A stretch of DNA of 64,000 bases from Candidatus Aenigmatarchaeota archaeon. GTDB taxonomy: Archaea; Aenigmatarchaeota; Aenigmatarchaeia; CG10238-14; SCSR01. The notes beneath the pieces were generated by a model that had not been told where the DNA came from, did not search any database, and saw only the letters and a program-made list of their open reading frames with translations. The position numbers and the translations under genes were made by a program. The stretch lies in assembly GCA_038998335.1 (NCBI GenBank), contig JAVZHQ010000001.1, positions 1-64,000 of the forward strand, in the 5' to 3' direction. This document shows positions 1 to 64,000 of this stretch, one piece after another (position 1 is the stretch's first letter; every line of letters starts with the position of its first letter).

Positions 1-3000
1 ACACATGGCAGCATGTAGCAGGAAGATATAATCGCACGCACTTAAGCGTTTTTGTAAACGGTGTTGAAAAGTGCACTCAAAGCTTACTTGATTACAACTT
101 CCAACCAGCTTCTACAAACCTTTTGATTGGAAACAACCCTTCTAACGAAAGACAATTTAACGGCACCATAGACGAAGTTAGAATCTGGAACAGAGCTTTA
201 AGCAACGAAGAAATAAAAGCTTCTTACAATTCAGGCTTATATCGCTTGTACAGAAACTTCACTAATTTATCTGATGGTACGTACCAATACTATGCTTATG
301 CTATAGATACCCGAGGAAACGCAAACAAAACAGAAACAAGAACAGTAACAGTAGATACTAAGCCTCCGGAATGGTCTCAGCAGTTCCAATCAACCAATAT
401 ATTAGGGGTAGGAGGTAAAGTTAACTTATCAACTTACTGGATAGATAATGTAGGTTTGGATAAAGCTATTCTATCAACCAACGAAACTGGCTGTGGTCCA
501 ACTCCTTGTTATAATAAAACTTCTATATCATTATCTGGAACTTCAGGCTGGAGTAATTTCACTTGGCAAAACTCCAGTGTTAGAGAAGGAACAGTAATAG
601 CTTGGCGCATTTATGCTAATGATACTTTGAACAATCAAAATGTTACTGACATAATGACTTTTGAAGTTAAGCCAACTTATCTTTTAGTTAATTGGAAAGA
701 AGATTCTCAGATAAATTCAAACATTTGTAATGCTTCCTCACCTTGTAGTATAATTCCAAACTCAGTTTTCAAGGCAAGCGTTGAAGTTACTTGTTATTCT
801 GAAGGTGAAATTGAGGATTGCGGTATTGTTAAGGCTTCTGTGAGGTATAATGAAAGCGGAGTAGAACCAAATAAACTAATAAACACAACTGAAGATGAAC
901 CTTTTTATATTCTCATGAAAAGTAGTAATCCTGTTACAGTAGCAAACGTTTTGGATTATAGTCCTGGTTATGGTCAGATGTTTGGCTACGGAGGCTGTAG
1001 AAATATTTTCTATGACGGTTCGAAATTTTGGATATTTTTTGCAAATAGAACGAGTGGTGCAGAAGGTAAGACTCTTTATTCTTATTCTTTTGACGGAAAA
1101 AATTGGAGCAGTCCAGCTACTCTTGTCCAGATAGCGAGCGACATTTTAATACCCTGTGTTTGGTTTAATGAAACCACGCAAACTGTATATGTCAGCATGA
1201 CGAGTTTTGGTTTTGGTGGTTATGTACGTTTCATAAGAGGAACGATAAATAATACTGTCATAAATTGGGGTAATTTAATAACTGCGGTAGGTGGTTCGGT
1301 TTACAGGAGAGGTACTTTTCCAACTGTTGACTCTTCAGGTTATCCTTGGATCGCTTACTCGGAGTGGAACGATTCCGCTTATAGACCATGGGCAGTTCGC
1401 GCTTCTTCTCAAGATGGTTCTACTTGGTCTTCTCCAACTTTACTCTCTGACGAGGCAGGCAGCGGATACATGTCACCAATTCTTCTACCATTATCAAACA
1501 ATAAAATGTATGCAATATGGTATAGTTATCAAGATTTAGCCTATAAAGGTAAAAAGTATGACGGAGTTTCTTGGGAGTTGACGCCTACGATAATAGATAA
1601 TTCTGTGATAGCACCTAGCGGCTATCAAGGTTATTACGCAACTGTTGTTGAAGATAGAATATATTTTGTCTTCACAGGTAGCGATGGAAGAATTTATGTA
1701 AGAAACTGGACAGAATCACAAGGATGGGGGGATAGGATTGTGCTCGATGACAATACAACTAATGATGCGAAGGTAACCATAACCTCGGATTCAAAGGGTA
1801 ATTTGTTTGTTTTTTGGAACAGAAGCGACACAATTTACTTTAAAAAATATTCTCCTTTTTATGGTTGGGATTCAAAAGCTTCAACACCTTTCGGCACTTC
1901 TTTCAATATAATTAAAGTTTTGAGAAGTTCTCAGTTTGTTGTAGATGGTAAAGTAGGTGTAGCTTGGTTGGAAAATGTTACTTCATCAAGTAATTCAATT
2001 CCTTATCCTATAAGATTTTCATATATAGATGTCGAACCTAATCCTATAACTTGTGGAATTTTAAAAAAAGGAGAGACTTGTCAGGTTTCTTGGGTAATAA
2101 ACGCTACGGGATTAGCAGAGTCGGTTTGGGCTTTGGATGCTAACTTCACTTCTTCAGTCGAAGGAATACCTGAAAATGATACAGATAACGCTTATGTAAA
2201 AATATCTTTTTGCCAGCAATCCATTTCTTCCTGCTCAGACCTTAACCAACCTAATACCTATTACTGCCTAAACCAAAGCATTCTAGGCTCTTCTTCTACA
2301 GCCTGTATAAACATCTCAGCTAATAATATTACCCTAGACTGCCTAGGAAATACAATAGACGGAACAGACGCTTCTAACACATACGGAATCAACATCTCAA
2401 GAAGCTCTTCTCAAGCAACAAACATAACAGTAAAGAACTGCATAGTTACTGACTGGTATTACGGAATCTACTTAAGAAACGCTAATAATAATACTTTTAC
2501 AAACATTACAGCGAGTAGTAACTCTAATTATGGTTTTTATGTTGATAGCAGTTCTAATAATTTGTTAACCAACATAAAAGTTGATAGCAATTATCGTGGT
2601 TTATACCTTTATTCCTCTTCAAACAATATAATAAAAGACTCGATCCTTCAAGAAAATACGAGACACGATTTATTCGTTATCGCAAGCTCAGACTCTCACT
2701 GTAACAACTACTTTGAAAATATTACAGGTTCAGGAGACAAGCCAATAAAATACTTTAACTATTCAGTTAACTTACAAAATGAAGTTTTATCTGCGCTAAT
2801 ACTCTGCAATGCAGATTTTTCAAATATAACAAATGTAACTATAGACGGATCGCCAACTAAAGATAATAACGCACTTTTCGTTACTAGAACAGAAAATTCC
2901 AAGTTCGTAAGAATACAATCATCTGATAATTTAGTGGGCATTTACCTTTTATCAAGCTCCAACAATCAAATAATCGACTCAACTTTAAACTATAATAATG

Positions 3001-6000
3001 CATGGGCAGGAGTGTATCTAGAAAGTTCGAATAACAATACAGTAATCAGTTCAACTTTACATAATAATATGTATGGTATAACTATGGTTTCTAGTTCAAA
3101 CAACACGATAATAAACAGTTCTATAGCATTTTCATCCGATGGCGATTATCATTTTTATTCCGGTGTGTGTTTAGGAAACAACTTTACTAACACAAACTTC
3201 ACTGCTCCAAGAAAAATTTACTTTCAAGCACCATCATCAAATTGGTTCAACTACAATAATAGAACAGATATAGACCTATGGCTAAAAACTTCTGTTTCTT
3301 CTTCAGCAACTCTAACAAGAAACCTCTTCTCCTGGACAAAAGCCTTAATCAAATGGCAAGAGCAATCTTCAACAACAATAACAGCCTATTACAATTTAAC
3401 AGGCCTATATCCAAATACAGAATACAAAATCTACAACGGCTCTGAATTAATCTACACTCAATACACAGACTCCCAAGGAAACCTAGAATTCAACTTAACT
3501 ATAACAACAACATCAAGAAACATTACAGTACAATACCAAAACTGCGAAGAAGTTATTTACTACTTGCCTTATACCATAAACAAAAACAACACTTATTATT
3601 GCTTAGAATCAGATAAATACATACCAGACCAAACTGCCATAACTTTTGCTTCAGGAACTCAAAACTCAACATTAGACTGTCTAGGTTATAATATTAGTAA
3701 CGCCATGAGTAATTATGGTATATACTTAGCAGGTTCGACTACGAAAAACAACACAATTAAAAACTGCAATGTAGAACACTTTAATATAGGTTTTTACATT
3801 TTCTCGTCATCTAATAATACTTTCCTCAACAACTCTGCACAATTAAACTATAATGGTTTCTATCTCAACTCAAGTTCCAACAACACTTTCCTCAACAACT
3901 CTGCAATTTTCAACATTAATTTCGGTTTCTATCTTAACTCAAGTTCCAACAACACTTTCATAAGCAACACTGCAAACTCAAACTATCATGGCTTCTACCT
4001 CGATTACAGCTCAAACAATATTTTTACAAACAACTCAGCCAACTCAAACTCTCGTGGCTTCTACCTCTACTCCAGCTCCAACAACACTTTCATAAACAAC
4101 TCAGCCAACTCAAACTCTTATGGTTTCTTCCTCGTTTCCAGCTCCTATAATGCTATAATAAATAGTAGTGCAAATGCTAACTACGATGGAATTTATGTTT
4201 TATTTTCATCCTACGTTACAATTGAAAATACAATCGCCAATAATAATACAGATGATGGAATCGAACTTGCCGATGAGACATACAATTCTACCTTGATTAA
4301 TAGTACGATGAAATTTAATAAAATAGGTATTCATTTAAGGATCAATAAAGATAACAATATAACTGGAGGGTCGATAGATTCTAACACTCTATACGATTAC
4401 TATTTAGACGATACAGAGGGAATGAACTTTTTCAGGGATACGAACTTTACTAGTTTGAGAAAAATCCGTTTTGATAAGGTGGACGAATGGTTCAATTATA
4501 ACAACAGAACTGATTTAGAACTATGGCTAAAAACTTCTGTTTCTTCTCCAGCAACTCTAACAAGAAACCTCTTCTCCTGGACAAAAGCCTTAATCAAATG
4601 GCAAGAGCAATCTTCCACAACAATAACAGCCTATTACAATTTAACAGGCCTGTATCCAAATACAGAATACAAAATCTACAACGGCTCTGAATTAATCTAC
4701 ACTCAATACACAGACTCCCAAGGAAACCTAGAATTCAACTTAACTATAACAACAACATCAAGAAACATTACAGTACAATACCAAAACTGCGAAGAAGTTA
4801 TTTACTACTTGCCTTATACCATAAACAAAAACAACACTTATTATTGCTTAGAATCAGATAAATACATACCAGACCAAACTGCCATAACCTTTGCTTCAGG
4901 AACTCAAAACTCAACATTAGACTGCCTAGGCTTCAACATCACTAGTAACAAAACTACTAACACTTACGGCATATACTTAACTGGCTCAAACACGAAAAAC
5001 AACACTATCAAGAACTGTATAATAAGCAATTTCTATCATGGCTTCTACCTCGACTCCAGCTCCAACAACACTTTCATCAATAATGCTGCCAACTCCAACT
5101 ATAATTATGGTTTCTTCATCTATTACTACTCCAACTATAATACTTTCATAAACAACACAGCCAACTCAAACTCTCGTGGCTTCTACCTCAACTACTACTC
5201 CAACTACAACACTCTTATAAACAACTCAGCCAACTCAAACATTTATGGCTTCTATCTCTCCTTCAGCTCCAACAACTCTTTAATAAACAACTCAGCCAAC
5301 TCCAACTCTAATATTGGCTTCTACCTCTCCTCCAGCTCCAACTACAACTCTTTTATAAACAACATAGCCAACTCAAACATTTATGGCTTCTATCTCTCCT
5401 CCAGCTCCAACTACAACTCTTTAATAAACAACTCAGCCAACTTCGACTCTGATATTGGCTTCTACCTCGAGTACAGCTCCAACAACTCTTTAATAAACAA
5501 CTCAGCCAACTCCAACTCTCTTGGCTTCTACCTCCTCTTCAGCTCCAACAACTCTTTAATAAACAACTCAGCCAACTCCAACTCTAATATTGGCTTCTAC
5601 CTCGAAGAAAGCTCTTACAACACTTTAATAAACAATACCATAACTTCCTACCATAATTCAACCCATCATCAACAAGGCCTTTTCATCGAAGGCTCTTCCA
5701 TCTCCCATTTCTACCAAAACATCTCAGAATCAAACCTAATAAACAACAAGCCAATACTCTACCAAGACAGTATTTATAATTCTTGCACTAACAACACTAT
5801 ATTCACAAACGGCTCCTCCTATAGCTACATTGGCTTTGTTAACTGTTTTAACATAACAGTAAAAGATTCTTCCCCTTCCGAATCAATACTACTAGCAGGA
5901 ACTAACAACTCAACAATCTCAAACCTAAACATTTCTTACTCTCAATATCCTTTCTACTTATTCTCTTCTAGTTATAATACTCTTATAAACAACTCAGCCA

Positions 6001-9000
6001 ACTCCAACTCTCTTGGCTTCTACCTCATCTCCAGCTCCAACAACTCTTTAATAAACAACTCAGCCAACTTCGACTCTGATATTGGCTTCTACCTCGAGTA
6101 CAGCTCCAACAACTCTTTAATAAACAACTCAGCCAACTCAAACATTTATGGCTTCTACCTCATCTCCAACTCCAACTACAACTCTTTTATAAACAACATA
6201 GCCAACTCCAACTCTCTTGGCTTCTACCTCCTCTTCAGCTCCAACAACTCTTTAATAAACAACTCAGCCAACTCAAACATTTATGGCTTCTACCTCATCT
6301 CCAACTCCAACTACAACTCTTTAATAAACAACTCAGCCAACTCCAACTCTCTTGGCTTCTACCTCGACTACAGCTCCAACAACTCTTTAATAAACAACTC
6401 AGCCAACTCAAACATTTATGGCTTCTCCCTTCTCTTCAACTCCAACAATACTCTAACTTCCAACCTAATCTCTTCTTCTCTTATATCTCCGGTAAACGGC
6501 TCAAAGATGTGGCACTCAGGTTCAGCAGACAACTTAAACTCTTACTTGAACAGAACCTTTGACTTGACAAGCGTTTCCTCCGCAACCCTTTACTTCTCTC
6601 ACTTTTACGCAACAGAGCCTGAGTACGATGGAGGAAGGCTCGAATTCTTCAACTCTTCTTCAAATGATTGGGAAATCCTATACCCAGAAGAAGGTTATCC
6701 TTATAATTATGTTGAAGCTTTAGAAGGACCTGGATACTCAGGCTCTAGCCAAGGTTGGAAGCTTGCAAAGTTTAACCTAACAAGCTTAACAGGAAAAGTA
6801 ATAACGATAAGGTTTATATTTAAATCTAATTCTTGGCTATTCTTCAGAAACTGGCTTATAGATAACATCTCAATCCCAGAGATAAACTTTTTCGACCCAG
6901 CAGAAGAAATAAACCAATGGAACTACTCAGGCTTCTACTTAACTGAATCCCTTCTTCTCTCGCTATACGGAATCTACCTTCACTACTCTGATAATAACCT
7001 AATAAACGATTCGATAATCTCAACAAACGATTACGGAATCTACTTATCTTCTTCACAAAACAACCTAATCTATAATAATTTATTCAACAACACAATAAAC
7101 TTCTACTTTTCAGGAACAATTTATTCCAACTACTGGAACACTACTAAGCAAGAAGGAAAAAGAATCTACTCTGCTGGAAATGAAATAGGCGGTAATTACT
7201 GGACAAATTTCACTAATAACGGCTATTCTGATACTTGTGCTGATAACAATAAAGATGGATTTTGCGATGAACCTTACACTTTAGCAAGTAATAACATAGA
7301 CTACTTACCATTAAGCAACAAATATCCAGCTTATTGCGATATATTTATTTCTTCCTGCTCAGAATTAACTCAACCAAATACTTATTACTGCCTTAACCAA
7401 AATGTTTCCAGTTCAGATACCTGCTTCAACATAAAAGCTGGTAATATAACCTTAGACTGTCAGGGCTATACTATTAACTATTCTCAATCTTCAACAGGCT
7501 ATGCAATAAACAACTCAGCAGGCTATGATTACATAACAATAAAAAACTGTAATATCGTTCAAGGCAATTTAAGCATTTCATATGCTTATGCCATCTATGC
7601 CTCAGGAATGGTTAATAGCTATATCTATAACAACACTATCTCAACTTCTGGCGACTATGGCTACGGCATATTTCTTTCCTCAAGTTCTAATAATAATATT
7701 CTATCAAACAACACTATCTCAACTTCTGGCAACTATGGCTACGGCATATTTCTTTCCTCAAGTTCTAATAATAATATTCTATCAAACAATAACATTTCAA
7801 CTTTTGGCAACCATGGCCGTGGCATATATCTTTACTCCAGCTCCAACAACACTCTCTCAAACAACAGAATGAACACAAGCTCAACAAACAGCCTTGTTGT
7901 TTACGGAACTTCTTCAAGCCATTTCAACCATAGCATAGATACTACCAACCTAGCAGAAGGCTTACCAATATACTACTGCTTCAACTGCAATAATATCATA
8001 ATGCAAAACCAAGACTATTCAAACACCTACGGCCAGATAATATTTGCCTGGTCTACTAACGTTACTTTAAACAATATCACTATGTCAAACGACGGCTTAA
8101 ACTTCTTTAATGTTACTCACAGCAAAATAATTAATAGTATAATAAACACGAGCAAAGGCTACGGCATATTTCTTTACTCAAGTTCTAATAATAACACTCT
8201 CTCAAACAACACTATCTCAACTTCTGGCAACTATGGCTACGGCATATTTCTTTACTCAAGTTCTAATAATAATATTCTATCAAACAATAACATTTCAACT
8301 TTTGGCAACCATGGTCGTGGCATATTTCTTTACTCAAGTTCTAATAATAATATTCTATCAAACAATAACATTTCAACTTTTGGCAGCTCTGGCCGTGGCA
8401 TATATCTTTACTCCAGCTCCAACAACACTCTCTCAAACAACACTATCTCAACTTCTGGCAACTATGGCTACGGCATATTTCTTTACTCCAGCTCCAACAA
8501 CAACACTCTCTCAAACAACAATGTAATTACATCTTCTTCTACTTCTGCTCACGCTATCCCTATTAACTCTTCCTTTTCCAACAGCATAATAGGAGGCTCT
8601 TACATTGCTAAAGGAGGAGGAACTTCTTACGACTATTACTTACAAGGTACTTCTTCAAACAACAACTTTACTAACACAAACTTTACTGCACCAAGAACTA
8701 TCTACTTCTACGATACTACAAGCTGGTTCAACTACAATAACAGAACAGATTTAGAACTATGGCTAAAAACTTCTGTTTCTTCTTCAGCAACAATAACAAG
8801 AAAGCTAATTTCCTGGGAAAAATCCTTAATGATATGGAACGATTCTTCTTCATCAGCAATAACAGCTTTCTACAACATTTCTGGTCTAAACCCAAACAAA
8901 TACTATTTAATCTACAACAACTCAGTTTTAACTTACACTTTACAATCAGATTCTTCTGGCTCACTAAGCTTTACAATCTACCTATCAGGAGAAAGTGAAA

Positions 9001-10658
9001 TAAAAGTTCAAGAAGAAGCTCCTCAATACTCAAACAACAAAACTTTTCCGATAAGTCCAACTATTTACGAGCAAGGTAAAACATACCAATTCAACATTAC
9101 TTGTACAGACAATTCAGGAATAACAAGCGCTTGGCTTACTTTTAACGGTACAATTTATCAAATGAGCAATCAAAGCAGCGAATATTACATAACTTTAGCA
9201 GATTTGCCAGCAGGCAGTTATTATTACAACTTTACTTGCAACGACACTTTTGGAATTACTAACACTACTCCTACTCTGCTTTATAAAATAGAAAAAGCCA
9301 AACCAGTTTTAACAATAAGCAATGCTACCTATTCAGTAAACACTTCAGGCTTAGTCGGCTATTGGCGCTTCGAAGAAGGTTCTGGAAATCTGGCAAAAGA
9401 TTCTTCTGGTTACGATAACGACGGGACTTTATACAACAACCCAACTTGGCAAGAAGGAAGGTTTGGAAATGCTTTAAGGTTTAACTCAACAAACTACGTA
9501 GAAATTCCTAACTCATCTGTTTTTAATATAACAGAAGAAATGAGTGTAGAGGCTTGGATATATCCTGACGAACAGCAACCCACAGGAGGAAGCAACCAAA
9601 TAGTTCAGAGGTTAGATTGGACAAACTACAAAGGGTTTTTCTTGAGAGAAGGTTACCAATCAAACCATATTGTTACTTTCTACGTTGCAAACGGAACTAG
9701 TTGGGTTTCTGTTTCTTACCAAATTTCTCCAGGAAAATGGTATCATATAGTAGGAACTGTTAAAGCTAACGATAAAATAAGACTTTATGTTAACGGAAGT
9801 CTGGTAGCAGAAAAATCTTTCCTTGGAAAAATTGTTCAAGAAACAAATAAAAATATAAGAATAGGTTATGAGTTTTCTGGTGCTGCTTTTAACGGAACAA
9901 TAGACGAAGTAAGAATTTGGAATAGGAGCTTAACCGCAGATGAGATAAAAATGCTCTACGAAAGTCAAGTAACCTACAAAACTCAAACAAACTTCTCCTG
10001 CTTTTCTAATACTCAGCAAGTAACTCCAAGCTTGTACAGAAATACTACTTTAGTAAGCAATCCGGACGTTCAGAACTTAACAGCTGGCTATTATTATTAC
10101 TTATGCAACGCAAGCGAAACCCAAAACTATACTCAATCAGCAATTCTTGCTCCTTTGAAAGTAAGCCCAGGCTTCATAAGCCTAACGTTTTCACCAGAGC
10201 TAACAAAAGGAATATTCTACACTAACTTAACAGGTTCTTCCCTTAACATCCAGTTTAACGTTGACATTAACGCTTGGAACAATGCAACCTGGAATTATAA
10301 TGCAACAGACAAAAAAACAGAATACTGGATAAGAAATGATGGAACTTACGAAGTAGACATTTGCCAAAAAGCAAGCTCAAACATGCTTTGCTACGATGAA
10401 TGTGCCAATCCAAGCTACGAAATCTACATAGGAAACGTTTCATGGAGCAACTCAACTTATAATAACGCAACTCACCCAAGCTTTTCCACTCTTTATCCAT
10501 TAACTCTAGACTATTCACAAAACAAATCAGCCTATAGCTTGGCTCCTGGCCAATACCTTTACTTAAGGTTTTGGTTCTTTGTTCCTCCTTACGTTCCTTC
10601 GGGCAAGTATAATACTTCTATAATTTTCAAGGCTGTGGAGGCTGGTCAATTATGTTAG
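1..10658 (+). CDS. Giant surface/adhesin protein, 5'-truncated (>3550 aa): LamG, Asp-box beta-propeller, several NosD/CASH-type parallel beta-helix blocks, inserted jelly-roll domain, second LamG, C-terminal domain shared with neighbouring small proteins
   Basis: Frame is open from base 3 (TWQHVAGRYNRTHLSVFVNG...), so the start lies upstream of the window. LamG motif FNGTIDEVRIWNR occurs twice; Asp-box-like SFDGKNWS and SQDGSTWS; many GFYLxxSSNNxxxNNSAN repeats; dense N-x-S/T sequons. Confidence 0.9.
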   Translation, partial: TWQHVAGRYNRTHLSVFVNGVEKCTQSLLDYNFQPASTNLLIGNNPSNERQFNGTIDEVRIWNRALSNEEIKASYNSGLYRLYRNFTNLSDGTYQYYAYAIDTRGNANKTETRTVTVDTKPPEWSQQFQSTNILGVGGKVNLSTYWIDNVGLDKAILSTNETGCGPTPCYNKTSISLSGTSGWSNFTWQNSSVREGTVIAWRIYANDTLNNQNVTDIMTFEVKPTYLLVNWKEDSQINSNICNASSPCSIIPNSVFKASVEVTCYSEGEIEDCGIVKASVRYNESGVEPNKLINTTEDEPFYILMKSSNPVTVANVLDYSPGYGQMFGYGGCRNIFYDGSKFWIFFANRTSGAEGKTLYSYSFDGKNWSSPATLVQIASDILIPCVWFNETTQTVYVSMTSFGFGGYVRFIRGTINNTVINWGNLITAVGGSVYRRGTFPTVDSSGYPWIAYSEWNDSAYRPWAVRASSQDGSTWSSPTLLSDEAGSGYMSPILLPLSNNKMYAIWYSYQDLAYKGKKYDGVSWELTPTIIDNSVIAPSGYQGYYATVVEDRIYFVFTGSDGRIYVRNWTESQGWGDRIVLDDNTTNDAKVTITSDSKGNLFVFWNRSDTIYFKKYSPFYGWDSKASTPFGTSFNIIKVLRSSQFVVDGKVGVAWLENVTSSSNSIPYPIRFSYIDVEPNPITCGILKKGETCQVSWVINATGLAESVWALDANFTSSVEGIPENDTDNAYVKISFCQQSISSCSDLNQPNTYYCLNQSILGSSSTACINISANNITLDCLGNTIDGTDASNTYGINISRSSSQATNITVKNCIVTDWYYGIYLRNANNNTFTNITASSNSNYGFYVDSSSNNLLTNIKVDSNYRGLYLYSSSNNIIKDSILQENTRHDLFVIASSDSHCNNYFENITGSGDKPIKYFNYSVNLQNEVLSALILCNADFSNITNVTIDGSPTKDNNALFVTRTENSKFVRIQSSDNLVGIYLLSSSNNQIIDSTLNYNNAWAGVYLESSNNNTVISSTLHNNMYGITMVSSSNNTIINSSIAFSSDGDYHFYSGVCLGNNFTNTNFTAPRKIYFQAPSSNWFNYNNRTDIDLWLKTSVSSSATLTRNLFSWTKALIKWQEQSSTTITAYYNLTGLYPNTEYKIYNGSELIYTQYTDSQGNLEFNLTITTTSRNITVQYQNCEEVIYYLPYTINKNNTYYCLESDKYIPDQTAITFASGTQNSTLDCLGYNISNAMSNYGIYLAGSTTKNNTIKNCNVEHFNIGFYIFSSSNNTFLNNSAQLNYNGFYLNSSSNNTFLNNSAIFNINFGFYLNSSSNNTFISNTANSNYHGFYLDYSSNNIFTNNSANSNSRGFYLYSSSNNTFINNSANSNSYGFFLVSSSYNAIINSSANANYDGIYVLFSSYVTIENTIANNNTDDGIELADETYNSTLINSTMKFNKIGIHLRINKDNNITGGSIDSNTLYDYYLDDTEGMNFFRDTNFTSLRKIRFDKVDEWFNYNNRTDLELWLKTSVSSPATLTRNLFSWTKALIKWQEQSSTTITAYYNLTGLYPNTEYKIYNGSELIYTQYTDSQGNLEFNLTITTTSRNITVQYQNCEEVIYYLPYTINKNNTYYCLESDKYIPDQTAITFASGTQNSTLDCLGFNITSNKTTNTYGIYLTGSNTKNNTIKNCIISNFYHGFYLDSSSNNTFINNAANSNYNYGFFIYYYSNYNTFINNTANSNSRGFYLNYYSNYNTLINNSANSNIYGFYLSFSSNNSLINNSANSNSNIGFYLSSSSNYNSFINNIANSNIYGFYLSSSSNYNSLINNSANFDSDIGFYLEYSSNNSLINNSANSNSLGFYLLFSSNNSLINNSANSNSNIGFYLEESSYNTLINNTITSYHNSTHHQQGLFIEGSSISHFYQNISESNLINNKPILYQDSIYNSCTNNTIFTNGSSYSYIGFVNCFNITVKDSSPSESILLAGTNNSTISNLNISYSQYPFYLFSSSYNTLINNSANSNSLGFYLISSSNNSLINNSANFDSDIGFYLEYSSNNSLINNSANSNIYGFYLISNSNYNSFINNIANSNSLGFYLLFSSNNSLINNSANSNIYGFYLISNSNYNSLINNSANSNSLGFYLDYSSNNSLINNSANSNIYGFSLLFNSNNTLTSNLISSSLISPVNGSKMWHSGSADNLNSYLNRTFDLTSVSSATLYFSHFYATEPEYDGGRLEFFNSSSNDWEILYPEEGYPYNYVEALEGPGYSGSSQGWKLAKFNLTSLTGKVITIRFIFKSNSWLFFRNWLIDNISIPEINFFDPAEEINQWNYSGFYLTESLLLSLYGIYLHYSDNNLINDSIISTNDYGIYLSSSQNNLIYNNLFNNTINFYFSGTIYSNYWNTTKQEGKRIYSAGNEIGGNYWTNFTNNGYSDTCADNNKDGFCDEPYTLASNNIDYLPLSNKYPAYCDIFISSCSELTQPNTYYCLNQNVSSSDTCFNIKAGNITLDCQGYTINYSQSSTGYAINNSAGYDYITIKNCNIVQGNLSISYAYAIYASGMVNSYIYNNTISTSGDYGYGIFLSSSSNNNILSNNTISTSGNYGYGIFLSSSSNNNILSNNNISTFGNHGRGIYLYSSSNNTLSNNRMNTSSTNSLVVYGTSSSHFNHSIDTTNLAEGLPIYYCFNCNNIIMQNQDYSNTYGQIIFAWSTNVTLNNITMSNDGLNFFNVTHSKIINSIINTSKGYGIFLYSSSNNNTLSNNTISTSGNYGYGIFLYSSSNNNILSNNNISTFGNHGRGIFLYSSSNNNILSNNNISTFGSSGRGIYLYSSSNNTLSNNTISTSGNYGYGIFLYSSSNNNTLSNNNVITSSSTSAHAIPINSSFSNSIIGGSYIAKGGGTSYDYYLQGTSSNNNFTNTNFTAPRTIYFYDTTSWFNYNNRTDLELWLKTSVSSSATITRKLISWEKSLMIWNDSSSSAITAFYNISGLNPNKYYLIYNNSVLTYTLQSDSSGSLSFTIYLSGESEIKVQEEAPQYSNNKTFPISPTIYEQGKTYQFNITCTDNSGITSAWLTFNGTIYQMSNQSSEYYITLADLPAGSYYYNFTCNDTFGITNTTPTLLYKIEKAKPVLTISNATYSVNTSGLVGYWRFEEGSGNLAKDSSGYDNDGTLYNNPTWQEGRFGNALRFNSTNYVEIPNSSVFNITEEMSVEAWIYPDEQQPTGGSNQIVQRLDWTNYKGFFLREGYQSNHIVTFYVANGTSWVSVSYQISPGKWYHIVGTVKANDKIRLYVNGSLVAEKSFLGKIVQETNKNIRIGYEFSGAAFNGTIDEVRIWNRSLTADEIKMLYESQVTYKTQTNFSCFSNTQQVTPSLYRNTTLVSNPDVQNLTAGYYYYLCNASETQNYTQSAILAPLKVSPGFISLTFSPELTKGIFYTNLTGSSLNIQFNVDINAWNNATWNYNATDKKTEYWIRNDGTYEVDICQKASSNMLCYDECANPSYEIYIGNVSWSNSTYNNATHPSFSTLYPLTLDYSQNKSAYSLAPGQYLYLRFWFFVPPYVPSGKYNTSIIFKAVEAGQLC
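3276..3685 (+). repeat. ~410-bp in-frame direct repeat, copy 1 (copy 2 at 4521-4930; short third copy near 8724-8802)
   Basis: ctatggctaaaaacttctgtttc...attagactg(t/c)ctagg recurs at offset 1245 bp; five substitutions counted by eye. Confidence 0.95.
4521..4930 (+). repeat. ~410-bp in-frame direct repeat, copy 2
   Basis: Near-identical to 3276-3685. Confidence 0.95.
5040..6450 (+). repeat. Two blocks (~5040-5620 and ~5985-6450) of 66-72-bp coding tandem repeats encoding beta-helix rungs
   Basis: Recurrent ataaacaactcagccaactc...ggcttctacctc...agctccaacaactcttta units. Confidence 0.9.
7628..8520 (+). repeat. Second family of 69-72-bp coding tandem repeats (~7628-7865 and ~8157-8520)
   Basis: Recurrent aacaacactatctcaacttctggcaactatggctacggcatatttcttt and tcaagttctaataataatattctatcaaacaa units. 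Confidence 0.9.
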
Positions 10659-10861
10659 AAATAGAAGAAAAAATTTTAGAAACAATAAAGCAAAACCCAG
10701 AGGGGTTAACCATAATGGAAATCTCAAGAAAGCTTGGTATTCATAGAAATACCGTTTCTAAATATGTCTTTGCTTTAGCTAAGGCAGGAATAATAGAGCA
10801 AAGGAGAATAGGAAAAGTGGCTTTATGTTATTTTAGAAAAAAATTTTTCCAGATTTTATAA
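10652..10861 (+). CDS. Small winged helix-turn-helix protein
   Basis: GLTIMEISRKLGIHRNTVSKYVFALAKAGII HTH pattern; overlaps the giant gene's stop. Confidence 0.85.
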   Translation: MLEIEEKILETIKQNPEGLTIMEISRKLGIHRNTVSKYVFALAKAGIIEQRRIGKVALCYFRKKFFQIL

Positions 10862-10905
10862 AATGGAACAAAAAGAATTAAGCAAGAAAAGCAAAATTCT
10901 TTACT

Positions 10906-12897
10906 TCAAATTTCTTCAACTCTTTTCTTCACTTTCTCAAAAATCTCCTCAAGCTTTCTTTCTTTCTTTATTTTTCGCTTTCTCATTACCACAAAAATCA
11001 AGACAATCAAGATTATTAAAATTAAAGGAATTATCAAGAAGTTGAAAAGTCTTGAATAACCTATTAATGTCTTTACCTTATTATAAATCAAGCAAAAGTT
11101 TTGAAATTCTTTTTTCTCAACATATTCTTTCAAAGTATTAATGTTTAAGTTTATTTCTTGAGAAAAGAAAGGAAGGGAAGCATAAAAGCTTAGCCTGAAG
11201 GAGCTTATTTCTTCAACTTCATAACTAACAAAAGCCTCAGCTAAGCTTATTGCTTTTTCATAAAGCGAAATAGAATACTCTAAAATGCTTGCTGCCTTTT
11301 GATAGCTTTCATTTCCATATTCTTCCAAAGCTAGCTTTCTTAAGTATTCTGCATTCTCATAAACTTTAAAAGCATCACCTAAGTTTAAACAATTAAGGTA
11401 AGGAATTTGGTCAGCAATTTTCTTTATTCTTTCTAGTTCTTTTAGCAAAATATCTGCAGCACTCTTCCAATCTTTAGCAATTATAAGCATTATTATTTCC
11501 TCATTACTTTTTACTGAGTTTGAAGCCATAACGCTAAGATAAAAAATTTTATCCTCAACTTCTTTTGGAGCTGTAATCAAAACAAGAAAGTTGTAAGCTT
11601 CTTCCGGGGGGAGCGAAATATTTTCCGGGATAACTCTTATCCACTCCAAAGGAATCCCTTCTATCAAAATTTTAACAAGCTCTTTTTGCGTTCCTAGGTT
11701 TTTAACAGTAGCTATAAGGCCAGATTGATTTCCAGAAATTACAACGATTCTTTTCTCACTAACGTTTAACTCAAGCTTTTTTATCACTTCTGGAGGAGGT
11801 GGTAAAGTTGGACCTATACCTGGACCAGGGGGTCGAGGAAGACAAGAGATAACTCTAAAAATATCGCTAGTCAAAACCTGAATTTCCTTATACTCCAAAA
11901 TAGCTTGGAAAGTATAATAACCAAGAAGGTTAGAAGTGTTAAAACTTGGAAGTCTTACAAGACTTGAAATAACACTTAATGTTTCTTTCGATTCTCTTAC
12001 GACACTTCCGTTAGAATCTAAAATTTTGTAAGTTAGGTTTACTTGAACTTCTTCTTCAGGAAAAATTTTCGTTATGTTTACTCTTCCATAAACCTCATCT
12101 CCTTGGCAAACTTCCTTTTTTTCTTGTGGAACTTCAAGTTTTAGCTCAAAAATAGCGCTTGCGTTAACATTAAGAGTTACCTTAATAGTCTTTACTTGAT
12201 TCTCCGCAGTAACATAAACATAACCAACATAACTTCCGTTCGCATCTTTTGGTATAATAACGCTTAAAGTAAAATTTTCTGGTCTACCTGTAGGCGGTAA
12301 AAAAATGTTTGTTCTAGAAATGTTAAACCAATCCCCCGGGAAGCCAGAAGATTTGTTTATCGTAATATTAGCTCCAAAACAAGGATATAAAAGCCAAATA
12401 TAGATTGTTTCGTTAAAGCTATTTCCTGGTTTAAGAGTTTTTTCTATCTCTAAAGGAGAAACCACTAAGGTTCCTATTCCTTTTTTTATTCTAAAACTTG
12501 TTTCTGCATACTTAAACTCATTGCTATAGCTAAAGTTACTTTTTACAGTATAGATTCCAGGCGAGTCTGAAGCACTTACTGAATAGTTTGTTATAAAATA
12601 TCTAATTTCTGCTCCTCCTATCGAGGCTTGCCATGTTTGACTTTTAATTTCCTGTCCCTCAGGATTAAGAATTTTTGTTGTCAAATTTCCAAAAGCATTA
12701 AGGTTTCCTCTGTTTTCTATTATGTTCGTTATGTTAACAAGTTCAGGTTCGCAATAAGAATCTTTATCAGTGTAAAGTGAAAGAAAAACGTTTTCCTTTG
12801 AAGCTAGAGTAGTATTCATAAAAGTTTCTACGCTAAAGCAACTTTTAACCAAAAACAATAAAAATAAAAGAACAGACAAATACTTCTCAAAACCCAT
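10906..12897 (-). CDS. Membrane-anchored surface protein with several Ig-like (CARDB/NEW3-like) domains, Pro-rich linker, helical region, C-terminal TM
   Basis: N-terminal signal peptide; PRPPGPGIGPTLPPPP linker; hydrophobic LFNFLIIPLILIILIVLIFVVM followed by basic tail. Confidence 0.8.
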   Translation of the reverse strand: MGFEKYLSVLLFLLFLVKSCFSVETFMNTTLASKENVFLSLYTDKDSYCEPELVNITNIIENRGNLNAFGNLTTKILNPEGQEIKSQTWQASIGGAEIRYFITNYSVSASDSPGIYTVKSNFSYSNEFKYAETSFRIKKGIGTLVVSPLEIEKTLKPGNSFNETIYIWLLYPCFGANITINKSSGFPGDWFNISRTNIFLPPTGRPENFTLSVIIPKDANGSYVGYVYVTAENQVKTIKVTLNVNASAIFELKLEVPQEKKEVCQGDEVYGRVNITKIFPEEEVQVNLTYKILDSNGSVVRESKETLSVISSLVRLPSFNTSNLLGYYTFQAILEYKEIQVLTSDIFRVISCLPRPPGPGIGPTLPPPPEVIKKLELNVSEKRIVVISGNQSGLIATVKNLGTQKELVKILIEGIPLEWIRVIPENISLPPEEAYNFLVLITAPKEVEDKIFYLSVMASNSVKSNEEIIMLIIAKDWKSAADILLKELERIKKIADQIPYLNCLNLGDAFKVYENAEYLRKLALEEYGNESYQKAASILEYSISLYEKAISLAEAFVSYEVEEISSFRLSFYASLPFFSQEINLNINTLKEYVEKKEFQNFCLIYNKVKTLIGYSRLFNFLIIPLILIILIVLIFVVMRKRKIKKERKLEEIFEKVKKRVEEI

Positions 12898-12942
12898 AAT
12901 TTAAATTTAAAGTTTCAATAAAATAAAGTATTAAGTGGAAAA

Positions 12943-13530
12943 ATGAAGAGATGGCTCTTGGCTTTAATAGTTTTAATTTTTTTCCTTGGATTAAAGGAAA
13001 CAAAAACTGAGACTTATCCTATAAACTTAACTGTCAGAGGCTATTACTATATAATTATAAGCGATAAACTTGCTGATGGAATTTGGTTTACAAACTTAAC
13101 AGGAGCAAGAGAAAATGTTATGTATCCCCTAGTTGCGGGAACTTTTTTCAATAACGCAACCTTTAACTACAACAAAACAAACCAAAAAACAGAGTATTGG
13201 ATTTATGTCTCCTCTCTGGAAACTGAAGTATGTCATGGAGCAAAATATAACTTATGCTCAAACCTAACTTGTTTGGGCTATAATAATTTTGAAATTTTGA
13301 TTGGTAATGTAAGCTGGAGCGCTTCTCATTATAATGACGTAGAGAACCCTTCAATTTTCGATTCAACAAGAATGGTTTTAGGTTACGATAACCAGAAAAA
13401 AACAAAACCAAACTCTGAAGGTTACATTTACTTAAGATATTGGCTTGATGTTCCTCCGGGTTTTCCTGCTTACAATTACAGCACAATCTATCAAATTCAG
13501 CTTGTCCCCCAAGGTGGAATTTGTGTTTAA
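12943..13530 (+). CDS. Secreted single-domain protein, paralogue of the giant protein's C-terminal domain (candidate fibre subunit)
   Basis: Signal peptide; shares GIxFTN, NNATxNYN, KTEYWI, IGNVSWS, YLRYW and PP motifs with 10170-10658. Confidence 0.8.
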   Translation: MKRWLLALIVLIFFLGLKETKTETYPINLTVRGYYYIIISDKLADGIWFTNLTGARENVMYPLVAGTFFNNATFNYNKTNQKTEYWIYVSSLETEVCHGAKYNLCSNLTCLGYNNFEILIGNVSWSASHYNDVENPSIFDSTRMVLGYDNQKKTKPNSEGYIYLRYWLDVPPGFPAYNYSTIYQIQLVPQGGICV

Positions 13531-14098
13531 AAAAATTTTAGTTTTAATAGTATCGGTATTTTTTTTAAAAGAAGCTTTAGCCACAAGAGGAGTAGGATTA
13601 GCTCCTCTTGAAAATAGCGTTACATTAAGCCCAGGAGAAGAGTTTATTGCTTACTTGCTTTTGTTCAATCCTAGCGATAGAGATACAAACGTGAGTTTAA
13701 AGGTTTATTGTTTGGATTGTTTTCGTGATTTTGAATTTTTTGGATTAAAGGGGAAGGTTAACTTAACTCAAAATTTTGTTGTCCTGCCAAGCGAAATAGA
13801 ATTAGAAAAAAATACTTCGGTTGAAGAAGGAAAGTTTGTTGAATTAAGAGTGAAAGTTCCTTACTTTTTTGAAGAGCAGTTAGTTTTAAACAATAAAACA
13901 ATTCCTTGGCTTGGCTTAGCTTCAAGCTTAGAAGAACTTAACTTTAATATAGTAGCTTCTACTGGTGAGATGATGCAAGTTTCGCTCGTTAGTAGGTTAA
14001 ACGTTAAGGTAAAAAGTAAGGGCTTTGCATGGTTTTTAATCATTCCTGTAATTTTTCTGTTAACTTTGTTTTTAATTAAAAGATTAAGAAGAAGGTAA
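13523..14098 (+). CDS. Exported membrane-anchored protein with CxxC, paralogue of 14084-14782
   Basis: Likely GTG start at 13523 after aaggtgga (track ORF starts at 13445); signal peptide, GVGLAP...LLFNPSD...CLDC, C-terminal TM and basic tail. Confidence 0.75.
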   Translation: MFKKILVLIVSVFFLKEALATRGVGLAPLENSVTLSPGEEFIAYLLLFNPSDRDTNVSLKVYCLDCFRDFEFFGLKGKVNLTQNFVVLPSEIELEKNTSVEEGKFVELRVKVPYFFEEQLVLNNKTIPWLGLASSLEELNFNIVASTGEMMQVSLVSRLNVKVKSKGFAWFLIIPVIFLLTLFLIKRLRRR

Positions 14099-14782
14099 TT
14101 TTTTCCTAAAAATTCTCTTGTAAATTCCTGTTTTCCATATAATTCCCAAAATTATTATCAAGATGGCTATTATTATCAAGATTAAACTACCTGTGGGCAT
14201 ACCTTTTATTTTCAAATCAAGCCAGGAGCCAACTGCTGGAGCAGCCCCTAAAGCACCAAAGCTTGACCAAACAGCAGTTGCTGTTATTCCACCTTTTATT
14301 TCCTTCTCGTCTAGAAGAAGAGTGTAAAATGGAATCGAAAACTCACCATTATAGCTTGGGTTCACCATTCTAACTAAAAAATTTATTTCTTCTGGAGTAG
14401 AGATTACAAATTCTTTTTTAACCCAAAGACTAGGGTGAACTTTAAGGTAAGAATATACAGGAGCTTCCGGGGCAGTGTGAGTAGGAACATAAACTTCTTC
14501 TGGTTCAAAATGGAAAAATTGGGAATAGTCTGTCCTTACTTTACCCAAATACCAACCAAAGAAGTAAATCTTTTCATCACAACTTTCACACTCAAAAGTT
14601 AATCTTGCTTTTATATCATAATCTCCTGGATTATACAAAATTAGACCAATGGAATAAGGATTTTGAATGGTTGCTGCGAGTTCAAGTCTTGGAGGGCCCA
14701 TTCCTATTCCTACACCCGCTAAAACTTTTGAAATAGGGAAAAAGATAAAAAAGGATAATAGGCATAAAATTAATTTTTTCAT
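14084..14782 (-). CDS. Exported membrane-anchored protein with CxxC, paralogue of 13523-14098
   Basis: Signal peptide, GVGIGMGPP...ILYNPGD...CESC, C-terminal TM LILIIIAILIIILGIIW and basic tail. Confidence 0.8.
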   Translation of the reverse strand: MKKLILCLLSFFIFFPISKVLAGVGIGMGPPRLELAATIQNPYSIGLILYNPGDYDIKARLTFECESCDEKIYFFGWYLGKVRTDYSQFFHFEPEEVYVPTHTAPEAPVYSYLKVHPSLWVKKEFVISTPEEINFLVRMVNPSYNGEFSIPFYTLLLDEKEIKGGITATAVWSSFGALGAAPAVGSWLDLKIKGMPTGSLILIIIAILIIILGIIWKTGIYKRIFRKKLPSS

Positions 14783-14833
14783 AGTTCTCTTATAATTCTC
14801 TACATTTCAAGTTATTTAAAAATTTCGTTATTA

Positions 14834-15508
14834 CTAGCAAGAGCAAGAACCACAACTTTGACTAACTTCTACTGCCTTGAAAAGATAGGTTGTGTTATAT
14901 TTACCACTAGGAACATTGTCTGGGTTAGGATCTATCCAGTATCTTAAATAGATTGTTGAACCCGCTGACAAGTTCACGGTTATATGCTGGAATGTATCAG
15001 GTGCAGTAAAGTTTAGAAGAGGTGGGAATTGAGGAAGAGTAGCATTGTTAAAGGTAGAGTTTGACCAACCAACTCCTGTTATGTTTAAGATAGATGTACC
15101 GCATTCTGTCGCGTTAGAGCATTTTAAATGATCGCATGCGCAATGACATATTGTTATGTTTACTTTATTATCTGAAGAGGCAGTTATGTAATAAAGTGTT
15201 GTGTTATAGTAAGGAGGAGTTCCATTATAATTTCTTGTTGCGTTATTCCATGTCGTCATTATAGTTATATCTACCTGGCTTCCTATGGTAGTAGTGTTAG
15301 TAAAAAGTATTCCTTCTGCTAGATATGTTGAGAGGTCTATACCGATAACTTGTTTGATACTAGCGTTCATTTCCTTGGTTATTTCTACCTGGCCAAAAAT
15401 GTTTGGCACGCTTGTTAATATTAAAATTGCTGCAAGTAGAAAAAGGAAAGTTAGAATTATCGAGCTCCCTTTGCTTATTTTGTTATAATTTTTGCTAATC
15501 ATTTCCAT
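14834..15508 (-). CDS. Secreted Cys-rich single-domain protein, paralogue of the giant protein's C-terminal domain (candidate major fibre subunit)
   Basis: Probable ATG at 15508; hydrophobic signal; WNNATRNYN, WSNSTFNNAT, IYLRYW, VPSGKYNTTYLFKAVE compared with VPSGKYNTSIIFKAVE in the giant protein. Confidence 0.8.
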   Translation of the reverse strand: MEMISKNYNKISKGSSIILTFLFLLAAILILTSVPNIFGQVEITKEMNASIKQVIGIDLSTYLAEGILFTNTTTIGSQVDITIMTTWNNATRNYNGTPPYYNTTLYYITASSDNKVNITICHCACDHLKCSNATECGTSILNITGVGWSNSTFNNATLPQFPPLLNFTAPDTFQHITVNLSAGSTIYLRYWIDPNPDNVPSGKYNTTYLFKAVEVSQSCGSCSC

Positions 15509-15594
15509 AAAATAAATTTTGATTTGCTTTATATATAAGCTTTTTTTTGGCAAAGTTAATTTTATTCAAAAACAAAATTTATAAATAGGAAAAC

Positions 15595-18500
15595 ATGCAA
15601 GAAAAAGTCAAAATTTTCCTTTTATTCTTCTTTTCCTCAATTTTTCTACTCATTTTCCTAAAACTTTCCATCTCTTCTTTTTTTCAACAAACCTTTACTC
15701 TTGATTTAGAGCTTAAAATTTTTAACTTTTCCTTAAATTCTTTGAACAATTCAAAGCTATCTGAAGATTTAATTTTTTCTGGAAGTGAAAATCAAACTGT
15801 ATGGATAAGGTTGCCAAAAAATTCAACAGTTTTCTACTCGAACATAAGCTTGGAAGGAATAATGAAACCTTTGTTAACCACAACTGGTTTAAACATTTAT
15901 AAGCTAGAAGTAGGCAATGTTATCCCAACAAACGATTTTGATGAAATCGCAATAGTCGGCCCTAGTTATATCAAACTTTTAAATAATCATGGAAATGAAA
16001 TTTGGAGTTTTAACGTAACTGGTACTGCTGTTTCGTTAGGAAACCTTAGTAGTGATGAAGGAAACGAAATAGTAGTCGGCACAAGCAATGGTTATATTTA
16101 TTTGTTCAATTCCTCAGGTTCTTTAAAGTTTCAAAAATCTATAGGTTTTAAAATAAACGACATAGAAGTAGGCAATGTTATCCCAACAAACGATTTTGAT
16201 GAAATCGCAATAGCAACAGGTAATGGAACTTATGTTTTAACTTCTGTAGGAAATCAGTTATGGATGTATTCTGGTTCTTTTGAAGGAATTGGTATAGGAA
16301 ACCTTAGTAGTGATGAAGGAAACGAAATAGTAGTCGGCACAAGCAATGGTTATATTTATTTGTTCAATTCCTCAGGTTCTTTAAAGTTTCAAAAATCTAT
16401 AGATGTGGAAATAAACGACATAGAAGTAGGCAATGTTATCCCGACAAACGATTTTGATGAAATCGCAATAGCAACAATTAATGGAACTATATTTTTGCTG
16501 GATTTTAACGGAAATATTTTATGGTCTTTTGATACTTTTGGTAGTTCTGTTACAACTATTAGAGTGGCAGAAGTTACATCTGAGTATCCAGGCAATGAAG
16601 TTATAGCAGGAAGTGAAGATAACAAAGTTTATGTTATAAGCGCTTCAGGTCAATTGATATGGAGTTATTTAACTCAAAATATTGTTAAGGGGCTAGGAAT
16701 AGGAAATTTAAGTCAAGACCCAGGAGAAGAAGTAGTTGCAGGAACTATGCTCCCAGCAACTTACACTCTTTACATTTTAAACTTTGAATACTACCCAACA
16801 AACGTTAGTCTTGATATAGGAAACGATGGTGAAATAGAATGGTATTATTCAGGAAAGTTTAGAGGTAAAGCTTCGGTTTCTAATAATTCTGCCTTTCAAA
16901 AGTATCTATCAAACTGCGAGCCAGATTCGACAGGAAATTGTGACATTCCTTTAGTTTTTCACTCAGATTTTGCAGGTGATTTGAACATAACTTCAGTTTA
17001 CTTAGAGTTCGAATACAATTTATCTGGAATTATTTTCTCTTCTACTATAAACGCTTGGTCAAGAGTTGTTAACATAAGAGCTAACGAAAGTGTGGGAAAC
17101 CAAACGATAAACATAAGCTTTACAAGAAACCCTGCTTTGGATTTAAGAATAAACTATATAAAAGTTAACGATTCAGCAACAAGATGCGATTTTAACAATA
17201 TTACTTACAATGTTACAACTATTGGAGGAAAAAAATATTGCAACATTTCTTCCCTTAACTTTTTGATTCCTTCCTCTGGCTCTTTACCTTCTGCTATTCT
17301 TTGGGATGATAGCATGAACGTAGGAGTGCCAATAATAATTAACGAGTCAGAAGGCAGAGTAATAGAAGCATTTTGGAAGAAGAATATAACTATATGGAAC
17401 ACAACCCCTCAAATCTTTTACAACATAACAGCGAACACAAGCATAGACGAAAGTGTTGTTATTTCTCAACCAAAGCTTAAAGTTTTTTGGAATAACAATT
17501 GGTACGATATTACTCCTTCTCAGTCAAGTAATAACTGCAATTCAACTAACCCAACTTACCAAAAAATAACAATAGGAAGCGATGAATTTTTTGTTTGCAA
17601 ACAAGACACAAACTTTAACGGAATAGAAGATCTTTTTGTTTGGAAGCAGCCTCACTCTTCCATAACTTTATACGAGGTTAGCGGCTCAGGTAATAGGCCC
17701 CCAATTCTTTCAAACATTACAGTTTTACCAAGCAAAGCTATTTGGGGAAGTGAGTTTAACATAAGCTTAAACGTTAGCGATGTAGAAAACGATAATGTTA
17801 CTTTACAACTATGGGTAAACATAAAAAGCTTGAATGTTTCTCAGCTTATAGAGGAGAAAAACTTTACAGGAAATCAGTCTATTACCTTTACTTTTTCCAC
17901 TAACAAAAGCTGGGTTGGAATAAACGAATTCTGGTTTAACTACACAGATTTCAACAGCTCTTCTGGAATACAACTTCACGACTGGATTATTTCTTCTTTT
18001 TATCCTGGACCAAACGTAACCAAGAGAAACGCTTCTGTAATTTACATAGAAGGAAATGATTCAAGGGTTAATAGAAGTGAAGCAACTTTGCTTTCTGTTC
18101 AGCTAATAGACAATTTTGATTCCTCACCAATTCCTAACGCAAACTGTAGCTTTTGGGTCTGGCTGAATCAAACTCACAACTCAAGTTACTTTACTAAAAG
18201 CGATGAAAATGGTTTTTGCAACTACAGCTTTACTCCAAATTCTTCCTATCAGCCAGGACAAAGAGAATGGAAGGCAGGAGTTTATTCTGATTCCTATTAT
18301 GAAACAAACATTTCTTCAGGGTTTTTCGTGAAAATTTACGGCAAGCTTAACATTAGGTTGAATTCACTTTCAAACTTTACTCGAGGTATTTCTCTACTTA
18401 ACGCTTCGCTTTTTGATGAATTTAATCAACCTGTTAAGCTTTCAGGTTATACTTGTGAATGGTTTATAAATGATACTCTTGAAAACACAACTCAAACAGA

Positions 18501-21500
18501 CTCTTACGGCTTTTGCTTCCATCCTTGGAAAACAGATTGCTCTAACGAACTAGGTTATTATAACATTAACGTTACGCTTTCAGGAAATGTTAACGAATTC
18601 TATTATCTTAACCAAACAAGCCAAGAAATTCTAAGAGCTTTAAAGGACAATTTAAATATAACAATAATTTCACCTTTGCCTAACTCAATTTATCATGTTG
18701 GTGAAACAATTCTTTTGAACTCGACTATAAACGATTCTTGTGGTCTAGCTACTTATAACTATAGCGTGATTTGGTTTGGGGATGGTAAAACAGATCCAGG
18801 TTTAAGCACTTGCAGTATGAGCGTTGAAGGAGAAAATTCATCTTATAACGTGGCAAGCAACTGCATGCCAGGCATATTTTTAATAAAAGCAAACGCCTCT
18901 GGTGAACTTTACAACTCAGACCAAAAAAACGTTAGCGTATGGATTTATGGTTGGAGTCAGGTTAACTTTACCTTTCCTTTAAATGAAAGTAAGGTAAACA
19001 AGGCAGAAAGAGAAATGCTAGACTTAGTTTGTCAAGTAAAAGACCCAAGTTCACCTGTTCAAGAGCTTGAGAATTATCCTGTTTACTTCTGGGACTTAAC
19101 GTCAGGAGAAGAGTTTTTAGCTCAAGTTAAAACAAACCTCACTGGCTATGCAAAATATTCTTGGAACATAACTAACATAAGCGATTTAGCTCAAGTTAAA
19201 TGTAACATAAGTAATACAAACATAACCTTTTATAGGTATTATAATGCTTCTGTAAAAGAAAGTTACATAACTTTCAGTATAATAGAAAACGATACAAAAG
19301 CTCCAACAATAGAAAATTTAAAAGCAGAACCTGCAATTCTTGGTGAAAGCGTTAAAATAGAAGCTAATGTTTCAGATAAGTATGGGGTAGATAAAGTTTG
19401 GGTAAATGTTAGCTTTCCAAATTCTTCTTTTGCAATTTATTATTTGCAAAACAAAACTTCTCAAATTACCAACACAACTTGGGAAGTTACAATTCCAGGA
19501 TTAAACTTAGGAGATTACGATTTTGTACTTTTTGCTAACGATACTTCTAATAATATCGCTAACGCAACAAGCTGGTTTGAGGTTTATCAACCAATTCAAA
19601 TGTATTTGAACGCAAGCTTTCCGATAGACTTTACTTTCTTTAGGCCAGGAAAAGAAATAATAATCCATAGGTTTTCTTATCCTCCAGGAAATTACAATTT
19701 TACTCTGCATAAAAGAACTTATGACTGGTCGATAAAAATTGGTGAAAACTGGATAAAAATCTTCAATTTCAACACAACAAGAACTTCTGAGCTTCAGTTT
19801 AATAGCAGCGATGCAAACCTAACAAACCCGATAAACATTTCCTTGATTAGCGTAAGCCTAATCGACTTACCAAAGCCTGAGAAGTATAAGATATCTGCTT
19901 TCGAAATAAAAACAAACGCTTCCTACTCAAACTTGCTAATAACTTTCAACTATTCAAAAGATTTGAACGAAGGAAGAATTTGGTTTGAGCCAGGAATCAA
20001 AATTTTCAAGTGTGCTAATTGGAGCTACCCAAATTGCTATTCAGGTTGGGTTGAAGTAAGTAGCAATTTAGACCTAACAAATCATCTAATCTCTACACTT
20101 CAAACTTCACCCTCAGTTTATACTGCTGCAGAAATTGAGGTATGTGGAAACGGAAAATGTGGATACGGAGAATCTTGTGTTAATTGCCCAGAAGACTGTG
20201 GTTCTTGTGGTCCAACCTATACTCCTCCTGCAGGAGGAGGTGGAGGAGCTGGTGCTCCTTCATTGCCACCTGAAACTACTCCAACAGAAGAAATTAAGTT
20301 TAGCATAAGGACAAACCTATCTGAAGCTCAAATAAACATAAACGAAACAAAGTATTTTGCTCTGTGGATTTTGAACGAAATGAGCTCAAGACAAAACTTT
20401 ACGGTTTCGATTTCTGGTTCTATCACTGATTTGGTTAAAATAGAAAGAGATTTCATCTCAGTTAACCCAAAAACTGAAGGTATGTTACTAATAGAAGCTT
20501 ACGCTCCTCCAAGAACCGAGTTAGGGACTTATACAGGCACAATATACGTGACAACAGCAAGAAAAACTCAAAACTTACCAGTAACTTTAACTGTTTCTCT
20601 TAAAGGTTTGATTGAATTAGACATAATGGCAGAAGCTTTAACAAAACAAGTTAATCCTGATAGGGTAGCAAGGTTTAGGATTGTTTTGTATAATTTAGGA
20701 GTAAAGAAAAACTTTGACGCAAACTTTACTTTTATCGTTCAAAATCCTGAAACAAAAGAAATAATCTTTTCAACTAGCAAGATTAAATCTCTTCAATCAT
20801 CTTATGAATCCTTCATCGAGGAAATTTATATTCCTCAAAACATTTCCTTAGGCCAATACCTTTTTGTTGTAGAAGCTGAGTATGACGGGAAAAAGAAAAG
20901 TTCTTCTGATTTGTTTGAAGTAGTTCAACCTTTCTGGACGCCTGCAAGAATTCAACTAGCAACAATTCTTTTAGTTGCTTTATTCTCGGTATTTTCATTC
21001 TTCTACGCAAGAAGCTACTATAAAAAATGGAGGTTAAAAACAGCACGTTACATAGCTCCTGTTAAGCCAGGAAAATTGCCAAGAGGTGAGCTTTGGCTAG
21101 GAAAAGTTGCTGAGATCAGGGCAAAGGCAACTTTTGCTATGGATGATTTAACAACTCACGTTTTGGTTGCAGGAGCTACAGGTTCTGGAAAATCTGTTAC
21201 TGCAAGCTTATTTGTCGAAGAACTACTTGAGAAAAAGATCCCTGTAGTAGTTTTTGACCCTACAGCTCAGTGGACTGGATTTGTTAGACCATGCAAAGAC
21301 CCAAAAATCTTAAAGTATTACAGAGCTTTTGGTCTTTCTCCTGAGGAAGCAAAACCATTCAAAGGACTAATATTTGAAGTTACAACCCCAAAAGTTGAAA
21401 TAGATTTCAAAAAGCTAATGAACCCAGGAGAAATTACAATATTCACTTTAGACAAACTTAAACCTGGACAATATGATGAAGCAGTAACTCACATAATAGA

Positions 21501-22149
21501 TACAATCTTTGCTCAAGGATGGGAAGAGTCCTCAAGCTTAAGATTAGTAATAGTTTTTGATGAAGTTCACAGGTTACTTGAAAAATATGGAGGAAAAGGA
21601 GGTTATGTTGCTTTAGAAAGGGCTTGCAGAGAATTTAGAAAGTGGGGAATAGGATTAATAATGGTTTCTCAAGTTTTAAGCGATTTCAAGGAAGCAATAA
21701 AGGGTAATGTTTTAACAGAAATTCAAATGCACACTAAAAGCTTAGGAGATTTAGCAAGAGTTGAGAAGAAGTATGGTTTAGAGTATGCTAAAAGGGTTGC
21801 AAGACTTGAGGTAGGAGTTGGCCTAATACAAAACCCAAAGTATAACGAGGGAATTCCTTGGTTCATTTCTTTTAGGCCGCCATTACACATGCCTCATAAG
21901 ATTCCAGAAAAAGAGCTTAAGATGTACAAAGACTTTAGCAAAGCAATAGAGGAAATAGAAAGAGAGCTTGAAATAATAGAAAAGGCAGGGATGGATATAT
22001 TTGAATTCAAAACAGAATTAAAATTAGCTAAGGATAAGCTCAAACAAGGTAGCTTTAGGATGGCTGAGATTTACATAACTTCCTTAAGAAAGAAGCTTGT
22101 CGATTTTTGGATAGGCAAGTATGGAGAGGGTAAGTATAGAAGAAAATAA
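15595..22149 (+). CDS. 2184-aa surface protein: repeat beta-propeller, Ig-like stalk, Cys-rich motif, TM helix and cytoplasmic HerA/FtsK-superfamily P-loop ATPase
   Basis: N-terminal hydrophobic segment; FG-GAP-like repeats (GNLSSDEGNEIVVG); CGNGKCGYGESCVNCPEDCG; TM ~20950-21009; Walker A GATGSGKS 21172-21195; VVVFDP; Walker B LVIVFDEVH ~21544-21570; REFRKWGIGLIMVSQ. Confidence 0.9.
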   Translation: MQEKVKIFLLFFFSSIFLLIFLKLSISSFFQQTFTLDLELKIFNFSLNSLNNSKLSEDLIFSGSENQTVWIRLPKNSTVFYSNISLEGIMKPLLTTTGLNIYKLEVGNVIPTNDFDEIAIVGPSYIKLLNNHGNEIWSFNVTGTAVSLGNLSSDEGNEIVVGTSNGYIYLFNSSGSLKFQKSIGFKINDIEVGNVIPTNDFDEIAIATGNGTYVLTSVGNQLWMYSGSFEGIGIGNLSSDEGNEIVVGTSNGYIYLFNSSGSLKFQKSIDVEINDIEVGNVIPTNDFDEIAIATINGTIFLLDFNGNILWSFDTFGSSVTTIRVAEVTSEYPGNEVIAGSEDNKVYVISASGQLIWSYLTQNIVKGLGIGNLSQDPGEEVVAGTMLPATYTLYILNFEYYPTNVSLDIGNDGEIEWYYSGKFRGKASVSNNSAFQKYLSNCEPDSTGNCDIPLVFHSDFAGDLNITSVYLEFEYNLSGIIFSSTINAWSRVVNIRANESVGNQTINISFTRNPALDLRINYIKVNDSATRCDFNNITYNVTTIGGKKYCNISSLNFLIPSSGSLPSAILWDDSMNVGVPIIINESEGRVIEAFWKKNITIWNTTPQIFYNITANTSIDESVVISQPKLKVFWNNNWYDITPSQSSNNCNSTNPTYQKITIGSDEFFVCKQDTNFNGIEDLFVWKQPHSSITLYEVSGSGNRPPILSNITVLPSKAIWGSEFNISLNVSDVENDNVTLQLWVNIKSLNVSQLIEEKNFTGNQSITFTFSTNKSWVGINEFWFNYTDFNSSSGIQLHDWIISSFYPGPNVTKRNASVIYIEGNDSRVNRSEATLLSVQLIDNFDSSPIPNANCSFWVWLNQTHNSSYFTKSDENGFCNYSFTPNSSYQPGQREWKAGVYSDSYYETNISSGFFVKIYGKLNIRLNSLSNFTRGISLLNASLFDEFNQPVKLSGYTCEWFINDTLENTTQTDSYGFCFHPWKTDCSNELGYYNINVTLSGNVNEFYYLNQTSQEILRALKDNLNITIISPLPNSIYHVGETILLNSTINDSCGLATYNYSVIWFGDGKTDPGLSTCSMSVEGENSSYNVASNCMPGIFLIKANASGELYNSDQKNVSVWIYGWSQVNFTFPLNESKVNKAEREMLDLVCQVKDPSSPVQELENYPVYFWDLTSGEEFLAQVKTNLTGYAKYSWNITNISDLAQVKCNISNTNITFYRYYNASVKESYITFSIIENDTKAPTIENLKAEPAILGESVKIEANVSDKYGVDKVWVNVSFPNSSFAIYYLQNKTSQITNTTWEVTIPGLNLGDYDFVLFANDTSNNIANATSWFEVYQPIQMYLNASFPIDFTFFRPGKEIIIHRFSYPPGNYNFTLHKRTYDWSIKIGENWIKIFNFNTTRTSELQFNSSDANLTNPINISLISVSLIDLPKPEKYKISAFEIKTNASYSNLLITFNYSKDLNEGRIWFEPGIKIFKCANWSYPNCYSGWVEVSSNLDLTNHLISTLQTSPSVYTAAEIEVCGNGKCGYGESCVNCPEDCGSCGPTYTPPAGGGGGAGAPSLPPETTPTEEIKFSIRTNLSEAQININETKYFALWILNEMSSRQNFTVSISGSITDLVKIERDFISVNPKTEGMLLIEAYAPPRTELGTYTGTIYVTTARKTQNLPVTLTVSLKGLIELDIMAEALTKQVNPDRVARFRIVLYNLGVKKNFDANFTFIVQNPETKEIIFSTSKIKSLQSSYESFIEEIYIPQNISLGQYLFVVEAEYDGKKKSSSDLFEVVQPFWTPARIQLATILLVALFSVFSFFYARSYYKKWRLKTARYIAPVKPGKLPRGELWLGKVAEIRAKATFAMDDLTTHVLVAGATGSGKSVTASLFVEELLEKKIPVVVFDPTAQWTGFVRPCKDPKILKYYRAFGLSPEEAKPFKGLIFEVTTPKVEIDFKKLMNPGEITIFTLDKLKPGQYDEAVTHIIDTIFAQGWEESSSLRLVIVFDEVHRLLEKYGGKGGYVALERACREFRKWGIGLIMVSQVLSDFKEAIKGNVLTEIQMHTKSLGDLARVEKKYGLEYAKRVARLEVGVGLIQNPKYNEGIPWFISFRPPLHMPHKIPEKELKMYKDFSKAIEEIERELEIIEKAGMDIFEFKTELKLAKDKLKQGSFRMAEIYITSLRKKLVDFWIGKYGEGKYRRK
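15905..16476 (+). repeat. 258-bp-period internal duplication in the propeller region
   Basis: 16037-16218 is nearly identical to 16295-16476; tagaagtaggcaatgttatccc...gaaatcgcaatag occurs at 15905, 16163 and 16421. Confidence 0.9.
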
Positions 22150-23032
22150 CGAGAAATTAAAAAAATTGAAAGAGAAGTACGGAGTAATAGAGGAAATTCC
22201 TGAAAGGGAAATAGAAGAGGCTAAACCTAAGAAAAGTCCAAAAGTAGAAGTAGAAGAAATAACTTTACCTGAGCTTCTTTTAAGGGTTGAGAAGATCGAA
22301 GGCAAAATAGAAGTTTTAACAGATTTCAAGAAAAGTATTGACGAAAGGGTCGAAGTGATATCAGAAGGCTTAGGCGAGCTAAGGTCTACACTTCTAGAAA
22401 AAGAAAAGCTTTTGACAAAAATGGAAAAAGATGTACAAATGGTTTTGGATTCTATTTCTGAGCTTGATTTGGACAAAATAAAGAAGATGGTTTCGAAAAG
22501 AGATGTAGAAATAGAAGAGATAAAAGCTAACTTAGAAAAGCTTGAAGAAATGATAAAAGAAGTTCAAAAACAGTTGAAAGATTTCTTTGATGCTATGGAG
22601 AAAATAAAAAATATTGAAAGCTTGATACTTGCTTCCGAAAAGCTTGACAAGAAAATGGATAAAATAGAAGAAGCAAAAATCTACATAACAAAAACTGCTT
22701 CAAAAGTAGAGTCGATATTTACCGAGCTAAGTGAAAAAGCAAGCCTAATAGAAAAACAGAAGAATGACATAGAGAAAATAAAAGATTTGAGCATGGAAAT
22801 AGTTAGAACCTTGGATGAGCTAAGCCTAAAGCTTACAAAGTTTGTCAGGAAAGAAGAGCTTGAAGAGCTTAAAAGTGAGGTAGAGAAAAAGCTGGGAGGA
22901 AAGATTGAAATTAAAAAAGAAGTAAAACCAAAAGAAGAGGCTAAACCAAAAGAAGAGAAAAAGCCTGAAGAAAAAGAAGAGGATATTTGGGTAAGCTTAA
23001 GAGAAAAATGGAAAAGGCTTGCTTCTTATTAG
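22121..23032 (+). CDS. Long coiled-coil protein, function unknown
   Basis: E/K/L/I-rich heptad pattern over about 220 aa; overlaps the upstream gene end. Confidence 0.75.
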   Translation: MERVSIEENNEKLKKLKEKYGVIEEIPEREIEEAKPKKSPKVEVEEITLPELLLRVEKIEGKIEVLTDFKKSIDERVEVISEGLGELRSTLLEKEKLLTKMEKDVQMVLDSISELDLDKIKKMVSKRDVEIEEIKANLEKLEEMIKEVQKQLKDFFDAMEKIKNIESLILASEKLDKKMDKIEEAKIYITKTASKVESIFTELSEKASLIEKQKNDIEKIKDLSMEIVRTLDELSLKLTKFVRKEELEELKSEVEKKLGGKIEIKKEVKPKEEAKPKEEKKPEEKEEDIWVSLREKWKRLASY

Positions 23033-23069
23033 AAAAAAGAATTAAAGATAGAAAAACAAATTAATAATC

Positions 23070-23843
23070 ATGACAAGGATAATAGGAATAATTTCTGGTA
23101 AAGGAGGAGTAGGAAAAACAACGCTTACGACAAACTTATCCTATGCGATAGCTCAGCTTGGTCAAGAAGTTATAGCTATAGATGCCAACATAACTACTCC
23201 TCACCTAGGCTTAGCCTTAGGTTATCAGTTTGTTCCAAAAGGTTTACAAAATGTTTTAAGAGAAGGAGTAAGTTTGGAAGATGTAATTTATTCTCATCCT
23301 TTTGGTTTTAAGTTCATTCCTTCAGTTTTAAACGTAAATGAATTAAAAGATGTCGATGTAGGCAAGTTACCAGAGGTAACTTTAAGTTTAATAGGAAAAG
23401 CTGACTTTGTTTTTTTAGATTGTGCTCCTGGCTTAGGAAGAGAAGCGACTTCAGCTATTCTTTCTGGCTCAGAATTTTTGCTCGTAACAAACCCAGAAAT
23501 TTCTAGTGTTATAGATGCCTTAAGAACTGCCTCTATAGTAAAAAATTCCAACAAGGAAATTATAGGAGTTGTTGTCAACAGAGTAAGAAATAAGCCTTAT
23601 GAGCTTAAAAAGGAGGAAATAGAAGAAATTCTTGAGCTTCCTGTTTTAGCAGAAATTCCGGAAGATAGAAACGTACAAAAAAGCATTTCTCTTAAGCTTC
23701 CTTTGCTTAGCGTTTATCCAGACTCTCCTGCATCTGTTGAGATCAAAAGGCTAGCTTATTTGCTATGTGGCTTTCCGTTCAAGGCAAGAAAACCAAGGCT
23801 TAATTTAATTCAAAGGCTTGTGAGATGGATGATAAAAGAATAA
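23070..23843 (+). CDS. minD: MinD/ParA-family ATPase (archaeal MinD type)
   Basis: Deviant Walker A SGKGGVGKTT, DCAPG, C-terminal amphipathic LIQRLVRWM. Confidence 0.85.
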   Translation: MTRIIGIISGKGGVGKTTLTTNLSYAIAQLGQEVIAIDANITTPHLGLALGYQFVPKGLQNVLREGVSLEDVIYSHPFGFKFIPSVLNVNELKDVDVGKLPEVTLSLIGKADFVFLDCAPGLGREATSAILSGSEFLLVTNPEISSVIDALRTASIVKNSNKEIIGVVVNRVRNKPYELKKEEIEEILELPVLAEIPEDRNVQKSISLKLPLLSVYPDSPASVEIKRLAYLLCGFPFKARKPRLNLIQRLVRWMIKE

Positions 23844-23856
23844 GCCTATTCAATCT

Positions 23857-25521
23857 TCATTTTTTTGCAAAAATAGGTTCGATTTCAACTTCAAAAGCAG
23901 CTACAGGCATTTCCAAATTCCAATTCTCAAGAACCAAAGGATGAATTTCGCCTAAAAAACCAACTTGCTTATTTCCTACAAAAATTCCTGCAACTCGGGC
24001 TTGAATAAAGCTTTCATGCTCTATTGGCTTAAGTTTATAAGAAATTCCAAAGCTTGAGAGCAAAGAATCTAAAAAAGAAGAAATATCTTCATAACTTGCT
24101 TTTGTATCAGAAATAGCACAAGCAAGCTTTCTTATCTCTCTAGTTTTTCCTTCTCTTGTTTCATCTATAACAACACAATCTCCAATCTCAAATATTTTTT
24201 GAGGATATTCGACATGTTTATTGCTAGAAAGAAACTCTAACAAGTTAGGCAAAAGCCATGTCCTAAAAACACTCCAGCTCGAAGAGACAGGATTTTCTAT
24301 TTCAACTAAAGCTTCTTCTTTTCTGTTCATTTTCTTGAACAAGTTTTCCTTGCTTGTTAAGTTATAAGATAGAATTTCCTGGAAGCCTAAGCCTATCATA
24401 ACTTCAGCTACACTGTTTGAAATTTCTTCTAGTTCATCAATTTTTCCCATAGTGTGAATTTTTGGATAGTTTGGTTCTATCTTACTATAACCATAGGAAA
24501 TAAGGATATCTTCAACTATATCTCTAGAATGCATTATATCTTGACGATAAGCAGGATAAAGAACTTCAATTTTATTTCCTTTTGCTATCGCGTCATACCT
24601 TGCCATTTCTAAAAGCTCGCAAGCTTGAGCTTGAGTTAAGCTTAAGCCAGAAATTCTATTTATATAATCTAAGCTAATCTCTGCTTTTCTTGGCTTTAAA
24701 TCAGGAGTAATTAATGTTTTTTCTGGATAAACAACTTCCACGCTTTCTACCTTCCCTTTTCTCTCAGCCAAGGCAGTAACTATTGTGTTTAAGGCAGGAA
24801 CTAAGAAGTTAAAGTTAAAACCACTGCACTCTATAAAAACGTTTTTTGTTTTTGTAGTAACTTTTCCACTATAGTTTGAGTTTATTATAGGAGGAAGAGA
24901 TAACACTTCATTCCTTGAATCTATGAAAATTGGATATTCTTTAAATCCTTTAAGCAAATGTCCATACTCTTTTCCCTTAGGATGCTTTTCAAGAATTTCT
25001 TTTGGCGTAAGCTCTTCCTCAAAATCTAAAGGAACAAACTTTATTTCTTCTGGCTTAACAGTTGTGAATCTTATTGGAGGTTTAATTCTGTCTAGCTCAT
25101 AAACTCCTAAGGCAACTTCTTTTCTGTTTCTACCAAAAGTTGTGCAAATCTTTTCCTGAAGTTGAATGATTTGCGATAAAACATTTTCATCTATTTTTAA
25201 GCCTTTAACAACTGCGCAAACAGTTAAAGGCCTAACCTTTGAAACTTTTTTATCAACTATAACTTCTACTCTTGATTTTTCAACCTTATACTTTGGACAG
25301 CCTTTCTCTTTTTTTATCCTTCCTTTGATTTCCCTTGCAATTCCTTCTGCTGACCAAAGCTCTGGTCTATTAGTGTCTTTAACTTCAATTTTTAACAAAT
25401 CTCCTTCTACACTTTCTGCTTCACCTTTTGCAAACCTTACTAATTCTTTCATCTCTTCTAAGGAAACTTTTTTTCCTATCAGGTTGCATAAGTCTTTAAA
25501 AGATACTTCTATTGTTGGCAT
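23857..25521 (-). CDS. pheT: Phenylalanine-tRNA ligase beta subunit
   Basis: MPTIEV, TNRPELWSAEGIAR, SLPPIINS, YRQDIMHSRDIVED, GEIHP. Confidence 0.97.
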   Translation of the reverse strand: MPTIEVSFKDLCNLIGKKVSLEEMKELVRFAKGEAESVEGDLLKIEVKDTNRPELWSAEGIAREIKGRIKKEKGCPKYKVEKSRVEVIVDKKVSKVRPLTVCAVVKGLKIDENVLSQIIQLQEKICTTFGRNRKEVALGVYELDRIKPPIRFTTVKPEEIKFVPLDFEEELTPKEILEKHPKGKEYGHLLKGFKEYPIFIDSRNEVLSLPPIINSNYSGKVTTKTKNVFIECSGFNFNFLVPALNTIVTALAERKGKVESVEVVYPEKTLITPDLKPRKAEISLDYINRISGLSLTQAQACELLEMARYDAIAKGNKIEVLYPAYRQDIMHSRDIVEDILISYGYSKIEPNYPKIHTMGKIDELEEISNSVAEVMIGLGFQEILSYNLTSKENLFKKMNRKEEALVEIENPVSSSWSVFRTWLLPNLLEFLSSNKHVEYPQKIFEIGDCVVIDETREGKTREIRKLACAISDTKASYEDISSFLDSLLSSFGISYKLKPIEHESFIQARVAGIFVGNKQVGFLGEIHPLVLENWNLEMPVAAFEVEIEPIFAKK

Positions 25522-25525
25522 GGCT

Positions 25526-26764
25526 TCACCTTTTTATTTTAACTTCCCTTAACCACTTCAAGTTTCTTGAAAATAGTTCCCTTATATCATCTACTCCGAT
25601 TTTCACCATAGCAAGCCTATCAACCCCAAAACCCCAGGCAAGAACTGGCAATTTTATTCCTAAAGCTTCTGTTAGTTCTTCCCTAAAAATCCCTGCTCCA
25701 CAAACTTCGCTCCATCCCAAAACAGGATGCTTAACCAAAACTTCGCAAGAAGGTTCAGTAAAGGGAAAATAACCTTCAACAAACTTTACTTCATAGTTTC
25801 CAACTATTTCCTGGACAAACTTTTTAAGTAAGCCAAGCAAATCTCTAAAGCTAAGGTTTTCGTCTAAAACTATTCCTCCCATTTGTGTGAATTCTATACT
25901 ATGCTTTGTGTCAGGAACTTCTGGCCTGTAAACTCTTACTATTTGAAAGTATTTTCCAGGAATTTCCAATTCTTTTGAAGCAAGGATCATAGGAGATAGA
26001 GCTGTATCGTGAGCAATAGGCATAAGCTGAGAAGCTTTTTTTTCATCCCACTTATACTTCCAGTATTTCTCATGAACTTCCTTAACTTTTTTTGCTATTT
26101 CAGGAAGCTCTCCATATTTTGGATTTTTTAAACTAAAGCTCTGACTCCAGTCTCTTGCAGGATGGTCTTGAGGTTGAAACAAAGCGTCAAAGTTCCAGAA
26201 TTCTGTGACTACAGCTAAACTCCTAACTTCTTTAAAGCCTAACTCTACAAGCTTTCTTCTCATCTCGTTCAAGAACTTAACATAAGGATGTCTTTTTCCT
26301 GGATAAATTTTTTTACCTATAGCTTCAACGTTATAAGGTTTAAACTTAACTTCTCTCCAAAATCCAGTTTTTATAAGCTCTGGAGTAAGGTAGGCTATTT
26401 CTTTTCCTTTTAATTTCTTTACCTCTTCCTCTTCCTTAACAACTTTTCTAACTAACTTTCTAGAAAGCAAAACTTTTATTAATTCTTCACTTACTTCTTC
26501 ACTTTTTTCTATCTTTTCTAGAGCTTCTTGAAGCTCAATTCTTTGAGGAGCTTTAACTAAAATTATTTTATTACCTTTTTTCTCAACCCACTCATTTTCC
26601 ATAGCCCATTTTAAAGCTATGGAAAAATTTTTTATTTTATTGCTTGCTTCTTTAATTTCCAAAACTTTTTCTTTTTTTGAAATTAAAAGCTCAACAAGCC
26701 TTTTTTCAGGCAAGCCTTCTTTTAAATACTCTTTTCCTTCTTCTGTAAGCTCATACTTTACCAT
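25526..26764 (-). CDS. pheS: Phenylalanine-tRNA ligase alpha subunit
   Basis: FWNFDALFQPQDHPARD, YFPFTEPS, GAGIFR, AWGFGVDRLAM. Confidence 0.97.
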   Translation of the reverse strand: MVKYELTEEGKEYLKEGLPEKRLVELLISKKEKVLEIKEASNKIKNFSIALKWAMENEWVEKKGNKIILVKAPQRIELQEALEKIEKSEEVSEELIKVLLSRKLVRKVVKEEEEVKKLKGKEIAYLTPELIKTGFWREVKFKPYNVEAIGKKIYPGKRHPYVKFLNEMRRKLVELGFKEVRSLAVVTEFWNFDALFQPQDHPARDWSQSFSLKNPKYGELPEIAKKVKEVHEKYWKYKWDEKKASQLMPIAHDTALSPMILASKELEIPGKYFQIVRVYRPEVPDTKHSIEFTQMGGIVLDENLSFRDLLGLLKKFVQEIVGNYEVKFVEGYFPFTEPSCEVLVKHPVLGWSEVCGAGIFREELTEALGIKLPVLAWGFGVDRLAMVKIGVDDIRELFSRNLKWLREVKIKR

Positions 26765-26800
26765 AATTTTAAAATATCGTTTTAAACAGTTAAAAATTAG

Positions 26801-27514
26801 TTATCTTATTGGTTTGTACTTATTATAGCCTATGCTCTTCCCCCTTAGAAGATAGCTAAGGTAAGAATAGATATACCTTCCTGCCGCTTTTGTTCTTCCC
26901 CAGGCTTCTATTCTTCTAGGAGAAGTTAAGGCGATAGTATTTTCTACAAAAACAATTTTTCCAAGTTTGGAAATTCTTCTTGATAAATCAATATCTTCAT
27001 AAACTTTTAGCTTTTCGTTAAAACCACCAATCTTTTCAAAAGCGTCTTTTCTGTAAGCACAGCACCCTCCAGCTATGTGTGGGGTTTTTGTTTTTATCGA
27101 AGCTTTGGCCAACTGATCATAAAGCCAGTAAATTAAAAAATCTCTTGCCTTTGAGCTTAAAGGAACCAAAGGGCAGCAAGCTCCTACAACATTTTTCTTC
27201 TTAAAAGCTTTACTTATCTCACTTAAGGTGTTAAAGCAAAGAATAGTATCAGCATCAACGAAAAACAGAATTTCCCCCTTTGCAACTCTTGCTCCAGTAT
27301 TTCTTTCTATCGCTATTCCTTTCTTTTCAGCTATAACTACCTTATCAGCATAATTTTTTGCAATCTCTACAGTTTTATCCTTACTTTTTCCGTCTGCTAC
27401 GATTATTTCATACTTTCCTTTATAATCTTGATTTTTTATCGACTTCAAACAAGCTTCTATTAGTTTTTCTTCGTTTAAAGTAGGAACTATTACTGAAATG
27501 AAAGGTAGTTTCAT
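26801..27514 (-). CDS. Glycosyltransferase family 2
   Basis: ISVIVPTLNEE, DGKSKDKT, RNTGA, FVDAD, GGFNE..EDIDL. Confidence 0.92.
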   Translation of the reverse strand: MKLPFISVIVPTLNEEKLIEACLKSIKNQDYKGKYEIIVADGKSKDKTVEIAKNYADKVVIAEKKGIAIERNTGARVAKGEILFFVDADTILCFNTLSEISKAFKKKNVVGACCPLVPLSSKARDFLIYWLYDQLAKASIKTKTPHIAGGCCAYRKDAFEKIGGFNEKLKVYEDIDLSRRISKLGKIVFVENTIALTSPRRIEAWGRTKAAGRYIYSYLSYLLRGKSIGYNKYKPIR

Positions 27515-27587
27515 GCTCTTAAATTTTCAATTAAACATTAAAAATTTTTCTTCTCGTTATTTAAATGAAATCACTTAAGGGTAGTGC

Positions 27588-28703
27588 TCAATCTCTAAGC
27601 ATAAATTCTTCTATTCTATTCTTTGCTTCTTCCCTTCTTTTTTGATGCTCTTTTAAAAACTTGTTTATTACTTCTATAGTAATCTCTTTTAGTTCGCCTG
27701 TAAGCATTTTTCCAGATTTATAATCTTCGTAAATTTGCTTAAGTCTTTTTGAATCTTCAAGGTAAAAAGTCAAGTATTGGTAAGAAACGTCTATTTCTGG
27801 AATCCCACCTTTTTTCCTATGCTCTTCTACAGTTGCTCTCCCTCCTGAGAAAGCGTACTTAATAATTTTTGTTCTAACTTTTTCTGGTGTGTCAGTAGTA
27901 AAAATTGCTGTGTTTTCTAGCGAGGTTGACATTTTCCCTCCTTCTGTCAGGCTTGGTAAGAATTTACAAAGTATTGTTGAAGGTTTTGGAAAACCAAGCT
28001 TTGGTGCTATGTCACGAGTAAGTCTAAAGTGTACATCTTGATCAACAGCACAAGGAATTAAGCAATAAGTTGGTTTATTTTCCCATATAGTTGGCAAAAA
28101 AGCAGGAACAGATTGCATGCAAGTATAAAAAATTTCCCCCAAGTTATTTGACTCTTTAAAACCAAACAAAGCTTTGGCAGTAGAAAAAGTTACTTTTTTT
28201 GCTACTAAGCATGCATACTTGTACAAATGTCCTGCATACTCTGTATCTAAAAATATTTTTGTTTTCTTAGGGTCGAAACCTATTGCTATTATATCTAGAA
28301 TATTCTCATAAGCCCATTTTTTTGTTTCTTCTAAGGTTAGATTATCTTTGAAGAAAAATTTCTCTTCGTCAGGAATTTGGAAGATAAGAGTTGCGTCAAA
28401 CTTGTCTTGTAACCATTTTGCAAAAATCCAAGGAACTAAATGACCAAGATGAACAGGACCAGAAGGGGCCCTTCCTGTGTAAAGGTAAAATTTATTCCCC
28501 TTTTCGTATTCTTTGAGAATCAAATCAAAGTATTTATGAGCAAAAAAAATCTTTCTTTCAAGAAAGTAGTGAAGCTCATGAGTATGCTGTTTAATCTGTG
28601 CTATAATTTTTTCGTCTAAAAGCTCAACACCAAAATTTTTCACAAGTTTTTGATAATCTATTTTTCCTTTAACTTCCCATGGAGTTACTACAAAACCCTT
28701 CAT
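27588..28703 (-). CDS. trpS: Tryptophan-tRNA ligase (archaeal/eukaryotic type)
   Basis: VTPWEV, YTGRAPSGPVHLGH, DQDVHFRLTRD, KMSTS, YAFSGG. Confidence 0.97.
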   Translation of the reverse strand: MKGFVVTPWEVKGKIDYQKLVKNFGVELLDEKIIAQIKQHTHELHYFLERKIFFAHKYFDLILKEYEKGNKFYLYTGRAPSGPVHLGHLVPWIFAKWLQDKFDATLIFQIPDEEKFFFKDNLTLEETKKWAYENILDIIAIGFDPKKTKIFLDTEYAGHLYKYACLVAKKVTFSTAKALFGFKESNNLGEIFYTCMQSVPAFLPTIWENKPTYCLIPCAVDQDVHFRLTRDIAPKLGFPKPSTILCKFLPSLTEGGKMSTSLENTAIFTTDTPEKVRTKIIKYAFSGGRATVEEHRKKGGIPEIDVSYQYLTFYLEDSKRLKQIYEDYKSGKMLTGELKEITIEVINKFLKEHQKRREEAKNRIEEFMLRD

Positions 28704-28764
28704 AATAATAAATTTGAAAGCTTTTTAAGAATAAATATACATTTATTTTCAATTAAGTGAGATT

Positions 28765-29187
28765 ATGGCAGCGTTTAAGTTTGTTGTTGCTGATCCAGAA
28801 ACAAGAAAAACTTATCAAGTAGAAGTGGAAAAAAACAAAGCCTTAGGTTTAATAGGAAAGAAAATTGGTGATGAATTTAACGGCGAAATTTTAGGTTTAA
28901 TAGGCTACACTTTAAAAATCACAGGTGGAACGGATAAAGATGGTTTTCCCATGCATCCTGATGTTAAAGGTATGGGAAGAAAAAAAGTTTTGTTATCTTC
29001 ACCACCTTGTTTCCATCCAACAAAAAAAGGGGAGAGAAGAAGAAAAACTGTAAGAGGAAACACAATAAGTGAAGACATAGTTCAAATAAATTGCAAGATA
29101 GTTAAAAGGGGAGAAAAACCTGTAGAAGAGCTTATTCCTATAAAGCAAAAGGAAAAGAAGGAAGGGGGTGGAGAAAGTAAAGGATGA
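28765..29187 (+). CDS. rps6e: 30S ribosomal protein S6e
   Basis: LKITGGTDKDGFPM, GERRRKTVRGN. Confidence 0.97.
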   Translation: MAAFKFVVADPETRKTYQVEVEKNKALGLIGKKIGDEFNGEILGLIGYTLKITGGTDKDGFPMHPDVKGMGRKKVLLSSPPCFHPTKKGERRRKTVRGNTISEDIVQINCKIVKRGEKPVEELIPIKQKEKKEGGGESKG

Positions 29188-30391
29188 AAAGCTAATTCCA
29201 GAGGTTAACATTGGTTTGGTTGGACATGTGGCCCATGGAAAAACAACTTTAACCGAAGCTTTGACCGGAAAATTAACCTTAACTCATTCTGAGGAATTGA
29301 AAAGAGGAATAACGATTCGCTTAGGTTATGCTGACGCAACTTTTTATAAGTGTACCAAATGCTCAAGATATTCTACAAGCCAAAAATGTCCTTACTGCTT
29401 TTCTGATTGTGAAATTTTAAGAACTGTTAGTTTTATTGATGCTCCTGGTCATGAGACTTTAATGGCTACAGTTTTAACAGCAACCTCTCTTATGGACGGA
29501 GCTTTGCTTGTTATAGCTGCAAACGAGAAATGCCCTCAACCCCAAACAAGAGAGCATTTAGCTGCCTTGGAAGTTGCAGGAATAAAAAATGTTGTTATTG
29601 TACAAAACAAAATCGACTTAGTTTCTAAGGAAAGGGCTTTGGAAAATTACCAAGAAATTAAAAATTTTGTTAAAAATACAATACTAGAGGATGCGCCAAT
29701 CATTCCTGCTTCTGCGCAACAAAGAGCAAATATAGATTTAGTTATTAAAGCTATAGAAGAAAGAATTCCAACTCCAAAAAGGGAAGAAGAGAAAGACTTG
29801 AAAATGCTCGTTGCTAGAAGCTTTGACGTTAACAAACCAGGAACAGAAATAGAAAAACTGGTAGGAGGAGTTTTAGGTGGCTCTATAATTCAAGGGAAAC
29901 TTAAGCTGGGAGACGAGATAGAAATAAAACCAGGAATAAAGTTAGGAGGAAAGTACAAAAGTTTAATTACAAAGGTAGAAGGTTTGCAAAAAGCGAGAAG
30001 GAATTTGAAAGAAGCTGGTCCAGGAGGTTTAGTAGGAGTATTAACAACTCTTGACCCTTGCCTAACAAAATCTGACTCTTTAGTAGGAAATGTGGTTGGT
30101 TTTCCCGAAAGGCTTGAGGAAGCAAAGGATAGTTTGGAAATCCAAGTAAAACTTTTTGAAAGGTTAGTTGGAGCTAAGGAGCTTAAGGAAATATCTCCAA
30201 TCAAGTTGAAAGAAGAGCTTTTGATAAACGTAGGAACTGCAAGAACTCTTGGAACAGTTACGCAAGTAAAAAAAGATATAATTGAGCTTAAGCTTAAAAT
30301 TCCTGTCTATGCAGAAAAGAACGAAAGAGTAGTTATTTCAAGACAGTTTTCTGGAAGATGGAGATTAATAGGTTATGGGACTATAATTTAG
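29168..30391 (+). CDS. eif2g: Translation initiation factor 2 gamma subunit
   Basis: NIGLVGHVAHGKTT, HSEELKRGITIRLGY, Zn ribbon, DAPGHE, QNKID, RSFDVNKPG, WRLIGYG. Confidence 0.97.
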   Translation: MEKVKDEKLIPEVNIGLVGHVAHGKTTLTEALTGKLTLTHSEELKRGITIRLGYADATFYKCTKCSRYSTSQKCPYCFSDCEILRTVSFIDAPGHETLMATVLTATSLMDGALLVIAANEKCPQPQTREHLAALEVAGIKNVVIVQNKIDLVSKERALENYQEIKNFVKNTILEDAPIIPASAQQRANIDLVIKAIEERIPTPKREEEKDLKMLVARSFDVNKPGTEIEKLVGGVLGGSIIQGKLKLGDEIEIKPGIKLGGKYKSLITKVEGLQKARRNLKEAGPGGLVGVLTTLDPCLTKSDSLVGNVVGFPERLEEAKDSLEIQVKLFERLVGAKELKEISPIKLKEELLINVGTARTLGTVTQVKKDIIELKLKIPVYAEKNERVVISRQFSGRWRLIGYGTII

Positions 30392-30828
30392 CGACATATA
30401 GCATAAACATCGATAGAAAAGATACCTGTTGGTGGTGTAACTTTATAAACGCAAGACCTATCAGTTCCTGAACCTTCGCATACATCTTGGAAATCAAAAG
30501 TTTGACCTGGTTCTATAGTTGTGGTGAACTTTTCCGTCTCTTTCCAATTTGTTAAAGAGCTATTAATCTTTGTGTCTGTTGTTGAGGGTGCTGTTTGAAC
30601 TATATCTATAGTTACAGGAGAGGTTGGAGAAGGATTCCTTAATTTTATTATTACCAAGTCCTTCTCATCGTCGACAGCTTGTTCTCTACATTCACCACTT
30701 CCAACTTGTTCAACTACTTGTTGCGCTCTTCCCCACCATCCGAATATAAAACCTGCAGCCATTCCTACTAATGCTAAAGTTATCATTAACAAAAGAATCG
30801 TTGCAAGCACAGTAGAAATACCTTTCAT
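30388..30828 (-). CDS. Archaeal type IV pilin-like protein (class III signal peptide)
   Basis: MKG|ISTVLATILLLMITLALVG prepilin pattern. Confidence 0.85.
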   Translation of the reverse strand: MKGISTVLATILLLMITLALVGMAAGFIFGWWGRAQQVVEQVGSGECREQAVDDEKDLVIIKLRNPSPTSPVTIDIVQTAPSTTDTKINSSLTNWKETEKFTTTIEPGQTFDFQDVCEGSGTDRSCVYKVTPPTGIFSIDVYAICR

Positions 30829-30883
30829 GTTCTCTTATTCAATTTTGGAAATCTTTATTTAAATGTTTTACTTTTAAAGAAAT

Positions 30884-31258
30884 GTGAAGAAGATTATTTT
30901 GGACACAAATTTTTTAATAGATTGCCTTAAATTTAAAGTGGATTTTTTGAAGGAAATAGAAGAAAAAATAGAAAAGCCTTTCAAATTTTTTGTTCTCGAA
31001 CCAAATTTAAAAGAACTTGAAAAAATAGCAAAAACAAGAAAAAAAGAAGCAAAGTATGCAAAGCTCGCTTTAGAATTTGTTAAAAGCAATTGCAAGCTAA
31101 TAAGTACAAAAGAAAAAAGTGCAGACAAAGCAATTTTAAAGTTTTCTGATGAAAATACTTTTGTTGCTACTAACGACAGAAAATTGAGAAAAAGTTTAAA
31201 AGCATTAAAGGTAAAAAATATTTATTTAAAATCTCTCAAAAAAATAGAGATAGGCTAA
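30884..31258 (+). CDS. PIN-domain ribonuclease (Fcf1/Utp24-like)
   Basis: IILDTNFL, ADKAIL, VATNDRKLRK; usual position after aIF2-gamma. Confidence 0.9.
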   Translation: MKKIILDTNFLIDCLKFKVDFLKEIEEKIEKPFKFFVLEPNLKELEKIAKTRKKEAKYAKLALEFVKSNCKLISTKEKSADKAILKFSDENTFVATNDRKLRKSLKALKVKNIYLKSLKKIEIG

Positions 31259-31262
31259 GAAA

Positions 31263-33299
31263 ATGGAGCTAATAATTTCAGGAATAGCAGGCTTGCTTTC
31301 AATTCTTTTAGCAGTTTTCCTCTATTTCTACATGAAAAAGCAAGATGAAGGAAGCCCAAAAATGAGAGAAATTGCTCTAGCGATAAAAGAAGGAGCCAAC
31401 GCTTACTTAAAAAGGCAAAACTTAACGCTTGCAGTTTTTGTAGTTATAATGGCTTTTATCCTAGGAATTCTTTTGGGCCTGCACGTTTCTTTAGCTTATC
31501 TTTTTGGTTCTTTCTGTACAAGTTTAGCAAGCTACTTTGGAATGAGTGCAGCTGTTAAAACTAACGTAAGAGTTGCTAACGCTGCAAGAAAAGGTTTGAA
31601 AAAAGCTTTCCCTATTGCTTTTTATGGCGGAGCAATAATGGGCTTTTGTATAGTTGGTATGGCTTTGCTTGGAATAACAGTTGTCTACTATTCCTTTAAC
31701 AAGTTTTATTCCCATGAAACTGCTTTAGAGGCAGTACTTGGTTTCAGCTTTGGGGCAAGCGCTCTAGCACTTTTTGCAAAGGCAGGAGGTGGAATTTACA
31801 CAAAAACTGCAGACATAAGCGCTGATTTAGTGGGAAAAGTCGAGCTAGGAATTCCAGAAGACGATCCAAGAAATCCTGCGGTTATTGCCGATAACGTTGG
31901 TGATAATGTTGGAGATGTGGCAGGAATGGGAGCAGATTTAATAGACTCTTACATCGCAAGTATTGTTGCTGCAATGGTTATAGGTGCAACCATAAGCTTA
32001 AGCTTTGCACTTTTGCCTTTACTAATAGCTGCTGCAGGAATTTTTGCCTCGCTTTTAGGAATTCTTTTTGTAAGGGTGGGAGAAAAAGAAAGTCCTGGAA
32101 AAGGTTTGAACAGAGGAACCCTTTCAACTTGCATAATATTTGCAATTTTAACTTTTGCTATTCTCTACTTCCTTAACCTTGGAGAAAAAGCTTACGGAAT
32201 TTTCTTCCCAACTTTAGCAGGCTTGCTAGCAGGAGCGATAATGGGAATAACAACTGACTATTACACTTCAATAGACAGAAACCCTGTTAAGAAAACTGCA
32301 GAATCAGCAAAAACAGGAGCTGCTACCACAATCCTTTCAGGCTTTTCTTACGGAATAATAAGCATAGTTCCTTCCATAGTTGGAATTGCGGTAGCAACAA
32401 TAGCAGCTTGGTACCTTTCCTCTTACTACGGAGTTAACAGCTTTTACGGAATTTCTGTTGCAGCAGTAGGAATGCTTTCCATAGTAGGAATGATAATTTC
32501 TGCAGACGCTTATGGTCCAATAGTTGACAATTCTCGCGGTATAGTTGAGCAATCAAAGCTTGGAGAAAAAGTTTTGAAAATTACTGATAAATTAGATGCT
32601 GCAGGTAACACAGCAAAAGCAATAACAAAAGGTTTTGCCATAGGAGCAGCAGCTTTAACAGTTTTAGCTTTGTTTGGAACTTATGCTGAGGTTGTGGGAA
32701 TAGAAAAAGATGCTAATGGCATGTACATAATAAACATAGTTAACCCAAAAGTCATAGCAGGCTTATTTATAGGAGCGATGATGCCTCCTTTGCTTTCTGC
32801 TCTTCTGATTCTTGCAGTAGGAAAAAATGCTTTTAGGATGATAGAGGAAGTGAGAAGACAGTTTAAAGAAATTCCTGGTTTAATTAAAGGAAAGGCTAAG
32901 CCAGATTATGCTAGATGCGTTGATATAGCAACAAAAGGTGCGCTAAAAGAGCTCATGTTTCCCTGCTCGCTAGCAATAATAGTTCCTTTAATAGTTGGTT
33001 TTGTTCTTGGAAAAGAAGCTTTAGCAGGCTTTTTAGCAGGAAGCATAGTTACAGGAATAATATTTGCTCTTTTCATGGCAAACTCAGGAGGAGCTTGGGA
33101 TAATGCTAAGAAATTTATAGAAGAAGGAAACTTTGGAGGAAAAGGTTCAGAAGCTCATAAGGCCGCAGTTGTTGGCGATACCGTAGGAGATCCTTTCAAG
33201 GATACTGCTGGTCCTTCGCTAAACACTATGATAACAGTAATGTCACTAGTTTCTTCAGTCTTCGCTCCTCTTATAGTTTCTTATGCTTTGGTTTTCTGA
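31263..33299 (+). CDS. hppA: Membrane-bound proton-translocating pyrophosphatase, predicted K+-independent
   Basis: [51 protein letters not shown] carries the Lys typical of K+-independent enzymes. Confidence 0.95.
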
Positions 33300-33823
33300 A
33301 ACTTTTTCTTGTAAAAGTTATTAGCGTAAATAACAATCTCTTTTGCTTCTTTTGAATTTTTCCATTCTTTAAACCTAGAGAATTTATGAGGCTCCAGCCT
33401 TTTATAAGTCTCAAAAAACTCCTGAATTTCCTTTAGCTTGTGAGGATGAACATCTTTTATATCTTTTATTCCATCAAATCTTGCGTCGTTTAAAGGAACA
33501 CAAAGAATTTTTGGGTCTTCACCTTTTTCATCTTCTATTATCAAAGCTCCTATAACTCTTGCTTTTACTATGCAACCAACTTCCAAAGGCTCATAGCTTA
33601 AGACTAAAGCGTCTAAAGGATCTTCATCGTTAAACCAAGTTTGGGGAATAAAACCATACTCTACAGGAAAAACAACAGAAGAAGGAATTATCCTATCGAG
33701 AACAAGCTCGTCCCACTCTACATTATATTCATACTTGTCTCTTGAACCGCTTATACACTCTATAACAACATTAACTATTTCTGGCGGCTTTTCGCCTAAG
33801 GGAATTTTATGTAAAATGCTCAT
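33281..33823 (-). CDS. ppa: Soluble inorganic pyrophosphatase, family I
   Basis: KYEY, LDR, YGFIPQT, DEDPLD, FFETYK. Confidence 0.95.
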   Translation of the reverse strand: MSILHKIPLGEKPPEIVNVVIECISGSRDKYEYNVEWDELVLDRIIPSSVVFPVEYGFIPQTWFNDEDPLDALVLSYEPLEVGCIVKARVIGALIIEDEKGEDPKILCVPLNDARFDGIKDIKDVHPHKLKEIQEFFETYKRLEPHKFSRFKEWKNSKEAKEIVIYANNFYKKKFQKTKA

Positions 33824-33928
33824 AGCTATTTAATTTCTTCTGATACCTTTAAATTTTTTTTGTTTTTTTAAGTAAACATTAAATTTTTTATACTATTTGA
33901 GTAAGAATATAGTTTATTGAGTGGTTGA

Positions 33929-36673
33929 ATGGAAGAAGAGAAGTGGCATGCTTTGGACCCAAAAGAAGCGATGGAAAAATTGAAAGCAAGTGAAAAAGGT
34001 TTAAGCGAGGAAGAAGCTAAAAAAAGGTTGCAAGAGTATGGCTATAATGAGTTAAAGGAAAGGAAAAAAGTTTCAGCTTTGGAAATTTTTCTCAATCAAT
34101 TTAAAGATATATTTGTAATAATGCTTTTGGTTGCAATAGCTATTTCTGTTTTGATAGGATGGTACGAAATAAAAGAAAATCCAGAAAAAAGTTTTTTTGA
34201 AGCTTATGCTGATGCTGTAGCGATAGGGGCAATAGTTGTATTAAACGCAATAGTCGGCTTTACTCAAGAATACAGAGCTGAAAAAGCTTTGGAAGCTATG
34301 AAAAAACTTACTGCTCCTAAGGCTAGGGTTATAAGGGAAGGAAAAGAGGTTTTGATAGATGCAAGGGAAGTTGTTCCTGGTGATATTCTTCTAATAGAAG
34401 CAGGGGATAGAATTGCTGCAGATGGTTTACTTTTGGAAAGCGTTGAGCTTGAGGTTAACGAGGCAGTTTTGACTGGAGAATCAGCTCCTGTAAGAAAAAA
34501 AGTAGGAAAGTTAAAGCCTGATATACCAATAGCTGAAAGAAAGAATTATGTTTTTATGGCAACTTATGCAACTTACGGAAGAGGAAAAGTTTTAGTAACA
34601 GCTACAGGAATGAAAACAGAGTTTGGAAAAATTGCAGAAAAAGTTCAGGAAATAGAGGAGGAAGAAACTCCTTTGAAAAGAAAGCTAAACGATTTTGCAA
34701 AAAAGCTTGCGAAGTTTGTTGTTGTTATTTGCATAATAATTTTTGCTTTAGAACTTTACGAGATTTTAGGAATTTTTAAGATAAGAGAATTCGGAGAAAT
34801 TATAAAAGAGTCTTTAGACGCTTTCATGACTTCTGTTGCCTTAGCAGTTAGTGCAGTTCCTGAAGGTTTACCTGCAGTTGTTACAATAACTTTAGCCTTA
34901 GGTGCAAGAGAACTAGCAAGAAGAAATGCTATAATAAGAAAACTTTCCTCCGCCGAAACTTTGGGAGCAGTTACTGTTATTTGCTCCGATAAAACTGGAA
35001 CCTTAACAAAAGGAGAAATGACTGTTAAGAAAGTTTATGCTAACGATAAGATTATAGAAGTTACAGGCGTTGGTTATGAAGCAAAAGGAGAATTTTTGCT
35101 CGAGGGAAAAAGTTTTAACCCTAAGGAAATAGAGCTTTTGCTTAGAATTGCTTGCTTATGTAACAATGCAAGCTACGATGGGCAAACGATAAAAGGAGAC
35201 CCAACAGAAGGAGCTTTGATAGTTGCAGCAGCAAAGGCAGGAATGAAAAAAGAAGATTTGGAAAATGAGTATCAAAGAATTCATGAAATTCCTTTCAGCT
35301 CTGAAAGAAAGAGAATGACTACAATTCACTCATTTGAAAACAAAAAGTTTGCTTACATGAAAGGTGCTCCTGAAGTTGTTCTTGAGAGATGCGATTTTAT
35401 TTTAAAAGATGGAAAAATAGAAAAGTTGGATGAAAAAGAAAAGAAGAAGATTCTAAAGGCTAACGAAGATTTTGCTTCTCAAGCCTTAAGAGTTTTGGGT
35501 TTTGCTTTTAAAGAGCTGAAAGAAAAGTTTGACGATGAAAGCGCTGAAAAAGGTTTGGTTTTTGTTGGTCTAATGGGAATGATAGACCCAGCAAGAGAAG
35601 AAGCAAAAGAAGCTAATAAAAAATGTCAGGAAGCAGGAATAAAAACTGTGATGATTACTGGCGACCATAAGCTTACCGCAATAGCAATAGCAAAAGAGAT
35701 TGGTATGCTTGATAACAACGAAGAAGCTAAAGTTTTAACTGGCGAGGAGCTTGACAAGCTTAGCGACGAAGAATTTGAAAAGATTGTTGAAGAAGTTAGA
35801 ATTTATGCAAGAGTTTCTCCTGAACATAAGTTAAGAATTGTTAAAGCGTTAAAGAAAAAGGGTCATATAGTTGCCATGACAGGCGATGGAGTAAACGATG
35901 CTCCAGCTTTAAAGCAAGCAGACATTGGAATTGCTATGGGTATTACTGGTACAGAAGTAACAAAAGAAGCTTCCGACATGATCTTAGCTGATGATAACTT
36001 TGCAACAATAGTTAAAGCAGTTGAAGGAGGAAGAGGAATTTATGAAAACATAAGAAAGTTTGTTTTCTTTTTATTAAGATGCAATTTTGATGAGTTAGGA
36101 ATAATAGGAATTTTTGCCTTATTAGGTTTGCCTTTGCCTTTGAACGCTGCCATGATTTTATGGATTAACTTGGTTACTGACGGTGCACCAGCAATAGCTT
36201 TGAGCATGGACCCACCAGAAGAAGATTTGATGAAAAGAAAGCCTCGAGACCCAAAACAAGGAATTTTGCACGGAAGGTTTGCTCAAATTTTAGCATCTTT
36301 CATAACTCAGTTTTTCGGAACAGCCTTTATTTTCTGCCTTTCTTACTATGTTTGGAAAGAGCCTTTAGAAGAGGCTATGACCATGGCCTTTGTTCAAGCA
36401 AGCTTCCAAGAGTTGTTTACAGTTTTTAACTGCAGGTCAGAAAGAAAATCTGTCTTTAGGTATTCTCCTTTCACAAACAAATATTTGGTAATAGCTGTAG
36501 CAGCTTCTTTTGCTTTAACTTTAATGCTTTGCTATGTTCCAATATTTCAAGTAATGTTCGGTACAGTACCTCTTACTCTTCAAGATTTAGCCTTAGTTAT
36601 GGCAGTAAGCTCTCTTGGCTTGTTCATACTTCCTGAAATATTTTATGGAAGGAAGGTTTGGAAATGGGTTTAG
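33929..36673 (+). CDS. P-type cation-transporting ATPase (type II, Ca2+-like)
   Basis: TGES, PEGL, DKTGTLT, KGAPE, TGDGVNDAPAL, NLVTDG. Confidence 0.95.
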   Translation: MEEEKWHALDPKEAMEKLKASEKGLSEEEAKKRLQEYGYNELKERKKVSALEIFLNQFKDIFVIMLLVAIAISVLIGWYEIKENPEKSFFEAYADAVAIGAIVVLNAIVGFTQEYRAEKALEAMKKLTAPKARVIREGKEVLIDAREVVPGDILLIEAGDRIAADGLLLESVELEVNEAVLTGESAPVRKKVGKLKPDIPIAERKNYVFMATYATYGRGKVLVTATGMKTEFGKIAEKVQEIEEEETPLKRKLNDFAKKLAKFVVVICIIIFALELYEILGIFKIREFGEIIKESLDAFMTSVALAVSAVPEGLPAVVTITLALGARELARRNAIIRKLSSAETLGAVTVICSDKTGTLTKGEMTVKKVYANDKIIEVTGVGYEAKGEFLLEGKSFNPKEIELLLRIACLCNNASYDGQTIKGDPTEGALIVAAAKAGMKKEDLENEYQRIHEIPFSSERKRMTTIHSFENKKFAYMKGAPEVVLERCDFILKDGKIEKLDEKEKKKILKANEDFASQALRVLGFAFKELKEKFDDESAEKGLVFVGLMGMIDPAREEAKEANKKCQEAGIKTVMITGDHKLTAIAIAKEIGMLDNNEEAKVLTGEELDKLSDEEFEKIVEEVRIYARVSPEHKLRIVKALKKKGHIVAMTGDGVNDAPALKQADIGIAMGITGTEVTKEASDMILADDNFATIVKAVEGGRGIYENIRKFVFFLLRCNFDELGIIGIFALLGLPLPLNAAMILWINLVTDGAPAIALSMDPPEEDLMKRKPRDPKQGILHGRFAQILASFITQFFGTAFIFCLSYYVWKEPLEEAMTMAFVQASFQELFTVFNCRSERKSVFRYSPFTNKYLVIAVAASFALTLMLCYVPIFQVMFGTVPLTLQDLALVMAVSSLGLFILPEIFYGRKVWKWV

Positions 36674-36717
36674 AAAAAGAATTTAATTATTCAAGATTAT
36701 CATAATAGTGATAAAAT

Positions 36718-37269
36718 ATGTACAAAATTTTTACAGTTGAAGAAAGAATAAGGGTTCCTCCGACAAAGCTTGGTTTAAAAGTTAAAGAAGCAGTGAAAGA
36801 AGCTATAGCTGATCAACTAGAAGGAACTTTAGACCCAAGGTTAGGAATAATACTTTCTGTTGTTTCAGTAGACGAAATTGGTGAAGGAAAAATTGTTCCA
36901 GGAGACCCTGGAGTTCATTATAACGCTAAGTTTAAGCTTCTAACCTTTAAGCCAGAAGTTAACGAGCTAGTTTTCGGTGAAGTAATAGATAACACTGAGT
37001 TTGGTTCTTTTGTTAGAATAGGTCCTTTTGATGGTTTAGTTCACATTTCTCAGCTTATGGATGATTTTGTAAGCTACGATTCAAAAAACGCAATATTTCT
37101 TGGAAAAGAAACTAAAAAAACATTAAAAGAAGGGGATAAGGTAAGAGCTAGAATAATTTCTGTTAGTTTTGGGACTGAGAATAAAATTGGTTTAACCATG
37201 AGACAAGCTGGCTTAGGAAACTTGGTTTGGATAGAGGAAGAAAAGAAGAAAAAGAAGAAGGGAAAATAA
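36718..37269 (+). CDS. rpo7: RNA polymerase subunit E' (Rpo7)
   Basis: GKIVPGDPGVHY, FVRIGPFDGLVHISQLMDD, KIGLTMRQAGLG. Confidence 0.96.
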   Translation: MYKIFTVEERIRVPPTKLGLKVKEAVKEAIADQLEGTLDPRLGIILSVVSVDEIGEGKIVPGDPGVHYNAKFKLLTFKPEVNELVFGEVIDNTEFGSFVRIGPFDGLVHISQLMDDFVSYDSKNAIFLGKETKKTLKEGDKVRARIISVSFGTENKIGLTMRQAGLGNLVWIEEEKKKKKKGK

Positions 37270-37458
37270 ATGGCAAAAAGGTTACAAGTTTGCAGGAATT
37301 GTAGAAGGTTTACAACAGAGCAGGCTTGTCCTTTTTGTAAGTCAACAAATCTTTCAACAAGCTGGAAAGGTTTAGTAATAATTCTAAACCCAGAAAGTGA
37401 AGTAGCAAAAATATTGAGAGTTAGTGAAGCAGGAAAGTATGCTTTATATGTTGGTTAA
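37270..37458 (+). CDS. spt4: Transcription elongation factor Spt4 (RpoE'')
   Basis: CRNC..CPFC, WKGLVIILNPESEVAK, GKYAL. Confidence 0.95.
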   Translation: MAKRLQVCRNCRRFTTEQACPFCKSTNLSTSWKGLVIILNPESEVAKILRVSEAGKYALYVG

Positions 37459-38402
37459 AAGTACTTTCCGTTCAAAAACTCTTTTTTACTTTTTAGATAT
37501 TCGTAAGCAGCCAAAGCAGCTTTTGCTCCTTCGCCTGCAGCAATTATTATTTGCTTCCAAGTACAATCTGTAACGTCGCCAGCAGCAAAAATTCCGGGGT
37601 AAGAGGTTCTACAATCCTTATCTACAATTATTTCTTTTTTCTCGTTCAGCTTAACAGGCAAGTCTATATCAGTTCCTGGTCTTAGTCCAATCAATACAAA
37701 AACTCCTTTAACGTTAAGCTTAAACTTTTCTTTTGTTTTTATATTTTCTACTTCAACGCTTTCAACAAAATCCTTTCCTTCAATTCTTGTTATCCTACAA
37801 TTGTTGAAAATCTTAACATAAGAAAGCTTTTTCACTTTTTCTCTTGTTAGCTCATCTCCTCCTAGATTTTCAGTTATGTTAACAAGATAAATTTCCTTAG
37901 TAAATTTTGATAGCTGTAAAACTGCATCTAGGGCTGAATTGCCTCCACCAACAACTACTACTGGTAAATTTTTGAAAACTGGTGCATCGCAAACTGCACA
38001 GTAGCTTACTCCCCTTCCTATAAATTCTTCTTCTCCAGGAACGTTTAAGTGTAAAGGAAGTTTTCCAGAAGCTATTATAACGGCATTTGCTAAATAATTG
38101 TTCCTGTTTGTTTCAACAAGAAAAATTTCATCTTTTGGCTTTACTGCCCTTACCTCTTCATACTTTACTTCAATATTGAAAGCTTTTACATGCTCTTCAA
38201 ACTTTTTGACAAATTCTGGGCCAGTAATTAGTCTATAACCAAGATAATTTTCTATGGAAGAAGATAAGGCTGCTTGTCCGCCTAAATCTTTTGAAATAAC
38301 AAGAATGTCAAGCCTTTTTCTTGCAAGATAAATGCTTGCAGTTATTCCAGCCGGACCTGCCCCAACTATTATAACATCATAAGGAGTGATAGAACTCATC
38401 AT
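37455..38402 (-). CDS. trxB: Thioredoxin-disulfide reductase
   Basis: GAGPAG, GVSYCAVCD, GGGNSA, GIFAAGD. Confidence 0.93.
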   Translation of the reverse strand: MMSSITPYDVIIVGAGPAGITASIYLARKRLDILVISKDLGGQAALSSSIENYLGYRLITGPEFVKKFEEHVKAFNIEVKYEEVRAVKPKDEIFLVETNRNNYLANAVIIASGKLPLHLNVPGEEEFIGRGVSYCAVCDAPVFKNLPVVVVGGGNSALDAVLQLSKFTKEIYLVNITENLGGDELTREKVKKLSYVKIFNNCRITRIEGKDFVESVEVENIKTKEKFKLNVKGVFVLIGLRPGTDIDLPVKLNEKKEIIVDKDCRTSYPGIFAAGDVTDCTWKQIIIAAGEGAKAALAAYEYLKSKKEFLNGKYF

Positions 38403-38436
38403 AAAATAAATTTTCTTAGCTTAGATAATAAATCTT

Positions 38437-38925
38437 ATGAAAGCTTTATTCATCTTAAGAGCTCAACCTTTTCATAAAGGTCATTTGTATGCTATAAAAA
38501 AAGCTGCAAAAAAATTTGAGGTAATAATTGGAATAGGAAGCTCTAACGTAAAAAACACTTTTGAAAACCCTTTCTCTTTTAAAGAAAGAAAAGAAATGCT
38601 CAGGCTTGCTGGAATAAAGCAAAAAATAGTTCCAATTCCCGATTTTCACGATTGCAAGAAATGGACAAACTATATTTTAAACAAAATAGATTTTGATGTA
38701 GTAATTTCTGGAAATGAGTGGGTAAAAGAATGTTTTAGAGGAAAGAAGAAAGTTATTAGCCCCGAATTTTTTAAACCAAGGAAATATAAAGCGAGTAAAA
38801 TTAGAGAAAAGATTGCAAAAGGGGAAAAATGGGAAGACTTGGTTCCTAGGAAAGTGGCTAACTATATTAAAAAAATAAAAGGTGAAGAAAGAATCAAAAA
38901 AATTGCTACGAGTTTCAATATTTGA
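38437..38925 (+). CDS. nadM: Nicotinamide-nucleotide adenylyltransferase (NadM-like)
   Basis: RAQPFHKGH, IGIGSS, ENPFSFKERKEM, ASKIRE, WEDLVP. Confidence 0.85.
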   Translation: MKALFILRAQPFHKGHLYAIKKAAKKFEVIIGIGSSNVKNTFENPFSFKERKEMLRLAGIKQKIVPIPDFHDCKKWTNYILNKIDFDVVISGNEWVKECFRGKKKVISPEFFKPRKYKASKIREKIAKGEKWEDLVPRKVANYIKKIKGEERIKKIATSFNI

Positions 38926-39772
38926 TAACCTGTTTAACTATAGTGTGTATTTCTTCTATAAGGTTACTTGCAATCAAAGATTCAGAATATTTTTTTGCTG
39001 CAAGTTCGCCAGCCTTCCCATTCAAGTAAGCTGCAGCACAAGCCGAAGTAAAAACATCATTTCCTCTAGCTAAATAAGCCCCCAAAATTCCTGCTAAGGT
39101 ATCTCCCAGGCCACCTTTAGTTAAGGCTGGTGAGCCAGTTTTATTCAAAGCTACTTCCTTTCCGTTTGAAATAACATCTACATGACCTTTTAAAAGAATA
39201 GTTGTCTTAAGCTTCGCTGCAGTTTCTTTCACAACTTTAATTCTTTGGTTTAAATCATTACCAACTTGGATTCCTGAAAGAACCAAAAGCTCGTGAACAT
39301 GAGGAGTTAAAACAAAATTTTTATCCTTCAAAACTTCTTTTTTTGTTGCTACTGCATGGATAGCATCAGCATCTATCACTGCTGGAATATCTATTTTTTC
39401 CAAATACTCAACAACAGTTTCCAAAACTTCTTTTTCTCTTGTTAGTCCACCTCCAATAACAACAGCATTTTTGTTGTGGGTAAACTTTAACAACTCTTCC
39501 AAATGCTCTTTACAAAGATGGTCTCCTTTTAAAGGATAAGCTATTAAATCAGGAGCAAAGGAAGCTATTATGTTCGCTGCTCTCTCAGGAGCTAAGATAG
39601 TAACTAAATCGACACCTGCCCTTAAAGCTGCTAAAGCGTTGAAGGCTGGCGAGCCAGAATAATGTTTGCTTCCCCCTATTACTAGTAAGTGGCCAAACTG
39701 AAATTTGTGGCTCCACAAATTTCTTTTTTTATAGATTTTTTTTAATACTGATTTTTTGAGATACATTAACAT
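38915..39772 (-). CDS. nnrD: NAD(P)H-hydrate dehydratase
   Basis: HKFQFGHLLVIGGSKHYSGSP, VIDADAI, LTPHVHE, GGLGDTLAG. Confidence 0.92.
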   Translation of the reverse strand: MLMYLKKSVLKKIYKKRNLWSHKFQFGHLLVIGGSKHYSGSPAFNALAALRAGVDLVTILAPERAANIIASFAPDLIAYPLKGDHLCKEHLEELLKFTHNKNAVVIGGGLTREKEVLETVVEYLEKIDIPAVIDADAIHAVATKKEVLKDKNFVLTPHVHELLVLSGIQVGNDLNQRIKVVKETAAKLKTTILLKGHVDVISNGKEVALNKTGSPALTKGGLGDTLAGILGAYLARGNDVFTSACAAAYLNGKAGELAAKKYSESLIASNLIEEIHTIVKQVIKY

Positions 39773-39877
39773 TATCTCTTAAATAATTTTTTCTCGATTA
39801 AATTAATCTTTTTCATCTGTCAATATCGGAAGTTTACTTCCAAAAGTTAAATATTCTTAAAAAATTCTTATTTTTTT

Positions 39878-40885
39878 TTGGTGCTAAAAATGGGCGAATT
39901 GTTTAAAATAAACAATGAAAATGAAATAGAATTTAATTCAGAAATATTACTAACTACTTTTTCAGAAAAAGAAAAAAGAAGGATGAAAGAATTTGAAAAA
40001 GTAATTTTTTTAAGGCAAAAAGGATTTCTTCCTAGCCAAATAAGTAGGTTACTAGGCATTCCAAAACAAAGAGTAGCTAGTTGGTTATTTGCTAATAAAA
40101 AGCCTATTGCCGTTAATGCTATAGAAATATGCAAGAAAAGAGGATTACTACCGATGAGAACGGACTTAAAGAGGTTCATCGTATTGCTGGATATTTTTTC
40201 TTGGATATTTGGTGATGGCAATTTAGGTAAAACACTAAATACTATTACTCTCTCTGGTAGAAAAAATGACTTAGAAAAAATAGCAAAAAGCATTACAAGT
40301 GCTTTTGGCTTTAAATGTGAAATAAAGACGGCCCCAGGAAGTAAAAATAAAGATAACTGTGCTTTAATTATACGAGGAAAAGGAACTCGTGCACTTTGTA
40401 GATTGTTAAAAGGTCTAGGTGCCCCGGTAGGAAATAAAGTAGAAAAGGCTTTCTTATTGCCTCAATGGGTCTTTTTATTAAAACCTAAGTTAAAGAAAAG
40501 ATTGTTAGAAGTATTTATGTCAAATGAAATAGGGATAGGGCATTTAGAAAAGAATGGGCAGATGCCATGTATAAGAATTAAGATGCGTAAAACTAAGAAA
40601 GAAGTACAAAATTTGATCGGGTTTTTAAATCAAATCGGTGTATTGCTTAAAGAGTTTGGAATTAAAGTATCAGAAGCAAAAATAGTAAAGGAAGTAGTTG
40701 ATAATAAAGGTGTAAAATGTGACGTTGTTCTTAACATTTCTAAGGCTATTAGAAATGTATTTACTTTTTCAAGTACTTTTAAGATGATTTTTGCGAAAGA
40801 AAAACAAGAAAGATTGGAAATACTTAAAGAGGCTGCAGAAAGGAAAATGAATTTGAACGAGAATTTTAATTTCATAATTCAATAA
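39878..40885 (+). CDS. Free-standing HTH plus LAGLIDADG-type endonuclease-like protein
   Basis: HTH (PSQISRLLGIPKQRVASWL); IFSWIFGDGNL first motif; LGAPVGNK; second motif degenerate (LLEVFMSNEI). Confidence 0.75.
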   Translation: MVLKMGELFKINNENEIEFNSEILLTTFSEKEKRRMKEFEKVIFLRQKGFLPSQISRLLGIPKQRVASWLFANKKPIAVNAIEICKKRGLLPMRTDLKRFIVLLDIFSWIFGDGNLGKTLNTITLSGRKNDLEKIAKSITSAFGFKCEIKTAPGSKNKDNCALIIRGKGTRALCRLLKGLGAPVGNKVEKAFLLPQWVFLLKPKLKKRLLEVFMSNEIGIGHLEKNGQMPCIRIKMRKTKKEVQNLIGFLNQIGVLLKEFGIKVSEAKIVKEVVDNKGVKCDVVLNISKAIRNVFTFSSTFKMIFAKEKQERLEILKEAAERKMNLNENFNFIIQ

Positions 40886-40924
40886 AAAATATTATTAAAA
40901 TCAAAATTAATTTTAAGATAAACT

Positions 40925-41725
40925 ATGATTAAAACTCCTAAGGATGTTGCTGAAGAAGCAGTAGAAGTTTTTACCTCAAAAGCTACTCAAAGCGCTAAAA
41001 AAATTTTTATTCTTTCCTTCCTTGCAGGAGTTTTTATTGCTTTTGGTGCTGAGCTTTCGACCATAGTTTCCTTTGACTTAAGAAATTTTAGCCTAGGGTT
41101 TTCAAGATTTTTGGCAGGAAGTGTTTTCTCTTTTGGTTTAATGCTTGTTGTTCTTACGGGTGCAGAGCTTTTTACTGGAAACTGCTTAATGGTAATTCCT
41201 TTGCTTAAGGGAGAAATAACTAAAAAGCAATTTTTGAAAAGCTGGGCAATAGTATACTTTGGAAATTTTTTGGGCTCCTTATTCTTTTCTTTCCTAATCT
41301 TCTTTTCAGGAATATATAATAATGCTATAGCAAGCTATGCAGTAGAGATTGCTGCTAATAAAACAAACCTAAGCTTTTTAGAAGCTTTTTTAAGAGGAGT
41401 AGCTTGCAACTGGCTTGTAGCGTTAGCAGTATGGCTTGCTTTAACAGGAAGCAATATGCTGGAAAAAATGGTTGGAATTTACTTTCCAATAATGGCTTTT
41501 GTTGCTTCCGGTTTTGAACATAGCATAGCAAACATGTTTTTCATTCCTTTGGGAATTTTGTTGAAAGATTCTGTTTCAGTTTCCATAGATATAGCAAACC
41601 TTACACTTGAGGGCTTTTTCCTGAGAAACTTAATTCCAGTAACACTTGGCAATATTGTAGGTGGAGCAATTTTTGTCGGCTTGATTTACTGGTACATTTA
41701 TCTTAAGGAAGAGATAATTTTATAG
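40925..41725 (+). CDS. Formate/nitrite transporter (FNT family)
   Basis: GAELFTGN, CNWLVALA, GFEHSIANMF, VTLGNIVGG. Confidence 0.95.
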   Translation: MIKTPKDVAEEAVEVFTSKATQSAKKIFILSFLAGVFIAFGAELSTIVSFDLRNFSLGFSRFLAGSVFSFGLMLVVLTGAELFTGNCLMVIPLLKGEITKKQFLKSWAIVYFGNFLGSLFFSFLIFFSGIYNNAIASYAVEIAANKTNLSFLEAFLRGVACNWLVALAVWLALTGSNMLEKMVGIYFPIMAFVASGFEHSIANMFFIPLGILLKDSVSVSIDIANLTLEGFFLRNLIPVTLGNIVGGAIFVGLIYWYIYLKEEIIL

Positions 41726-41730
41726 TATAA

Positions 41731-41737
41731 GGGGTGA
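41731..41737 (+). promoter_or_regulatory. Shine-Dalgarno-like site before the TTG start of gap
   Basis: GGGGTGA 4 nt upstream of TTG 41742. Confidence 0.6.
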
Positions 41738-41741
41738 TGAG

Positions 41742-42779
41742 TTGACAATAAAAGTTGCTGTTAACGGAATAGGAACAATAGGAAAAAGAGTTGCCCATGC
41801 CATAAAATTGCAGGATGATATGAAGCTTGTAGCTATAGCAGATGTAGCAGCAACTTCTTGGCTAAGAACAGTCCTAGAGCCAGAAGGTCCTTTGTACAAA
41901 ACTGATTTGTATGCTTCGAATAAAGAAGGCTTAGAAGCTATGAGAAATGCAGGAATGTTCGTTAACGGCTTACTAGAGGATTTACTAGTTTCAAAGAAAG
42001 TTGACGTTGTTGTTGATTGTACGCCTGCAGGAATAGGCGCAAAAAATAAGCCTTTATACGAGAAATATGGAGTAAAAGTGGTTTATCAGGGAGGAGAAGA
42101 GGCTAATGTGGCTCAAGTTAGCTTTGTTGCTATAGCAAATTATGAAAAAGCTTTAAACGCTAACTCAGTAAGGGTTGTTAGCTGTAACACAACCTCTCTA
42201 GTAAGAACTTTGCACGCCTTAGACACAAACTTTGGAATAGAAGAAGTTTTAGCAGTTTTGGTAAGAAGAGCTACAGACCCTTGGGACGAAAAGCCAGGGC
42301 CAATAAATGCTGTAGTACCAGAAGTTCACATCCCATCACATCAAGGTCCTGACTTACAAACTGTTTTGCCACACATAAACATAACCACAATGGCATGCAA
42401 AGTTCCTTCAACTTTAGCTCACACACACTTTGTTAGCGGGACTCTTAAGAAAAAAGCTTCCTTAGATGAAATAAAAAATGCCTTAGAGAAAGCAGGAAGA
42501 ATAGTTCTTCTAAAAGCTTCTCATGGTTATACAGCAACCTCAAGAATTATTGAAAGATATAGAGACTTGTGTAGGCCAAGACACGATATGTACGAAGTAG
42601 CTATTTGGGACGAATCAATAACAGTAAAAGATAAGAAGTTCTACTGGATTCATGCAGTTCATTCAGAAGCTATAGTAATTCCAGAAAACATAGATGCGAT
42701 AAGAGCAATAACAGGAATAGAGAAAGATAAGTTCAAAAGCATAGAAAAAACAAACAAATCGCTTGGAATCAAGTGTTAA
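41742..42779 (+). CDS. gap: Glyceraldehyde-3-phosphate dehydrogenase, archaeal type II
   Basis: VNGIGTIGKRVA, VVDCTP, RVVSCNTT, VIPENIDAIRA. Confidence 0.96.
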   Translation: MTIKVAVNGIGTIGKRVAHAIKLQDDMKLVAIADVAATSWLRTVLEPEGPLYKTDLYASNKEGLEAMRNAGMFVNGLLEDLLVSKKVDVVVDCTPAGIGAKNKPLYEKYGVKVVYQGGEEANVAQVSFVAIANYEKALNANSVRVVSCNTTSLVRTLHALDTNFGIEEVLAVLVRRATDPWDEKPGPINAVVPEVHIPSHQGPDLQTVLPHINITTMACKVPSTLAHTHFVSGTLKKKASLDEIKNALEKAGRIVLLKASHGYTATSRIIERYRDLCRPRHDMYEVAIWDESITVKDKKFYWIHAVHSEAIVIPENIDAIRAITGIEKDKFKSIEKTNKSLGIKC

Positions 42780-42781
42780 GA

Positions 42782-44026
42782 ATGGAATTTTTAACCTTGG
42801 ATGAGGCTAAAGTAGCCAACAAAACAGTTTTGTTAAGAGTAGACATTAATGTTCCTTATGACTTGGAGAAAAAGGAAATACAAGATTCAGAAAGAATAAG
42901 GGAGCATGCAAAAACTATTAAAGAGCTTTCTGATAAAAAAGCAAAAGTAGTTATTCTTGCGCATCAAGGAAGAAAAGGGGATCCAGACTTTATTCATTTG
43001 GACCAGCACGCAAAGCTTTTATCAAAATATGTAGGAAAGGAAGTTCAGTTTGTCGACGATATAATAGGAGAAAAAGCGATAAAGAAAATAAAATCTCTTA
43101 AGCCAGGAGAAGTTTTGCTTTTAGATAACGTTAGGTTTTTAGACGAGGAAACCGAAGAAAAGAGCCCAAAAGAACATGCAAAAAGCAAATTGGTAAAAAA
43201 GCTTTCTAAGCTTGCAGAGATTTTTGTTAACGACGCTTTTTCTGCTTCTCATAGAAGCCATGCTTCCATAGTTGGTTTTACAGAGGTTTTACCAAGCTAT
43301 GCAGGAAGGATAATGGAAAAAGAGCTTAAGTCAGAAGAAAGAGCTTTAGATCCTTTAGGAACAAACGTTTTTGTTTTGGGAGGAGCAAAACCTGACGATT
43401 GCTTGAATATAATAGATTATATGTTTAAAAACAAGCCTGGCTCAATAGAAAAAGTTTTGACTTGCGGCACAGTAGGAGAAATATTCCTTGCAGCAAAAGG
43501 TTATGATTTGGGTAAGGAAACAAAAGAGTTTTTTGCAAAAAAAGGTTTTGATAAGCTCATAGAACAAGCAAAAGGTTTGCTCCAAAATTACGAGCTTGAA
43601 ATAGAGTTGCCTGTAGATGTTGCTTTCGAAGAAAATGGAACAAGAAAAGAAATTCCAGTAGAAAATTTGCCTGTCGAAAAACTTTTGCAAGATATAGGTA
43701 GCGAAACAGCTAAGAAATACTCCGAGATAATAAAAAAGGCAAGGACTGTTGTGGTTAAAGGGCCTGCAGGAGTTTATGAGAAGCAAGGATTTGAGGTTGG
43801 CACAAAGCTTATCCTCGAAGCTATAGCAAACTCAAAAGCATTTTCTTTAATTGGAGGAGGAGACACTCTAGTTGCCATAGAAAAATTGGGAATAGATAAA
43901 AACAAATTCTCTTACATAAGCCTAGGCGGAGGAGCTCTAATAACTTCCCTTTCAGGAAAAGGAATGCCAGGGGTTGAAGCTTTAATAAAAGCAGCTAAAA
44001 AAGTTAAAAAGAAAAAGAGGAAGTAA
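42782..44026 (+). CDS. pgk: Phosphoglycerate kinase
   Basis: LRVDINVP, AHQGR, LLDNVRF, DAFSASHR, GGGDT, SLGGGA; likely ATG at 42782. Confidence 0.96.
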   Translation: MEFLTLDEAKVANKTVLLRVDINVPYDLEKKEIQDSERIREHAKTIKELSDKKAKVVILAHQGRKGDPDFIHLDQHAKLLSKYVGKEVQFVDDIIGEKAIKKIKSLKPGEVLLLDNVRFLDEETEEKSPKEHAKSKLVKKLSKLAEIFVNDAFSASHRSHASIVGFTEVLPSYAGRIMEKELKSEERALDPLGTNVFVLGGAKPDDCLNIIDYMFKNKPGSIEKVLTCGTVGEIFLAAKGYDLGKETKEFFAKKGFDKLIEQAKGLLQNYELEIELPVDVAFEENGTRKEIPVENLPVEKLLQDIGSETAKKYSEIIKKARTVVVKGPAGVYEKQGFEVGTKLILEAIANSKAFSLIGGGDTLVAIEKLGIDKNKFSYISLGGGALITSLSGKGMPGVEALIKAAKKVKKKKRK

Positions 44027-44066
44027 TTTTTTTAATTTTCCAGCTATCATTTTAAGTAGTGATTAA

Positions 44067-44345
44067 ATGAAAAAGATTAGAATTCATGCTTTTATTTCTG
44101 GCTTAGTTCAAGGTGTAAACTTTAGATACAACACAAAAAAGTTTGCAGAGGGTTTGGGAATTGCAGGCTGGGTAAGGAACTTAAAAGACGGAAGAGTAGA
44201 AGTTGTGGCAGAAGGAAGTGAAGTAAGAATAAAACATTTCTTAGATTTTCTTAAAAAAGGACCACCAGGCTCAAAAGTTGTAAACGTTGAAGTAATAGAA
44301 GAAGAATATAAAGGTGAATTTAAGTTTTTTGACATCCTTTACTAA
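44067..44345 (+). CDS. acyP: Acylphosphatase
   Basis: GLVQGVNFR, GWVRNLKDGRVE, GPP. Confidence 0.95.
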   Translation: MKKIRIHAFISGLVQGVNFRYNTKKFAEGLGIAGWVRNLKDGRVEVVAEGSEVRIKHFLDFLKKGPPGSKVVNVEVIEEEYKGEFKFFDILY

Positions 44346-44647
44346 ATTTTCTTAAGAAGTTCCAGCATTATCTTGTTTCTCAATTCAGAATCTTTCAAAG
44401 CTTCTTCTACAAGCTTTTCCTTGAAATTTTTTAGGTCAAGGGAAGAAAATATAAGCTCTGCTATTTTCTTCCTTACTTCTTCATTATTTTTTGCTGTTTC
44501 TATGAAAGAGCTTAAGGCTTTCTCTGTTATATCAGTTTTAACTTCCTGTTTAACTTCTTCTTTATTCTCTTTTTTCTCAGAATCCTCAAAAACAATCTTT
44601 ACCTTTGCTGGAACTTCTTCTTTTTTTGGAATCTTTATTTCTGGCAT
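44342..44647 (-). CDS. Hypothetical charged helical protein
   Basis: 101-aa ORF with genome-typical E/K-rich composition filling an intergenic gap. Confidence 0.6.
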   Translation of the reverse strand: MPEIKIPKKEEVPAKVKIVFEDSEKKENKEEVKQEVKTDITEKALSSFIETAKNNEEVRKKIAELIFSSLDLKNFKEKLVEEALKDSELRNKIMLELLKKI

Positions 44648-44700
44648 AACAAAAAAATAAAACCTTAAACTTTAAATCCTTAACTATTCTCTTCTTGGTT

Positions 44701-44874
44701 ATGGAAGATTTAAAGTCACTTATAGAAGAGTTAATTTTTAAAGTAAAAAGTGATGAGGAATTTTTTAGGGAGTTTATTAGCTTTCTCAAAAGGTTTGGAA
44801 AGAGAGAAATATTACTAAGGATAGTAAGGAAAATTCTTTTAGATTCTTGTAAAAATTTAAAATTTAGCGAATAG
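44701..44874 (+). CDS. Hypothetical 57-aa protein (not in ORF track)
   Basis: ATG 44701 to TAG 44874: MEDLKSLIEELIFKVKSDEEFFREFISFLKRFGKREILLRIVRKILLDSCKNLKFSE; purine-rich codon usage. Confidence 0.45.
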   Translation: MEDLKSLIEELIFKVKSDEEFFREFISFLKRFGKREILLRIVRKILLDSCKNLKFSE

Positions 44875-45532
44875 CTTTTGCAAAATCCTCTAGAACTCTT
44901 TTTGGATTTCTAGCTTTTACTACGCCTGAAGCAACAAGAATTCCTTTTGTTCCTAAATCCAAAGCTTTTTTAACGTCTTCTCCGTTAGTTATTCCTGCTC
45001 CGCACAAAACTTTTATTTCTGGATTAATTCTGTAAATTTCTTCGACAAATTCTTTAACACTATCAGGCTTTACTTTTGATATAGCCTTTCCACTTCCGAT
45101 TAAAATAGGATCCTCGTAAGCTATAAAATTCGGCTTAAATTTTGCGATTTCCTTTCCTTTTTCCAAGCTATCAGCGCAAACTACTGAAATAAGCTTGTAT
45201 TTCCTGAGCAATTCTACACGTTTTCCTATTTCTTCTAACTCAAGCTTTTTTTCTGAATGGTTTATTAAGCTTCCTTTTACTCCGTATTCTTTTAAAACTA
45301 ACAAAGAAACGTGTCCAGTAAAAGCTCCATATTCTATTGCGTCAACGTGCTGAGCAAAAACTGGTATTTTAACTTTTCTTGCAAGATAAAGGTCGGTAAA
45401 TTGTGGAGCAATAGCTATGTTAATTCTATAGTTTCTTGCAACTTTCTCGCAAATTTTTGTTAGCTTTAAAGCATTTTCTCCTGTAGCTTCTCTGTAGCAT
45501 TTAAAGTTAACAAGTATTAAAGGAAGTTTCAT
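44864..45532 (-). CDS. tpiA: Triosephosphate isomerase, archaeal type
   Basis: VNFKCY, AQHVD, LINHSE, AYEDPILIGSG, GAGI, LVASGVVKA. Confidence 0.96.
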   Translation of the reverse strand: MKLPLILVNFKCYREATGENALKLTKICEKVARNYRINIAIAPQFTDLYLARKVKIPVFAQHVDAIEYGAFTGHVSLLVLKEYGVKGSLINHSEKKLELEEIGKRVELLRKYKLISVVCADSLEKGKEIAKFKPNFIAYEDPILIGSGKAISKVKPDSVKEFVEEIYRINPEIKVLCGAGITNGEDVKKALDLGTKGILVASGVVKARNPKRVLEDFAKAIR

Positions 45533-45631
45533 AATTTATTTTGTATCAGTCAAAATAAATAATCTTTAGTAAATGTTTACCACCTTAGTGGTAGGTAAAC
45601 TACTTATTTACATACTATCAAGTGGCCTAAG

Positions 45632-46579
45632 ATGGGATCCGAAAGTCCATCAGAAAAAATAAAAATCCGTAGTTTACCTTTAGAAGAAAGAATAAGACTA
45701 TATAACAAAGCAATCGATCTACACAAAAAATATGGTTGGGGATATGTGCGCATAAGCAAAAAACTCTCTGTTCCAATAGATGTTGTCAGGCATTGGTTAT
45801 ATTATGGAAGAATTCCAATTCGCCAAGGGCATCCCCATTTATTTGAGCCAACACCAAGCCCTGAATTAGCATATGTAATAGGAGTTGTTCTAGGTGATGG
45901 AAATTTAAGTCAAAGGAAAAAAAGTGGTGAAAGGTCTGGAAGGGTAATTAGACTAAGAGCAAGAGACAAAGAATTCGTAGAAAAGTTTGCTTTAGCCATG
46001 AGCAAATTGCTCAGAAAGAGAAAACCCTACAAGGTCGTATTTGAAAATAATCAATATAGAGTTTATGGTTATAGCTTTTATCTCTTTGAATTTTTGAAAA
46101 AACAATTCGATACATTAAAACCATTCATCGAAGCTTATCCGACAGAATTTATTAAAGGTGTTGTAGATAGTGAGGGAAGCGTGAAAATAAGTGTCTGGCG
46201 ATGGAAAACTTACAGAGCTTTAACAGTAAATGTGGCTATTACAAATACAAATTTAGAATTATTGTTATATGTTCATGAGCTTTTAAGAAAACATTTAGGA
46301 ATAGAAAGTATTATTAAGCCTAGCTATAAAGCAGGAAGCAAATTTTGGAGGAATGGTAAAGAATTTACTCGCAAAAAAGACATGTATGATTTAGTAATAA
46401 CTAAATTAAATGATGTGAAACTCTTTGCTTCTCGTGTGGGGTTTTCAATAAAAAGGAAACACCAAAAGTTGCTTGATGCAATTAGGATATGTGAAGATTT
46501 CAAATCTGGGGAAGAGCGAACTGAGGCTTGGTTAAAACTTTATAAAAAGAAAAATGGAAGGTGGGCAAGAATAAAGTAA
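45632..46579 (+). CDS. Free-standing HTH plus double-motif LAGLIDADG homing endonuclease
   Basis: HTH (YVRISKKLSVPIDVVRHWL); LAYVIGVVLGDG and FIKGVVDSEG motifs; ITNTNLELL; VGFSIKRK. Confidence 0.88.
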   Translation: MGSESPSEKIKIRSLPLEERIRLYNKAIDLHKKYGWGYVRISKKLSVPIDVVRHWLYYGRIPIRQGHPHLFEPTPSPELAYVIGVVLGDGNLSQRKKSGERSGRVIRLRARDKEFVEKFALAMSKLLRKRKPYKVVFENNQYRVYGYSFYLFEFLKKQFDTLKPFIEAYPTEFIKGVVDSEGSVKISVWRWKTYRALTVNVAITNTNLELLLYVHELLRKHLGIESIIKPSYKAGSKFWRNGKEFTRKKDMYDLVITKLNDVKLFASRVGFSIKRKHQKLLDAIRICEDFKSGEERTEAWLKLYKKKNGRWARIK

Positions 46580-46607
46580 TATTAAAGTTTAAAAACAAAT
46601 AAATAAT

Positions 46608-47734
46608 ATGAGCGAGAAAATTACGGTATCTTTAATAAAGGCTGACATAGATGGCTCATAGGAGCCAGTGTAAGCAGCCTTGTAGGGCATGGGAGAGTTC
46701 ATCCGGATATAATCAAAACAGCAGAAGAACTTTTACAAAAAGCAAAAGACGAGAATTTAATAATAGATTTTTTTGTCACCAACTGTGGAGACGATTTAGA
46801 ACTTATAATGACTCATCAAAAATTTATAGAGAACCCAGAAATTCATAAGCTTGCTTTTGATACTTTTATGAAATGCGCAGAAATAGCTAAATCCTTAAAG
46901 CTTTATGGAGCAGGCCAAGACTTGCTTAAAACTGCTTTCTCTGGCAATATAAAAGGTATGGGCCCAGGAGTTTGTGAAATAGCTTTTGAGGAAAGAAAAA
47001 GCGAGCCAATAGTTTGCTTTATGGCAGATAAAACAGAGCCAGGAGCCTGGAACATGGCTTTGTATAAAATATTTGCCGATCCTTTTAACACTCCAGGCCT
47101 AGTTATAGATCCGAGCATGCATTCAGGTTTTTCCTTTGAGGTTCATGATTTGTTTGAACATAAAAAGATAAGGTTTTCAGCTCCCTCAGAAATATATGAT
47201 TTACTTGTTTTTATAGGAGCTCCAGCAAGGTACTGTATAAAATCAGTTTTTAGGAACTCAGATAACGAAATTGCAGCTGTTTCTTCTACCGATAGGCTAA
47301 GCCTAATCGCAGGTCATTATGTGGGAAAAGATGACCCGGCTTTAATAGTAAGGGCTCAGTCTGGTTTCCCAGCTGTTGGTGAAATTTTAGAACCTTTCGC
47401 CTTTCCTTATCTTGTAGCAGGAGGAATGCGTGGTTCTCATAATGTTCCTCTCATGCCAGTAAGTTTAAAAGATGCTCATCCTACACGATTTGATGCGCCA
47501 GCCAGAGTTATAGCTTTAGGATTTCAGCTTAATAATGGAAAATTACAAGGTCCGGTAGATTTATTTGATGACCCTGCCTTCGATTATGTAAGACAAAAAT
47601 GTAACGAAATAATGGATTACATAAGAAAACACGGAACCTTTGAGCCTCATCGCTTACCCTTGGATGAAATGGAATATACAACTCTGCCAGAAGTTAGAAA
47701 AAGGCTTGAAAGTAGGTTTGAAAAATTAGGTTAG
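46608..47734 (+). CDS. fbp: Fructose-1,6-bisphosphate aldolase/phosphatase (class V FBPase), join(46608..46650,46674..47734), 367 aa
   Basis: Joined frame reads MSEKITVSLIKADIGSLVGHGRVHP...CGDDLELIMTH...YGAGQDLL...DKTEPGAWN...YVGKDDP...MRGSH...EYTT. The track ORF 46808-47734 lacks the N-terminal metal ligands. Confidence 0.93.
46651..46673 (+). other. 23-nt bulge-helix-bulge (BHB) intron candidate in fbp
   Basis: AAGGCTG-ACAT-AG^A-TGGCTC-ATAG-GAGCCA-GTGT-AA^G-CAGCCTT: 7-bp exon stem, 4-bp central helix, two 3-nt bulges, 6-bp intron stem; removal restores frame and motif. Confidence 0.88.
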
Positions 47735-48978
47735 TGTTTCTTGATGAACTCTGTCAAAACCCTTGCTTTAAAATCAGAAATTATACTCATAAAGTTTACA
47801 AAACCATCTTGAGGAGTTGGAAAACAAGAGAAATATTTATGTACATCACCATCTCCCCACCATTTTGTACAACAATAATATAAATGGTCACTAATCTGTA
47901 AGAGTCGCCATATTCTTGTTAGCTCAGGATTGTTCAAGCTTTTGATAGCTTTTTCAAGGTTTTTTAACTCTTCGAAACAAACTTGTTGCATTCTGTTACC
48001 AAGCCAAGCAGAAGTATCCCTTTCCATGTCAGCCCAGGAAACTGTGCTAAACTCAAAAACATCTATTTCTCCTACAGGCTCATATTTCTCAATAATTTCA
48101 CTTGGTGTGCAAAACTCTAAGCTTTCATACTTTAGAACCTCATAAGGCAAAGCCTTTAAAAACCAGAATATTCCAGATTCTGCCCATTGATGCTCACCAA
48201 AAGTTTCATAATCCATAAAAATGTTTATACATTGACCAGGAGTTGCAGCAAGCCATGCAGCATACTTATCAGCAGTCAAAGGCCATTGGTCCCAGTCTCT
48301 TGAAGAAAATCTATAGCCAACGTCATCACTAAGCCTATAATTTCTTAGCAAAACTCTTATTCTGCTTTCAGGCCTAGGGTCGTTTGGGAAAGCGTACTTT
48401 CTTACATAAACATAATTTGGACTTCTCCATCCCAAAATTTTTTCTACTCCTTCTGTGAAAATTCCTTTAAAACCTAGGTCTTCGACAACTTTTGCTATTA
48501 AATTGTTATAAATCATTTCTGTGTTAACAAAAACTTTTGGTTTAAAATTTAGCAAATCTTTTATCGTTTGAGAATGCATCTTTACTTGCTCTATAAATTC
48601 GTTTTTTTCTTCAAAAAGGCTTGCTAAGGAATGATAATAAGTCTCGCCTAAAAATTCCACACATTTTGTTTCTGCTAATTGTTTAAAGCTATCAATCAAA
48701 TCCTTGTGAAACATTTCACACAACTCAAGAAAAACTCCTGTAACAGAAAAAGTTACCTTAAACTTCTTCTTTTCTTTTTTAAAGTTATCTATAAGCTCTA
48801 ACAAGATTCTATTCGTGGGGTAGTAACATCTGCTTGCAACTCTGTCAAAAATGTATTTATCCAAACCATGATTGAAATACTTTGAAAAAGCTTCCTGATT
48901 ACTTAAGATGCCGTTAGACTGGAAATTCATTAGTCTAAAAGGCTGATGAACCTGAAAACAAAGGCTTATTGAAGTCAT
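47731..48978 (-). CDS. Glycoside hydrolase family 57 (alpha-amylase type)
   Basis: FQVHQPFRL, ETYYHSL, NTEMIY, RNYRLSDDVGYRFS, MDYETFGEHQW, SWADMERD. Confidence 0.93.
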   Translation of the reverse strand: MTSISLCFQVHQPFRLMNFQSNGILSNQEAFSKYFNHGLDKYIFDRVASRCYYPTNRILLELIDNFKKEKKKFKVTFSVTGVFLELCEMFHKDLIDSFKQLAETKCVEFLGETYYHSLASLFEEKNEFIEQVKMHSQTIKDLLNFKPKVFVNTEMIYNNLIAKVVEDLGFKGIFTEGVEKILGWRSPNYVYVRKYAFPNDPRPESRIRVLLRNYRLSDDVGYRFSSRDWDQWPLTADKYAAWLAATPGQCINIFMDYETFGEHQWAESGIFWFLKALPYEVLKYESLEFCTPSEIIEKYEPVGEIDVFEFSTVSWADMERDTSAWLGNRMQQVCFEELKNLEKAIKSLNNPELTRIWRLLQISDHLYYCCTKWWGDGDVHKYFSCFPTPQDGFVNFMSIISDFKARVLTEFIKKH

Positions 48979-49041
48979 GATATTAAATAATAGAGAGCTT
49001 ATAAATAAAGTTAATGTTTTAAGAAAAGAGAAAAAATATAT

Positions 49042-51033
49042 ATGAGCTTTTTATTGGCAAGCAACCTTTCAAAAAACTCTTATATCTTAGCAGGAAAAAA
49101 AGTTTTTTTCTATAGATATTGTGATACTGGTTTTAAAACTAAATGGACAGGCTTATGGCAGGATTCGAAAAAATTTTTGGATTACTTTAGCTTTAAAATA
49201 AATGGAGCTTGGCTTTCTCCTGAAAATTGTAAGAGTTTTGAGTTTGGAGAAATAGACGCTACTCACTTCTTCAATTTAAAAGAAATTGAAGTAAAAGAAT
49301 TTTTACAAGTTCCTGAAAATTTGAATTCTTTTATTTCTTTGCTTACAATTCAAAACAATTCAGAAAAAGAAGAAAAGGTTAGAGTCGAGGTTGAGCTTGG
49401 AATTAACATAAGAGAAAGGGAAGAGAATTGGCACGATAGAAGTTACTTAACAAGGTTTCAAGATAATAAGTTAATAGTAGAGTCTGATAAAGGTTGTTTA
49501 GTGTTTGGAAGCTCTCCTGCAGGCATTTTTGAACAAAAACCAATTTATAAAGATCACTATCCTTCAGGAGAAAAACAAAGATGCTTTATTCCAGGGAATT
49601 ATTTCTTAGATTTTGCTCTTGCTCCTAAATCTTCAAAGGAAATTTTCTTTATTTTTTCCCTAGGAGAAAGCGAACTAGAGGCTTTAACAGAGTTCGAAAA
49701 GACAAAAACATCTTTATTCTCATTACTCTTTGAAAAGGAGAAAAAATATCAAGAGCTTTTAAACATGACAAGGTTTTCATCTGGTATAGAAGAGCTAGAT
49801 GAGCTTTTCAAGTGGAGTGTTATCAACCTTGAAAAGCTTGCTTTTAACTCAAAGTTTGGGTTTGGTTATTTTGCTGGTTATCCTTGGTTCACCCAATTTT
49901 GGGGTAGAGATTTAGGATGGATAATTCCTGCAATAGTTGATTTGGGTAAGTTTGAAGAGGCAAGAGAAGCTTTAAAAACTCTTGCAAGCTTTCAGTCAGA
50001 TGAAGGAAAAATTCCTAATGTTATTTATATGAACGGAAAAGTTGATTATAGCTCAGCAGACTCGACACCCCTTTGGATAATTGCTTTAAGCCATTATTTA
50101 AAGAATTCAGGCGATATAACTTTTATCAAGAGTTTAAAGAAGAATTTTCTCAAAGCTTTAGAATGGATAAGGTCGAAAGAGAATAAAGATGGCTTTATAG
50201 AGCACGAAGAAAAAGAAACTTGGATGGACACTCTAGAAAGAAAAAACGCTTTAGAAATTCAAGCGATGCTTGTAGCTTCCTTGAAAGCTGCCTCAGAGAT
50301 AGCAAAAATTTTCTGGGACGATAATGAGCTATGGCAAAAAGCTGTAAAACTTGAAAGAAAGTTTGAAAAAGTTTTTTGGAATGAGAAAGAAGGTTTCTAC
50401 GTTGATTTTATAAACGGAAGAAAAGCTAGAACAATAAACTCAATATTTCCTCTGTTCTTTGAAATCTCAACAAAACCAAAAAAGGTTTTAAAAATAGTAG
50501 AAAGCGAGGAGTTTACCTCAGAGTATGGGGTAAGAACAATATCAAAGCAAGATTCTGAATACAATCCTGCAGGCTATCACACAGGAAGCTCCTGGGCATG
50601 GATTATTGGTTTAGTAGCTTGCGCAGAATTTAAAAATAAAAATTACAAGAAAGCTTTAGATTATTTAAAAATCCTTTACAGAAATTTAAACCAGGATTGT
50701 GTTAAAAGTTTGGGCGAAGCTTGGAATTCTGAAAATAACGACATAAACCTTTGGAAAGTTAAATTTTCTGAGCCTGGGGCTTGCTTGCAAGGCTGGAGTT
50801 CTGCTTTGGTTGTAAGATGCGTAGATGAATTTTTGCTAGGAATGAAAGTCGATGCTAAGGAGAGGACAATTTTATTTTCACCTTCTCTTTGGCCAGGCGC
50901 AAAAATTTCAAGGAGAAAAAGAATAGGTAATGATTTTGTTGACTTTACGATAAAAAGAGTGAAAAATAAAGTAGAAGTAAGCTACAAAAGTGAGAATAAC
51001 TTAAAGTATAAAGTATTGCTCCATGCTAAATAA
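49042..51033 (+). CDS. Amylo-alpha-1,6-glucosidase / glycogen-debranching-enzyme-like protein
   Basis: AGYPWFTQFWGRD, SADSTPLW, TWMDT, YHTGSSW, QGWS. Confidence 0.88.
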   Translation: MSFLLASNLSKNSYILAGKKVFFYRYCDTGFKTKWTGLWQDSKKFLDYFSFKINGAWLSPENCKSFEFGEIDATHFFNLKEIEVKEFLQVPENLNSFISLLTIQNNSEKEEKVRVEVELGINIREREENWHDRSYLTRFQDNKLIVESDKGCLVFGSSPAGIFEQKPIYKDHYPSGEKQRCFIPGNYFLDFALAPKSSKEIFFIFSLGESELEALTEFEKTKTSLFSLLFEKEKKYQELLNMTRFSSGIEELDELFKWSVINLEKLAFNSKFGFGYFAGYPWFTQFWGRDLGWIIPAIVDLGKFEEAREALKTLASFQSDEGKIPNVIYMNGKVDYSSADSTPLWIIALSHYLKNSGDITFIKSLKKNFLKALEWIRSKENKDGFIEHEEKETWMDTLERKNALEIQAMLVASLKAASEIAKIFWDDNELWQKAVKLERKFEKVFWNEKEGFYVDFINGRKARTINSIFPLFFEISTKPKKVLKIVESEEFTSEYGVRTISKQDSEYNPAGYHTGSSWAWIIGLVACAEFKNKNYKKALDYLKILYRNLNQDCVKSLGEAWNSENNDINLWKVKFSEPGACLQGWSSALVVRCVDEFLLGMKVDAKERTILFSPSLWPGAKISRRKRIGNDFVDFTIKRVKNKVEVSYKSENNLKYKVLLHAK

Positions 51034-51229
51034 GCTTGTAAAAAGTCCCTTTTTTGTCTTTTATTATCTCTATTTTTCCCTCTCTTCCTAACCATCCTAA
51101 AGCTCCATAAACTTCGTTTAACTTTAGCTTACTTTCCTTTGCTATCATGTTAGCCGTTAAAGGTCCTTTAGAGTTTAAAACATGCCAGACTTTTCCTGCG
51201 TTAACACCAAAAACTTCCTCAGGCTTCAT
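51026..51229 (-). CDS. Small winged-helix protein (DUF2582-like)
   Basis: GVNAGKVWHVL...ALGWLGREGKI. Confidence 0.85.
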   Translation of the reverse strand: MKPEEVFGVNAGKVWHVLNSKGPLTANMIAKESKLKLNEVYGALGWLGREGKIEIIKDKKGTFYKLI

Positions 51230-51233
51230 AAAA

Positions 51234-51995
51234 TTAGGTTTGGTTTCCTATAAAATAAATTTTTTCATTCTTGAAAGGATCAAAAAGTATTTCCTTTAGC
51301 TTTTCTTCATCTTTTTCAAGAAGTTTTAATGGATTTTCTTTTTTCTTTAATCTTTTCATGAAGGAAAAAGTGCAGTTTCTGAAATTTGGGTTTGGTCTTA
51401 TTTCCAACTTATTCTTTGTAAGGAAAAGATGAAAGGGGAATCCTTTGTTTTTAATAGAAGAATAATCATGACCAGCAACTTCTGGGTAAAAAGTAGCAAA
51501 AAGAGTATCCTTCTTCCAGCAAACTGTTCTATGGTAAAATTTTGGATGAACAAAAATGGAATCTTTTTCCTTAAGTTTTATTATAAAAGTTTTGAAAGTT
51601 TGTTTTTCGGTTAGGATAAGAAAGCAATCATTTTTAATTATGTAGTAAGCCTCACCGCAATAAGTTTCATGAGCATGCCCATAGGTTGAGAAGAGTTCCC
51701 CTTCTTTAGACTCAGAGTAAACCCCAAACTTGAGTAAAGTTAAGTCGGAAGCGATTCTAGTTTTCTCAAAAATTTTTTTAAAAGTTTCTAAACTCTTCCA
51801 TAAGTTGTATTGTTCATAGACTATCAAATCCCCTTTAATTCTCAACATTTTTTCTGCATTCTTCAAATCAAGAATAACCTTATCTTGAATCAGTTGAGAA
51901 GCAAACCTTTTCCATCCTTCAACTTTTTGTCTAAAACTTAAAGTTAACCTATTATCTTTTTCTTTTAACTTAAACCCAAAATCTAACTTTGCCAT
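51234..51995 (-). CDS. Cupin-type glucose-6-phosphate isomerase-like protein
   Basis: GELFSTYGHAH...EAYY, HRTV, GHDYSSIKNKGF; glycogen cluster context. Confidence 0.7.
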   Translation of the reverse strand: MAKLDFGFKLKEKDNRLTLSFRQKVEGWKRFASQLIQDKVILDLKNAEKMLRIKGDLIVYEQYNLWKSLETFKKIFEKTRIASDLTLLKFGVYSESKEGELFSTYGHAHETYCGEAYYIIKNDCFLILTEKQTFKTFIIKLKEKDSIFVHPKFYHRTVCWKKDTLFATFYPEVAGHDYSSIKNKGFPFHLFLTKNKLEIRPNPNFRNCTFSFMKRLKKKENPLKLLEKDEEKLKEILFDPFKNEKIYFIGNQT

Positions 51996-52028
51996 AATTT
52001 AAAATTGTCAAGAATTAAAATAAATCAT

Positions 52029-53300
52029 ATGAGCTTAGCAATTTATGTTCCTTGGCTTCATATGCATCAACCTTTAATTTGGTTTAAAACTAACCAAGAA
52101 GAAAAGTTAATAAGCAACTTGGAAAAAATGCTTCTTTCTCAAGATACAAGAGAAAGTTGGGATGCTAAGCTTATAGCAAGAGCTTACAAAAACCCTGCAA
52201 AATACTTTAAACAACTTAAAGAAGAAGGATATAAACCAAGAATAATCCTTGACTTTTCTGGAATCCTACTAGAAAGTTTAGAAGAACTGGGAAATAGAGG
52301 AATTTTGGACCGAATAGAAGTTGAAGGAGAAAAGGTAGGAAATATAATAGAAATTTACAAGGAAGTTTTTAGGTTTGACGGAATAGAAATAGCAGGTTCA
52401 GCTTATTCTCATTGCTATTTTCCTGCAACTCCCGAAGAAGATTGGAACTTGCAAGTTGAAGAATGGAAAAAAACTTTTGAAAGAATTTTTGGAAAGAAAT
52501 ATTTAGAAAAAGTGAAAGGATTTTGGCTTCCTGAATTAGGCTTGCCAGCTTTTGAGGATAGAGTCTATAAACTTTTGAAAGTTTTGGAAGATAACGGTTA
52601 TGAATGGCTTATCTTGCCTTTACAAGCAGTCGAGAATTATGAAAACTTAAGTTATGAAGAAAGGATAAGAATAGCTTGCCAGCCACACATGCTTAAAATA
52701 AAAGACATTTCCTTTAAAGTGATTTTCAGGTTTCCAAGCTATATAATAGACCAGCAAGCTGGCTGTAACGCTGAAGAAGTTTATAAAAGAGCTTTTCAAA
52801 CCGCAAAAATTTTTAGAAAATTCAGTGAAAAACCTGCTTTAATAGTTCCGGCAAGCGACGGGGAAAACGGCAACGTTATGATGAATGAATTTTTCCCCCA
52901 AACTTTCATTCCATTTTTTAAAGAAAAAATTGATCAAAAAGTATCTTCACTAACAATTTCTGAATTTCTTGAAGAATACTATAAGAAAATTAAAGATGAG
53001 ATAAGAGTGAAAACCTTAGGAGCATCTTGGATTAATGGTCATAGGCTTTGGCTCGAGGGTACAAAAAAACTAGAAATTGCAAACAAAATAGCAAGCTTGA
53101 GTAAAAGATTTCATAAGTTAAAAGAAAAAATTGATAAAAAGAGTTCAGAAGAAATTAAGAAATTATTATTGATAGCAGAAACATCTTGCTATGTTTACTG
53201 GGGGACTGATTTTTGGTATAACCAGGGAGAAAAAACTATAAGAATAATAGAGGAAAAGCTTAAAAATCTTGAAAAAATTTATATGGGGAATAAAGTTTAA
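52029..53300 (+). CDS. Glycoside hydrolase family 57 protein
   Basis: HMHQP, DFSGILL, AYSHCYFP, GFWLPE, SDGENG, AETSCYVYWG; likely ATG at 52029. Confidence 0.88.
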   Translation: MSLAIYVPWLHMHQPLIWFKTNQEEKLISNLEKMLLSQDTRESWDAKLIARAYKNPAKYFKQLKEEGYKPRIILDFSGILLESLEELGNRGILDRIEVEGEKVGNIIEIYKEVFRFDGIEIAGSAYSHCYFPATPEEDWNLQVEEWKKTFERIFGKKYLEKVKGFWLPELGLPAFEDRVYKLLKVLEDNGYEWLILPLQAVENYENLSYEERIRIACQPHMLKIKDISFKVIFRFPSYIIDQQAGCNAEEVYKRAFQTAKIFRKFSEKPALIVPASDGENGNVMMNEFFPQTFIPFFKEKIDQKVSSLTISEFLEEYYKKIKDEIRVKTLGASWINGHRLWLEGTKKLEIANKIASLSKRFHKLKEKIDKKSSEEIKKLLLIAETSCYVYWGTDFWYNQGEKTIRIIEEKLKNLEKIYMGNKV

Positions 53301-53323
53301 TATATTAATATCGGGGTTAAAGA

Positions 53324-54493
53324 ATGAGGATTGCTTTCTTTTCTTGGGAATCGCTGCATTCGATTCCGGTAGGAGGAATAGCAGTTCATGTAACTGAGCT
53401 TGCGGCAGCACTTCAAAGAAGAGGGCATGAGGTTCATGTTTTCACAAGAATAGGACCGAATCAGCAAATTTATGAATGTATAGATGGTGTGCATTACCAT
53501 AGATGCCCTTTCAACTTTCATTCTGATTTCATTCAAGAAATGCATAACATGAGCAAGTCTATGGTCCATTATTTCTGCGAAACAGAAAATTATGTAGGAA
53601 ATTTTGATATAGTTCATGGTCATGACTGGCATGTTGTCAGCGCTTTAGACGAGATTAAAAAAATAAGAAATAAAAAAATAGTCTGGACTTTACATTCAAC
53701 TCAGTTTGGAAGAGATGGAAATCATTTTCATGACGGTAAGGCAAACGATATAAAAAATATAGAATGGTACGGAACCTATATAGCTGACAGGCTAATAGTT
53801 TGTTCCCAAACTATGAAAAATGAAGCTCAATGGGTTCATAGAGTTCCTGAGTGGAAGATCAGGGTTATACATAATGGAATTTCTGCCCATAAGTTCAATG
53901 GTTTTATAGACCCTTGGAATGACGTGAAGAAAAGGTATGGAATAGGACCTTTAGATCCTGTTGCTGTTTTCATCGGAAGAATGACCTATCAAAAAGGTCC
54001 TGATTTGCTTATGGAAGCTATTCCTGATGTTTTAAACTCTTTCCCAAACGCAAAATTTTTCTTCGTAGGTGATGGTTACATGAAGTCTCAAATAGAGCAT
54101 AGAGCAAGAGAGCTAAATGTTTCCCATGCAATAAGATTTACTGGTTATGTTTCAGAGGAAGAGAAAATGAAGATTCTAAAAGCTTGTGATTGCGTTGTTG
54201 TTCCTAGCAGGAATGAACCTTTTGGTATAGTAGTTTTAGAAGGATGGGCAGCAGGAAAACCAGTAATAGCTACTCATGGAACAGGAGCAGGAGAAATAAT
54301 TTGGCATGAAGTTACAGGGCTAAGAGTTTATCAAGCTCCCAATTCAATTGCTTGGGGGATAAAATATATTTTCTCAAACTTCGAAAAGGCAAGGTGGATG
54401 GGAGGTAACGGAAGAAAAGCAGCAGAGGAAGCTTTTAGCTGGGATAGGATAGCTTATTACACGGAGCAAGTTTATAAGGAGTTAGTAGGATAG
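53324..54493 (+). CDS. Glycosyltransferase family 4
   Basis: SWESLHSIPVGG, HGHDWH, GRMTYQKG, PSRNEPFGIVVLE. Confidence 0.92.
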   Translation: MRIAFFSWESLHSIPVGGIAVHVTELAAALQRRGHEVHVFTRIGPNQQIYECIDGVHYHRCPFNFHSDFIQEMHNMSKSMVHYFCETENYVGNFDIVHGHDWHVVSALDEIKKIRNKKIVWTLHSTQFGRDGNHFHDGKANDIKNIEWYGTYIADRLIVCSQTMKNEAQWVHRVPEWKIRVIHNGISAHKFNGFIDPWNDVKKRYGIGPLDPVAVFIGRMTYQKGPDLLMEAIPDVLNSFPNAKFFFVGDGYMKSQIEHRARELNVSHAIRFTGYVSEEEKMKILKACDCVVVPSRNEPFGIVVLEGWAAGKPVIATHGTGAGEIIWHEVTGLRVYQAPNSIAWGIKYIFSNFEKARWMGGNGRKAAEEAFSWDRIAYYTEQVYKELVG

Positions 54494-54559
54494 TTTTTTA
54501 ATTGACCGATAAATTTAAGTAAGGGTTAAAGTAATTTGGTATTATTACAAGGTGAAAAA

Positions 54560-54781
54560 ATGAAATGTTGGTTTTGTGAAAAGGACGCTCGCGGAGTATG
54601 CATAGTTTGCGGAAGAGCGGTTTGCTACGAGCATGCTGACAAGCTAGATCAGTTTACACATGCTAAAAGTGATACTTGTTCTGGATTTGCGAGTTATGAA
54701 AAAGGTTTTAATGTTTTGAAGTGTAGAGAATGCAAGCTAGAATGGGAAAGTTGGGAACAAGGGAAAAGGATAATCAAGTAA
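54560..54781 (+). CDS. Small Zn-finger protein
   Basis: CWFC..CIVCGRAVCYEH..CREC; aggtga SD-like site upstream of ATG 54560. Confidence 0.7.
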   Translation: MKCWFCEKDARGVCIVCGRAVCYEHADKLDQFTHAKSDTCSGFASYEKGFNVLKCRECKLEWESWEQGKRIIK

Positions 54782-54784
54782 AAT

Positions 54785-55831
54785 TTAAAATAAACCCAAA
54801 TATTTTCCTGCTATTATAAACATAGCATGACTCCAAGCCAAAGGAATTATAGAAGCTGGCTTACCATTTTTAATTTGTTCTGGTAGCTTTTCTTCAACCC
54901 TTTCTAAAACCCAGTTAAAATACTCTAAAGCTTTAACTCTATTTCCAGCTAAGCAAAAATAAATAGAAAGCCAAAAGTTTAAAACAGGCCAAGCTCCCCC
55001 TTCTTTTCTTCTTAAATAGCCTGCGTACTTATCTCCCTTATAACGCATAATTCCTTTTCCTTCTGTTGAGTTTTCTTCTATTATTTTTTCTACAGTAGAA
55101 ACAATTCTAGAGTCTTTCGCGTCAAAAACTTGAGAAGGCCAAACTAGGCCTAGTAAAGAAGAATCTACAATTTTATCTTTTTCTGAGTTAAACTTTCTAA
55201 CAAAACATTTACTTTCTTCATCATAAGCTCTTTCTATTCTTGCTCTCATTTGTTTTAGGCATTCTTCCCACCTTTTGTTCGGGCCAATTAGCTTTAAGGC
55301 ACACTCTAAACCTTTAATACACATAGCTAAAGAATAAGTAAAGTTTTCCTGTTTTTTTGGCGTAGCAACCCTTTCTTCCCATAAGTCATAATGTCTTTTG
55401 AAGCAACTTCCTTTCCATGAATTACAAATTCCCTCAGCAATTCTTTTGGCTAATTCGTTAAATTGGTTAGTTGAAAAAATCTCAGAATGATTATAAATTG
55501 CCCAGAGCAAGGTTCCTAGTTGGTCGGGCTGAAATTGCCTTCCATACATCTTTCCACTAGGATAATATCGCATGTAAAAAATTCCCTCTTCTTTAAATCT
55601 TTCAGCCTCCCAGCACCACTCGAAAAATTTTTCAGGAATTTTCTTGATTTTTAGCAAATCACAAGCATAACACACAAAGCTTGCATCCCTAGGCCAAACA
55701 TAAAAGTAATTTTTTACACCTTTTGGATAGTCTGGGTCATAAATGTTAGAAGCAACTATCGCTCCATTTCTCAAAGAGCATTCTTTAAAAACCTCTATAC
55801 TTCTTTTAAAAATTCTTTCAACTTTATCCAT
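54785..55831 (-). CDS. Glycoside hydrolase family 15 (glucoamylase-like)
   Basis: YVWPRDAS, QPDQLG, DLWEE, RYKGDKY, LPEQ, PLAWSHAM. Confidence 0.9.
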   Translation of the reverse strand: MDKVERIFKRSIEVFKECSLRNGAIVASNIYDPDYPKGVKNYFYVWPRDASFVCYACDLLKIKKIPEKFFEWCWEAERFKEEGIFYMRYYPSGKMYGRQFQPDQLGTLLWAIYNHSEIFSTNQFNELAKRIAEGICNSWKGSCFKRHYDLWEERVATPKKQENFTYSLAMCIKGLECALKLIGPNKRWEECLKQMRARIERAYDEESKCFVRKFNSEKDKIVDSSLLGLVWPSQVFDAKDSRIVSTVEKIIEENSTEGKGIMRYKGDKYAGYLRRKEGGAWPVLNFWLSIYFCLAGNRVKALEYFNWVLERVEEKLPEQIKNGKPASIIPLAWSHAMFIIAGKYLGLF

Positions 55832-56747
55832 ATTCTTTCCTTACTATTCCCTCAACATCTTTTCTTGTTGGAAATCTTTCATCACCAAACCTTGAGATAG
55901 CAAAAGAAGCTAACGCATTTCCATAAATTCCAGCTTTTTCAATTTTTTTGTGTTTCAAATAACCAAAAACAAAACCTGCGTTAAAAAAATCACCTGCTCC
56001 TGTAGGGTTTATCGCTTTAGTTTTTATAGCACTAATCCTAAAAGTTTTCTCATGGTTAGAAACTAGACATCCTTTTTCTCCTAATTTCAAAGCAACATTT
56101 TTACAACCAAAGCTTAAAATTTTTTCAACAATTTTTTCTTCATCTTTTTCTTTTGTTAAAATTTTTCCTTCTTCAAAATCTGGGAAGAAAAAATCAACAA
56201 ATTTCAAGTTGTTCTTTAGTTCTCTTAAATCGCAGTTTATTCCACTTTTTAAGTCAGGCTCTAAGCAGGTTATCATTCTTTTTTCTTTTGCATAATTTAA
56301 AACTTTTCTTACATCTTTTTGAAAACTTTTCTGTAGATTGTAGCCTCCAATGTACAAAACATTTCCTTTTATTTCTTTAAATTTAAAATCTTTCAAGGAA
56401 AACAAAGAGTTCGTTCCTCTAAAAGTTAATAAAGAGCGTGAGCCGTCTTTAAAATGAATTCCTATACTTATTCCTGTCTCTTTGCTTATTCTTTTTATTC
56501 TGCTTTCAACTCCAAACTTTTTGATCTCTTTTGCAACAAACTCTCCAAAAAAATCATTTCCAACTAAACCGATAAACCTTGTTTTTACCCCAAGCTTAGA
56601 AATTGCCATAGCAAAGTGAGCAGATCCTCCTCCAACTTCAAGTTTAGCACAATCTATCAAAACTTGAGAATCTTTTTTTGGATATTTTTCTATAGGAGAA
56701 GTCAAAACATCAACATTTATATCACCAATAACAGTTACTTTAGCCAT
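55824..56747 (-). CDS. PfkB/ribokinase-family carbohydrate kinase
   Basis: GGGSAH, GLVGNDFFG, KLGEKG, PTGAGDFFNAGF. Confidence 0.9.
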   Translation of the reverse strand: MAKVTVIGDINVDVLTSPIEKYPKKDSQVLIDCAKLEVGGGSAHFAMAISKLGVKTRFIGLVGNDFFGEFVAKEIKKFGVESRIKRISKETGISIGIHFKDGSRSLLTFRGTNSLFSLKDFKFKEIKGNVLYIGGYNLQKSFQKDVRKVLNYAKEKRMITCLEPDLKSGINCDLRELKNNLKFVDFFFPDFEEGKILTKEKDEEKIVEKILSFGCKNVALKLGEKGCLVSNHEKTFRISAIKTKAINPTGAGDFFNAGFVFGYLKHKKIEKAGIYGNALASFAISRFGDERFPTRKDVEGIVRKEYG

Positions 56748-58071
56748 ACACTTCCCTTAATTTTTCCTTTATAAAATCTGAGTATTTTTTTACTAACTTT
56801 TTTAATCTTTTCTCATTTTTTGCTTCAACACAGAGATTAATTTCTGGCATAGTTTGACTTGCTCTAATTAAAACCCATTCATCTTCGCTTAAATCTATCT
56901 TAACACCATCCATAAGGTTTAAGGCATTTGGAAATTCTGATTTTATTTTCTCTATTACCTTTATCTTTTTTTCATCGTCATCTGCGTTGATGTATATTTT
57001 TTCAGTGGGATTAAGCTTGATTTTATCAACAAAATAAGAAAGTTTTTTCTTACTTTCATTCAACACTTTTACCATTAATAAAGTAGCAAGTATTCCGTCT
57101 GAAAAAGGATAGAATTCGTTAAAGTAGAAATGCGAACTTTGCTCTCCTGCAAAGATTGCTTTTTCTTCTACACATTTTCTTTCTATAAAACCATGACCAA
57201 CTCTCCACCATATAAGCTTTCCTTTCATTTTTTCTACTATTTTTTTAAGCTTGCTTGCACAATCTGCCGTGAGAATTACTTTCCCCTTCTTCTTTTTTAG
57301 AAAGTTTTTAACAAAAATTGCGCTTACTATACTTCCGTTTAATTCTCTGCCTTTATCATCAACAAAAATGCTTCTGTCTGCATCGCCGTCGAAAGCAACT
57401 CCAAACAAAGGCTTTTCTTCCTTAACTCTTTGAATAAGAAGCTTTAGATTTTCCCCTTTGGGTTCAGGTCTTTCAACACCATAAAAGTCTTTATCAGGAT
57501 TTTCATGTAAGCCTATAACTTCAAGCCCAAAATCTTTAAACAAAGAATTTGCAAGTGTTCCTGCCCCACCAAAAAATTCAACTACTATTTTCCCTTTCAA
57601 TTTTCCTATTCTTTTAAACAAAAAGTTCTTGTAGTCTTCTATAGCATTTCCATACTTTAAAACACTTCCTTTTCCTTCCAAAAAATTTTTTGAATCAAAA
57701 ATTCTTTCTATTTCTTTTATTTCTTCAAGAAAGCTTGTACCATCTGGTTTAATCATTTTAAAGCCGTTCCACTCCTTTGGGCTATGGGAGCTTGTAATCA
57801 TGCAACCAAAAGTTTTGTTCTTCCAGCAATAAAAATAAGCTACAGGATTAGGAACCATTCCTAAGGAAATTACTTTACAGCCAGTAGAAACTAGGCCAGA
57901 AGAAAACTTTTCAAACAAGGCAGGAGAAGAGGCTCTTGTATCATAGCCTATAGCAACACTTTCCTTTCCTTTTAAAAAAGTTCCTAGGGCTTTACCGATT
58001 TTAAAAGCAGTTTCTTCTGTTAAATCTTTTCCGTATATTCCGCGAATATCGTAAGCTCTAAAAATTCCCAT
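56740..58071 (-). CDS. Phosphoglucomutase/phosphomannomutase
   Basis: IFRAYDIRG, TSSHSP, FDGDADR, GEQSSH, IRASQT; likely ATG at 58071. Confidence 0.92.
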   Translation of the reverse strand: MGIFRAYDIRGIYGKDLTEETAFKIGKALGTFLKGKESVAIGYDTRASSPALFEKFSSGLVSTGCKVISLGMVPNPVAYFYCWKNKTFGCMITSSHSPKEWNGFKMIKPDGTSFLEEIKEIERIFDSKNFLEGKGSVLKYGNAIEDYKNFLFKRIGKLKGKIVVEFFGGAGTLANSLFKDFGLEVIGLHENPDKDFYGVERPEPKGENLKLLIQRVKEEKPLFGVAFDGDADRSIFVDDKGRELNGSIVSAIFVKNFLKKKKGKVILTADCASKLKKIVEKMKGKLIWWRVGHGFIERKCVEEKAIFAGEQSSHFYFNEFYPFSDGILATLLMVKVLNESKKKLSYFVDKIKLNPTEKIYINADDDEKKIKVIEKIKSEFPNALNLMDGVKIDLSEDEWVLIRASQTMPEINLCVEAKNEKRLKKLVKKYSDFIKEKLREVYG

Positions 58072-58113
58072 ATATTTTAAGTATAAAAACAATAAAATAA
58101 TTTTTAAGGTTTT

Positions 58114-59637
58114 ATGATGGAGAATAAAATTCTTCCAAATCTGGAAAATTTAATAATGGTTACCCCTGAGTTAAAAAGTTTTAAGTCAAAGGTTGGTGGT
58201 TTAGGAGATGTAGCAGAAGAGCTTAGTAAAGCTTTAGCAGACTTAGGAATTAAGGTAACAATCGTAAGCATTCTTTACAAAAAAGCTAGAAAAGAAGTTG
58301 AGGAAAACGGAAAAATTGTTATAAAAACTTTTGATGCAGATTATTCTGATTTGCCTATAGAAGACACAGGTAAGGAAGTTGAGGTTGATGTGGCAGGAGA
58401 AAAAGTTGTTGCAAAAATAAAAAAGTCAAAAGTAGGAAATGCAGATGTTATTTTTCTTGAAAACGGAAAGTATGGTGAGCTAGTTTATGGTGGAGATTTG
58501 CTAAAACAAGCAATCTTCATAGGAAGAGGAACCTTAGAAGCCTTGAGAGTTATGGGGATTAAGCCAACAATAATTCACATGCATGATGGTTTAACTGGTT
58601 TAGTCACTTTTCTTAGAACTGACGAAAGGTATTCGAAAGATGAGTTTTTAAACAAAGCAAAACTCGTTTTTACTGTTCACAACGCAGGCTATGCTTATCA
58701 GCAAATTTTCGATGCTAACAGGTTTGACGAGCTTGGCATAGATAGAATACACTGGGATGGTATAGTTTGGAATGGTAAGATAAATTTAACTTATGCTGCT
58801 TTGTTCCATTGTCAAAAATGTAATACTGTAAGTAAAGACTATGCTTTAACTTTAAGGAGCGATGGTGAAGGCCTAGGACCTATGTTTAGGAAAAAGGATA
58901 TAATAGGAATAGTTAATGGTATCGATGTAGAATACTGGAAGATAAAAAGAGAGAAAAGAGAAGCGAAGCTAGAGCTGATAAAAACTATGAAAAAATATGG
59001 AGTAAGCCTTAACCCAAACAAGTTTACAATAGTTATCCCAAGAAGGATAAGCTACCAAAAAGGTTGGGATACCGTTCTAAAAATTTTGAAAGAAATAGTG
59101 AAAGAAAGAAGTGAAGGAGGTTTGGGAGCACAACTAATTATTCTTGGAAGAGCTCATGAAAACGATCCTTTGGGTCAAGAATGGGTAAGAGAGTTTAAAA
59201 GATTAGTAAAAGAGTTAAAAAATAACTTTGTTTTCATCAATACTTTTGACCAATCTCTTGCAAAATTAATGTACGAAGGTGGAGACCTTTTACTTTACCC
59301 TTCTCTTCCTGATAAAGAGCCTTGTGGTACTGGCTATATGATAGCAATGGTAAACATGACACCAACGGTTGGAACAGATACTGGCGGATTAGTAGAGGTT
59401 ATAGAAGAATTTGACCCAGAAACTTTAAGAGGGAATGGTTTTAAAGTTCCAAAAAAAGAATACTCGCCAGAAGCTTTTTATGCAAAAATTTCTAAGGCTA
59501 TTGAGATATTTCTTTTCTATCCTCAAAAATGGAAAAAACTAATAGAAAATTGTATGAAAACTGATGTAAGCATGGAAAAAGTTGCAAAGGAATATGTTTA
59601 CAGAATTTATAAACCTGTTCTTGAAACAGAAATTTAA
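58114..59637 (+). CDS. glgA: Glycogen/starch synthase (GT5)
   Basis: KVGGLGDV, FTVHNAGY, GIVNGID, RISYQKG, EPCG, TGGLVE. Confidence 0.85.
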   Translation: MMENKILPNLENLIMVTPELKSFKSKVGGLGDVAEELSKALADLGIKVTIVSILYKKARKEVEENGKIVIKTFDADYSDLPIEDTGKEVEVDVAGEKVVAKIKKSKVGNADVIFLENGKYGELVYGGDLLKQAIFIGRGTLEALRVMGIKPTIIHMHDGLTGLVTFLRTDERYSKDEFLNKAKLVFTVHNAGYAYQQIFDANRFDELGIDRIHWDGIVWNGKINLTYAALFHCQKCNTVSKDYALTLRSDGEGLGPMFRKKDIIGIVNGIDVEYWKIKREKREAKLELIKTMKKYGVSLNPNKFTIVIPRRISYQKGWDTVLKILKEIVKERSEGGLGAQLIILGRAHENDPLGQEWVREFKRLVKELKNNFVFINTFDQSLAKLMYEGGDLLLYPSLPDKEPCGTGYMIAMVNMTPTVGTDTGGLVEVIEEFDPETLRGNGFKVPKKEYSPEAFYAKISKAIEIFLFYPQKWKKLIENCMKTDVSMEKVAKEYVYRIYKPVLETEI

Positions 59638-59660
59638 TTTATTAAACAAAAATAAAATTT

Positions 59661-60905
59661 ATGAGAATTGCAATATTTTGTTGGGAATTCTATCCAAGGC
59701 TTGTAGGTGGCTTAGGGACTTATGCAGTAGAAATCTCAAGAAAATTTGAGGAAATGGGAAATGAAGTAACAGTTTTTACCTTGAATGATGGTACTTTAAA
59801 AACAAAAGAAGAATGGCAAGGAATAGAAATTCACAGGCCATTAATCCTTGACGTTAGCGATATTTTTCCTTTCATAGTTACCGAAGATTTAAAAAAATGG
59901 GGAACTTCAATAAAACTTTTTTCTGACATTTTTGCTTACAACTTGCTTTCAGCAACAAAGTTTGTGAATTTCTGTATAAAGAAAGAGAAAAGAAAGTTTG
60001 ATATAGTAGCAATTCATGACTGGCTTTCTTCAATTACAGGCTTAGCAATAAGGAAAGAAATAGGAAAAATTCCAATAGTTTTTCATCTTCATTCTGTGGA
60101 AGAACAGAGAAGCTTAGGTTCCGGTTCAGAAGTTGTGAAATATCTTGAAAAAACAATGGCTCAAAAAGCTGACAAAATAATTACTGTTTCAAACTCCATG
60201 AAAGAGTTCTTGATAAAACTTGGTTATCCTCAAGAAAAAATAGTAGTATGTTATAATGGTTGCGACCCAGAAAAATATAACCCAAAAAAAGTGAAGAAAG
60301 AGAAGCTGGAAAAGTTGAAAGAATATTACGGAATAAAAGAAGGAGAAAAAATGATATTTTTTATAGGAAGGTTGACTTGGGTAAAAGGGATAAAAAATCT
60401 TATAAAAGCTATGCCAATTGTTCTAAAAGATTTTCCTGAATCTAAGCTAATAATCCTTGGTAAAGGTGAAGAATATTCTGAGCTTGTCGAGCTTTCAAAA
60501 AAGCTTGGTATTAGCGATAAGGTAAAAATTCGCTCAGAATGGGTTTCTGAAGAAGAAAGAATTTTACACTATGCTTTAGCTGATGTTTGCGTTTTTCCTA
60601 GTATAAGCGAGCCTTTTGGTATAGTAAGTTTAGAAGCTATGGCAATGGAAAAACCAGTAGTTGTTGGGGCGGCAGGAGTTTCTGGGTTAAGGGAACAAGT
60701 AATTCCTTCTGGTAAGGAGAGAACAGGTACTCATGTGAACGGAGAAAGTCCAGAAGATATAGCTTGGGGGATAAAGGAAACTTTTAAGAATTTTGAAGAA
60801 GCAAAAAAATGGGGGAAAAACGGAAGAAAAAGAGTTTTAAAAGAATTTACTTGGAGCATAGCTGCTAAAAATACTTTAAAGGTTTATGAAAGTCTTGTTA
60901 AATGA
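59661..60905 (+). CDS. Glycosyltransferase family 4
   Basis: WEFYPRLVGGLG, HDWL, GRLTWVKG, PSISEPFGIVSLEAMA. Confidence 0.92.
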   Translation: MRIAIFCWEFYPRLVGGLGTYAVEISRKFEEMGNEVTVFTLNDGTLKTKEEWQGIEIHRPLILDVSDIFPFIVTEDLKKWGTSIKLFSDIFAYNLLSATKFVNFCIKKEKRKFDIVAIHDWLSSITGLAIRKEIGKIPIVFHLHSVEEQRSLGSGSEVVKYLEKTMAQKADKIITVSNSMKEFLIKLGYPQEKIVVCYNGCDPEKYNPKKVKKEKLEKLKEYYGIKEGEKMIFFIGRLTWVKGIKNLIKAMPIVLKDFPESKLIILGKGEEYSELVELSKKLGISDKVKIRSEWVSEEERILHYALADVCVFPSISEPFGIVSLEAMAMEKPVVVGAAGVSGLREQVIPSGKERTGTHVNGESPEDIAWGIKETFKNFEEAKKWGKNGRKRVLKEFTWSIAAKNTLKVYESLVK

Positions 60906-61026
60906 ATTACCAGTCTTCTTCCTCTTCTTCGTCAAAATCTTCTAAAGGATCCCATTGGTCTTCTTCCATCCTAATCCTAATAAATTATAAATAATTAAAT
61001 ATAAATAATTTATTATTAGTGAGAGA

Positions 61027-61155
61027 ATGGCTTCCTTAGCAGTAGACGACGAGCTTCACAGAAGACTTAAGATAAAATGTTCAGAGATGGGTTTAAAGAT
61101 AAAGGATGTTGTAAATCAATTAATAGCAGATTGGCTAAAAAAACATGAGAAGTGA
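61027..61155 (+). CDS. 42-aa ribbon-helix-helix (ParG/CopG-like) protein, not in ORF track
   Basis: MASLAVDDELHRRLKIKCSEMGLKIKDVVNQLIADWLKKHEK: beta-strand, helix, Gly turn, helix. Confidence 0.75.
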   Translation: MASLAVDDELHRRLKIKCSEMGLKIKDVVNQLIADWLKKHEK

Positions 61156-61187
61156 AAATTATTTTTAGGTTAAAAATTAAATAAAAA

Positions 61188-61964
61188 TTGATAAGCTTGA
61201 GAAAAATAGGAGTAATTTCTGGCAAAGGTGGAGTAGGTAAAACTACCTTAGTTGCTAATCTTGGTTTAGCTTTAAGAGAGTTTAACAGAAATGTTGCTAT
61301 AATTGACTGCAACCTAACAACTGCCCACCTAGGCTTTCACTTTGGTCTTTTCTACTTCCCTAAAACAATAAACAATGTTTTAAAGGGGGAAGCAAAGATA
61401 GAAGATGCTATATGTTATCATCCTTCTGGTCTTAAAATTATTCCAGCTTCTTTATCCTTAGATGATATAGTTGAAGTAAACATAAGCACTTTGAAGTATT
61501 TTTTAAGCGAGCTAAAGGATGTTGAAATTTTACTTTTAGATTCTGCTCCAGGTTTTGGAAGGGAAGCTGTTAGCGTTCTAAACGCAAGCGATGAAGTAAT
61601 TTTTATAACTAATCCAAACATAAGTGCAGTCTCAGATATAGAAAGAGCTTATACAATAGTTAAGGAGCTTGACCTAATTCCCTTAGGAATAGTTTTAAAC
61701 ATGGTTAAAAATGAGCCTTATGAGCTTTCAAGCAAAGATGTGGAAGAGCTTACAGGAATTCCTGTGATAGCGACAATTCCTTACGATAAAAATATAGAGA
61801 AAAGCCTTATGTTAGGAAAACCTATAGTTGGAATAAGCAAATATTCTCCCTCAGCGATAGCTTTTAGAAAGTTGGCTGCAGAAATTTTAGGCGAAAGGTA
61901 CTCCTTACCAAAAGCAAGAATTTTTTCGAGAATTTACGAATACTTTAAGCTATACTTTTCGTGA
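61188..61964 (+). CDS. minD: Second MinD/ParA-family ATPase
   Basis: SGKGGVGKTT, DSAPG, C-terminal amphipathic IFSRIYEYF; paralogue of 23070-23843. Confidence 0.85.
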   Translation: MISLRKIGVISGKGGVGKTTLVANLGLALREFNRNVAIIDCNLTTAHLGFHFGLFYFPKTINNVLKGEAKIEDAICYHPSGLKIIPASLSLDDIVEVNISTLKYFLSELKDVEILLLDSAPGFGREAVSVLNASDEVIFITNPNISAVSDIERAYTIVKELDLIPLGIVLNMVKNEPYELSSKDVEELTGIPVIATIPYDKNIEKSLMLGKPIVGISKYSPSAIAFRKLAAEILGERYSLPKARIFSRIYEYFKLYFS

Positions 61965-62002
61965 AAAGCTTTTTGAATATTAACTTCAATAATTTAAGAA
62001 TT

Positions 62003-62314
62003 ATGGAGCTTGAAATCTTGGAGGAAAGGGAAAACCCATTCTTTGAGAGGAAAGAGTTAAAGGTAAGAATAATTCATGAAAAAGCACCTACCCCTTCTAA
62101 ACAAGAATTGAAAAAAGAGCTAGCTTCAAAATATTCTGTTCCAGAAGAGCATGTTGTGTTAGACTATATTCTAAGCAAAAAAGGTTTGAACGAAGCAATA
62201 GCAAAAGCAAAAATTTATAAAGAAGCACCAAAAATTAAAGAAAAGATAAGCGAGAAGAAGGAAGTTAAAGAAGAGAAAAAAGAGGAAGTGAAAAATGAAG
62301 CACAAGCCAGTTAA
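62003..62314 (+). CDS. rps24e: 30S ribosomal protein S24e
   Basis: [26 protein letters not shown] at 62003. Confidence 0.9.
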
Positions 62315-62465
62315 GCAAAGTGAGTATTATAAAATAGAAGGAAATAAAGTAACAAGGTTGAGAAGAACTTGTCCAAGATGTGGAGATTCTTGGTTAGCTT
62401 ACCATGATAATAGATATTACTGTGGAAAATGCGGCTACACAGAGCTAAAGTTAAACAAGACTTAA
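62295..62465 (+). CDS. rps27ae: 30S ribosomal protein S27ae (not in ORF track)
   Basis: [40 protein letters not shown]. Confidence 0.95.
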
Positions 62466-63128
62466 AGCTTCGGATATTCTTGCAAATTCTGGCCCACTTG
62501 TTAATTCTCCTATTACTGCTCCATTACTATTAGCAAACCCGCAAGCTCCTATAAAAGGTGAACCAAAGTTTGCTGTTCCTACATCAACGCTCACCTTCAA
62601 AACATCTTCTACAGTCTTAATTTCCTCTTCTTTAGCATCTCTGTGAATTACACAACCTTTGTTTGTAGCTATTCCACAAGCCCCAAGAGTTTTAATCTCG
62701 CCTATGCTTAAGTATTCACATTCCACGCCTAGCAAATCCTCGATTTTTTCCTTTTCTTTTCTTGAAAAAAGTTTGCTTATTATTGCACCTTTATCGTTAC
62801 ACAGTATTAAATTTCCCAAGGCTGTAAACTTTGTTTTAACAATTCCCAAATTAACGCTAAAATCTTTTTCTAATTGCTTTAAAAAATCGAACTCTTTTTC
62901 TGTTACAATTTTTGGTACAACTATACCATTAGAATTAAAGGAACAAAATATTCCAACCAAATCAGTTCTTGATAGAGTAACAGGGTAAACCTTTACTTTA
63001 AGAAATTCTTCAATTTTTTTCCTGAGGTTTAAGGGAATAAAGCTGCCTAACAAACAAAACTTATCACAAGCTTTTCCGTATATTCCTAAGTTATAATCTC
63101 CAAAAAAGTTTGTTTGAAGAATTTTCAT
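62451..63128 (-). CDS. eif6: Translation initiation factor 6
   Basis: [40 protein letters not shown]. Confidence 0.95.
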
Positions 63129-63374
63129 TTAGCTCATCATTTCAACTTTTGAAGTTTTTTCATCAATTTTTACTATCTTAAGTCTAAACTTTGTTAGAGG
63201 TTTTGATCTTGAAAAAATTTTCTTGCTTATAGAGTTATCTAACTTTATTCTTTCAGTTTTACTTACTCTTTTAACCTTTTCTTTCAAGATTCTCATAGCT
63301 GCCTTTTTCCTTTTCCATACAGGAGCTTTCAAAAGCTCTTTCCTTATGTTTATCGTTACTATTTTCTCTTCCAT
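63129..63374 (-). CDS. rpl31e: 50S ribosomal protein L31e
   Basis: TINIR..APVWKRKKAAMRILKE; position between rpl39e and eif6; ATG at 63374. Confidence 0.88.
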   Translation of the reverse strand: MEEKIVTINIRKELLKAPVWKRKKAAMRILKEKVKRVSKTERIKLDNSISKKIFSRSKPLTKFRLKIVKIDEKTSKVEMMS

Positions 63375-63376
63375 TT

Positions 63377-63544
63377 TCAAACCTTTAGTCTGGCCCTTCT
63401 CCATCTCTTAATTTTATCTACATCTATCCTTCTTGTTCTTGCTCTTTTAAGTCCAAACTTTCTTATATCTGCCCATCTTGGTGCTGTTTTTATCTTCCTT
63501 ATTTTTCCTAACTTTACTTTCTTTGCTAAACTTTTTATCCCCAT
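63377..63544 (-). CDS. rpl39e: 50S ribosomal protein L39e (not in ORF track)
   Basis: MGIKSLAKKVKLGK...APRWADIRK...KRWRRARLKV; conserved L39e-L31e-aIF6 order. Confidence 0.85.
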   Translation of the reverse strand: MGIKSLAKKVKLGKIRKIKTAPRWADIRKFGLKRARTRRIDVDKIKRWRRARLKV

Positions 63545-64000
63545 TTACACCAACTTCCTTATTTCTTTACTTTTTTCTCTAGCTATATCAATCATTTTTA
63601 ATATATCATCAAACTCTAATTCTTTAAGCTGCTTTTGCATCGAGCATATTTTATCATCATCTCTTACAGAGATGCTAAGTTTTGAATCCAGAATTTTTTC
63701 TTCTTCTATTGTTGGGTCTAAAAGAAAGTTTTTACCTACTTTACAAACCGTTATGTTTATCGGCTTAAAAACTACTGGCAAACTTTTCTCAAATTCTCCC
63801 CTTATTATTTTCTCCCCTTCTATTTTTGGAATTCTTGTGTTATGTAAAGCAGCTACTGCTGCCAGAGCAGAAGCATCTAAAAGATTTCCTTTATCATTTA
63901 TTATATGAATATCAATGTACACACACCAAACTTTTTCTCCTGGAGTGATGCAAAGCTTGTCTAATTCTATGCACTTAGATTCTCTTATTCCTCTATCAAC
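63545..64000 (-). CDS. rrp42: Exosome subunit Rrp42, 5'-truncated by window end
   Basis: YIDIHIINDKGNLLDASALAAVAAL, LDPTIEEE, SMQK. Confidence 0.9.
   Translation of the reverse strand, partial: VDRGIRESKCIELDKLCITPGEKVWCVYIDIHIINDKGNLLDASALAAVAALHNTRIPKIEGEKIIRGEFEKSLPVVFKPINITVCKVGKNFLLDPTIEEEKILDSKLSISVRDDDKICSMQKQLKELEFDDILKMIDIAREKSKEIRKLV

Follow-up and report, generated by a model that had tools for sequence, protein, structure and literature searches.

We analysed a 64,000-nucleotide window from the genome of a hot-spring archaeon (~1 Mb, 90% complete), in which one open reading frame with an ATG start (15595..22149, + strand) encodes a protein of 2,184 aa. A hydropathy scan (19-aa window, threshold 1.6) revealed just two hydrophobic segments across its entire length, residues 2-31 and 1782-1807. 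The first, with a hydropathy peak of 2.46 preceded by K4 and K6, marks a putative signal peptide or anchor (residues 1-30; 15595..15684, +). The second corresponds to a single TM helix (20938..21015, +) and is directly followed by the K/R-rich stretch ARSYYKKWRLKTARY. N-X-S/T sequons were strongly enriched in residues 31-1778 (93 observed vs 31.7 ± 4.7 expected from 500 composition-preserving shuffles), and residues 1804-2184 contained none (0.38 expected). Cysteines numbered 24 outside and 2 inside. Hydropathy, the sequon split and Pfam bear out the predicted topology of an external ectodomain, one TM helix and an internal ATPase of the HerA/FtsK superfamily. In identity and topology, this is very probably an Aenigmatarchaeota member of the SPEARE surface proteins, with a sequon-rich ectodomain outside, one TM helix and a cytoplasmic C-terminal HerA-like ATPase.

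Within the ectodomain (~1,750 aa), a predicted beta-propeller was confirmed at residues ~100-400 (15892..16794, +), where PF25292 scored 54.7 bits (Pfam cut-off 26.8), accompanied by PF13570 and BamB-type matches. This region carries a direct repeat (258-nt unit, 96% identity; 16037-16230 and 16295-16488). A Cys-rich motif (residues 1517-1539) and a Gly/Pro linker (1540-1566) were located further downstream by motif position (20143..20292, +), and CGNGxCExGE..NCPxDC was present in the consensus of 36 relatives. Coverage profiles and profile searches delineated two membrane-proximal beta-sandwich domains (E-set/NEW3/CARDB-like; 20293..20928, +). By coverage, these form the family-conserved part of the ectodomain, and together with the TM helix and ATPase they make up the conserved core. 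Their profile (A4) matched GH123 N-terminal domains, an S8 peptidase Ig-like domain, TEP1 MG domains and EfmWxLIP1 with E values from 1e-4 to 1e-2. Pfam searches of 36 members yielded FixG_C (10), WxLIP_PGBD (9), WxLIP_HBD (5) and NEW3 (4); matches of the 2,184-aa protein itself fell below cut-off. The Ig-like stalk of the original prediction is thus upheld in part: the last ~240 ectodomain residues behave in profile searches as two E-set beta-sandwich domains, but residues ~450-1500 had no Pfam match at E <= 0.1.

The cytoplasmic region of ~380 aa (21019..22146, +) comprises a P-loop ATPase and a C-terminal three-helix bundle, as assigned by Pfam, an AF2 model (pLDDT 92.9) and Foldseek. Walker A (GATGSGKS, residues 1860-1867; 21172-21195, +) and Walker B (VIVFDEVH, 1985-1992; 21547-21570, +) are both intact, followed by FRKWGIG..MVSQV (FRKWGIG 2014-2020, MVSQV 2023-2027; 21634-21675, +). 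The span of the open reading frame is as originally predicted, and these three motifs, the Cys-rich motif and the linker are all present. The Walker A Lys, Walker B Asp-Glu, R243, R246 and Q257 were invariant in 38 of 38 sequences. One long helix occupies residues 14-47 of the modelled piece. A hydrophobic segment occurs no more than 120 aa upstream of Walker A in 183 of the 197 relatives with a strict Walker A (median spacing 55 aa). Net charge of the ATPase was unremarkable (median +3 in 38 members vs a genome background of +1.8 per 100 aa).

Motor class and distribution of the fusion

Pfam identified the motor as DUF87/HerA (44.9 bits, cut-off 23.2) with HerA_C (27.3 bits, cut-off 22), families detected in 38/38 and 37/38 members, respectively. 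Searching the PDB with the ATPase profile placed HerA proteins first (6e-12 to 1e-8), with DotL at 2e-3, FtsK at 0.04 and TrwB at 0.13. The best Foldseek match of the model was HerA 4d2i (1.8e-13). Both profiles and predicted fold assign the motor to the HerA clade. The genome also encodes a separate, soluble DUF87 protein.

The junction between ectodomain and ATPase is covered by independent contigs from other runs. One from run X1 (9,743 nt) spans 19000-23100 with 33 differences, and two from runs X3 and X4 of another study (2,930 and 2,752 nt) span 19000-21452 with 117 differences. Full-length collinear orthologs were present at nine loci (41-76% identity). Leaving aside the closest of these nine, identity was 76-87% in the motor and 31-63% in the arm, from which we judge the motor to be far more constrained. 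The same ATPase was found in 134 of 301 phylum genomes (48 of the 98 of high quality), where it is part of long open frames, the longest of 14,526 aa, and the fusion lies within stop-free frames in most of the 134; 1,357 cluster representatives matched at E <= 1e-3. These data exclude the assembly chimera that the original prediction had named among its refuting outcomes, and leave an artefact of any kind, assembly chimera or read-through of two genes, exceedingly improbable. Nothing was found in favour of an artefact.

The suggested search for the same architecture elsewhere also returned a Ca. Nanosalina sp. protein (P0282; 4,079 aa), with 39% identity over 95% of the ATPase piece (E 4.7e-90), a TM helix at 3682-3710 and Walker A at 3765. 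The original assumption that ATPases of this kind are not normally joined to adhesin-sized ectodomains is wrong for DPANN archaea: the fusion occurs in these 134 genomes and is published for the SPEARE proteins (PMC6642349, PMC10266531). Our genome additionally encodes an 11,409-aa paralog, and the two copies together account for 4% of the genome.

The coiled-coil gene and other neighbours

The next gene (22121..23032, +) encodes a 303-aa coiled-coil protein and shares its first 29 nt with the end of the ATPase gene. Coiled-coil homologs lie downstream on the same strand in 93 of 102 loci and are directly adjacent in 76, with 35 of the 76 overlapping the ATPase gene; the 11,409-aa paralog likewise has one. 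Ranging from 130 to 847 aa, these proteins are the sole near-universal neighbour of the fusion. With a hydrophobic segment in 0 of 93 homologs and 0.25 sequons per 100 aa, the protein is predicted to be soluble and cytoplasmic. Pfam returned only generic coiled-coil matches for it, and none to a cytoskeletal family. A weak WXG100 match in 1 of 19 (E 0.002) was not meaningful.

A MinD/ParA-type ATPase gene (23070..23843, +; Pfam CbiA, ParA) is a looser neighbour, present in the flanks of 20 of 105 loci and ~1.8 kb upstream of the 11,409-aa paralog. The conserved neighbourhood contained no relaxase, nuclease, DNA-binding protein or channel protein, and no polytopic membrane protein occurred among the recurrent neighbour families of the 105 loci.

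Upstream, a block of five accessory surface-protein genes (10906..15553) is inverted relative to that of relatives: L003, L012, L015 and L019 carry all five in the same relative order and opposite orientation, and L017 carries four before its contig ends. The block encodes a 663-aa MG2/NEW3-like protein with a C-terminal TM (p663), 195-aa and 239-aa proteins sharing a paralogous secreted domain by BLAST (p195 and p239), and 217-aa and 232-aa proteins, each with a leader and C-terminal TM. An AF2 model of p195 (pLDDT 55.9) was too poor for use. This cluster accompanies the ~2,200-aa subfamily; p663-like and p195-like genes occurred at 21 and 8 of 105 family loci, and the 11,409-aa paralog has no such cluster. 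Further upstream, a giant secreted beta-helix/laminin-G protein (3..10658, +; 3,551 aa, cut off at the contig start; Pfam Beta_helix, NosD, Laminin_G_3) ends in ~165 aa that correspond to the p195/p239 domain (38-39% identity). In L012, L015, L016, L017 and L019, a protein with a p195-type C-terminal domain is encoded just downstream of the coiled-coil gene.

Comparison with known systems

The name "SPEARE" was coined by Hamm 2019 (PMC6642349) and stands for giant membrane-anchored extracellular proteins of Nanohaloarchaeota. In that account a long extracytoplasmic portion is joined, by a TM helix close to the C-terminus, to a conserved P-loop portion inside the cell, and sequences resembling these are noted in Aenigmarchaeota. 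Excerpts of Reva 2023 (PMC10266531) describe a signal peptide, propellers, Ig-like repeats, a TM helix and a cytosolic VirB4/TraG-like ATPase. The 2,184-aa protein likewise has a leader, a very long adhesin-like, putatively glycosylated ectodomain with beta-propeller and Ig-like domains, one C-terminal-side TM helix and, on the cytoplasmic side, a conserved P-loop ATPase that has a helical tip, and the 4% genome share equals the figure Hamm gives for Nanopetramus. It differs in three respects. Pfam detected no laminin-G, protease or toxin-like domain in its ectodomain (E <= 0.1), whereas the excerpted Hamm text assigns a laminin-G domain to every SPEARE ectodomain; the downstream gene encodes a coiled-coil protein, not a second ATPase; and the motor is HerA-clade, compared with VirB4/TraG (Reva) or ResIII (Hamm). 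By published architecture and the Nanosalina ATPase, the protein is very probably a new member of the SPEARE family of DPANN and, since that architecture is already published, not a new machine. New here are the HerA-clade assignment, the coiled-coil partner, the conserved core, the accessory cluster and the 11,409-aa paralog.

With HerA itself (4d2i, 9x1l), the motor shares the RecA-like core, Walker A, Walker B, R..RK.G.G....SQ and the C-terminal helical bundle. Unlike HerA-NurA, the fusion is membrane-anchored and has no HAS-barrel, with just ~53 aa and two short strands between TM helix and Walker A; it lacks a NurA partner, and the NurA gene lies ~240 kb away. [quoted passage not shown] CedD was the best NCBIfam match of the fusion, at the P-loop only (46 bits vs a cut-off of 600), but lacks a large ectodomain. 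FtsK/SpoIIIE, TrwB/VirD4 and EssC are ring motors held at the membrane by N-terminal helices. The helical proteins on which EssC works are encoded by adjacent genes, and the coiled-coil partner may be analogous to them. The fusion matches these only at P-loop level, and has 1 TM helix instead of 2-4 and an enormous extracellular part. WxLIP proteins (PF06030, PF11797; 9i1y EfmWxLIP1) resemble the outer core of the family in their leader, two beta-sandwich domains and C-terminal TM, with weak profile matches (A1 5e-4, A4 8e-3). However, the WxLIP matches of the 2,184-aa protein fall below cut-offs (16.6 vs 27.3 bits), other E-set domains score equally well or better, WxLIPs have no ATPase, and searches of the neighbours turned up no WxL domain.

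Proposed function and alternatives

Our data suggest, with somewhat better than even confidence, that the protein is an ATP-driven machine of the SPEARE family acting at a contact site with a host or neighbour cell. A predicted Sec-type leader places the ~1,750-aa ectodomain outside the cell. The ATPase, HerA-clade and RecA-like with all catalytic residues conserved, begins ~50 residues past the membrane helix. By homology with FtsK, TrwB and CedD, it would form a ring with its N-terminal face against the membrane, which would bundle several ectodomains above one motor. Gene order suggests that this motor would work with the soluble coiled-coil protein. The variable ectodomain would hold the target at the contact site, and the conserved ring would carry a polymer (DNA or a protein effector) through the membrane of the archaeon itself, or power bridge opening. 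This translocation step is the more tentative part, falling short of an even chance, and six single-pass helices would be a thin basis for a pore. Macromolecule transfer at host contact is the same hypothesis that the literature holds: excerpts of Reva 2023 propose effector secretion into the host, and PMC11001535 reports, for a nanohaloarchaeon and its host, cytoplasmic bridges as well as trans-cellular methylation, which its authors credit to the giant protein.

An unlikely alternative is that the ring only oligomerises and anchors adhesin arms, with nothing crossing the membrane. Mechanical coupling of the arms to a coiled-coil scaffold inside the cell may then place adhesion, clustering or turnover under ATP control. 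One TM helix per subunit, a conserved neighbourhood with no channel partner, a long soluble coiled-coil protein as sole near-universal partner and nearby positioning-type MinD/ParA ATPases are all consistent with such a hub. However, the ~50-aa linker would tie the N-terminal face of the ring to the membrane as in membrane translocases, and the coiled-coil protein matched no cytoskeletal family. The FtsK-HerA superfamily proteins characterised to date pump polymers, which also counts against it.

A true type IV secretion component, in which a VirB4/TraG-like ATPase injects effectors into the host (Reva 2023, as excerpted), is improbable. AAA_10, TrwB_AAD_bind and T4SS-DNA_transf matched 18, 22 and 13 of 38 members, and a second, short ATPase-bearing ORF lies in tandem at 5 of 105 loci. 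These matches are weak and span only ~50 residues around the P-loop, however, and HerA-type profiles and folds clearly score best. The VirB4 N-terminal domain (PF03135) and VirB6/TrbL (PF04610), markers of type IV secretion, were not found in the 90%-complete genome, and the gene downstream is not an ATPase.

Assembly or export of the neighbouring fibre, as originally predicted, found no support, and we regard a motor that emplaces the p195 and p239 domains and the 3,551-aa beta-helix protein as highly doubtful. The conserved cluster around the ~2,200-aa subfamily, the recurrence of the p195 domain at the C-terminus of the beta-helix protein and weak leads from the membrane-proximal domains to WxL-interacting proteins all point toward it, as does an Atlas score of 0.83 linking p195 to a WxL cluster, a lead only. 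Yet the neighbouring surface proteins have their own N-terminal hydrophobic leaders and accompany just 8-21 of 105 family loci. Pfam WxL, WxLIP_PGBD and WxLIP_HBD matched nothing within the window, and hhalign of the 217/232-aa proteins against the proximal domains gave 8% probability.

Barely credible is the original SPEARE reading of Hamm 2019, in which a restriction or DNA-degrading enzyme inside the cell would digest DNA imported from the host: Pfam ResIII does match the ATPase piece (27.2 bits), but it covers only the P-loop/helicase part, and the reading is largely refuted by the higher DUF87 and HerA_C scores and the lack of nuclease families among Pfam matches on this piece, in line with the excerpted re-analysis in Reva 2023, which reports no endonuclease. 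The ResIII match accounts for the "restriction enzyme" label of Hamm 2019, and its recurrence here, in 21 of 38 members, is in keeping with the SPEARE identity.

Layout of the giant surface protein

The giant gene (15595-22149, + strand) is a single open frame with an ATG start that encodes 2,184 aa. A hydropathy scan of its product revealed exactly two hydrophobic segments, a leader at residues 2-31 and a transmembrane (TM) helix at residues 1782-1807. Residues 31-1778 contain 93 N-X-S/T sequons, compared with 31.7 +/- 4.7 when the same residues were shuffled 500 times, while residues 1804-2184 contain none. Cysteines were similarly divided, with 24 in residues 31-1778 and two past the TM helix. 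The helix is followed by the K/R-rich stretch ARSYYKKWRLKTARY, in agreement with the positive-inside rule. Given the N-terminal leader, this split of sequons and cysteines, and the positive charge after the helix, the first ~1,750 aa are extracellular and the last ~380 aa cytoplasmic. The original prediction had described a sequon-rich ectodomain, one TM helix and an internal ATPase. Hydropathy, sequons and Pfam matches bore out this architecture and placed the N-terminal region and the ATPase on opposite sides of the membrane. Its observation was confirmed, and its interpretation (discussed below) was partly supported.

Most of the ectodomain parts that had been named were also recovered. A beta-propeller near the N-terminus exceeded its Pfam cut-off (PF25292, 54.7 bits vs 26.8), and a Cys-rich motif and a Gly/Pro linker occupy residues 1517-1539 and 1540-1566, respectively. 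As no Pfam family matched residues ~450-1500, the proposed Ig-like stalk held solely for the last ~240 residues of the ectodomain. On the cytoplasmic side, Walker A (residues 1860-1867), Walker B (1985-1992) and the other predicted ATPase motifs (2014-2020 and 2023-2027) were located. The propeller region also contains a tandem unit of 258 nt (86 aa; 16037-16230 and 16295-16488, 96% identity) with a third partial copy at 15886-15955, which reflects either a recent propeller-blade duplication or a collapsed or expanded repeat.

The reality of the fusion was examined by placing Logan contigs from four runs labelled as hot-spring metagenomes (three studies) on window positions 19000-23100. A single 9,743-nt contig spans this entire region, showing 33 differences. 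The ectodomain-TM-ATPase junction is also bridged by two contigs (2,930 and 2,752 nt) of another study, which cover 19000-21452 and show 117 differences. Nine full-length orthologs from other assemblies aligned end to end with the giant protein. Together with open frames found across the phylum, these bridging contigs and orthologs rule out an assembly artefact, and the coverage around the TM/ATPase junction shows that the fusion is not the chimera whose possibility had been raised with the original prediction.

A HerA-clade motor in a family of DPANN archaea

The ATPase scored above the Pfam cut-offs for DUF87/HerA (44.9 bits vs 23.2) and HerA_C (27.3 vs 22). An AF2 model of the 415-aa C-terminal TM-plus-ATPase piece (pLDDT 92.9) has a RecA-like core preceded by one long helix and two short strands and followed by a three-helix bundle at the C-terminus. 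When this model was compared to the PDB by Foldseek, HerA structures ranked on top (4d2i at 1.8e-13, SIR2-HerA, HerA-NurA), followed at about 1e-9 to 1e-8 by the TcpA coupling protein, the STIV2 B204 packaging ATPase and FtsK. A 38-member profile matched PDB sequences of HerA (6e-12 to 1e-8), YjgR (8e-7), DotL (2e-3), FtsK (0.04) and TrwB (0.13). Pfam matches among 38 members were DUF87 (38), HerA_C (37), TrwB_AAD_bind (22), ResIII (21), FtsK_SpoIIIE (19), AAA_10 (18) and T4SS-DNA_transf (13). For the window piece, all matches other than HerA_C and ResIII are confined to ~50 residues at the P-loop. Positions invariant in 38 of 38 sequences are the Walker A lysine, the Asp-Glu pair of Walker B, R243, R246 and Q257, and the catalytic residues of the giant protein are intact. 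The motor is HerA-clade, and neither a restriction enzyme nor a typical VirB4.

The giant protein is nevertheless not HerA proper. Despite its shared RecA-like ATPase, it lacks a HAS-barrel and instead has ~53 aa between the TM helix and Walker A, modelled by AF2 with two short strands. HerA proper also differs in its association with NurA: the sole NurA match of this genome (C1:264398-265210) lies about 240 kb from the giant gene, and no nuclease is found among the neighbours. A separate soluble DUF87 protein is encoded in the same genome. Unlike FtsK/SpoIIIE, which has a multi-pass N-terminal membrane domain, the giant protein has one TM helix, and its match to that family fell below the cut-off (21.7 bits vs 24) and covered the P-loop only. 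The best NCBIfam match was CedD (NF053655), at 46.1 bits against an equivalog cut-off of 600.

The TM-plus-ATPase piece was matched (E <= 1e-30) in 134 of 301 sampled genomes of the same phylum, including 48 of 98 high-quality genomes and 69 of 151 genera, mostly within long open frames devoid of internal stops. A wider search retrieved 1,357 cluster representatives with E <= 1e-3, of which 363 reached E <= 1e-30. The best 150 (353 to 7,878 aa) carry the ATPase at their C-terminus or close to it. Further matches came from proteins of 1,201-3,822 aa (502 matches from 7,999 candidates scored) and 3,823-5,000 aa (51 matches). Source names included Aenigmatarchaeota, Nanoarchaeota, Woesearchaeota, Micrarchaeota, Ca. 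Nanosalina, Altarchaeum and Altiarchaeota, and the suggested search of DPANN genomes thereby yielded matches both within and beyond the phylum.

Coverage profiles delimited the shared core to residues ~1500-2168 of the giant protein. A strict Walker A was present in 197 of 246 family proteins, 183 of which have a hydrophobic segment no more than 120 aa upstream (median spacing 55 aa). Short members (580-730 aa) contain a leader, an ectodomain of ~250 aa, a TM helix and the ATPase. The conserved outer core of the family is just two beta-sandwich domains. ATPase identity between the giant protein and its nine orthologs was 76-87%, whereas ectodomain regions shared 31-63% in all except the closest ortholog, revealing a motor under strong constraint and a fast-evolving arm.

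The same genome encodes an 11,409-aa paralog of the same architecture outside the window (C1:573238-607467, + strand), in one open frame with a leader, 508 sequons and a TM helix near residue 11,020. Its ATPase is 51% identical to that of the window, and the two copies fall in separate clades of a FastTree tree of 286 ATPase tails. A 566-aa coiled-coil gene (607468-609168) follows immediately, and a MinD/ParA gene is located ~1.8 kb upstream. Together, the two giant genes occupy about 4% of the 1.01-Mb genome. Still longer putative frames ending in the family ATPase were found in metagenome assemblies of relatives, at 14,526 (G095:C3), 14,236 (G150:C1), 13,519 (G061:C2), 13,434 (G140:C7) and 13,242 aa (G024:C1), the last with one internal stop. 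These predicted frames surpass in length both the 9,409-aa protein that PMC10266531 ranks as the largest of cultivated archaea and halomucin (~9,000 aa, as quoted in PMC6642349). One family locus (L006) lies on a 3.4-kb contig from a bin titled Heimdallarchaeota. With an ATPase 66% identical to the Aenigmatarchaeota protein, this contig is likely mis-binned.

The original prediction held that such ATPases are not normally fused to adhesin-sized ectodomains. This premise was incorrect for DPANN archaea, as the fusion has already been published as SPEARE, and the giant protein adds no new architecture; it does sharpen the question of the motor. Hamm et al. 2019 (PMC6642349) describe Nanohaloarchaeota proteins of up to 8,553 aa, most of whose length is extracytoplasmic. 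A TM helix lies near the C-terminal end, and the intracellular part, the most conserved region, was labelled type III restriction enzyme-like. They report related sequences in Woesearchaeota, Aenigmarchaeota, Micrarchaeota and Altiarchaeales, and proteomics that prove a SPEARE protein is made. In the 9,409-aa protein described by Reva et al. 2023 (PMC10266531), a signal peptide, an Ig-like domain, propellers, some 75 Ig-like domains and a TM helix are combined with a cytosolic ATPase that resembles VirB4/TraG and has a coiled-coil tip. These authors suggest that effectors are secreted into the host, and mention that a second gene for an ATPase lies downstream. Their group later ascribed cytoplasmic bridges and trans-cellular methylation to giant proteins of this kind (PMC11001535).

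The giant protein shares with SPEARE a mostly extracytoplasmic chain behind a leader, adhesion-type domains (the propeller), a single TM helix toward the C-terminus, a cytoplasmic C-terminal region and a conserved P-loop domain. The ResIII match behind the last two letters of the name recurs in the giant-protein family, as do AAA_10 and TrwB matches, beneath stronger DUF87 and other HerA-type matches. A 4,079-aa protein of Ca. Nanosalina (P0282; Nanohaloarchaeota) has the same layout and an equal TM-to-Walker A spacing, with 39% identity over 95% of the ATPase piece (E 4.7e-90). One difference is laminin-G, described in every nanohaloarchaeal ectodomain (PMC6642349); it is absent from the 23 Pfam hits (E <= 0.1) on the giant protein. 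We treated laminin-G as descriptive rather than defining, since the SPEARE family is delimited by its cytoplasmic part. The adjacent 3,551-aa beta-helix protein (3-10658, + strand) does carry Laminin_G_3. The giant protein belongs to this published, functionally unsolved family, and we infer from its sequence, compared with published descriptions, that it is of one kind with the named SPEARE proteins.

Genomic neighbourhood

We compared 105 family loci, 26 from genomes and 79 from metagenomes, of which 102 include 400 nt or more of sequence past the end of the ATPase gene. In 76 of these 102 loci, the gene directly downstream on the same strand is homologous to the 303-aa coiled-coil gene (22121-23032), and in 35 of the 76 it overlaps the ATPase gene. 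Another 17 loci have the homolog on the same strand but 660-3,978 nt farther downstream, and in nine no homolog was found. Fusion to the ATPase was observed in none of 250 family proteins. The 93 coiled-coil proteins are cytoplasmic, as none contains a hydrophobic segment and they are sequon-poor. Pfam returned generic coiled-coil matches only, while an N-terminal KYGV.KEIP-type motif and an E.IGELR block recur in 40 and 71 of the 93, respectively. Complex prediction for the ATPase domain (residues 36-415 of the TM-plus-ATPase piece) with the coiled-coil protein scored 0.00, which was counted neither for nor against binding. This partner nearly always accompanies the motor, and the SPEARE papers are silent on it as far as their available passages show. 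Along with the HerA-clade motor, the contrast between motor and arm, and the two-sandwich core, it provides concrete constructs for biochemistry.

Other neighbours were less frequent. Among the 105 loci, family genes are accompanied by a protein of the 663-aa surface type (21), MinD/ParA (20), a small winged-helix-like protein encoded upstream (13), a CARDB-like protein whose gene separates those of the ATPase and the coiled-coil protein (11), a protein of the 195-aa surface type (8) or a second short ATPase-bearing ORF in tandem (5). No relaxase, nuclease or channel gene was detected near the family gene at these loci. The gene for the winged-helix-like protein (~86 aa, e.g. L007:4345-4605) immediately precedes the giant gene and overlaps it; it is absent from the window.

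The ~2,200-aa subfamily is linked to a conserved cluster of 239-, 232-, 217-, 195- and 663-aa surface proteins (L003, L012, L015, L017 and L019; four of the five genes are contained in L017). In relatives, the giant gene comes after this block, then the coiled-coil gene, and then a large secreted protein with a 195-aa-type domain at its end. In the window, the five-gene block (10906-15553) is opposite in orientation to that of L003, L012, L015 and L019, indicating a ~4.65-kb inversion beside the giant gene; a search for inverted repeats on either side of the block gave no convincing ones. The beta-helix protein bearing the 195-aa-type domain is upstream of the giant gene in the window, rather than downstream as in relatives.

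This secreted domain of ~165 aa occurs three times in the window (12943-13530, +; 14834-15553, -; 10140-10655, +) and again at C1:186670-187266 and C1:108330-108980. It is defined by invariant NNAT.NY and Y.R.W blocks and conserved cysteines, and is found alone in small proteins and at the end of the 3,551-aa beta-helix protein. No Pfam family matched it, and a profile of the 195-aa family gave no PDB hits at E <= 10. An alignment of 12 rows gave a poor AF2 model of the 195-aa protein (pLDDT 55.9), and look-alike clusters in a language-model atlas were mostly from Chloroflexota. A comparison of the 232-aa protein with PDB sequences returned nothing meaningful.

Candidate roles of the motor

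DPANN cells are attached to other cells and have genomes of about 1 Mb. The family is the leading candidate for a host-contact machine, possibly one that opens an exchange route, in which the ATPase is the candidate motor. By homology, the ATPase would form a ring whose N-terminal face is tethered to the membrane by about 50 residues, a geometry shared with FtsK, TrwB and CedD (PMC11823120). The arm would bind a target surface at the contact site, and the ring would move a polymer or power the opening of a bridge. We tentatively consider this contact-site machine the most likely reading, because it accommodates the topology, the intact catalysis, the constrained motor, the coiled-coil neighbour and the ring geometry expected from homology. 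The net charge of the ATPase domain is not distinctive and is uninformative as to a DNA or protein substrate.

A serious rival, to which we assign a lower but appreciable probability, is a non-translocating anchoring or mechanical hub. A bona fide type IV secretion system (T4SS) in this genome is less likely. The ATPase does match TrwB and T4SS-DNA_transf, as VirD4 (TraG) would, but at the level of the P-loop only (~50 residues), and no stretch passes alone. Moreover, of the two T4SS marker families searched in the 90%-complete genome, the N-terminal domain characteristic of VirB4 (CagE_TrbE_VirB, PF03135) was not found and VirB6/TrbL (PF04610) had no match at E <= 0.01. The original prediction also proposed that the motor assembles or exports the neighbouring fibre. 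This idea is weak, since the neighbouring surface proteins have their own leaders and accompany few family members (663-aa type at 21 of 105 loci, 195-aa type at 8 of 105). The restriction-enzyme reading is rejected, as ResIII is outscored by HerA-type matches and Reva et al. 2023, re-examining SPEARE, report that an endonuclease was not found (PMC10266531).

A further lead concerns the outer base of the giant protein. EfmWxLIP1, a WxL-interacting protein (PDB 9i1y, 9i25), was matched across both of its domains by the family profile (E 5e-4) and by a profile restricted to the ~240 membrane-proximal residues (E 8e-3), and other E-set domains scored equally well against the membrane-proximal domains. 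The Pfam domains WxLIP_PGBD and WxLIP_HBD were detected in 9 and 5 of 36 relatives at E <= 0.01, while the window piece scored 16.6 bits against a cut-off of 27.3. Genome-wide searches with the WxL, WxLIP_PGBD and WxLIP_HBD models gave nothing in the window and one match elsewhere, inside the 11,409-aa paralog (E 0.08). In the language-model atlas, the nearest named cluster to the 195-aa protein was a WxL-domain cluster (0.83), which serves as a lead only. Homology of the 217/232-aa family to the membrane-proximal domains was unsupported (hhalign probability 8%).

Speculatively, the outer base might dock adhesins bearing the 195-aa-type domain. In a broader scheme that we regard as improbable, the ancestral unit would combine a WxLIP-like two-domain anchor, a HerA-type ring ATPase and the coiled-coil partner into an unrecognised trans-envelope machine distinct from T4SS, T7SS and Ced. 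Its outer base would dock such adhesins, including the 3,551-aa beta-helix protein, and the ring and partner would thread a polymer through, or pull on, the host contact site. The variable giant arms, up to ~14,500 aa long, would have been added within particular lineages.

Two small proteins of the window may have pilin-like N-termini. The 239-aa protein (14834-15553, - strand) begins with ..KISKG followed by a hydrophobic run of ~20 residues, which by eye looks like an archaeal class III (type IV pilin-like) signal peptide, whereas its 195-aa paralog has an ordinary leader. A 146-aa protein (30388-30828, - strand), encoded between the eIF2-gamma gene and a 124-aa ORF, weakly matches the archaeal type IV pilin N-terminal family (PF07790, E 0.0035).

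Follow-up and report, generated by a model that had tools for sequence, protein, structure and literature searches.

A predicted bulge-helix-bulge mini-intron in the fbp gene of a hot-spring archaeon, and the LAGLIDADG endonuclease gene beside it

The only FBP aldolase/phosphatase gene (fbp) of an uncultivated hot-spring DPANN archaeon, whose nearest named relatives are Candidatus Aenigmatarchaeota MAGs, is broken by a 23-nt insert that has the exact shape of the introns normally cut out of tRNAs. On sequence evidence alone the insert is very probably spliced out of the mRNA, and it seems to move between genomes together with the LAGLIDADG endonuclease gene that lies next to it. The coordinates given here refer to the window, which is the whole stretch of 64,000 nucleotides that was analysed (contig JAVZHQ010000001.1, positions 1 to 64,000, assembly GCA_038998335.1). 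Within the window the relevant features are as follows.

45632..46579 (+): free-standing LAGLIDADG endonuclease gene (315 aa) with an N-terminal HTH-like region and two LAGLIDADG motifs, ending 29 nt before the fbp ATG
46608..46650 (+): fbp exon 1, 14 codons plus the first base of the Gly15 codon
46638..46644 (+): 5' strand of exon helix h (AAGGCTG)
46645..46648 (+): 5' strand of the central 4-bp helix H (ACAT)
46649..46651 (+): 5' bulge AGA, with the predicted cut after 46650
46651..46673 (+): 23-nt BHB intron, holding hairpin h' (TGGCTC/GAGCCA, loop ATAG), the 3' strand of H and two bases of the 3' bulge, and containing TAG 46659-46661
46672..46674 (+): 3' bulge AAG, with the predicted cut after 46673
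46675..46681 (+): 3' strand of exon helix h (CAGCCTT)
46674..47734 (+): fbp exon 2, the last two bases of the Gly15 codon, 352 codons and the stop codon

The frame that starts at ATG 46608 reads MSEKITVSLIKADIDGS and stops at TAG 46659-46661, whereas 46676-47734 is open for 352 codons in another frame. The downstream frame matches FBPase_3 PF01950 at E 1.4e-171 (571 bits) over profile positions 13-361 of 361, aligns to ST0318 from residue 15, matches PDB 3r1m at E 4.5e-143 and, with exon 2 alone, passes the NCBIfam equivalog FBP_aldo_phos (NF041126) at 552.3 bits against a cut-off of 520. Between the two frames the sequence can be drawn as a strict hBHBh' motif, as defined in PMC6379350, in which two 3-nt bulges on opposite strands are separated by a 4-bp helix. 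Here h has 7 bp, H pairs ACAT (46645-46648) with GTGT (46668-46671) and includes one U-G pair, and h' pairs TGGCTC (46652-46657) with GAGCCA (46662-46667). Cutting after the second base of each bulge removes exactly 23 nt and joins 43 nt to 1058 nt, giving 367 codons in which the invariant Gly15 codon is rebuilt across the junction, whilst the unspliced mRNA would give only a 17-residue peptide. The rule for the position of the cuts rests on established knowledge and on an internal control, in that the same geometry and rule reproduce the 53-nt intron that ARAGORN calls in the tRNA-Ser(CGA) of this genome. All of the coordinates in the preliminary description of this locus, which had proposed an EndA-spliced intron in fbp, hold to the base, as does its product length of 367 aa.

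How improbable is such a structure? Folding of 46630-46690 with RNAfold gives -22.4 kcal/mol with a z of -3.39, and 0 of 200 shuffles fold as well, although the minimum-energy structure forms h and h' but leaves the 4-bp H helix open. On a crude stem score this is the best short BHB in the 1.0-Mb genome, where 1 of 2813 candidates reaches 42, but 1 of 6 first-order Markov simulations of the genome also produced one that good. The structure alone is therefore only mildly improbable, and the weight comes from its exact coincidence with the frame break, from the restored Gly codon and from covariation.

The covariation comes from two other alleles that carry a 21-nt insert at the same site, one in a genome of the same genus (G003, where the locus is L014 = L085) and one on a metagenome contig (L115). 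Across the three alleles 49 of 49 cells pair and three pairs change on both sides, one in H and two in h', whereas all 7 pairs of h are invariant. The third pair of H, for instance, is A-U in the window and G-C in the 21-nt variant. There are 0 such changes in six slid controls, and 22 of 500 shuffles reach the observed value, although the comparison rests on only three alleles and two intron variants. In contrast, 56 of 57 fbp loci sampled from genome contigs are continuous at the site and lack the insert. Of 371 genomes of the phylum 141 have fbp, and only the present genome (G000) and G003 carry the insert. Of the partial fbp matches in the phylum, four were retrieved and none is an intron: that in G351 is a 1-nt frameshift, that in G128 is a run of N, and those in G346 and G086 are cut by contig ends.

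A trivial origin for the insert can be considered on two counts. Firstly, since the window comes from a metagenome-assembled genome, and the 100% word match is to a run that may be its own source, the 23 nt could be an assembly or sequencing artefact. However, DNA contigs of three runs (X1, X2 and X3) from two studies bridge the insert with no gap and no joint that skips it. X2, with 37 differences over 1459 nt, and X3 come from a different study, and related inserts occur in two other assemblies, such that an artefact can be all but dismissed. Secondly, the insert could be a random insertion, for example a small palindromic indel, which inactivated fbp and only happens to resemble a BHB. As written the gene does stop at codon 18, a BHB of equal stem score arose in one of the six simulated genomes, and DPANN genomes lose metabolic genes, with 230 of the 371 genomes of the phylum showing no fbp match, although many of these are incomplete. 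Yet exon 2 is intact over 352 codons, with a dN/dS of 0.019 against L050, 0.018 against L051 and 0.028 against L085, the last being a comparison between two intron-bearing alleles, albeit at saturated dS. The insert is kept at the same base in three alleles with compensatory changes and no unpaired cell, and the variant in X2 and X3 has its one difference within the BHB, A>G at 46658, in the loop and keeps exon 2 open as far as its contig reaches. A dead gene is therefore very unlikely.

The enzymes that would be required for splicing are encoded by the genome. EndA (C1:649547-650113, 95 bits) is a 188-aa protein whose best PDB match is 1A79, the M. jannaschii tRNA endonuclease, at E 1.5e-29, and RtcB (C1:120751-122073, 547 bits) is also present. 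The inferred pathway is that EndA cuts the transcript after the second base of each bulge and RtcB joins the exons. A process at translation, with ribosomal bypassing or frameshifting over a hairpin as in phage T4 gene 60, is superficially suggested by the stable hairpin and stop codon that sit just after the last exon 1 codon. No landing site in the DNA would give the invariant Gly, however, since the codon exists only after the two cuts join G 46650 to GC 46674-46675. Moreover, the 21-nt variant keeps the BHB geometry, and the same genome has matching inserts in tRNA genes, where translation plays no part, which leaves bypassing a remote possibility. It is similarly improbable that EndA cuts the BHB without the exons being rejoined, so that the motif would act as a switch that destroys fbp mRNA. 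EndA substrates outside tRNA do exist, as in the 5' UTR of HVO_1309 in Haloferax (PMC7714728), and ligation here is inferred, but without it no full-length enzyme could ever be made from the only fbp copy. Yet the whole gene is under strong purifying selection and the junction is exact to the codon in all three alleles. Overall, the interpretation of the insert as an EndA-type BHB intron in the fbp coding sequence is supported by every indirect test that could be run and is held with high confidence, although cleavage and ligation are inferred from sequence.

What was missed in the preliminary description is the LAGLIDADG gene directly upstream, and this changes what the element most likely is, namely part of a mobile unit rather than a regulatory device. 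Nothing in the present analysis bears on the earlier suggestion that the intron could tie carbon flux to splicing activity. The endonuclease matches Pfam LAGLIDADG_3 at E 1.1e-11, and its closest solved relative is I-DmoI, at E 2.4e-5 over residues 79-210, a match that covers both motifs. The GDG and SEG motifs are invariant in the alignment of the endonucleases. The gene and the intron account for most of about 1.07 kb of extra DNA relative to the syntenic loci L050 (97% aa identity), L051 (same genus), L052 and L053, in which the endonuclease gene is absent. In fact 3 of 3 intron-bearing fbp alleles have the endonuclease gene upstream and 0 of 56 intronless loci in the fbp-first sample do, although 8 of those had less than 1 kb of upstream flank. 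The relatedness of the alleles also breaks just after the intron in L115. L085 against L115 is 0.79 identical in the endonuclease gene, 0.92 in exon 1 plus intron and only 0.60 in exon 2, whereas the window against L085 gives 0.71, 0.81 and 0.84. The fbp body of L115 is closest to L013, at 77% aa, and on the metagenome contig the block of endonuclease gene, exon 1 and intron sits on a very different fbp body.

The pairing of endonuclease gene and mini-intron is not restricted to fbp. In this genome 5 of 7 free-standing LAGLIDADG ORFs sit directly upstream of a gene with a mini-intron, these being fbp, rtcB, alba, tRNA-Cys and a tRNA at C1:650.9 kb, and the LAGLIDADG genes that precede the rtcB and alba mini-introns and the two tRNAs are unrelated. 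The rtcB insert, which is 18 nt long in this genome, lies at the same site in genome G009, which belongs to another genus and has a homologous endonuclease gene upstream (E 2e-130), and in genome G012, whilst the 24 uninterrupted rtcB loci have no such gene upstream.

These observations suggest, somewhat more probably than not, that the intron is one half of a composite selfish element, the other half of which is the I-DmoI-like endonuclease gene that ends 71 nt upstream of the intron. In this scheme the endonuclease would cut intronless fbp alleles at the conserved site that encodes the KAD(I/V)G motif, and repair would then copy the block of endonuclease gene, promoter, exon 1 and intron, with the insert splitting the recognition site in the carrier genome and being dealt with by the tRNA-splicing enzymes of the host. 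There is, however, evidence against a strict link. The endonuclease gene lies upstream of an intronless fbp in L116 and L117, and homologues lie downstream of fbp, antisense, at five intronless loci (L011 = L054, L013, L057, L061 and L119), with a further weak hit at L010. G012 has the rtcB insert with no endonuclease gene detected in 1.4 kb upstream, the endonuclease ORF of G003 is frameshifted near its 3' end, and since G000 and G003 are congeners their shared state may be a single event. ARAGORN calls introns in 19 of the 46 predicted tRNAs of this genome, and only two intron-bearing tRNA genes have such a neighbour, tRNA-Cys, which is one of the 19, and the tRNA at C1:650.9 kb that ARAGORN missed, so at least 18 of the 19 calls have none. 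It thus remains possible, though less likely, that the intron is spliced but that its neighbour is unrelated to it, being either a free-standing selfish gene or a domesticated HTH-LAGLIDADG regulator that merely prefers the fbp neighbourhood.

In the papers that could be searched, BHB introns in coding sequences are documented for one gene only, cbf5, as is stated explicitly in PMC7714728, and a 2025 paper (PMC12397907) still cites only the cbf5 work. The preliminary description had also named cbf5 as the documented precedent. No report linking such introns to free-standing LAGLIDADG genes was found in those searches. The intron in the cbf5 (pseudouridine synthase) pre-mRNA of Crenarchaeota (Yokobori 2009, PMC2738675; see also Watanabe 2002 and Yoshinari 2006) is likewise short (16-44 bp), bounded by a BHB, removed by the tRNA-splicing endonuclease (which for fbp is inferred) and gained and lost among relatives. 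In fbp, the gene is that of a core gluconeogenic enzyme, the lineage is DPANN and the motif is strictly canonical. Yokobori 2009 notes that the cbf5 intron is too short to encode a homing nuclease and gives no route of mobility, whereas here the neighbouring endonuclease gene and the cassette-like transfer onto a divergent fbp offer a testable route by which such introns are gained. The HVO_1309 intron of Haloferax volcanii (PMC7714728) is, as inferred for the fbp intron, an mRNA substrate of the archaeal splicing endonuclease outside tRNA and rRNA, but it lies in an untranslated leader, while the fbp intron interrupts the reading frame, so that splicing is obligatory for any product. The short archaeal tRNA introns (PMC6379350; for DPANN EndA types see PMC5829648) share the motif, the inferred enzymes and a similar size range, but in fbp the host RNA is an mRNA and both strands of the flanking helix are coding sequence.

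With regard to mobility, the archaeal rRNA introns that encode LAGLIDADG homing endonucleases such as I-DmoI (PMC2738675) also combine BHB splice sites with a two-motif LAGLIDADG enzyme and presence/absence polymorphism. There the endonuclease ORF lies inside the intron of an rRNA gene, whereas here the intron is 23 nt, lies in a protein gene, and the ORF is free-standing upstream, with 0 candidates found for a BHB that encloses the whole ORF. The arrangement therefore resembles a free-standing endonuclease partnered with an intron, as in the collaborative or trans homing of T4-like phages, for instance mobE with the I-TevIII intron (PMC2790892), in which an endonuclease gene outside the intron would promote co-conversion of flanking DNA. 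Those are self-splicing group I introns in phage genes with HNH or GIY-YIG enzymes, while the present intron is inferred to be of the protein-spliced tRNA type and lies in a cellular archaeal genome.

A broader hypothesis, about as likely as not, is that BHB mini-introns in archaeal protein genes arise as the immunity half of free-standing I-DmoI-like homing endonucleases. The enzyme would target a highly conserved coding site near the 5' end of a gene, the short insert would split that site in the DNA of the carrier and the tRNA-splicing enzymes of the host would erase it from the mRNA, with the block moving by gene conversion between even very divergent alleles, as seen here for fbp at 60% nt identity. 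The same logic would hold for rtcB, alba and tRNA genes in one genome, and would give a concrete mechanism for how tRNA-type introns enter and spread in protein-coding genes. With fbp, annotation pipelines would report a truncated or frameshifted gene and so misjudge the gluconeogenic capacity of the organism. With rtcB, the ligase that would be needed for splicing then depends on splicing for its own synthesis.

In genome-wide scans for further mRNA introns, criteria that were too loose for a 33% GC genome returned mostly low-complexity noise, and ranking by structure alone recovers fbp (score 42) and alba (38) but puts the rtcB insert (23), which is validated by homology, in the noise. A scan for bacterial promoters and terminators is not informative for an archaeon. 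Finally, for the two remaining endonuclease ORFs, at C1:546 kb and C1:509 kb, no intron-bearing partner was found, and both converge on protein genes, one of which appears by eye to be Nre-like and the other a Hef-type helicase.

Every coordinate in the preliminary description, which had proposed a canonical bulge-helix-bulge (BHB) intron inside the gene for an FBP aldolase/phosphatase, is right. From ATG 46608 the frame reads 17 residues and stops at TAG 46659-61, whereas the frame from 46676 is open for 352 codons to the stop at 47732-34. This downstream stretch is a full-length fructose-1,6-bisphosphate aldolase/phosphatase that lacks only its first dozen residues: it matches PF01950 at E 1.4e-171 over profile positions 13-361 of 361, scores 552 bits against a cut-off of 520 with the NCBIfam equivalog FBP_aldo_phos, and is aligned by Sulfolobus tokodaii ST0318 (3r1m) from its residue 15. 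The features at this locus are as follows.

45632-46579, same strand as fbp: ORF for a two-motif LAGLIDADG protein, ending 29 nt before the fbp ATG
46608: ATG of fbp, from which the frame reads 17 residues
46638-46681: the 44 bases that fold on paper as a BHB
46651-46673: the 23-nt insert, lying between the predicted cuts after 46650 and 46673
46659-46661: the TAG that closes the first frame
46676 to the stop at 47732-47734: the downstream frame, open for 352 codons

Within 46638-46681 the outer helix h is formed by AAGGCTG paired with CAGCCTT, the central helix H by ACAT paired with GTGT, and the inner helix h' by TGGCTC paired with GAGCCA, closing the loop ATAG, with AGA and AAG as the two bulges. 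The order h-H-bulge on the 5' strand and H-bulge-h on the 3' strand is the canonical one (BHB definition from PMC6379350), and the same layout, with a cut after the second bulge base, reproduces the 53-nt intron called by ARAGORN at position 37 in the tRNA-Ser(CGA) of this genome. Cutting after 46650 and 46673 removes 23 nt and joins G to GC, so that the invariant Gly codon of the N-terminal motif is rebuilt and the product has 367 codons. RNAfold gives -22.4 kcal/mol and a z of -3.39, with 0 of 200 shuffles as good, although it predicts h and h' but not the short H helix. By a crude stem score this is the best short BHB in the 1.0-Mb genome, where 1 of 2813 candidates reaches 42. However, 1 of 6 first-order Markov simulations of the genome produced one as good, and the fold by itself is therefore weak evidence. 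What makes it strong is where it lies and what relatives show, for it sits exactly on the frame break of a conserved gene and its cut sites are exact to the base.

The genome (here G000: 9 contigs, 33% GC, 90% complete) has a single fbp locus. Among 41 related genomes, G000 included, 14 have fbp and 12 of these are continuous at the site, whereas G003, a genome of the same genus, has a 21-nt insert at the same base with its own in-frame TAA. A search of species-representative genomes returned 57 fbp loci with the N-terminus present, of which 56 are continuous and 1 is the G003 contig. Across the phylum 141 of 371 genomes have fbp and only G000 and G003 carry the insert, as far as the matches were inspected; of four other broken matches that were retrieved, one is what looks like a single-base frameshift with no intron (G351:C2, about 835160; locus L122), one is a run of N (G128) and two are cut by contig ends. 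A metagenome contig, L115, adds a third intron-bearing allele, again with 21 nt. When aligned, the three alleles pair in 49 of 49 cells, and the 23-nt and 21-nt variants differ by double changes in three pairs, namely A-U to G-C in H, and U-A to C-G and G-C to A-U in h'. None of the six slid controls shows any double change, and 22 of 500 column shuffles reach the observed values; the sample is small but fully consistent. Exon 2 is under strong purifying selection, although dS is saturated, with dN/dS values of 0.019 against L050 and 0.018 against L051 (two intronless fbp loci) and of 0.028 between the two intron-bearing alleles.

The insert is not an artefact. Three sequencing runs hold contigs that bridge the site: X1, which may be the source of the window; X2, from a different study, with 37 differences over 1459 nt; and X3, from the same study as X2. 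All three bridge 46651-46673 with no gap, and no contig skips it. Inside the BHB, X2 and X3 differ from the window at one base, 46658, which lies in the hairpin loop.

The enzymes required for removal of such an insert are encoded by the genome. EndA is present as a 188-aa protein, whose best solved relative is the M. jannaschii tRNA endonuclease 1A79 (E 1.5e-29), probably of the alpha4 homotetramer type. It has a 6-residue insertion in the C-terminal domain, which may correspond to the 'L3' loop reported in DPANN alpha4 enzymes with disrupted tRNA genes (PMC5829648). RtcB is present but carries two in-frame TAA codons, which lie in an 18-nt in-frame insert (G000:C1:120826-120843, outside the window; L019:1827-1844 in the rtcB locus) between the Tyr and Gly of its conserved HFGY-GFPIGG motif. 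Here the fold is a relaxed BHB, in which H has 2 G-U pairs and h has only 2-3 bp, followed by a 13-bp outer helix. The splicing ligase would then need splicing to be made. ARAGORN calls introns in 19 of 46 predicted tRNAs, some of them doubtful.

The preliminary description missed the ORF at 45632-46579. Its product matches Pfam LAGLIDADG_3 and its closest solved relative is I-DmoI (E 2.4e-5), the homing endonuclease of an archaeal rRNA intron. In the syntenic relatives L050 (97% aa identity in fbp), L051, L052 and L053 the divergent upstream gene abuts fbp; about 1.07 kb is extra in the window, most of it the endonuclease gene and the 23-nt intron. All three intron-bearing alleles have a homologous gene upstream, whereas none of the 56 intronless loci of the fbp-first sample does, although 8 of these had less than 1 kb of upstream flank. 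No BHB encloses the endonuclease ORF, so it is free-standing rather than intron-encoded.

The telling case is the metagenome contig L115. Its fbp body is only 54% identical in protein to that of the window and is closest, at 77%, to L013, the fbp locus of genome G001 (G001:C5), yet its endonuclease gene, exon 1 and intron resemble those of G003. Nucleotide identity of L085, the G003 locus, against L115 is 0.79 in the endonuclease gene, 0.92 in exon 1 plus intron, and 0.60 from 8 nt past the intron onward, whereas window against L085 runs the other way, at 0.71, 0.81 and 0.84. A block consisting of the endonuclease gene, the short promoter region, exon 1 and the intron has thus been placed on two very different fbp genes, with the break in relatedness falling just after the intron, and this is what homing with co-conversion would leave behind. 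Comparison of L013 with the window, L005 and L014 also shows that within one genus fbp comes in two deeply different types: the copy of G001 scores 499 bits where that of G005 scores 598 and that of G000 576, which, together with its closeness to exon 2 of L115, suggests replacement of the gene by a distant allele. G001 also has an endonuclease homologue downstream of fbp, antisense.

The same pairing is found elsewhere in the genome. PF14528 gives 31 matches in G000, most of which lie in very long open frames (793-2046 aa), several per frame, for instance at C1 439-442 kb, 534-537 kb, 711-715 kb, 132.5-133 kb and 76.8-77.4 kb; these are taken to be inteins and suggest multiple inteins in a 1-Mb genome. 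Seven matches lie in free-standing ORFs, and five of the seven sit directly upstream, on the same strand, of a gene with a mini-intron.

fbp: intron 71 nt after the stop of the endonuclease gene
alba, C1:675450-675480, minus strand (L018:2951-2981 in the alba locus): strict 31-nt BHB intron at codon 17 with a 10-bp h' helix, 51 nt downstream of a 265-aa LAGLIDADG_3/NUMOD3 gene; exon 2 matches Pfam Alba at E 2.8e-18
rtcB: insert 221 nt after the stop of a LAGLIDADG_3 gene (279 aa) that overlaps the rtcB start
tRNA-Cys, within C1:370897-371646: a 217-aa LAGLIDADG_3 ORF overlaps the 5' end of the tRNA gene, which carries a 31-nt intron and is directly followed by a cysteinyl-tRNA synthetase-like gene (named by eye)
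tRNA at C1:650828-650914, within C1:650828-651699, minus strand: a weak LAGLIDADG-like ORF runs into a tRNA gene that Rfam scores at 30.9 bits and ARAGORN misses; the 7-nt 5' acceptor strand is duplicated, a 17-nt BHB holds the stop codon of the ORF, and the endA gene lies about 700 nt further on

The other two (C1:546 kb and C1:509 kb) converge on protein genes, and no intron was found there. For rtcB the pairing recurs outside the genus, since genome G009 has a 20-nt insert at the same site and a homologous endonuclease gene upstream (E 2e-130). Genome G012 has a 29-nt insert but no such gene in 1.4 kb upstream, and the 24 uninterrupted rtcB loci have none upstream. All three protein-gene introns lie in highly conserved motifs within the first 80 codons, which is where an upstream ORF and the target site can share one conversion tract.

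There is, however, evidence against a strict link between endonuclease and intron. L116 and L117, from one metagenome, have the endonuclease gene upstream of an intronless fbp whose site reads KCD rather than KAD. Homologues lie just downstream of fbp, antisense, at five intronless loci (L011 = L054, L013, L057, L061 and L119), and there is also a weak hit at L010. The endonuclease ORF upstream of the 21-nt fbp intron of G003 is itself frameshifted about 37 codons before its end (L085:2140-2345) while the intron is intact, which could be decay of the endonuclease after fixation or a sequencing error. Furthermore, at least 18 of the 19 intron-bearing tRNA calls of ARAGORN have no endonuclease neighbour. 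These observations fit a homing cycle of invasion, fixation and decay, with other ways of protecting the carrier's own site, but they also leave room for the view that the neighbour is coincidental, a view that is considered unlikely though by no means excluded.

Taken with the exact in-silico junction, the compensatory changes and the purifying selection, the insert is very probably a real intron of the known tRNA type in a new gene and a new lineage, with splicing inferred from sequence rather than observed: EndA is inferred to cut in both bulges and RtcB to ligate, with the 23-mer released, probably as a circle. It is also probably, though by only a slight margin, one half of a two-part mobile element, in which the endonuclease is inferred to cut intronless alleles at the conserved site and the insert to protect the carrier. 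There is no evidence for the regulatory tie between splicing and carbon flux that the preliminary description had raised. With respect to what is already known, cbf5 has been stated to be the only reported additional BHB intron in an mRNA, to which one in a 5' UTR was then added (PMC7714728), and a paper of 2025 still cites only the cbf5 work (PMC12397907). No description of coding-sequence BHB introns beyond cbf5, nor of a link to free-standing LAGLIDADG genes, was found in the literature outside subscription journals and supplementary files. The rRNA introns are mobile through encoded homing endonucleases, whereas the cbf5 intron is too short to encode one (PMC2738675), and trans or 'collaborative' homing by a free-standing endonuclease is described for T4 mobE (PMC2790892).

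Finally, a BHB-like motif at G000:C1:163037-163118, minus strand (h 5 bp, H 4 bp, all A/T-rich, score 37) encloses the entire tRNA-Glu(CTC) gene, with the acceptor stem acting as h'. This could be chance, since simulations reach 37-44, although it could also be an EndA-based end-processing or circularisation signal.
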